From a virus (Duplodnaviria; Caudoviricetes): a DNA stretch of 28,040 nt. Shown here piece after piece: positions 1-28,040 of the stretch; the stretch's first letter is position 1, and every line of letters starts with the position of its first letter. The translations under genes and the position numbers were made by a program. The stretch lies in the IMG/VR virus record IMGVR_UViG_3300038427_000030, positions 1 through 28,040 of that record; one strand, written 5' to 3'. The notes under the pieces are model-generated. The model saw only the letters and a list, made by a program, of their open reading frames with translations, had not been told where the DNA came from and searched no databases.

Positions 1-334
1 GTATTCCAGAGTCACGACGGAGTTAGAGCCGCAAATCAGCCCTATCGTCGTTGCCCCTTCAATACTGAACAATCGCGGGAAACCCGCATTTAACAGCGTC
101 GAAGAGAGGCCCGTCTGTATGCTCGCGCCTGGTATCGTCGCAGCCGCCCCGATATTAACGTAAGTCGGAGATACCGACGGCGAGATCAAGACGTACGCGG
201 AGCCGGCCGGCGGTGTTGTCGGTGTTCGCTACGCTTGCCGCCAAGACTATGGCATTGACATAAGCCGACCGCATGAGGCCACCTGGCTCTACGATGTTTC
301 CGTTTTGGTCCACAATGCTTTTCAGTTGCTTCAT
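1..334 (-). pseudogene. Small beta-rich, probably virion-associated protein; frameshifted near 212-228 and truncated by the window edge
   Basis: AAGGAGG RBS precedes ATG at 334, giving MKQLKSIVDQNGNIVEPGGLMRSAYVNAIVLAASVANTD, but this frame stops near 155. The +1 frame reads TPPAGSAYVLISPSVSPTYVNIGAAATIPG...TTIGLICGSNSVVTLEY and is open to position 1. Not in the ORF track. Confidence 0.65.
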
Positions 335-343
335 AAACCCTCC

Positions 344-1621
344 TTATAGGTCCGGTAGTCCGTACTTCTTACCCTCTTTCATAACCTCTTCCAACGCCTC
401 AAATGTCGATTTATCGTAAGTCGCGCCTGGGCACTTAAAATTAGCCGCTGCCTCAAGACAATCGTATTCGGCTTCTTCAAGGGTGTTCCCGATACCAACA
501 CACTTTACGATGGTACACCCCACTTCCTTGATAGGTATTGTCCAAAACATGCCCTTTTGGTCGCGGCAAGCGGCTCGAAGGGCTATATGCTCAAAGTCTT
601 TGTCTTTCAATTCAATAGGCACAGATTCACAGTCAGCGCCGGACGCCTCAATACTCAACTCGGCAACATAGTCTGCGTTCCATTCCGGCTTTATCTCTGC
701 GCCGTCTGCCACCGCTTCGATGATCTTCCCAACATTCTTATATATCTTCATGATGCTGGCTACGGGCGGATTTCCGAAGCGCCTTGCGGGATCTGTAAAA
801 TGTGGTATTCTGTTCGCCCCCATGCGAATTTCCGTTGATATAGCACCATTCGTTTTATACTTCTTTTCAACGGGTGCCATGGCCGTAATAATTTTCTTAA
901 CAGGTATCGGCATTTTTTCGGTTTCAATATGAACAGCAAGATAGCCGTCACCTTTTAACTCCCACCCATAAAGGCTTTCCTGGTAATGGGTTCCGTTCGC
1001 CATAAATACGTCGTGTCCAAACTCTACGCCCGGTATCGGTCTTTCCCACATGAAGCCGACGTCATTCTTGCAGAAGGCACCGAGATCGTGGACAAGGGAA
1101 TAAAACCAGCCCTGTGTCTTTTCCCAGTTCTCATGATGGCGGGTTTCCATTATTCCTCGGTTTTCGGTATTCAGCTTTATCCATAAATCTTTTTCTTTCC
1201 GAAGCAAGGCTTCAAGTGCATCCGTACCTGTTACGGTACCCCAAACAGGTGTTGCCAGGCCCACGGATTTAAGTGTCTTCTTGAAGAGTATACGGTCAAA
1301 TTCCAGTTCTCCCGATTCACCAGAACCGAATACACGCCCCCCGGCAGCCCTCGCGGCCCTTTGTTCGTCTCCCATGCCAACGTCGGGGAATATAAATATT
1401 CCCTTGTCTTTTAGGATTTCCGCCTTGGCATCTTCATAGCTGTCAACTACGGTAATCCCCGGTATACCCTTGCCGATATACTGCATGTGCGGCTTTGGAA
1501 ATGCAGTCACCCATGGCACAGAATACATCACTTGCTTCACGTCATTTGCTATTGCCTGGCCAATACAGACGCCCAGGATGCCAAGATCCCGAATAAGCAC
1601 TTTTGTCTCAGATAGCTTCAT
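344..1621 (-). CDS. PurD (GAR synthetase)-like ATP-grasp ligase, substrate unknown (425 aa)
   Basis: Motifs parallel to PurD: VFGSGESGELEFDRILFKKTLKSVGLATP (cf. FGP..AA.LE.SK.F.K..M...GIPT), WIKL, WERPIPGVEF (cf. EE.L.G.E.S), FTDPARRFGNPP (cf. EFN.RFGDPE). Start moved from 1675 to ATG 1621, which has a GAAGGGGTG RBS. Confidence 0.8.
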   Translation of the reverse strand: MKLSETKVLIRDLGILGVCIGQAIANDVKQVMYSVPWVTAFPKPHMQYIGKGIPGITVVDSYEDAKAEILKDKGIFIFPDVGMGDEQRAARAAGGRVFGSGESGELEFDRILFKKTLKSVGLATPVWGTVTGTDALEALLRKEKDLWIKLNTENRGIMETRHHENWEKTQGWFYSLVHDLGAFCKNDVGFMWERPIPGVEFGHDVFMANGTHYQESLYGWELKGDGYLAVHIETEKMPIPVKKIITAMAPVEKKYKTNGAISTEIRMGANRIPHFTDPARRFGNPPVASIMKIYKNVGKIIEAVADGAEIKPEWNADYVAELSIEASGADCESVPIELKDKDFEHIALRAACRDQKGMFWTIPIKEVGCTIVKCVGIGNTLEEAEYDCLEAAANFKCPGATYDKSTFEALEEVMKEGKKYGLPDL

Positions 1622-1649
1622 TGACAAAACACCCCTTCCAGCATATAAT
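1621..1649 (+). promoter_or_regulatory. Consensus sigma70 promoter for the HNH gene
   Basis: TTGACA (1621-1626), 17-nt spacer, TATAAT (1644-1649); AAGGAG RBS at 1666-1671 before ATG 1681. Confidence 0.85.
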
Positions 1650-1680
1650 AGTGTAAATACTCGCCAAGGAGACACGTTTT

Positions 1681-2160
1681 ATGCCTACAGGCATTTATGA
1701 CCACAAGAAGGTCGCACCACTTCAAGAACGATTTAATAGGCTTGTTCAAGTTGCCACAGATAGCGGCTGTTGGTTGTGGCAGGGAGCTATTAATTCCGAT
1801 GGCTATGGAAATATGCGAGACGAAAACGGCAAAGTTGAATCTTCTCACCGCATAGCATGGAGAATTTTCAAGGGACAAATTCCTCCAAAAATGAGCGTCC
1901 TTCACAAGTGCGACAATCCCCCTTGCGTCAACCCCGATCATCTGTTTCTTGGTTTTCAGGTTGACAACAACATAGATTGCTATAAAAAGGGACGGCGCAA
2001 TAATAATGGCGTAAATAACCCGCGCTGCAAACTGACAAAAGAAACCGTAGATAAAATAAGGATTGATGGCAGGGTCAGCCATATTATTGCAAGCGAGTAC
2101 GGCATTTCTTCCAGCCATGTCAGAAGGCTTAAAAATGGTAAAGATTGGGCTAATCCTTAG
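1681..2160 (+). CDS. HNH homing endonuclease (HNH_3-like) with C-terminal helix-turn-helix
   Basis: CWLWQGA..DGYG, SHRIAW, VLHKCDNPPCVNPDHLFLG..DN motifs; C-terminal KLTKETVDKIR...IASEYGISSSHVRRL HTH. Confidence 0.93.
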   Translation: MPTGIYDHKKVAPLQERFNRLVQVATDSGCWLWQGAINSDGYGNMRDENGKVESSHRIAWRIFKGQIPPKMSVLHKCDNPPCVNPDHLFLGFQVDNNIDCYKKGRRNNNGVNNPRCKLTKETVDKIRIDGRVSHIIASEYGISSSHVRRLKNGKDWANP

Positions 2161-2165
2161 CTTCA

Positions 2166-2384
2166 TCATTTCACCTTTGGTTTAAGAACCGTGGCCTGGG
2201 CCGCGATATACTGGCTCCTGTTATTGTCGTCAATTTTCAACTGTATCCCGCCGACATAATCAATGTCGAATTTATCCCTGGCCTCATTAACAGCCGTAGC
2301 CAGTACCTCAACCGCCTCTTCGTAAGACCGGTCCTCGGATATTCCCGTAAAAACATAATACCCTGGTTTTGTATCTACTCTCAT
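2166..2384 (-). CDS. Small protein, DUF1737-like
   Basis: GGAGG RBS; pattern YYVFTG...LATAVNEA...YVGGIQL...YIAAQATVLK resembles the DUF1737 pattern L...VN.A...W...GG...QAMVK. Confidence 0.6.
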   Translation of the reverse strand: MRVDTKPGYYVFTGISEDRSYEEAVEVLATAVNEARDKFDIDYVGGIQLKIDDNNRSQYIAAQATVLKPKVK

Positions 2385-2394
2385 CGTGATCCTC

Positions 2395-5300
2395 CTATTC
2401 GTTTAGCACCTTCAAATATTTTTGCTTCTCTGCCTGGGTAATCTCCTTGTCGCCAGCTTTCTTCATTAATTTAGCTCTGAATATGGGTTTAAGTATCCTC
2501 TTTTCTTCGTCAGTGGCTTTTTCCTGAATGCCAACAGCTAAATCCTTTAGCTCCATATGCTTCGCATTTGAAACCATCTTGATGAGTCTGCCAACTTCGC
2601 CCACGTCTCCTTTTGCTATTGCGGAGATTGCGCTTTTTTCAATCTCTGTAATCTTGTGTTCCTGAACTGCATTGAAAAGCATCTTCCCGGCATTCCCTTC
2701 CGCTGCCTTCTCTCTTGCGAGCCGCTTTTCCAGCTTAACATTTCTCGGCACTTCCTCACGTAGGCCGGGGATTTGTAGCTTGGCAACATCGGCGGCCGTT
2801 GCGGGCTTGCGTTTGATTTCTTCGCCCGTCTCGTCTGTGTCCGTGGCCCTTGCGAGTTTCCCAACGTCCGGCGGCACGACCATGCTTGTTGCCAGTTCCG
2901 CGCCCGCTTTGGCCATTGATTCGGTATCTTTTAGTCCTTTTGCCAATCGTGACGGTTCTTCGAGAAATGGGATATTTGAGATAACGCCTTTAGTGGCTGC
3001 AATCGCACCTGCCAAAAGTCCGCCGCCCTTGAGCTTCTCCGCGTAACTGTTTTGAACCCTGTGGATAGTAGAACCGAGCTGCAATACTTCCAGCGCGGGA
3101 ATATGCAAGAACCAGTGCGGAAGCTCGACCCCGCCTATGCGGATACCGCCCCACTTCACGTCTCCCGCCTTTCTTCTTTCGCCCGGCTGGTAATAGCCGC
3201 CAATATCTTCATGGTTGTAATATCCGATAGCCAGGAGGGCCAATCCGATCAGCCCTTTGCTGAGTGACCGCCCGATATTGTCCGCCTGTTCCGGCGTGAT
3301 GTTTTTAAGGGCATCTTTATCGACCAGATACTTAATCACCTGGGCCGTGCCTTTCGGAACGCCGAAAGTATAGTCCATGGTTTCCAGCGCAAAGTTCGTT
3401 GGTACACGCACGATAGGAAGAAGCACTTTCGCAGCAGTGGTCATAACCTGCCCGCCGGTTCCCTTGCTGGCCATGTGCCGCAACGACATCTGATACCAAT
3501 CCGTGATAGCGTTCCTGTTCATCAGGATGGCCCTGTTTGCATCGTCGTAAGCCCTCCCGCACAAAGTCATTTGCACTACCGGGTCTGAAATATCCATACC
3601 TCTGTTGGCTGCCCACTGTGAGTTTTTTTCCAAAGACCGGAAAAACTCGGCACGTTTGGGCAATACCTTCAATGCGCCATGTAAATGTCCGAAAAAGTCA
3701 AGGGCTTCGGGTGGCAGATCGTTCCCCTGTTTCGGGCTGTAAAGAACGTCCAGTTGTCCTTTTCCTGTCTTGATTGTTTCCCACATATCTTCGGCTGTCT
3801 GCTTTTCCACAAACTGCCTAAATGCCTTCGCCTCTGCCTGTATATTAAGGCCGCCGCCATATCGCGGAGACTCGGCCATGATCTGCGAGTATCCGGGAAT
3901 CGCCGACCACAAGCCGCCCGCCAAATCCTCCGTTGGTGAAGTTGCAAACCTTGACAGCGCCGCATTGGTCAGTTTGGCGACTGTGGTCACGCTGGAAAGC
4001 AGCTCAAACCGCCGCCATTTCACTATGTATCGTTGCGCTTTTTCAATGCCTGTCTGATTTGCCAGCTTCAACTTCCAGACTTCCTCGTTGATGTTATTTT
4101 TTAGCCGCTCGGAATCGGCCTTCAGTTTCATGGCCTCCGGGTCAAGCGTTAATGTCTTTTTTGGGACTTTCGCAAAATCCTTATTCTTAAGCCTTTCTTC
4201 GAGTTCCGTAATCCTGTTTTTGGTTCGTGTCTTGTAAGACTGTAGTGCGATTTCTTCCGGTGTCCTCTTTGGCTTCGCTTCATCCTGCATGGCCTTGTAT
4301 ATTTCTTTCAGCTTGTCCCGCTTCTCGCGTAAGTCCTTAAGCTCCGGCGTTTCCGGCGTCGTACTCGGCTTCCTCTCCGGAAAGAGGTCTTTTTCTTTTA
4401 TCCTTCGCTCGTACTCCGCAATCGATTTCTGGACGGCAGCGGTCGCCACTTTGATCTTTTGCTCAGGCGACATTTCCGGCTTGCCTTCCATCTGTTCCAA
4501 AACATCTTTCAGTTTGTCGCGCTGGTCTTTTAATGCGTTCGCCTCTTCATCGTACTCAATGCCTATTTTCTTCGGGCTTTTCTCGCCGGTTTCAATCTGC
4601 TTGGTAAGGTCGGCAATCTGATTTCTCAGCCTGGTCTTGACGGCCTCAAGCGACGTCCGCCATTGCTCTTCGGGAGAACGGGCGTTCACGCTGTCAATGC
4701 CGCTTTCGCGCATGGCCTGTTTTACTTCCTTGCCAAGCCTTCGTACCTCGTCACTCAGCGGATCTCTTTGAGGGCCACTTCTTAAAGGAACCTGCCCGGC
4801 AACTGCGTCTTCGTATGCGGAAATAAGCCGCGCCTGGCGCCTCATTTCCCGTAATTGCGTTTCTATCTCGTCCCGACTTGGCATTGATGTCTTGCCGTAG
4901 CCGGAAATTGCGTCCCTGATGTCTCTTTTTGTAATGTCCGGGAAGTCGTCTTTTAGCTGGTCATGAATTTCACCGACCATATCCTCCACGGAAGCAACAC
5001 CCGCCATTATGCGATTTCTCGCCATCTGCGCGAGTACCACGACGGCTTGCGGGTCGAACATGAAATGAAGTGTAGTGGGCGAAAGAATCTCATTAAGATT
5101 TTTTACTAAGTTCCCAAATTCGGCATCCAACTCTTTTTTTGCAACGATCTTGCGTTCGCGGGCCTGGCCTAAATGCTTTTTTACTGCGCTTTCTTTTTTC
5201 AGTTCCCGCAGCGCTTCATCGGCTGCACGTTGCGAAGCCTCTTCGTCGTACTTCTGTATCTTCTGGTTGGCCTCTTCCAGTTTCTTGGTCAGCTCTTCGA

Positions 5301-8300
5301 TCTTTGCCCTGGTTTCTTCCGCTATTGGCTGCCCGGCGTTCGCCACTCTCGCCCGCTGCAAATTCCTTGCGAGAGAATAGTCGTCCATAATCATCATTCT
5401 TCGGGCAGCGAGCCCCAGGCCTTGCTCATATCCTGTACGTCGTGCGGCTTCATCGTTCGTGTTGATGTCGTCCTCAACCTTGGCGAGCTTCAAGCGCAGT
5501 TCCGTTTCCGCAATATCGTCACGCTTTTGCATTGCGTCTTCGATTGAGTCCATTAGCGCATGGTGGTCGTTCTGGAGCCTCATGCGGTCATATATGAGCA
5601 TTACGGATTCTTCGGCGGATAAAGCGCGGGGTTTTTTTGCCAGCTCTTCGGCCATGATCCGGGGATCGCGCTCACCGGAGTCAACAAGGCGCTTGCCTTC
5701 GTTAAACGCAGCTCCAAAACTTCTCTTGGCCTCCACTTCAACTTCGGATAATCCCTTGGTTTCGCGTTCTTCCAACGTGACGGCGTTCTTTATGCCTGTG
5801 GTGCGAGGCTCGGCGGCGCGGGGTTCTGCGGGTGCAGGTTCCGGCGTTTTTATAGCTTCTGCAATCTCCGGTTTGATCTCTGCCAGCTTTGAAATCTTTT
5901 CAAAAATAGCCGGTGCATCGGTAGTAATTTTAGCCTTATCCTCAATCGCCTTTTCCATGATGAGCTGCGAATAGCTCTTGCCGGTTCGCTTGTGCATAGT
6001 GTAAATATTCGCTGCACCTTTGGGCGTTTCCCACTTCAAACCCTCGGCTTCTTTTTTCATAGTCTCATCTGCAAAAACGTCCCTGGCCAGCTCCGGCACA
6101 TGGGGCGTCGTGCGCTTGACTTCACCTTCTGTTTCCGGTGGTTTGAAGTCTCCGCGCATCCTGTCGGCGTAGTCGGCCATAGCCTTAACTGCGGAACGTT
6201 CTGCTTTTCTAAAATCCTTAAAGAATTGACGGGTCTGAAAAACAAGGCCATCAAGCTTGGCGAGTAGTCTTATGAGCGCATCATAGACTTTCCTGAAAAT
6301 GCCCGGTTTTTTGCTTATCAAATTTTCCCAAAACTCAGGCTCTACAAATTGCCGCCCAATGTAATCCGCCGCATATTCTTCCATTGTTTCATCGTCTGTT
6401 AATTCCCTCCCATAAGTTTTCTCGTATTCTGCTCTGCGCTCTTTAAAATGCTCCGTGGCCTCAACATGAGACACAAAGCCGTCATAAATATCGGGTGCAT
6501 CATACCGGAGAGCGTGTAGTAATTCGTGTCCCAAAATCACCATGTGTGGGTCTGTTGCCGTCGCATTAAGATAGATCGCCGTAGCGTCTGCCGAAACAAA
6601 ATACCCAGGCAGCGCCCGTAAATCTTCTCCCTCAACCTGAAAAACCATGATCTTTTTCTGAAAAATGCTTCCCAGTTTTCCCAAGTCGTCCATGCGATTT
6701 CGTTTCCATAGACGTAAATTTTCGGGCGCAATTTTTCGACCAAGCGTCGCGCCAATGATGGCTGTGACATCTGCCAATGCTTTTGCATCCGTGATGCGGA
6801 CAGATATAGATGGGGTTGCATCTCCTGTTGCCTCCTCTAATTTGTATGGTGCTTTTTCGCCTTCATCGGTGGGGTATCTTTTCGCATAAACTTTCCCGCT
6901 CGCCATGTCCATCTGGACATCAGCGCCGGGTTCAATTACTGCGTCTTTGGGGATTTCCTGCCATTCGGAGGTCAGCGGAAACAGTTCTCCGCTCTTAGTT
7001 TGGGATTCTTCCGGCAGTCTTTCAAATTTCGCTTCGGGGTTTACAAGACTAAGGGTGTTGTCTACTCCGGGGAGTGCGGCTGTTTCTTCTGTGACAGTTG
7101 CTTTTGTGGCTTGCTTTTCTTCGGCGGGTTCTATGAATGAGCCGAAATAATCATTCAGCTCTCGTTCTGCGGCGTCGATGCTTGCGGGATCAAGCCCTTG
7201 CGCCTGAGCCTCGTCAAGAAGCCAGCCGCTAAGATGTTCCGGGCTTTCTTGTATTGTTCCGCTTTCGACTTTTTCAGACTCAAGTTTGGCTTTTGTCCAC
7301 TCATTAGGATCACCATTTCCTATTTCTTTTTCGTACTGAGCTATTATACCACGATATTCCCCAATTGCAACCTCTTTTTCGCCTCTACGCACAATTTCAT
7401 TATAAATGGCCTGTTGCCGTCCGGTCAGCGCCTTCCCGTCCAGTTTCTTGTTGATGATATTGATAGTATCCTTCGCGGATATGCTCTCAACCTTGCCGGT
7501 GGGAGACGTCTTCTTACTGCCAAAATCCTTAACCATAGCGGAAAACCAGGGCGGATAAGCCGACCCAGCGTAAATGGCCTCGTCCGTCACCTGATCTATA
7601 CCTATCTGCCCGCCAGCTTGTCCCGCCTGGAGCCGCGATCTCGCATCATAAAGGAAAAACTCGATGTCCGGCGCAACATTTCCGGGGATTTCTCCGGGTT
7701 CAAGTTCCTTGCCTTCCGCCTCCAGCTTGTCGGCCCATTTCTGCTTTGCCTCTTCCATCAGGGCAATCATGTCTACAGGCTCACCCTTTGCCCTTCTGTA
7801 TGCCGACTGTCTCTCAATATGATTGGTGAGGAACGAAACCCTTTCCCCTCCGCGTGGCTCAGTGGGCCTCACGGCTTCGGCTTTCGGCTCCACAAAATAT
7901 CTGCCTTCGCGGGGAGCGATGTCGTAATCCGCGAGCTCCAGTTTTCGATTTGAGATTGCCGCTACTGCCTCATCCTCTGTGGCATAGCCTTTATCGTCAA
8001 ATTTGGGGGCTGGTGTAACTAAGCGAGGGCCAACTTCGCCGGTTGCCCTTAATCTTCCCCTCGGTGTCGCCGCCCATATGGTATCGCCTTCTTTTCCTTC
8101 TTGCTGAGGCACCATATCAGGGTATTCTTTCATCACTTCCGGCGGTACGGGTTTGCCTTCGTCAATCGCCTTTTGAACAATAGATTCATGTTCGTCTGCT
8201 ATTTTTTCAATCAAGTCCATATTTGAGGACCACTCTTCATGTGGAAATCCCACCAACGCAGTCCCGTATTCTATCGGGGTCATTTTCCATGCTTCTTTGC

Positions 8301-10743
8301 CGCCTTTCTTCTCGGCCTCCAGTTCATGCAAGCCCCTTTCCATTTCGTCATAGTGTGCCTTTTTAATTTTATGCCTCGGCATGCCGAGTTCTTTTGCCAG
8401 TTGAGTTATCTTCTTATCAACCTGGTGTGGAAGTAATCGAATCACGTTTGCGGCTGCGCCTTCTTTCGCCTTTTCTTCCGTGACTTCCCCGCCTTCCGGT
8501 ACGCGATCGCTTGCGCTTGCTCCGGCGGCTTCCCCGAGTTTATCAGTTCCTCGATGTTCTTCGAGATCGTCCGGTTTGATTTCCCCTGTTGCAACGGCAT
8601 CTTCTATTACCTCCTTTTTGGCTGCTGCCAAATCTTGTGCATGTAATTCCGCCCCTTTTCCTGCTTCCTCCTGCCATTTCTTATAGGTTTCGGGGTCGTT
8701 TTCCTTCAACCATGTCTCAGCCTGTTCTCTTGTGAGAAAATTCCCATCGGGGTCAACAAAACCCCTTTCGTGGGCTGCATCGGGCGGAATCTCGTTCTCT
8801 TTCATTAATTCGGGGTGCGTTCCGCCTACTTCCCCATCGAACTGCTTCCCCTGGTACATGACAGAAGGGCGTAACGCCGGGGCAAATCCTGTTTCTGCTG
8901 GCTGTTCTCGTTTTGGGAGTCCTTTTCCTGCGACGACCCCCTCCGGTTCTTCCGGTTTAACACTGACAATCGGCTCACTAATAGGCTCCTTTTCTGCCCC
9001 TCCTGCTTTAGCCACAGGGCCAGGCTTGGCTTCTGTTTTTGCCGACGGCTCTTCCTTCACCGGTTCGGCTTCTGAAGGCTCTACGGGCTTTTCTGCCGCT
9101 TTCCCCTTCCCTTCCCTGTGTTCCTTAAAGCCCTTTGCGGCTTTCCGGAGATCCTTAGCAGACGGTTTTTTTATTCCGGCCTGTTTAAGCCCCAAGTTTA
9201 TTGTATAGTCAGCCATTATGTCGGCTTCGCCTTTAGTCACCGCACCATCATGGCCCTTATAAAACATATCCGAAAGATCGCTTTTGAGCTTTATATAGGC
9301 GCCGGCCCTGGTATATGGCGTCATTTTTATCAGGGCATCAACACCGTGGCCGGCTGCGGTCATTATTGCACCGAAAGCAGCGGTATTAAGTGCGCCTTCT
9401 GATAGGGTTTCCCCTTCCTTAAAGACGGTTTTGCCTTCTGTTTTGGTATATCTCGCTACAAGATCATCCCGTTGCGCGAGTAATTCCTTGATATGACGTT
9501 CCCCGATCGTAGCGTCAATCTGGTCGACCTGGCCTTTGGAAGTCGCGGTCATGGTATTAAGTTGATTGACCAGGGCGTTATGTTGCCGGATGAGGGCGTT
9601 CTTTTCTTCCGGAGTACGAGCGGCCTTAATCTTATCTTTCAGATCGTCGAGCTGGGCCTTCATCTGATTACCGGCCTCGTTATGCTTCGCAATCAGTTCA
9701 TTCCGCTGTTTTATAAGGTCCTCGGCCTTGCTGCCTTTGAGCTTTTTATCGACGTCCTGTATCTTCTTTTCGAGATTCCGCTGTTCCTCGAGGGCTTCTT
9801 CTGTCAATTCCGTTCGGCCAGGCTCACGCGGGAAGGCAGCACCGACAACACCGCCGGCCGCTGTCTGAACGCCTATCTGTTCAATCGTGGATAGTTGCCG
9901 TAAGGCTGTGGCTCCGGCCTCGCTGCCAGATACTACTGCCCCTGTCCTTGCTGCATGGGCCATCCGGAGCGCATTTATGCCCTTAGTAATATTGCTTGAA
10001 ATTGCTGTCCAGGGTCCGCCTACTGCCGTCATTTCAGCGGATAGGCCAATGTACGGGTTTTCGGCTATATCTTTTGATACTCCGTAATCTTCTTGAAGGG
10101 TTTTACCCATGGGCGTAGTTACTTTGGCCTTTTTAGAAGTAAATGGTATTCCCACTTGACCGGTTTCGGGGTCCACTATCCCCAGGGTCATGCCTTTAAT
10201 AATACCGCCGCGCACCTTTTCAGTAACGCCGTAAACGTCTTTGGCCCATTGTTCTACATACGGGGCCACGTCTTTAATAGTTTGAAACGCCCTCATCAAT
10301 GGCCCCTCTGCCGGCTTCGCCTGGGCGTCGGTGATCTCCTTTGTCTTTGCGGCCATGGCCGTATCAATGTCCGGCGCCATTTCTTTTCCGGCCGGTTTTC
10401 CCCATGTGCCGGCTTGTATCTGCCGATTCTGTTCCTCGGCCATTTCCCGATATGCTGCGGGCACCTGGGAAACATCTACCAGTTTCGGCTTTGGCCGTGA
10501 TTCCGCTGGGGCTCCTGGCGCGGCTGCCGGCTTCGGCTTCTCTTCGCCGGCGATATAGTGCGTGAATCTCTCCCACAGGGTAGGCTTCTTAGCCGGTTTA
10601 AGAGATTCCGGTTTTTCACCGAGATTCCTTAACTCTTTTATGATTGTATCGTCGGCATCAATGCGTTCTTTGGCAGTTGTTTCTACTGGCACCTTCCCGC
10701 CAAGAGATTGCAATTCATCAAATATAGGGTCTGCCGTTGCCAT
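2395..10743 (-). CDS. Giant internal virion/ejection protein (2782 aa), polyvalent-type, with a zincin metallopeptidase-like domain
   Basis: Last of the internal-protein cluster. Has Ala/Gly hydrophobic helices, coiled coils, an acidic Pro-rich linker, the HExxH motif GHELLH (6514-6528) followed by EEYAAD, and a C-terminal hydrophobic helix [13 protein letters not shown]. Confidence 0.8.
4090..4680 (-). repeat. Three degenerate ~65-70-aa helical repeats within the giant protein
   Basis: [28 protein letters not shown] / [24 protein letters not shown] / [25 protein letters not shown], each followed by a ..LK..RDKLK-like helix. Confidence 0.55.
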
Positions 10744-12591
10744 TTATTTACTACCTGTGTGTTCTTTTTTTGCTTCTTCCCATGCTTCGTCGGGGTCAAT
10801 GTCCTTTTTCTCTTGTATTTCTTTGGCCCTTTTGACAAGTTTATCAATAAGTGCCCTCTGCTTTGGATTCAAGCGGGCCCTCATAGCGTGGAAGTTTTTG
10901 ACATTTTTCATTACACCCTCACTATCAATATCGTTTGGGTCAACCAACGCTTTTACATATTCGTCATGGGCAGATTGTTCAATACTCTTCGCAGCTTCTT
11001 TTTTATCTTTTTTCGCCTCTCTTTTTTCTTTTTTGTCCTCTGCGCTTGTATCTTTTGGCTGCCGCTGCCTCGGACTAAACCTGGGCCCCCATGTAACACC
11101 GCCATCCCTCGATTCCAGGTCAACACCTTTCTCAGTTTTGTATTGGATTTCGCTTTTCGGCTGCTTCTCCGGTATCATCGTCTTTGTCAAGTCTGCGATC
11201 TCTTTTACGGACAGATCGCCACTTTCTCCGAGCTTTTCTGCCAGTGCTGCCCGTCGCTGATCTGTCGTCATACCATCCCAGCCCGCCGTTTTTTGAAGTT
11301 CCTTAAAGGCAGAAGTAACCGCTGCGCTTTCGGTCCTTCGCTCTTCCTTCTTTTCGCGTCTTGCATGCAGTTCATCCCAATAGCGCGGGTTCTGCGCTTC
11401 GGCCCGCAACACCATATCTATGACCCTGCCATGCTGGTCATGCGAGGCTGTTATAAAATTAAGAGGTATTTGTGCAATCGTGTTAGGGTCTGCGTTAAGG
11501 CCGAGCGGAGCATCATAGGCTCTAACTTTTTTTCCTTCGCCCTTGTCTTGTATATTCTGTGTGTATCTTTCGAGATCTGCCTTACCTATGCCGGTGTTAA
11601 GATCACGGTTTAATATTTCATCATAAGCCTTTGCATCTGCTTCCGTCGGAAATTTGCCAAGATGCTCACCGGTTTTTTCATACCGTTTTACGGCCTCTTC
11701 GTTGGTCATAAATTTACCGTCGGGCGCTACCGTCGGAAGTAAAATAGTCGTGCCATCCTGTTTGATTGTGATTGTCCGGATGCTGCTTATACTTCCGTTC
11801 GCATTACCGTGAATTTTACGGTTCGGGTCGTTTAGATTGATGTTGCCCTGTTCAACCTGATTTATGGTATCGTCATGCGGATACTGATATACCTGGCCAT
11901 CCGAAATATGCGGGAATATATCGTCACCGACGGGAGATTCTATATGAAGGCCGAATGACATTTTGCCATCCCTAATAAAAATCTTATTGATCGTCACAAC
12001 CCTCCCGTCCTTGTCGCCCTTCCCGTACCGGTCCTTAAAATCGCTTTGGATATAGGGCATTACTTTGGCGAGGTCGTCCATAGCCTTATCAACCTCGGGC
12101 CCGTATTTCCCTCTTTCAATGACGCCGTTAGCCTTCTCAAGTGAGTCTTTATGCTTAATGTAGAAAGCTGTTAAATTCCGATGCGCTCTTGTATATGTCT
12201 GAAAGTCCTCCTGGGTTTTCGGGGTACTGTGTGAAGCCTTGTGGACCTCGAAGAGTGAATCTAACTCTTTATCACTCATGGCGTAGATTTCGCCCTTTGC
12301 CTGTGCGGCCTGGGCCTTCTGATAAGCCTGGTGTACCACTTCAAGGTGCGGCGCGATCGCGGCCCATTTTGCCTTTTGATCTAATTGCTGCGAAGCATCG
12401 GCTATCTGTTTCTTTTTTAATTCCTGTTCAGCCGGCGCCAGCTCTTCCTCGCGTTCAGCCCTGGCCAGTGTCAGTTGCCTCAACTTCCGTTTCACCGGCT
12501 GGTCCTCGAGCGTATCCAGGATATTAAGAAACCTTTGTGCTGATTCCAGGCCCGCGCCTACAGGGTCCGAATATACAGATCTGAGTGCCAT
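10744..12591 (-). CDS. Internal virion/ejection protein (615 aa)
   Basis: GGAGAGG RBS; charged helical protein placed between the small Ala/Gly-rich proteins and the giant protein, as in podoviral ejection cassettes. Confidence 0.7.
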   Translation of the reverse strand: MALRSVYSDPVGAGLESAQRFLNILDTLEDQPVKRKLRQLTLARAEREEELAPAEQELKKKQIADASQQLDQKAKWAAIAPHLEVVHQAYQKAQAAQAKGEIYAMSDKELDSLFEVHKASHSTPKTQEDFQTYTRAHRNLTAFYIKHKDSLEKANGVIERGKYGPEVDKAMDDLAKVMPYIQSDFKDRYGKGDKDGRVVTINKIFIRDGKMSFGLHIESPVGDDIFPHISDGQVYQYPHDDTINQVEQGNINLNDPNRKIHGNANGSISSIRTITIKQDGTTILLPTVAPDGKFMTNEEAVKRYEKTGEHLGKFPTEADAKAYDEILNRDLNTGIGKADLERYTQNIQDKGEGKKVRAYDAPLGLNADPNTIAQIPLNFITASHDQHGRVIDMVLRAEAQNPRYWDELHARREKKEERRTESAAVTSAFKELQKTAGWDGMTTDQRRAALAEKLGESGDLSVKEIADLTKTMIPEKQPKSEIQYKTEKGVDLESRDGGVTWGPRFSPRQRQPKDTSAEDKKEKREAKKDKKEAAKSIEQSAHDEYVKALVDPNDIDSEGVMKNVKNFHAMRARLNPKQRALIDKLVKRAKEIQEKKDIDPDEAWEEAKKEHTGSK

Positions 12592-12606
12592 AACGACCTC
12601 TCCTTA

Positions 12607-12912
12607 TTAAAATAGTTTGCTAACAAGAAAACCCAGGGCCATGCCAGCCATTGCACCGACGGGGCCGGCAGCCGCACCAAACTCCGCACCCATAGCAGCG
12701 CCCGAAGCCCCGCTTGTAGCAGCCATCCAACCTCCAGTGGCTCCTACTCCTATCATCGAGCCCTCCATCTGTTTCTGTTGCATAGTGCTCTCGGCTTGCA
12801 GATTCATATTGGCCACGTTTATCTGTTCTTCGAGTTCATCGGCACGGATAAGGCCTTTTGTAGCTGACCCGAGCTCTTCTTCGCCAAAACCAAGTAATCC
12901 TTTGGCCATCAT
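12607..12912 (-). CDS. Small internal virion/pilot protein with Gly/Ala-rich membrane-type C-terminus
   Basis: C-terminus GAAMGAEFGAAAGPVGAMAGMALGFLVSKLF; GGGAGG RBS (second ATG at 12909 has the better spacing). Confidence 0.7.
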   Translation of the reverse strand: MMAKGLLGFGEEELGSATKGLIRADELEEQINVANMNLQAESTMQQKQMEGSMIGVGATGGWMAATSGASGAAMGAEFGAAAGPVGAMAGMALGFLVSKLF

Positions 12913-12920
12913 AAACCTCC

Positions 12921-13319
12921 CTACATTTTAGGCATTGAACCTAATAAAAGTTGCTCATCTTCTGCCGCAACGTCGGCTCGAGCCTTATTCATGGCGCCCG
13001 CCGTTGCCTGGGCCCCTTCCACGTTCATAATCCTGTTAGAAGCCATGGTTTGTTCCGCGGTCGGCGCTATTCCCATGCCTTTCTGCCGTCTTTGCAACAT
13101 ACCTGGCATGGCAGCGTATGTACCCTGGGCGGTCGATTGCGCTTTACTCACGGCATCCGTAAGCACCTGGGGATTAACCAGGGAGCTTTGCTGTAATGCT
13201 GCGAGCTCGATCGGCTTGAAAGTATTTTCCCACTCGGCCCACTCTGCGGCCATTACATCAGCGGCGATCTGATCTGCGCTGCCGCTCATGTCAATTCCAG
13301 TTACGGGATCTATAGCCAT
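12921..13319 (-). CDS. Small internal virion protein
   Basis: GGAGG RBS; Ala/Gln/Met-rich helical sequence; position in the ejection-protein cluster. Confidence 0.65.
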   Translation of the reverse strand: MAIDPVTGIDMSGSADQIAADVMAAEWAEWENTFKPIELAALQQSSLVNPQVLTDAVSKAQSTAQGTYAAMPGMLQRRQKGMGIAPTAEQTMASNRIMNVEGAQATAGAMNKARADVAAEDEQLLLGSMPKM

Positions 13320-13331
13320 ACAAACCTCCGA

Positions 13332-13922
13332 TTAACCCGTTACGCCTTCATTTAAGAGAGCTGGCGACATTTGCCTGTTCGTCGTTTTTGTTGTTCCCTG
13401 TCCGTATTTGAGTGCACCGGCGCCCACCATTCCAGCGACGGACCCGATCATATTTTCTTCCGCGCCGATTTCTTCCTGTTGTACCTCTTCCGCTTTAATG
13501 GCCTCACTGACAGACAGGCCGGCTATATCACTTAATCCGGCGGTCGCCTGTGCTTGCTCGCCGCGGCCCATGGCGACGATGTTTTCCGTACTCATTAGCT
13601 CACGGGTCCTTTCCGCGCCCTGGCCGGATACTTCGGCGCCGGTTTTCAATCCCGCAAGATTTGAAAGCATCTTCTGATTCTTAACCGGATTAGCTGACAT
13701 TTTAGTGGGGTCAACCTTACTCATTACGTCGGCATTGATCTGTCCGGCAACCTGTCTGCCCCGTTCGGCCTTAACCGTCGGGTCCGTTTCCTGGGCGATA
13801 TACTTATCCATGACAGGCTTAGAATTTTGCAGATAGTATTTATACTGCTCCGCAGATATATCAGACTGTTTTTCCTGTAATGCCGTTTCCGATACTTGTG
13901 GTGCCGACCCGCCGCCGCTCAT
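13332..13922 (-). CDS. Internal virion/DNA-ejection protein
   Basis: MSGGGSAPQVSET N-terminus and C-terminal hydrophobic GSVAGMVGAGAL, typical of small podoviral ejection proteins; ATGA overlap with the upstream gene. Confidence 0.7.
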   Translation of the reverse strand: MSGGGSAPQVSETALQEKQSDISAEQYKYYLQNSKPVMDKYIAQETDPTVKAERGRQVAGQINADVMSKVDPTKMSANPVKNQKMLSNLAGLKTGAEVSGQGAERTRELMSTENIVAMGRGEQAQATAGLSDIAGLSVSEAIKAEEVQQEEIGAEENMIGSVAGMVGAGALKYGQGTTKTTNRQMSPALLNEGVTG

Positions 13923-14371
13923 ACTGTCACCGCCTTTTTAATGTACGTTTTAAGATCTCCTTCAACCGAAACAAGATCGAAGCCCAACAATGCCATCCAA
14001 TCCGGAGTGCGTTCGTGCGTCTGTACCGATCGGCCCTGGAGCTCCCATTCCGGATTGTCCTCAATAATCCTGTCGGAGAACTGTTTGAAGAACCGCGCCA
14101 TCGGTTTCCATATCCTCGCAAATCCTTCTTCGGTTGCCTGTGACATAATATCCCACTTCATTCCTCCGAGGGGATGCAGTATTATCAAGACGCACGGCGT
14201 CATGTCGTCGTCGTACAGTATCGCCGCCCAGGGCTGGCCGATCATGCTCTTACAGTATTTCCGGAAATCCTCTATCGCCGTGCCGAATACCGCGAGCTCA
14301 TGCCGGCCACGCTCCCAAAGATTATCGACGATATAATCAATCCCCTCGGCTGTGAGGTCCGTTATCTTCAC
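13919..14371 (-). CDS. GNAT-fold virion assembly protein (T7 gp13/P22 gp14-like position)
   Basis: IDYIVDNLWERGRHEL N-terminus and HERTPDWMALLGF C-terminal motif; sits between tail genes and ejection proteins. Confidence 0.65.
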   Translation of the reverse strand: MKITDLTAEGIDYIVDNLWERGRHELAVFGTAIEDFRKYCKSMIGQPWAAILYDDDMTPCVLIILHPLGGMKWDIMSQATEEGFARIWKPMARFFKQFSDRIIEDNPEWELQGRSVQTHERTPDWMALLGFDLVSVEGDLKTYIKKAVTV

Positions 14372-14374
14372 GGA

Positions 14375-14746
14375 CTACGAAATCCCGATCTCGCCTTCTG
14401 CCTCGAAGGTAAGAGAAGTATTCGCGCTTGCAAGCCCTGTAAGGAAATCTGCGGCGTCAAGTCTGAGTGCCCCGTACCAATCAATGTACGAGTACGCCGC
14501 GACAGAGTTCAGCGTTCCCATAAATTCCGTGCCGGCCGCGCTACCACCAGTTGCGCCGACATAAAGGGAAAAAGTCACCGCGCCGGCCGTCTTGTTGACT
14601 ATGCGGATATGCCTTATGATAACGTAAGGTGCCGTCATAGTGAAACCAATAGGCCCACTTAACGAGGAAACAGTCGGGTTTACAAGGTTTGCGGCGCTGT
14701 TTGTCAACGCCGTAGGTCCGAATCTGATAAGTTTGTTTGCTGCCAT
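14375..14746 (-). CDS. Small beta-sandwich virion protein
   Basis: AAGGAGG RBS; alternating beta pattern IIRHIRIVN...VTFSLYVG...LRLDAADFLTGLAS. Confidence 0.7.
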   Translation of the reverse strand: MAANKLIRFGPTALTNSAANLVNPTVSSLSGPIGFTMTAPYVIIRHIRIVNKTAGAVTFSLYVGATGGSAAGTEFMGTLNSVAAYSYIDWYGALRLDAADFLTGLASANTSLTFEAEGEIGIS

Positions 14747-14764
14747 CTTCTATAATCCTCCTTG

Positions 14765-15287
14765 TTATGTTGTGAACTTGTTAAACAAAGCGATCAGCTT
14801 TGCTGAATCGACATTATATTGAGTACAGAAGGCTACCCATTCGTGGTCGGGAGTTCCGAAGTCACCCATGAATCCGGTCACCCAGGCCAACCATTGATTC
14901 AGTGCGGGGTTCGCTCCCCAATCTCTTTTGACAAAAGTTAAGTTGCCGTCAGCGCCTTCTCTTATCGTATAAGAGTTGGCTAATTCATCCCCCCCTCGAC
15001 GTCCAATCTGTCAGCTTCTCTTCCGGTGCGAGGGCGTTCATTACTGCCGTGGTCATAGCCGCAATTACAGGAGCAAAATGCGTCGCTGGGTCTTGCGTCT
15101 GATCGTAGTTGTCAAGAATACCGTTGGCAATTATTTCCTCCATCGCAATAAAAGCGGGGCCGTGAGTTACATAGTAGAGCCATTGGACTTGACCCGAATC
15201 CTGGTCAATCGTGTTTAAAACGATGAAATAATCCTGTATGCCGATGGTAACCTTGCCAAGTATCTGCCTTCCAAAATTTACTGCCAT
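14765..15287 (-). CDS. Tail-fibre-associated protein interrupted by a +1 frameshift at a G7 tract (100 aa as read; 173 aa if G6)
   Basis: GGGGAGG RBS. The frame stops at 14985 just after GGGGGGG (14989-14995). The shifted frame DELANSYTIREGADGNLTFVKRDWG...LFNKFTT is open to TAA 14765, just before the next RBS. Confidence 0.65.
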
Positions 15288-15297
15288 AATTCCTCCC

Positions 15298-16359
15298 CTA
15301 TCCTATTCTTTCTACCCCGACTAAACCGTTGCCACCAGCTCCCGAAACACAAGTGGCAGTATGAGCACAACCACCGCCTCCTCCTCCAACTCCACCCGCA
15401 GAACCAGGAGTGCCATTACCAGTTCCCCCACCACCCCCAAGAACGCCTCCACAGGAAGTACCATAACCTGCTCCACCTGCTCCCGAGCCACCACCCTGTT
15501 GACTTGCCCCTACTGCACCGCCTCCCGAAACGGCTCTAAATGGGTCAATTAAGGAGTCAAAACCTACACAGAATGAAGTAGCCGAGTTGGTATAATTGCC
15601 GCCCTGACGCCATACTCCATCCATACTTGCCTTGCTTTGATAACCCATTCTATTAGGACCAGCGGTTGCAACCGTATTAGTATTCGCAGCTGCATTTCCT
15701 CCTGTTCCACCACCACTTGTGTTTCCAACAGTAGCATTATTTTCATCTCCACCTGTAAAGCCCCCTACTGCACCGCCTCCTGTTCCACCCGACATGGCTT
15801 GATTTGCGTTTCCTCCTCTGCCTCCCGTTCCCCAAGGACTTCCAGCGGCACCGCCTCCGCATCCGTTATAGTAAGTTGCCGTAAGGGTAGGTGCACCACC
15901 AGCACCACCCGTTGAGTTTATTGTTCCTCCCGTTGCCGTTCCTCCCGCACCACCAGTAGAAGAGCCAGCGGTAATACGCCAGCTACCTGCTCCACCTGCA
16001 CCAGCTGACAAGGATAAACTTCTTGCTGCACATACAACGGTAGTTGCTCCACTTCCCGCATTTCCATTTACTCCTGTGTCCGAAACCGAAGATGTGACAG
16101 CTGCCCCTCCTGTTCCTATCGAAAGGGTAAGAACATCACCTGCTACCATGTTTATTTCAATTTCACTAAATCCACCGCCACCACCGCCCGAAGCCACACC
16201 TTGAGTTGAACCGTAAATAGCTGCACCACTTCCTCCAGGACCAAGTGCTGATATTCTATGCTTTCCTGTATATGGAATAGTAAAAGATACTACTCCAGGC
16301 GTAAAGAGCATACAGGTGTTGGTCATTTTGCCATAATAAAACTGACTTAAATCACTCAC
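15298..16359 (-). CDS. Glycine-rich tail fibre tip/adhesin (receptor-binding candidate)
   Basis: Many GGxGG motifs, ISALGPGGSG and a terminal GAGGNGLVGVE. Start probably GTG 16359 (GGAGG RBS, GTGA overlap) rather than 16374. Confidence 0.8.
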   Translation of the reverse strand: MSDLSQFYYGKMTNTCMLFTPGVVSFTIPYTGKHRISALGPGGSGAAIYGSTQGVASGGGGGGFSEIEINMVAGDVLTLSIGTGGAAVTSSVSDTGVNGNAGSGATTVVCAARSLSLSAGAGGAGSWRITAGSSTGGAGGTATGGTINSTGGAGGAPTLTATYYNGCGGGAAGSPWGTGGRGGNANQAMSGGTGGGAVGGFTGGDENNATVGNTSGGGTGGNAAANTNTVATAGPNRMGYQSKASMDGVWRQGGNYTNSATSFCVGFDSLIDPFRAVSGGGAVGASQQGGGSGAGGAGYGTSCGGVLGGGGGTGNGTPGSAGGVGGGGGGCAHTATCVSGAGGNGLVGVERIG

Positions 16360-17567
16360 GGGGCTATCCTCCATCCATTAGTTACACCCGAATAAACAAG
16401 ACAAAAGTTTGCATACTGTGTTGATACTGTCATATCCGCAGAAATACCCATTATCTTTAGAGAGTTTGCGCCGATTGTTAAAGGGTACGAATTAAAAGTT
16501 CCCGCACAATCAGTAATTCCCACGATCGCTCCCGTTGCTGGTGCACCTGGCAGGGTAACAGTAAACGAACCTCCCGAAGTGTCGCACATGTATCCGTTTT
16601 GTGTAACAGCGTTTGTAGCACTATTAGCGTAATTCCAGGTCATACCTCCGGCGGCGGCCGGCCCTTGTGGGCCTGGTATTGGCATCCCGTCCTCACCAGC
16701 CTCGCCGTCGTTAGGCATATAAACCGATATGCCTATCGGACCAGTTGGGCCAGGTATCGTCGAAGCGGCCCCTGGCGGTCCTGGTATCGGCATGCCATCC
16801 TCACCACGCTCGCCTTGATCGCCAGGAATGAGTTTACCTGGCGGGCCCGTAGCGCCGACAGAAACGGCCGTCCATGTAATCGTCGATGTATCTATAACGA
16901 TAGGCGCGGCAGTTGAAAGGTACCATTGTGACAAAACCTGGGAGCCACCGGCCATAATCCATACGGTTGCACCCTGGACAGCCGTGCTATACATATCAGA
17001 GGTACGTTGAAGTACGGCACTAACTCCCGCGCTGCCCGCAACGAGAACGATATAAATACCGTTCTGCGTACCGGTGACCTGGTTTTTAAGCAAGATGCGA
17101 TCGCCGACATTTACGCTTGTGCTATCAACGGAGAGTGCACCTGTGGCAGTAAGGGTAAATTGTTTAGAAGTAGAATTATAGGTGCCGGTAAGAGCTCCCG
17201 TCGTAGCAAGCCGGCAGGGCCCGAACGCTGAAAACGGACCAGCCAAGTTAGCTTCAACCGCGAGCTGCCACATACTGAGAGCAAAGGGCCAGTTACGATC
17301 TCCGGCATTGAACTTCAGTAATCCGGAAGTCGGCAGAAAATCACGCCATACGTTCAGCGCGACGTTTGTTTTGGCCGTTCCCTGGTACGGCGCCGTAAGC
17401 TGTATGCTGATGTTGTCCGTCGGGTTAGAGGCAACATAGTAAAAGGCGTTTTCGCCGTAAAACTGTACGACATTTCCCTGGTAAACATTGTTTATCAGCG
17501 TCGCGCCGGTACATGTTATGGTCGTGCCGCCGTTAGCTATGCTTGCCGCTGCTATCTGAAACTGCAT
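16356..17567 (-). CDS. Multi-domain tail fibre protein with collagen-like linker
   Basis: N-terminal fibre-type domain (TITCTG...IQLTAPYQG), a CRLATT...GDRILLKNQ..QNGIY domain, Gly-X-Y repeats, and a C-terminal YMCDTSGGSFTVTLP...LVYSG..GW domain. Confidence 0.8.
   Translation of the reverse strand: MQFQIAAASIANGGTTITCTGATLINNVYQGNVVQFYGENAFYYVASNPTDNISIQLTAPYQGTAKTNVALNVWRDFLPTSGLLKFNAGDRNWPFALSMWQLAVEANLAGPFSAFGPCRLATTGALTGTYNSTSKQFTLTATGALSVDSTSVNVGDRILLKNQVTGTQNGIYIVLVAGSAGVSAVLQRTSDMYSTAVQGATVWIMAGGSQVLSQWYLSTAAPIVIDTSTITWTAVSVGATGPPGKLIPGDQGERGEDGMPIPGPPGAASTIPGPTGPIGISVYMPNDGEAGEDGMPIPGPQGPAAAGGMTWNYANSATNAVTQNGYMCDTSGGSFTVTLPGAPATGAIVGITDCAGTFNSYPLTIGANSLKIMGISADMTVSTQYANFCLVYSGVTNGWRIAP
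16665..16850 (-). repeat. Collagen-like Gly-X-Y region with duplicated GEDGMPIPGP
   Basis: GERGEDGMPIPGPPG and GEAGEDGMPIPGPQG; related DNA at ~16672-16697 and ~16780-16805. Confidence 0.8.
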
Positions 17568-17742
17568 TGTTTTGCGCTCCTATTATTTTATCAAGGGCAG
17601 CTTCCAGTTCTCCGTTGCGTTTTTTTAACGCCCTTATTTCTTCTTGCTGATTGAGTACCGCGGCCGAATATTCAACAAGAGTTTCAGCCATCACCTTTGT
17701 CCTGTTTACTTCAATGTCCGTTAATCCTTTTACTTGTAGCAT
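17533..17742 (-). CDS. Small coiled-coil protein, possible fibre chaperone
   Basis: AAGGAGGT RBS; heptad QQEEIRALKKRNGELEAAL; lies between two fibre genes. Confidence 0.6.
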   Translation of the reverse strand: MLQVKGLTDIEVNRTKVMAETLVEYSAAVLNQQEEIRALKKRNGELEAALDKIIGAQNNAVSDSSGKHS

Positions 17743-17759
17743 CCTATTACCTCCTTCAC

Positions 17760-19673
17760 TTATCTAAATGATTCAACGATTACGATACCGCCCGCGCCTG
17801 TGCCGCCGGCAGCTCCATTTTGGCCTTGACTACCGGCAGAGCCCCCCGAACCGACAGCATACGAATAAGTGCCCGATGGGCTGTCATACCAAATTTCTAA
17901 GAAGGCACCGGCCCCGCCTCCTCCTCCCGAGGTTCCTCCGTCGCCACCACCGCCGCCTCCGGACCCGTAGGTCGTGGCGTTATAACCGGCCGTCGAGGCC
18001 GTGCCGCCGCCGCTTCCTCCTCCTCCAAATGGCGAATTGGCGCCCGCACCGCCATAGCCGGAATCTATACCCATGTCGCCGTGGGCCCCGCTTTGTGTGA
18101 AGCCCCAGGTCCAGCCGCTTCCCGAAGGTGAGCCGCCCGCGCCGCCGACAGACGGAAGAGTGGTCGGGGCCGGAGCTCCACTTCCACCACCCGCCTTGGC
18201 CGAGGCAAAGGTCGAGCTTCCTCCGTTCCCGCCGCCGCTTACTCCACCACCGCCGCCTCCGGACCCGCCGCCGCCGCCGCCCACTATCCGGACATGGAGC
18301 GAGGCAGCTCCGGAAGGTACAGTATATGTGCCGCTTCCCGATGTATAAGCGGTCAATGTCGGGAAGGCTGGCTTGTTATCGACGTTCGGGTAAGTGACAT
18401 GCAAATAAGTCGTGTCAATATATGTCGCGGTAATCTGCCCCGCGGTTATCTGTGAGGCATTTAGGTTTCCGGCATAGACATAACTTGCCGATATTTCCGT
18501 GGCCGTGATTGTGCCCGCCTTGATTTGCGAGGCTGTAATCGTGTTCGCTGCTATCTGCGTGGCTGTAATCGTTCCGGCCGCTATTTGTGTGGCTGTAATA
18601 GTGCCCGCCACAAGCCGATCACCGGTGATCGTACTGGCCGCGATCTCATTGGCCGTAATGGTTCCGGCAGCGATCTGCGCGGCCGTGATCGTATTCGCAT
18701 ATATATTGCCGCCAACGATCGTATTTGCTGCTATAAGATTGCCAGTTATCGTAGCGGCTGTAATGTTAGCACCGGTGATCGTAGCAAGCGCGATCGCACT
18801 TCCTGGTATAGAGGCTGCCACAATGTCGAGGCTCCCTACTACGCCGGCAAGCGTACCCGAGGCATTTGCGGTATAGCCGGATACGATGTGCATATAAGAA
18901 CGGGCTTGAATCCTTACCGTGTACGTCGTTCCGACAACCCCTTGGAACGTCCATAGATTATGCACACAATGAACGACGGTAGGCCATGTAACCCCGCCAT
19001 CCGTAGAAATATCTACCTCGAAGTCCATAACTTGCGGGTCGGGGTCCGTATCCCAGCTAATGTAAATATTCAACTTCGTGCCGGTGACCAGGAGATTTGT
19101 AGGAACAGAAGGCGGTATCGTTGAGCCAGTGCCGGAGCCGGTATTCTTTGCGTCAAGAATCGCCGGCGCTACGGACATGTTGCCGTTTTGGTTCTGTGCC
19201 CAAACCTTGACAATCACTTCCATGGCTGCGCCGTTGCTGCCGCCGTCTGCAAAGTTCTTTACATAAGAGTAAACATACCAGTTTGTCGTTACTTTCTCCT
19301 GGCGCCGGAGCGTTACACCGTCTGCGTTAAAAATCTCTACGACGTAATCCAGGAAATACGGGTCATATACAAATGTGCCAGCCGGCAAATTAGGGTCAAG
19401 CTCGACGGTAGTTATGTTACACCAGGTTAAGCCGAGATCTTGCGAAAGCCACTTATTGCCGTCGCCCTGGCTCCATATCTGCAAGCCTGTGATGTTAGGT
19501 GGGTAGTCTGCCGGACCAGGTTGATAGGGCGTTTCGGGAATATTCTGTGATTGTATCGCCGCCTGTAATTGCTTATAGCCGGACGCAAAATAACCGCGCA
19601 TATTTTCCAATGCGCTCTGAACGTCTTTGAAATTTCTTATCTGTCCAATTACGGGGCCTTTATCGCTGCTCAT
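17760..19673 (-). CDS. Tail fibre/spike: FN3-like domains, beta-solenoid repeats and Gly-rich C-terminal domain
   Basis: PPSVPTNL...ISWD...YTVRIQA FN3 pattern; ITATQIAAGT decapeptide repeats; SGTYTVPSGA..VRIVGGGGGG Gly-rich head. Confidence 0.8.
   Translation of the reverse strand: MSSDKGPVIGQIRNFKDVQSALENMRGYFASGYKQLQAAIQSQNIPETPYQPGPADYPPNITGLQIWSQGDGNKWLSQDLGLTWCNITTVELDPNLPAGTFVYDPYFLDYVVEIFNADGVTLRRQEKVTTNWYVYSYVKNFADGGSNGAAMEVIVKVWAQNQNGNMSVAPAILDAKNTGSGTGSTIPPSVPTNLLVTGTKLNIYISWDTDPDPQVMDFEVDISTDGGVTWPTVVHCVHNLWTFQGVVGTTYTVRIQARSYMHIVSGYTANASGTLAGVVGSLDIVAASIPGSAIALATITGANITAATITGNLIAANTIVGGNIYANTITAAQIAAGTITANEIAASTITGDRLVAGTITATQIAAGTITATQIAANTITASQIKAGTITATEISASYVYAGNLNASQITAGQITATYIDTTYLHVTYPNVDNKPAFPTLTAYTSGSGTYTVPSGAASLHVRIVGGGGGGSGGGGGGVSGGGNGGSSTFASAKAGGGSGAPAPTTLPSVGGAGGSPSGSGWTWGFTQSGAHGDMGIDSGYGGAGANSPFGGGGSGGGTASTAGYNATTYGSGGGGGGDGGTSGGGGGAGAFLEIWYDSPSGTYSYAVGSGGSAGSQGQNGAAGGTGAGGIVIVESFR
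18420..18820 (-). repeat. Tandem ~30-bp (10-aa) repeats, IT(A/G)xxIxA(G/N)T
   Basis: ITGANITAAT ITGNLIAANT IVGGNIYANT ITAAQIAAGT ITANEIAAST ITGDRLVAGT ITATQIAAGT ITATQIAANT ITASQIKAGT; recurrent gtggctgtaat in the DNA. Confidence 0.9.
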
Positions 19674-20953
19674 ACGGGAAGCTCCTCTAATTGGCCCGCC
19701 AAAAATACACCATACACTTGACCCTGGCCTGTAATGAGAAAGTCCACGGCATCGGTCAGCATCGGGTCTATCCGGAATGGCTGGTTATCAGCTACAACAA
19801 CCGCGATCGTGTAGGGTATGTCCGGATAGATGATGGAAAGATTCACGGGATAGTTTTCAGCCAGCACCTTCCCGCATGTAAAGGACGTTTGCTTAAATCT
19901 GTTCCGCTTCGACAGGTAAGTATAATTCCGGTAGCTGCCCGCGGTATTTGAAAAGGCAATAATATTGCCCGTGCCTGGCGTGACGGCATAAGTCGTGAAG
20001 GAAAATTGAAGAGTGCATGACGTACTGCCCGCGAGATTATTTGCTACCACGCTCCATGTATAGGAAGTGTTCAACGTAAGGCCGGAATAGGCGTAGGTAG
20101 TGCCAGCCTGGCCGGAGCTTACCTTTACACCATTGAGGTACACATCATAGGTCGTCGCACCTAAAGAAGCTCCCCATACCAGCGTACCGGCCAAAGGTTG
20201 ATTGATGGCATTGTTCGTCGGGAAATATAAAGAGAATGGACCTGGTGCGGCCGGTAAGCCCGTTGTGAAAGAAAAGATATTATTGCATGTCGTATTTCCG
20301 GCGCCGTTCGTCGCCACGACCTTCCAGTAATAGGTTGTGTTGTAAGATAGCCCGCTATAGCTGTAAGAGGTACCTGCTTGAGCTGCGCTTACCTTTGTCG
20401 TCGGCGGGTTATTCGTGTCCATATACACGTCATAGGTCGTCGCATTATCGGCGCTGTTCCATGTAAGCGTACCCGACAAGGACCGGCCGGTTGACCCGTT
20501 CGTGGGGTATGTTAGGTCGAATGACCCTGGCGGGGATGGCGGTACATAGGGAGTATAGTAAACGGTTATGGTGACAGCGGAGCATGACCAGTAATATGAT
20601 ATTTGATCGTCGCCGTTAAAGCAAAAAGTGTCAACACCGAAACCGCTACTGTTAATATCGTCAGCGGTCCAGGCGCCTCCCCACAGATCGGAAGAACTAC
20701 CGTAAGAGATACCAGGGGCAAAGCCTACATTTGATTCCCAATTTGCAAAGTCAGCACCGGACTTCATTAAGCGGGCGTAGAAAGGCGATAGGTTTGACCA
20801 CGCAAATGGATTGCTATATGTGACTACAATACCGTTGATCGTCGCGCCGGCAGGGATAGAAAAACCGAAACCCGTTTTTTGCTCATAATCCCACTCGAAG
20901 GGAGCAACGGAAACTCCCCAGCCGGTCGATACTGTTTTGCTTTGGTTCGCCAT
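19670..20953 (-). CDS. Beta-sandwich domain plus two FN3 domains fused to a nozzle-type C-terminal domain
   Basis: N-terminal GFSIPAGATINGI...DLWG..WT..DINSSGFGV domain; two homologous FN3 units sharing ATTYDVY and FSFTT; C-terminal YTYLSKR...KVLAENYPV...PFRI...VFLAGQLEEL. Confidence 0.75.
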   Translation of the reverse strand: MANQSKTVSTGWGVSVAPFEWDYEQKTGFGFSIPAGATINGIVVTYSNPFAWSNLSPFYARLMKSGADFANWESNVGFAPGISYGSSSDLWGGAWTADDINSSGFGVDTFCFNGDDQISYYWSCSAVTITVYYTPYVPPSPPGSFDLTYPTNGSTGRSLSGTLTWNSADNATTYDVYMDTNNPPTTKVSAAQAGTSYSYSGLSYNTTYYWKVVATNGAGNTTCNNIFSFTTGLPAAPGPFSLYFPTNNAINQPLAGTLVWGASLGATTYDVYLNGVKVSSGQAGTTYAYSGLTLNTSYTWSVVANNLAGSTSCTLQFSFTTYAVTPGTGNIIAFSNTAGSYRNYTYLSKRNRFKQTSFTCGKVLAENYPVNLSIIYPDIPYTIAVVVADNQPFRIDPMLTDAVDFLITGQGQVYGVFLAGQLEELPV

Positions 20954-20956
20954 AAT

Positions 20957-22279
20957 TTACTCTTGCAAAAAGAGAATACCCGCGGTTTTATCGTAGAAAC
21001 CCGCCGTCGCGTAGAAATCCAGGTCGAATAAATCACCTGTCTTGAAATCATATACGAAGCCGCCATTGACGCCGCCGCTCGTATAAAAGGCGACATACTT
21101 CCCGTTCCAGTAAAAAGCCGAAATAGTGCTCGGGTTATAAAGTGCGTTCCACTGATCGCGTGTCATTATTTTTGCCGTCACAACCTCGCGCACTTGCGGG
21201 CCGATTACTACCAGGCCTTCCGGTGAAGGGTACGCAACCATCTCTCCGGCCTGGATAACACCGCGCTTTGACATACAGGAAAACCCTATATCCATTTTTT
21301 CCATGACCATGTTTGAGGGGTCGTTGCCGACAAGAAGATAGGGCTGTCCTTCTGTAAGAACAACGATCGTACTTCCAAAAGCGCCCAGGGCAATTATCGG
21401 CCGGTCCACGGCTTGCTGATAGCTCGCGGGCCAGGCGTGAGGATAATAGGGAACGGAAAGGCATACCAGGTTACCGACGAAACCGGCCAGCACTCCGTTA
21501 GGAAGCGAGATCAATCCCGCAAGGCCCGTCGGGGCCCCATCCCATTCCAGGCTCGGGAGCTCTTCGGCCAGGTCGGCATCGAGAATCGTATCAACATAGC
21601 TTGTGGTTCCGAAGGCCACTTCATCGACGTACTGATAGATCGCCGTGCCGGATGAGGTTTGGTTAAGCCTGTAAATCCTTACCGTCGTAACATTAAAGAG
21701 TGGGTCAAGCGCTCCGGCTGAAATGTTGGTGATCGTTATTGAGTTGCCATCATAGACGTCGATCTCATTCGACGCATACGAAGGCGGGCCCTCGTCACCA
21801 TATCCATTCACATAGGTATAAACATAGGCTTTAGTTTCAAGCAGGGTCGGGTCCGTTCCGCTTGCCGTTCCGGTAATCACCGGCGCAGTGCTCGGCGCGG
21901 GCGGGCATGGCCAGCGGTATTGCATCGGATATTGAGTACCTCCACTCTTAAAGAGGTCCTTATCCGTAACCTTAAAAAGTCCGGACTCCGTGTAATACAC
22001 CCTCGAATATGCGTCATTAGGCAACGGGGCCGTCACGGCGTCAACATCGGTTGTCCAGGCGAAAAAATACTCGTTGCTATCGTAGTTATTGTAATACCGG
22101 TAAAGCGATACAGTGCCCGCCTTCACAGCCGCTTGCATCACCGTGTCGGAAAGATAAGGCGTAACGCCGTACTCATCAAAACGGCAATCAATCGCTGCCT
22201 GGCTTTTACCGTCCGGTAAGAAGGCTGGGTCATGGATAGCCGGTACCTTCCCGCCGAATTTTGTAAGTTGAATGAGCAT
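20957..22279 (-). CDS. Tail nozzle/stabilisation protein (beta-propeller), N-terminal part
   Basis: MLIQLTKFGGKVP start, YVYTYVNGYGDEGPPS, LPNGVLAGF, PYYPHAWP, CMSKRG..YPSPEGLV motifs typical of podoviral nozzle proteins that follow the adaptor. Confidence 0.8.
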   Translation of the reverse strand: MLIQLTKFGGKVPAIHDPAFLPDGKSQAAIDCRFDEYGVTPYLSDTVMQAAVKAGTVSLYRYYNNYDSNEYFFAWTTDVDAVTAPLPNDAYSRVYYTESGLFKVTDKDLFKSGGTQYPMQYRWPCPPAPSTAPVITGTASGTDPTLLETKAYVYTYVNGYGDEGPPSYASNEIDVYDGNSITITNISAGALDPLFNVTTVRIYRLNQTSSGTAIYQYVDEVAFGTTSYVDTILDADLAEELPSLEWDGAPTGLAGLISLPNGVLAGFVGNLVCLSVPYYPHAWPASYQQAVDRPIIALGAFGSTIVVLTEGQPYLLVGNDPSNMVMEKMDIGFSCMSKRGVIQAGEMVAYPSPEGLVVIGPQVREVVTAKIMTRDQWNALYNPSTISAFYWNGKYVAFYTSGGVNGGFVYDFKTGDLFDLDFYATAGFYDKTAGILFLQE

Positions 22280-22282
22280 AAT

Positions 22283-22960
22283 TTATTCTGTCTTTTCTCC
22301 TGTGGCCTCTTGCTTGCGTTCGGTTTTCATTTCCACTGCCGTCTTAATGCCCAGGTTACTCGTAAACTTATTAAGAAACACGCCGGCCTTCTGCATAGCA
22401 CCAGGGATTGTCGTCGATTCAGCGAGTGCCCGAAAGATTAGATAATCTACCGCAGCCGGCACATACGACGCATCCAGCGGATACTCGTCGCTGGGGTCAA
22501 CAATCTTATCCGGCATTTCTGCCTGGATGAGTTTCAGTTTTGGCATGGGGTTTGTAACGGCGATCGGCGGCACTGTGTAATAGTATTTAGGATTGCGGGA
22601 ATCTATCATAGAGAACAAAACAACACTGCCAGGCGTGTATGTCTGCCAATCGGGAACAAGTGTGTCAACCGCTTCTTTTTTCAAAACGGGAACTGATGGG
22701 CCAGGCGTAAGGCCGTCGGTACCCATGTTGCAGATAATATCAAGAAGCTCGATAGCGTTATCGTCGAGCGATTGCACGGGCCCGCCCATGAGGGTAACTG
22801 TTTTAGTTACGGGATATGCCTCGGGTTTGTAATTGCAGATCTCATAGATGGCAAGGTTCAGATATGGTATCATCACGGAAGATGGCCATGTCTGCCCCGC
22901 TACGTCGTGAAGCTGCCTGTTGGCAAGCGCGAAAATGTCAGAACATAAAATAGTAGGCAT
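22283..22960 (-). CDS. Head-tail adaptor protein (DUF6682-like)
   Basis: LHD...TW....IPYLNLA..EI..KPEA N-terminus and AVDYLIFRAL C-terminal helix; GGGAGGGAG RBS. Confidence 0.75.
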   Translation of the reverse strand: MPTILCSDIFALANRQLHDVAGQTWPSSVMIPYLNLAIYEICNYKPEAYPVTKTVTLMGGPVQSLDDNAIELLDIICNMGTDGLTPGPSVPVLKKEAVDTLVPDWQTYTPGSVVLFSMIDSRNPKYYYTVPPIAVTNPMPKLKLIQAEMPDKIVDPSDEYPLDASYVPAAVDYLIFRALAESTTIPGAMQKAGVFLNKFTSNLGIKTAVEMKTERKQEATGEKTE

Positions 22961-22973
22961 ACTCCCTCCCTGT

Positions 22974-23930
22974 TTAGAGGTAGTCGCCGCGCTTTACTCT
23001 CCTTGTATTTGGAATAAGGCTTATCCTCGCATCCAGCAAAGTATCAACTTCTCGATTTACAAGAACGGCCATATCTTTATCGGCCTCGGGAACTGATACG
23101 CCTTTCAAAATTATTCTAACAACACCCTCTCGGAACACTTCGTCAAAAAATCCGTTCCAGGGTATTATGTCTGTAGGAAAAGCAAAGTGCGACAAAGCGG
23201 CAAAATATCTGCCGGTAATTTTAACGCTTACAATGACCTTCGGCCGGATATAAAACGTCGTGCCGATGATCTTGTAAGAGTTCGGCCTGGGGCATGGAAG
23301 CTCCGAGGTATCTCCCCAAAGCCCGTACCATTCCCACCAGGAATACTCATCATGTTCATCATCATTGAGATAGCGCGGGCGCAGCTTCCGGACCCTGTAA
23401 TCTGTCGTGTCAAGCGGCATGTCGGTGGGAACTATGAGAATATAAGCTCCCGCGGAAAGGCTCATGCCGGCCGTCGCAACAAGCGTCTGTGTTACGTTTC
23501 CTACCGTAAGCGACGTCGTGGAAGAGCCGATAACCTGTGCATAACTTCCAGGCACCGCGACGGTCGCTATATCCCATGATGCCAGGGTATCCGTGCCCGC
23601 CGATTGATTGACGTTTACCACCAATGCTCCGGTCGTCGAGTTATACGAAAACACCGTGCCGGCCATCCAATCCGTGTAAAGGTCCTGAGAGTTCGGCTTT
23701 TCTGCCAGTGCCACGAAATCAGAAGGCAGAGGGGCCGAGTAGCCCATGGCCGGTATTACCAGGTCCAGGTCACCGGATGCGATCAGATCTGAATGACGGT
23801 ACAGGAGCCGCTTGTTAATCATGCTCTGTACCGAGTTTGCCGCCTGGTATATGGTAATCCCGCTTTGCTTCTCCATACGGCCAACACGCGGGAGTACGTC
23901 GATTGTCAAACCCGCCATTGTATAGGACAT
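22974..23930 (-). CDS. Second adaptor-like protein with an inserted beta domain
   Basis: YSAPLPSDF, PRPNSYKIIGTTFYIRP, IPWNGFFDEVFREGV adaptor-like motifs, interrupted by a Thr/Ser-rich insert. Confidence 0.6.
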   Translation of the reverse strand: MSYTMAGLTIDVLPRVGRMEKQSGITIYQAANSVQSMINKRLLYRHSDLIASGDLDLVIPAMGYSAPLPSDFVALAEKPNSQDLYTDWMAGTVFSYNSTTGALVVNVNQSAGTDTLASWDIATVAVPGSYAQVIGSSTTSLTVGNVTQTLVATAGMSLSAGAYILIVPTDMPLDTTDYRVRKLRPRYLNDDEHDEYSWWEWYGLWGDTSELPCPRPNSYKIIGTTFYIRPKVIVSVKITGRYFAALSHFAFPTDIIPWNGFFDEVFREGVVRIILKGVSVPEADKDMAVLVNREVDTLLDARISLIPNTRRVKRGDYL

Positions 23931-23933
23931 GGG

Positions 23934-24191
23934 TTACGCTCCTTGTTGTTCACCCGTAAACGCATCGTCAACCTGACGGGCTTTCGCTACTGCCGGCTTT
24001 GGTTTGGGAACGTACTGCCTAAAATTAGAATTGGCGACAAGATACTCCACGATCTCGTCCTTCTGTACCTCGCACACGTTCGCCTTCTTATCCCCGCCCG
24101 TCAATTCCGGATGCGGCTTAAACACATATCTCATCCCACCGATATGCTGCTCGGTAGGTCCATCTCTTTTGATAAGACATTCTATAAGCAT
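23934..24191 (-). CDS. Small hypothetical protein following the cement gene
   Basis: AAGGAGGA RBS; MLIEC..KR.G.T....YVFKP...VCEV pattern. Confidence 0.7.
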   Translation of the reverse strand: MLIECLIKRDGPTEQHIGGMRYVFKPHPELTGGDKKANVCEVQKDEIVEYLVANSNFRQYVPKPKPAVAKARQVDDAFTGEQQGA

Positions 24192-24213
24192 CGTGCTTCC
24201 TCCTTCACGTTTT

Positions 24214-24254
24214 TAGAGAAAGAAGGGGCAAGGGGCACTTGCCCCCTATCTCTA
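24214..24254 (-). terminator. GC-rich hairpin/probable intrinsic terminator after the cement gene
   Basis: mRNA GGGGCAAG-UGCCC-CUUGCCCC-UUCUUU, extendable by an outer UAGAGA/UCUCUA pairing. Confidence 0.65.
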
Positions 24255-24275
24255 CTATTTACTTCACAAACCCGC

Positions 24276-24809
24276 TTAGACGTTTCCGAAATCGAACTCT
24301 ACGCCCAGCGTGATATTTCCGGCCACGGCATTACCGACAGCCGCCGTAATACCAACGGCTATAATCCGATGGTAATTGCTTGTTCCCTGAGCCTGGAGAT
24401 AAGCCAGGGCTGAATCGAATACACGGCCGCCGGCCCTGCCGATCGTTGATGCCGTGAGCATGTTCAAACCGGTAACAAGCGCCGGCACAACACCGGCATC
24501 CAGGCCAGGAACGGTAACGCCGCCGTCAGTGTAGCCACCGCCGACGTTGCTTGCCGATGCAACCTGGTGGTTGTAATAACTGTTCAAAATGCCGACGGCC
24601 AGGGTCATTGTATTACCGGTATCCAGCGCACCGGCTTCCAGGAAAAAGGCCACGGCGTTGCAAAGCGCGGGAAACGGAATCATAGCTATGATATTACCGT
24701 TCACCAAGGTTGCCGCGGCTATCGCGTAATTTCTAATATCCCATCTTGCCCCAGGAACAGGAGCCAGCGGGGGTTTAGTGTAAAGATCAGGCGCAATAGT
24801 TAAAGCCAT
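24276..24809 (-). CDS. Capsid cement/decoration protein
   Basis: Directly after the MCP; jelly-roll-like pattern IIAMIPFPA...LDTG..MTLAVGI...IIAVGITAA...GNITLGVEF. Confidence 0.7.
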   Translation of the reverse strand: MALTIAPDLYTKPPLAPVPGARWDIRNYAIAAATLVNGNIIAMIPFPALCNAVAFFLEAGALDTGNTMTLAVGILNSYYNHQVASASNVGGGYTDGGVTVPGLDAGVVPALVTGLNMLTASTIGRAGGRVFDSALAYLQAQGTSNYHRIIAVGITAAVGNAVAGNITLGVEFDFGNV

Positions 24810-24838
24810 AACATATCCTCCTTTTCAATTTGTACCGA

Positions 24839-24854
24839 GGGGCATTTCTACCCC
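24839..24854 (-). promoter_or_regulatory. GNRA-tetraloop hairpin right after the MCP stop (mRNA stabiliser or weak terminator)
   Basis: mRNA GGGGUA-GAAA-UGCCCC; no U-tract. Confidence 0.5.
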
Positions 24855-24859
24855 GTGGG

Positions 24860-25978
24860 TTATGGTTTCGTTGCGGCTGTGTCAATAACGACCACGCCGA
24901 AGTCGATTCCGTTAAACGTCGCCTTCTTGAAACCCCAAATCGTATGAGTTGAAATAACGACGCGGTTATTGTTGTCGCGGCCTTCCTCAAACCAGCCGAA
25001 CCGTAGGTCCTGGCCAGGTGAGCCAAAGGCGATTACGCCGGCCTGTAACCCCAGGAACAGGGCACGGGCCGCACCGACGTTAGCGCCGGCACCGTAATTA
25101 CTGAACTGGATTACCGCCGGATGCTTCTGCAACACGACGTTATTCCAAATTCCCATGCCGCCCTTCATAAACTCGGATTCCTTGCCTATTGCCGTGGCGA
25201 TCGCCTTCTGAATATCAGCCCAATCGTTTGTCGTGGTATTCCGGCGAAGGTTGTACGCTTGCCACTCGTTCATGATGCAGAGGAACATTTCTTCCCCGTC
25301 AATGTCGCACCGCTGGAGCTGCGGGGTTTCCGCGTAGGCCGGCCCGCCGCCGCCCATCATTCCGGCATAGGCTACCGCTTTGTCGATCGGGGCCGTTGTC
25401 ATGGTATCCGTGGTTACCATGGTAGCCGAGGAAGTGGCTGCGCCGCCGTAAACGATATGCGCTGAATCCGGAGTAGTGAGGGAATTATTCGCAAACCCCG
25501 TATAGGTTGTCGGATACAGGAAGGTCCTGTCTGTATCCACACCGCGGGCGCCCGACAGGTACATGAAGATGAGCTCGTCGAATACCCGCGCCCACCAATC
25601 GGTTGACCTTGCTTTCGCAATCTTGCGAAGGTCGTGGAGAGTTCTCTTGCGGGTCATTCTGCCGCCGCAATCAGCGCCGCCGCGCATCTGATCGATGTAA
25701 ACGACGTCTGTAAAGAACTCCAATTTTTCCTCTTTGCCGTGCAGTTCTTTATCGCCTTCTATCGGCTGCATATTGAGCTGCATGGACAAATCGTAAGTGA
25801 TCTGCTCGCCGGCATCTAATTCCAGGTCCGTGAGCTGCTGGATAGGTCGAGTTGGTACCTCGCCCTTACTCATGTACTTTCGGGTAAAATAACCTTTTCT
25901 TCCGACGTCCACCGCGAGATTACCCGAGTATCTCTTGACGGCCTTGGCGTCGTTCATACCTACGATCGTCTGTGCCAT
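24860..25978 (-). CDS. Major capsid protein, N4-gp56/DUF4043 type
   Basis: DAKAVKRYS, PIQQLTDLE..AGEQITYDL, LHGKEEKL, VYIDQMR, RKRTLHDLR..A, ARALFLG.QA, DFGVVVIDTA; AAGGAGGA RBS. Confidence 0.92.
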   Translation of the reverse strand: MAQTIVGMNDAKAVKRYSGNLAVDVGRKGYFTRKYMSKGEVPTRPIQQLTDLELDAGEQITYDLSMQLNMQPIEGDKELHGKEEKLEFFTDVVYIDQMRGGADCGGRMTRKRTLHDLRKIAKARSTDWWARVFDELIFMYLSGARGVDTDRTFLYPTTYTGFANNSLTTPDSAHIVYGGAATSSATMVTTDTMTTAPIDKAVAYAGMMGGGGPAYAETPQLQRCDIDGEEMFLCIMNEWQAYNLRRNTTTNDWADIQKAIATAIGKESEFMKGGMGIWNNVVLQKHPAVIQFSNYGAGANVGAARALFLGLQAGVIAFGSPGQDLRFGWFEEGRDNNNRVVISTHTIWGFKKATFNGIDFGVVVIDTAATKP

Positions 25979-25984
25979 AAGATA

Positions 25985-26036
25985 ATCCTCCTTCTTTTAT
26001 TGACCGTCCTGGGTCGGGTTCATTTAGTTATCCTGT
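25985..26036 (-). promoter_or_regulatory. Candidate CsrA-type binding sites in the MCP leader
   Basis: ACAGGAU (26036-26030), hairpin GACC-CAGGAC-GGUC (26015-26002) and SD AAGGAGGAU (25993-25985). Confidence 0.5.
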
Positions 26037-26234
26037 AAATGGCTTTGGATTGCCCATTTCAACCTGTCGGCTGTGTTTAATATCAATGGACCTATCCGCA
26101 GCGATTTTCAGCACCACTTGACTTTTTCCCGCTTTTTCCACTAATATTACGGAGATGTTTTTTGCGGTTTCTGCCTTATTGTTTAGGTCAAAAATCAATT
26201 CATCCCCAACTCTTAAAATTTTGATGAGCGCCAT
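26028..26234 (-). CDS. CsrA/RsmA-like small RNA-binding protein
   Basis: LIKILRVGDELIF...ISVILVEKAGKSQVVLKIAADRSIDIKH aligns by eye to CsrA [41 protein letters not shown], with a ~9-aa loop insertion. Confidence 0.7.
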   Translation of the reverse strand: MALIKILRVGDELIFDLNNKAETAKNISVILVEKAGKSQVVLKIAADRSIDIKHSRQVEMGNPKPFTG

Positions 26235-26238
26235 GGCC

Positions 26239-27312
26239 CTATCCTCTCCGTCCTGGTCGTGAATCGTCGAGATATGCGTTTCTCATCCGTGCCGGCAATC
26301 TTGCCAGCGCTTCTTCGTAAGCCTCGCCGGTCAGCTTATCGAGTTCGTCAAAGGCGCCCGACGTTTCATTCACTGCCGACGCCGGTATGTCAGCGAGGGT
26401 TTGATCGTCTGGTAACTTAGCCGGCGGTTTCGCCGGTGGCGCCGCTGGGCCCGCCGGAGCTGCCGCTGCCGGCTTTATCCCAAAGGCATCCTTGACGGCC
26501 TTATCGGCCTCGATCAAGAGCTGCATACCGCTAAAATTCGCGTTTTTAGGGTCAGCACTGATCGTTGAAACGGCTTCCCTCAATGCACCCATGAGGGTCT
26601 TGCTCTTCAAGTTATGAACGAATTTGCCATCGGCCTTTTTATCTCCGAGGTATTCCGTCCTGGCATTGAGAAAGTATTGTTGCTCCTTCCTCCATACGAG
26701 ATCTTCACGGGCTGCGTCACGGGCCGCCTGGCGCTGGTCCGTTATCGTATCCCTGATTTCGTCGCGCTGTTTGTTGTAATCCGCTCGTTGAATCTCGCCG
26801 GTATCCAATTTAGCCTCGAGATCATCGAGCTTTGCCTGGAGTTCAGCCGGCGGTTTATATTCAACCACGATCTCGGATGCTGAAATTACCGGCTCAAAGT
26901 CGAGCAAATCATCATCCGTGAGCTGGCCCGCCGGAGCTGGGGCCGGCGTAACCTCCACAGCCACAACCGCCGCAGCCTTCTCGGTCTTTAGCTGTTCGAC
27001 GGTTATGCCCTTTGCCTTTGCCTCGTCCTCGAGGGCTTTAGCGTCGGCCGCTTCCTTTTCCGCTTTCAGCCGTAAGGCCTTAGCCTCTTCCGTTTCCTCA
27101 CCCGCTGCGATCGCGGCAAGTTGCTCCGGAGTAAGCTCTGTCTTTTCGTCGTCACCGCCCCTGGCCGAATCCAGGATACCTTCGAGCTCATCTTTCGACA
27201 GGTCCTTCAATTCGTCGGCAGTGTAGCCGGCTTCGGCAAGGATCTTCCAATTCTCCAGGGTAACTTCCTGGTCCACTAAAACATCGGGAACTTCCTTAAT
27301 TTCCTCTGCCAT
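26239..27312 (-). CDS. Capsid scaffolding protein
   Basis: Acidic helical protein upstream of the MCP; C-terminal PAKLP..QTLADIPAS...FDELDKLTGEAYEEALARL; AAGGAGGT RBS. Confidence 0.8.
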   Translation of the reverse strand: MAEEIKEVPDVLVDQEVTLENWKILAEAGYTADELKDLSKDELEGILDSARGGDDEKTELTPEQLAAIAAGEETEEAKALRLKAEKEAADAKALEDEAKAKGITVEQLKTEKAAAVVAVEVTPAPAPAGQLTDDDLLDFEPVISASEIVVEYKPPAELQAKLDDLEAKLDTGEIQRADYNKQRDEIRDTITDQRQAARDAAREDLVWRKEQQYFLNARTEYLGDKKADGKFVHNLKSKTLMGALREAVSTISADPKNANFSGMQLLIEADKAVKDAFGIKPAAAAPAGPAAPPAKPPAKLPDDQTLADIPASAVNETSGAFDELDKLTGEAYEEALARLPARMRNAYLDDSRPGRRG

Positions 27313-27340
27313 TTCCTATGACCTCCTTATTTCGTTGATG

Positions 27341-27448
27341 ATCAGGGCAAAGAAAAAGGGCGGTAGTAGATGAGTAGGCACCTACTTGCCGCCCTTCGTC
27401 TTTCTATTCGTCGCTCTCAGACCGGCCGATCTTCAAGCAAACCCTGAT
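27341..27448 (-). ncRNA. Predicted structured RNA (three-way junction) containing a terminator-like hairpin; family not identified
   Basis: Closing stem AUCAGGG/CCCUGAU; P2 UUGCU-UGA-AGAUC-GGCC-GGUCU-GAG-AGCGA; P3 AAGGGCGG-CA-AGUAGGUG-CCUACU-CAUCUACU-A-CCGCCCUU followed by UUUCUUU. Confidence 0.65.
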
Positions 27449-27458
27449 TTTAACGTAT

Positions 27459-27692
27459 TTAACTCGTACCTAATTCAACCAGCTTCGCAGCCTCGGCCTG
27501 ATTCGTTTTATTCCGTTCAAGCTCCCTGGCCGCCCATGCCTTCGCTCGTTTCATGCGCTCGGGGTCAGCCTTCACGGCTTCCGCTCGCGCTATGGCCTCG
27601 GCATCGGCCCTGGCTTGCCAATCCTCTTCGCTGTAAGGAGCACTCAAAACACTCTTCCGCTTTTTTTTCTTTTTCTCTCCCGTGATTCTCAT
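27459..27692 (-). CDS. Small helical hypothetical protein
   Basis: GGAAGG RBS; basic N-terminus, then EEDWQARADAEAIARAEAVKADPERMKRA. Confidence 0.7.
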   Translation of the reverse strand: MRITGEKKKKKRKSVLSAPYSEEDWQARADAEAIARAEAVKADPERMKRAKAWAARELERNKTNQAEAAKLVELGTS

Positions 27693-27703
27693 AGGGCACC
27701 TTC

Positions 27704-27949
27704 CTACGAAATCGTAACGGTCAGCAACTTACCGCCGGAGCCGCCGAGATAGAGGTAATTGCCATATAGTGTCAGGTCTATGACATTACCTCCGATGTTG
27801 CACAGCTTCGTTAAAGTTGCCGATGCGATTGCATATTTATAAACATTCCCCTGGTTGGTTCCCATGTAGAGATTGCCGAGCGTGTCACTGATAACGCCCA
27901 AAACCTCTTCATTCAACATTCGTAATACTGCTATGGTTCCCGCTGTCAT
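27704..27949 (-). CDS. Small protein made of about two beta-propeller blades
   Basis: GGGAGGT RBS; internal repeat GNLYMGTNQGNVYKY / NYLYLGGSGGKLLTV. Confidence 0.7.
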   Translation of the reverse strand: MTAGTIAVLRMLNEEVLGVISDTLGNLYMGTNQGNVYKYAIASATLTKLCNIGGNVIDLTLYGNYLYLGGSGGKLLTVTIS

Positions 27950-28040
27950 ATCCGTTACCTCCCTTGTTTAGGTTAGTGGTATTCTCCTTAATACCGCCTG
28001 TGTAATTAAAATCCTTATGATAGGATATAATAAAATGCAA

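Follow-up and report, generated by a model that had tools for sequence, protein, structure and literature searches.

Group I introns and inteins that carry homing endonucleases make the insert tolerable to the host gene. For free-standing endonuclease genes, it has been a standing question how they settle in dense phage operons without harming their neighbours (PMC2988022). In T4-type phages, such seg and mob genes are found between essential phage genes, mobE overlapping the gene upstream of it and segD being inverted, and no antisense relay is described in the accessible part of that review (PMC2988022). For MobA of T4-type phages, out-of-frame terminal extensions and a 50-nt bypass were reported (10.1101/2022.08.31.505936), and the words "antisense" and "opposite" do not occur in the accessible text of that paper. 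Mycobacterial interspersed repetitive units (MIRUs) are mobile inserts that sit on a start codon and carry an ORF linked to the host gene through a -4 (ATGA) overlap (PMC12548453, citing Supply et al. 1997, PMID 9426136); as far as the available portion of this source goes, the coupling was put forward as a way of disturbing host expression as little as possible. Termination-reinitiation has been described at ATGA/TGATG gene pairs (PMC6728339), and in the comEB-comEC pair translation of the upstream ORF is required, its protein being dispensable for transformation (10.1101/2020.12.30.424838).

The locus studied here is located on a phage contig, and the whole analysed stretch of 28,040 nucleotides is referred to as the window. 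By reading of the sequence, a backward HNH gene was found between two tightly linked genes of the phage virion operon, with the insertion point at the ATP-grasp start codon, at the end of the operon. The features are listed in Table 1.

Table 1. Features of the HNH locus; positions are those of the window.
Feature	Position	Strand	Remarks
ATP-grasp gene, downstream host, 425 aa, PurD-like	344..1621	-	Start 1621 agrees with 24 homologs (alignment A1)
Downstream copy of the 9-bp repeat	1613..1621	-	ATP-grasp codons 1-3; contains the relay TGA as ATGA; repeat family D5
Antisense relay ORF (putative)	1618..2169	-	183 codons from ATG 2169, 182 from ATG 2166; HNH codon register
Predicted HNH promoter, sigma70-type, TTGACA-17-TATAAT	1621..1649	+	12/12 consensus; -35 box adjoins the ATP-grasp start codon
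Predicted ATP-grasp ribosome-binding site, GAAGGGGTG	1630..1638	-	Within both the spacer of the HNH promoter and the relay ORF; 8 nt upstream of ATG 1621
Predicted HNH ribosome-binding site, AAGGAG	1666..1671	+	9 nt 5' of ATG 1681; sequence reading
Free-standing HNH endonuclease gene, 159 aa	1681..2160	+	Inverted relative to the operon; PF13392, E=1.6e-10
Upstream copy of the 9-bp repeat	2158..2166	-	Probable former ATP-grasp start, now the relay start; repeat family D5
Upstream host gene, 72 aa, no assigned function	2166..2384	-	Homolog directly before the ATP-grasp gene in L085

The HNH protein scored above the PF13392 cut-off and matched phrog_1872 (E=1.5e-33). All residues that are invariant in the family (C30, H75, C77, D78, C82, N84, H87 and N96; alignment A2) were present, the invariant columns being common to 53 homologs. 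The C-terminal part resembled a helix-turn-helix, with a weak match to the HTH family phrog_4629 (E=0.09). The gene had a GC content of 44%, its own start and stop codons and its own promoter match, the sole 12/12 match within positions 1-20000 of the window, and was without an Rfam match in 1-3000. By its domain, non-intron setting and optional presence, the HNH gene is a candidate free-standing homing endonuclease gene, and it would be expressed from its own convergent promoter.

The ATP-grasp protein gave no Pfam or PHROG match, and a profile search matched it to phosphoribosylamine-glycine ligase (1vkz_A, E=1.1e-7). GTG 1675 was rejected as a longer start, as the homologs begin at 1621. 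The 7 non-identical ATP-grasp loci (L085-L091) all lacked an HNH ORF in up to 1.5 kb upstream; these relatives are distant (31-53% identity) and are not close empty alleles. In L085 the homolog of the 72-aa protein (28% identity, E=5e-9) is encoded with no HNH gene between it and the ATP-grasp gene, which has its own promoter match there. The HNH-free ATP-grasp starts adjoin the upstream stop in L087 (TAA-ATG) and L090 (TAATG). A close empty-site allele was not found, the single-protein scans giving copies of the same phage only, and no ATP-grasp relatives in cellular genomes were detected among 84 candidate stretches.

The insert is flanked by an exact 9-bp direct repeat with a spacing of 545 bp, and only ~65 nt of it lie outside the HNH gene. 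The upstream repeat copy overlaps the TGA of the upstream gene and holds the HNH stop codon in its complement. At the 5' junction, the upstream TGA (2168-2166) is overlapped by both ATG 2169 (ATGA) and ATG 2166 (TGATG), and at the 3' junction the relay TGA (1620-1618) overlaps ATG 1621 of the ATP-grasp gene as ATGA. The stop/start overlaps typical of translationally coupled pairs were thus found at both ends, at 2169-2164 and at 1621-1618. The initial annotation had described an open operon-strand frame running from the duplicated ATG to this TGA with both overlaps, and the sequence bore this out. A codon count likewise agreed with the proposed HNH register, since the 8 Leu and 10 Ser codons of the HNH gene included no TTA, CTA or TCA, and the ribosome-binding site said to be supplied by the insert inside the promoter spacer was located at 1638-1630 of the minus strand. 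The frame additionally spans 20 non-coding codons. The remaining two minus-strand frames contained 13 and 12 stops over 1600-2169.

Of the known systems, MIRUs come closest: the HNH insert would function in the same manner without belonging to them. It also lies at a start codon, with a 9-bp repeat of the host start and an ATGA (-4) overlap. MIRUs, however, are short mycobacterial repeats, whereas the phage insert of 545 bp is filled by the HNH gene, and its coupling frame of 182 codons is antisense to the nuclease gene and coexists with its code, promoter and ribosome-binding site. The mobE gene differs in being co-oriented and itself the coupled ORF. The segD gene is closed on the operon strand, where the longest frame has 79 codons against 223 codons of the gene, and a terminator follows gene 23 and a TATAAATA box, which we take to be the T4 late promoter motif, precedes gene 24. 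MobA, as far as the accessible text describes it, is likewise an HNH element that comes with its own remedies for translation and restores part of the host gene that it disrupts; it splits a protein and uses ribosome hopping, whereas in the present case the host protein remains whole and the remedy is an antisense frame. The ATGA/TGATG pairs and comEB-comEC share the overlap types and the principle of an ORF whose translation matters and not its protein, but they are ordinary co-oriented genes rather than the opposite strand of a selfish element. Introns and inteins differ in that no splicing element is present here, and the insert stays in the mRNA, where ribosomes are predicted to read through it. 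The literature searched, which took in few subscription journals, contained no description of an antisense relay.

The chance of such a frame at this locus was estimated. The probability of no antisense stop in the HNH codons was 0.043 under the codon usage of the phage itself and 0.0026 under a codon model derived from 170 co-oriented HNH genes. The 20 non-coding codons would be open with a probability of 0.34, and landing in the ATGA frame at the 3' end has a chance of ~1/3, because any ATG-A gene start offers a TGA in one of three frames, which makes this overlap weak evidence alone. The 5' overlap is weak evidence here because it is inherited from the duplicated host start. The combined chance was ~0.005 to 0.0003, which for a single locus within a genome-wide scan is suggestive and not decisive alone. 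The locus alone being weak evidence, inverted HNH genes were compared with co-oriented ones.

The discovery set consisted of viral HNH clusters, 32 inverted and 170 co-oriented, with the window excluded. Orientation and host starts came from a heuristic gene caller, a PHROGs check covering part of the neighbours, and the HNH gene was masked for flank calling, as a neighbour might otherwise be obscured by an open antisense frame. A first, unmasked context caller with the window included had given 9/22 inverted against 6/128 co-oriented genes and was replaced by the masked one. Enrichment of open antisense frames in inverted HNH genes, the check proposed in the initial annotation, was observed: in-register antisense stops were entirely absent from 11/32 inverted and 5/170 co-oriented clusters (Fisher p=7.6e-7). 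One antisense frame covered at least 85% of the gene in 18/32 against 15/170 (p=7e-9), leaving 14/32 inverted genes without any such frame. The contrast in coverage was seen in three GC bands (3/11 vs 0/44, 6/9 vs 1/53 and 9/12 vs 14/73). Under the codon model fitted on co-oriented genes, 0.64 stop-free inverted genes were expected and 11 observed, a number reached in 0/200,000 simulations; for the co-oriented genes 7.2 were expected and 5 observed. With GC and length as covariates, the odds ratio of orientation for an open antisense frame was 37. Third-position A was not depleted in other four-fold codons (0.236 vs 0.226), and a same-strand off-frame control gave 2/32 inverted and 2/170 co-oriented genes. 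The enrichment therefore holds strongly after control for GC, length and third-position A, and an artefact of GC or strand composition was ruled out by the GC bands, the fitted model, third-position A and the off-frame control.

Identical criteria were applied to a held-out viral set, in which 2/2 inverted and 0/29 co-oriented genes were stop-free (p=0.002, with just two inverted loci). Both of these frames ended as ATGA on the host start and had a TAATG overlap at the 5' end. In cellular genomes the difference was not significant, either for stop-free genes (2/6 inverted vs 5/43 co-oriented, p=0.20) or for 85% coverage (2/6 vs 11/43, p=0.65). Among cultured phages, the 8 annotated tblastn matches examined of 266 matching records were all co-oriented, and the known inverted endonuclease genes S-CBS4 gp066 and T4 segD had no open operon-strand frame.

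The ends of the open frames were then located. The relay stop lay at -11..+8 of the host start, an interval chosen after some junctions had been inspected, in 14/26 open loci against 5/100 control frames (p=5e-8). Exact ATGA/GTGA or TAATG/TAGTG overlaps were present in 7/26 (L015, L031, L097, L158, L278, L143 and L286). An ATG at the upstream stop was not significantly enriched (7/20 vs 12/64, p=0.14, 13 loci skipped), and L031 had no start near its upstream stop. The initial view that exact coupling at both ends is hard to explain by chance is accordingly upheld for the 3' end, where the enrichment recurs across loci, and not for the 5' end. In inverted genes without an open frame the median gap to the next host start was longer (147.5 nt vs 61 nt, p=0.010), leaving room for a separate promoter. 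Two loci, L098 and L230, were in-frame inserts inside host genes.

Open frames lay out of register in L109, L277, L286 and L406, and four-fold third-position conservation was similar in open inverted pairs and co-oriented pairs (0.291 vs 0.285), from which it was concluded that openness and not the peptide sequence is kept. Across loci it was shown statistically that selection keeps the frame open and sets its stop at the host start. The HNH tree was poorly resolved (8/200 branches starred) and does not give a count of independent origins: the open inverted genes required 16 changes for 19 rows (shuffled mean 18.4), with only 4 independent pairs on starred branches. L058, L094, L097, L143 and L170 precede homologous genes and may represent one event.

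These data were weighed against other readings of the frame. It is possible, though unlikely, that the frame is translated only as an mRNA shield against Rho or nucleases while the ATP-grasp gene initiates independently and the ATGA is incidental, which is a sub-case of the relay explanation minus reinitiation. The Shine-Dalgarno-like motif upstream of ATG 1621 is not covered by a stable fold (z=-0.55) and is a usable ribosome-binding site, so the ATP-grasp gene may not need reinitiation; moreover, the relay stop was outside -11..+8 in 12/26 open loci, and Rho polarity on untranslated RNA is established (PMC12548453, in its accessible part). The clustering of stops at the host start, with its seven exact overlaps, argues against this reading, as does the operon strand of the insert, which is not clearly C-rich (118 C, 116 G). 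That the frame is a shadow ORF open by chance and the overlaps are by-products of duplication appears improbable. In-register open runs of up to 288 codons do occur in host genes of this phage, the probability under host codon usage is not extreme at the value given above, stop-free co-oriented genes exist in both viral (5/170) and cellular (5/43) sets, and the 5' overlap is automatic. Yet GC is 57% or higher in each of the 5 co-oriented viral genes without stops, against 44% in this HNH gene with its fitted probability of 0.0026, the frame also crosses the non-coding codons, and chance predicts no dependence on orientation; for the class it is largely refuted by the discovery, model and held-out results.

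A functional product of the antisense ORF, such as an HNH inhibitor or a membrane protein, is very improbable. Proper starts, a modest coding score of 11.6 (heuristic scoring) and a 19-residue hydrophobic stretch (mean hydropathy 2.67 at residue 51) would fit such a protein, but the antisense of a hydrophilic gene is expected to give hydrophobic peptides, and the peptide (GRAVY 0.54) had no family match in Pfam or PHROG. Over 56 distant pairs no excess conservation was seen at sites that change the antisense peptide, a comparison in which weak constraint could be missed because the pairs are only ~49% identical, and other elements use a different frame and hence an unrelated peptide. There is equally little to be expected from a role of the frame in regulating the HNH gene, with operon ribosomes altering transcriptional interference or base pairing between the operon RNA and the convergent HNH RNA. 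The HNH promoter does oppose the operon, the transcripts would be complementary across the whole gene, and PMC2988022, in its accessible part, raises the antisense transcripts made from promoters of inverted endonuclease genes as a concern; this reading nevertheless leaves unexplained both the stops at the host start codon and the in-frame inserts of L098 and L230. Removal of the insert at the RNA or DNA level, by a self-splicing intron, a ribosome hop between the repeats or excision, with an incidental frame, is extremely improbable. The direct repeats would permit it, loss of one unit restoring the coupled junction, but nothing needs splicing because the host gene is whole after the insert. 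A group I or II intron was rejected, as 1-3000 gave no Rfam match at E up to 1 and only the short non-HNH part would be left to form one, and bypass and excision were rejected as well, no unusual RNA fold being seen at the insert junctions and no joint skipping 1622-2166 in four DNA assemblies, whose contigs drop rare variants.

We therefore consider it quite likely that the antisense frame is a ribosome relay from the upstream stop over the 545-bp insert to the ATP-grasp start. The HNH gene would be a selfish element. It would have appropriated the former ATP-grasp start codon, which was coupled to the stop upstream before the insertion, and have provided in exchange a new ribosome-binding site together with a fresh copy of the first three ATP-grasp codons. 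Ribosomes that terminate at the upstream TGA would restart at the former start codon and translate a disposable peptide of 182 codons; termination at ATGA would then allow a second reinitiation, on the ATP-grasp gene. In this way coupling would be kept and no long naked mRNA would be exposed to Rho or nucleases, so that the predicted relay is likely to preserve coupling and prevent polarity. Openness may arise by filtering of the surviving inverted inserts or by later codon changes. As the same layout is enriched among backward HNH genes of other phages, the relay likely keeps the downstream gene expressed.

It seems on balance probable that inverted phage endonuclease genes in general maintain a translated relay on the antisense strand, from which ribosomes pass to the next host gene, an undescribed strategy beside introns, inteins and genes-in-pieces. 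If so, a third to half of the inverted HNH genes in this family would be covered, the in-frame inserts within host proteins would fall under the same strategy, and it would account for a class of long antisense ORFs in which only openness is selected. One HNH-silent base change should then cut the expression of the next phage gene. Selection could thus act on a long antisense ORF that encodes nothing useful, a point relevant to the interpretation and possible origin of antisense overlapping genes, and the relay would offer a codon-level measure of selection on polarity and coupling in wild phages. For backward-oriented endonuclease genes, the relay frame would be a new answer to how they settle in dense phage operons.

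The open antisense frame at the window locus is real: all features that the initial annotation had described there were present in the sequence. The window, a 28-kb phage contig, originated from peat and wetland DNA assemblies, and 26 of its 27 genes (own gene caller) were located on the minus strand, including those of the major head protein, an adaptor, virion proteins and proteins of 2782, 72 and 425 aa. The antisense frame was open from both ATG 2169 and ATG 2166, each overlapping the TGA that ends the 72-aa gene, and ran in register with the HNH gene to TGA 1620-1618, which overlapped the ATP-grasp ATG (ATGA). The two remaining minus-strand frames contained 13 and 12 stops. An exact 9-bp repeat, corresponding to the first three ATP-grasp codons, was found at both ends of the insert, 545 bp apart.

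Features of the HNH insert and its downstream neighbour in the window
Feature	Position	Strand	Remark
PurD-like ATP-grasp gene, 425 aa	344-1621	-	start fixed by homologs
Antisense open frame	1618-2169	-	
Predicted HNH promoter, sigma70-type	1621-1649	+	12/12 match, the top one among 22 in window 1-20000
Predicted Shine-Dalgarno-like site for ATP-grasp gene, GAAGGGGTG	in HNH promoter spacer	opposite to HNH promoter	
HNH endonuclease gene, 159 aa	1681-2160	+	PF13392; sole plus-strand gene

The 425-aa product had no Pfam or PHROG match; a profile of 25 homologs matched phosphoribosylamine-glycine ligase 1vkz_A (E = 1.1e-7), which fits the ATP-grasp label proposed initially. The family (24 homologs), lacking a Pfam or PHROG entry, recurred near virion genes in unrelated phage contigs. 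A closed inverted HNH gene lying immediately downstream of an apparent family member at L036:3001-4702 was, by eye, a second case of such proximity. Inside the 2782-aa gene (7343-7490, minus strand), three sigma70-type matches (10, 10 and 9 of 12) clustered on the operon strand; the distal genes, the ATP-grasp gene among them, may have an internal promoter there. In longer assemblies of this phage, one base was missing at window position 216, and a second, inverted copy of the 21-bp stretch 204-224 lay about 9.6 kb away.

Homologous loci from other contigs (L numbers) were collected, and 455 loci plus the window yielded 396 complete HNH ORFs in 295 clusters at 65% identity. The flank orientation was called with HNH masked, giving 170 co-oriented and 33 inverted genes (window included), and 92 mixed, unsure or too short cases were left out; the first 80 loci had been inspected before the test was designed. 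Of 70 neighbour proteins, 36 had PHROG matches on the strand called, largely to families of the head and tail. The proposed enrichment of open antisense frames in inverted HNH genes was borne out: with the window excluded, in-register antisense stops were absent from 11/32 inverted and 5/170 co-oriented genes (p = 7.6e-7), one of the 11 (L098) lying within a gene rather than between genes. At least 85% of the gene was covered by one antisense frame in 18/32 versus 15/170 (p = 7e-9), and by GC band in 3/11 versus 0/44 (low), 6/9 versus 1/53 (middle) and 9/12 versus 14/73 (high). A model of TTA, CTA and TCA codon use fitted on co-oriented genes predicted 7.2 stop-free co-oriented genes (5 seen) and 0.64 inverted ones (11 seen, a count reached in 0/200,000 simulations). 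The logistic odds ratio was 37 with GC and length included. In the controls, A occupied the third position of other four-fold codons at a frequency of 0.236 in inverted versus 0.226 in co-oriented genes, and same-strand off-frames were open in 2/32 versus 2/170.

Further, a held-out viral scan provided 112 new loci with 100 complete HNH ORFs in 57 new clusters, of which 31 could be classed. Stop-free frames were recorded in 2/2 inverted versus 0/29 co-oriented genes (p = 0.002, expected 0.0003). Both began with a TAATG overlap with the upstream stop and ended as ATGA on the host start, and at L612 the first host codons were repeated at the 5' junction, as in the window. Cellular genomes (80 GC-rich loci, 73 new clusters, 49 classed) gave 2/6 versus 5/43 (p = 0.20), hence no support by themselves, and no contrast at 85% cover; a start codon overlapped the stop in each of the open inverted frames L513, L530 and L531. 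The pooled stop-free counts were 15/40 inverted versus 10/242 co-oriented (p = 1.7e-8).

The junctions were analyzed in 26 open loci (cover of at least 75%, inverted or with one side unsure; window excluded, L230 without a host call). Host starts of L015, L058 and L097 were confirmed, since the PHROG match began at profile position 1. The open-frame stop lay within -11 to +8 of the independently chosen host start in 14/26 loci, against 3/52 for the other two frames and 2/48 among closed-locus frames (p = 5e-8); these limits were chosen after some junctions had been seen, and the held-out loci fitted exactly. Short coupled ORFs appeared, by eye, to finish the bridge in L094, L386, L170, L097 and L056. 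No significant enrichment of ATG near the upstream stop was detected (7/20 versus 12/64, 13 loci skipped). The median gap to the host start was 147.5 nt in closed inverted loci (n = 16) against 61 nt in the compared loci (n = 27; p = 0.010). T4 segD, with a terminator before the gene, and S-CBS4 gp066 were closed.

The ATP-grasp site was also found in other arrangements. At L085, the ATP-grasp gene followed a gene whose product is homologous to the 72-aa protein (E = 5e-9), with no HNH between them, and the gap contained a 10/12 extended -10 promoter match (2965-3001, plus strand) ending 6 nt before the ATG; this predicted promoter would yield a leaderless mRNA. The ATP-grasp start abutted or overlapped the upstream stop in L087 and L090. 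Based on these three loci, HNH is optional at this site and tight ATP-grasp linkage is common. Searches for relatives of the window found no close empty-site allele, and homing of the HNH gene is presumed from knowledge of its family.

Beyond the demonstrated layout and statistics, the antisense frame is likely a translated relay. Taken alone, the window locus is suggestive only. An open frame there had a probability of 0.043 with host codon usage and 0.0026 with the model fitted on co-oriented HNH genes, with a further factor of 0.34 for the 20 non-coding codons. The exact coupling at both ends, stressed initially, was present but carries less weight: the 5' overlap results from the duplication, which kept the old host start in place, now leading into the insert, and the 3' overlap needs the right frame alone (about 1 in 3), a TGA being present in ATG-A. 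A chance open frame at this locus is improbable.

Frame openness and stop position are kept, and the antisense peptide seems not to be. The relay peptide matched no Pfam or PHROG family, and out-of-register open frames in L109, L277, L286 and L406 encoded unrelated peptides. Four-fold third positions of HNH, whose complement begins the antisense codon, agreed at 436/1497 sites (0.291) in open inverted pairs and 3498/12261 (0.285) in co-oriented pairs, sampled from 70 of 170 co-oriented genes. A functional antisense peptide is very unlikely. A role of the frame in HNH regulation was given a similarly small chance, and splicing or excision of the insert is hardly to be expected. The HNH tree was too weak to fix the number of origins; the best BLASTP match was a co-oriented gene for 11/19 open inverted genes, and the host genes differed widely. 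The same openness constraint applies in another setting in L098 and L230, where a long host ORF contains the inverted HNH gene in frame. The 1009-aa ORF of L098 (1126-4155, plus strand; no Pfam or PHROG match) holds it between two motifs reminiscent of a DNA methyltransferase, and its antisense strand would be, when read, an insertion of roughly 200 residues. The 872-aa ORF of L230 (451-3069, plus strand) has portal domain PF04860 and holds HNH in its C-terminal part.

For the translated relay, we proposed that ribosomes would reinitiate on the old host start, traverse the insert and reinitiate at ATGA on the ATP-grasp gene, aided by the supplied predicted ribosome-binding site. Coupling would thus be kept and about 550 nt of mRNA covered that Rho could otherwise reach. 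In a possible, minority reading, covering the mRNA is all that counts and reinitiation plays no part. Termination-reinitiation at overlapping gene pairs (PMC6728339) and Rho action on untranslated mRNA (PMC12548453) are established. Mycobacterial MIRUs are placed at start codons and carry an ORF with -4 coupling (PMC12548453); the relay shares this logic, although the insert itself is no MIRU. T4 free-standing endonucleases (PMC2988022) and the MobA element (10.1101/2022.08.31.505936) are described as solving related problems in other ways, and PMC10055350 contained nothing on antisense, orientation or overlap. No antisense relay was described in the literature searched (main texts, few subscription journals).

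Inverted HNH genes also preceded homologous virion or tail-fibre genes beginning M-x-[FY]-N-G-[ST]-G-T-F in L058, L094, L097, L143 and L170. All were open, three HNH genes compared were 50-65% identical, and the ends differed (-8; +29 plus a short additional ORF; ATGA; TAGTG). These five loci lend themselves to dating the relay.
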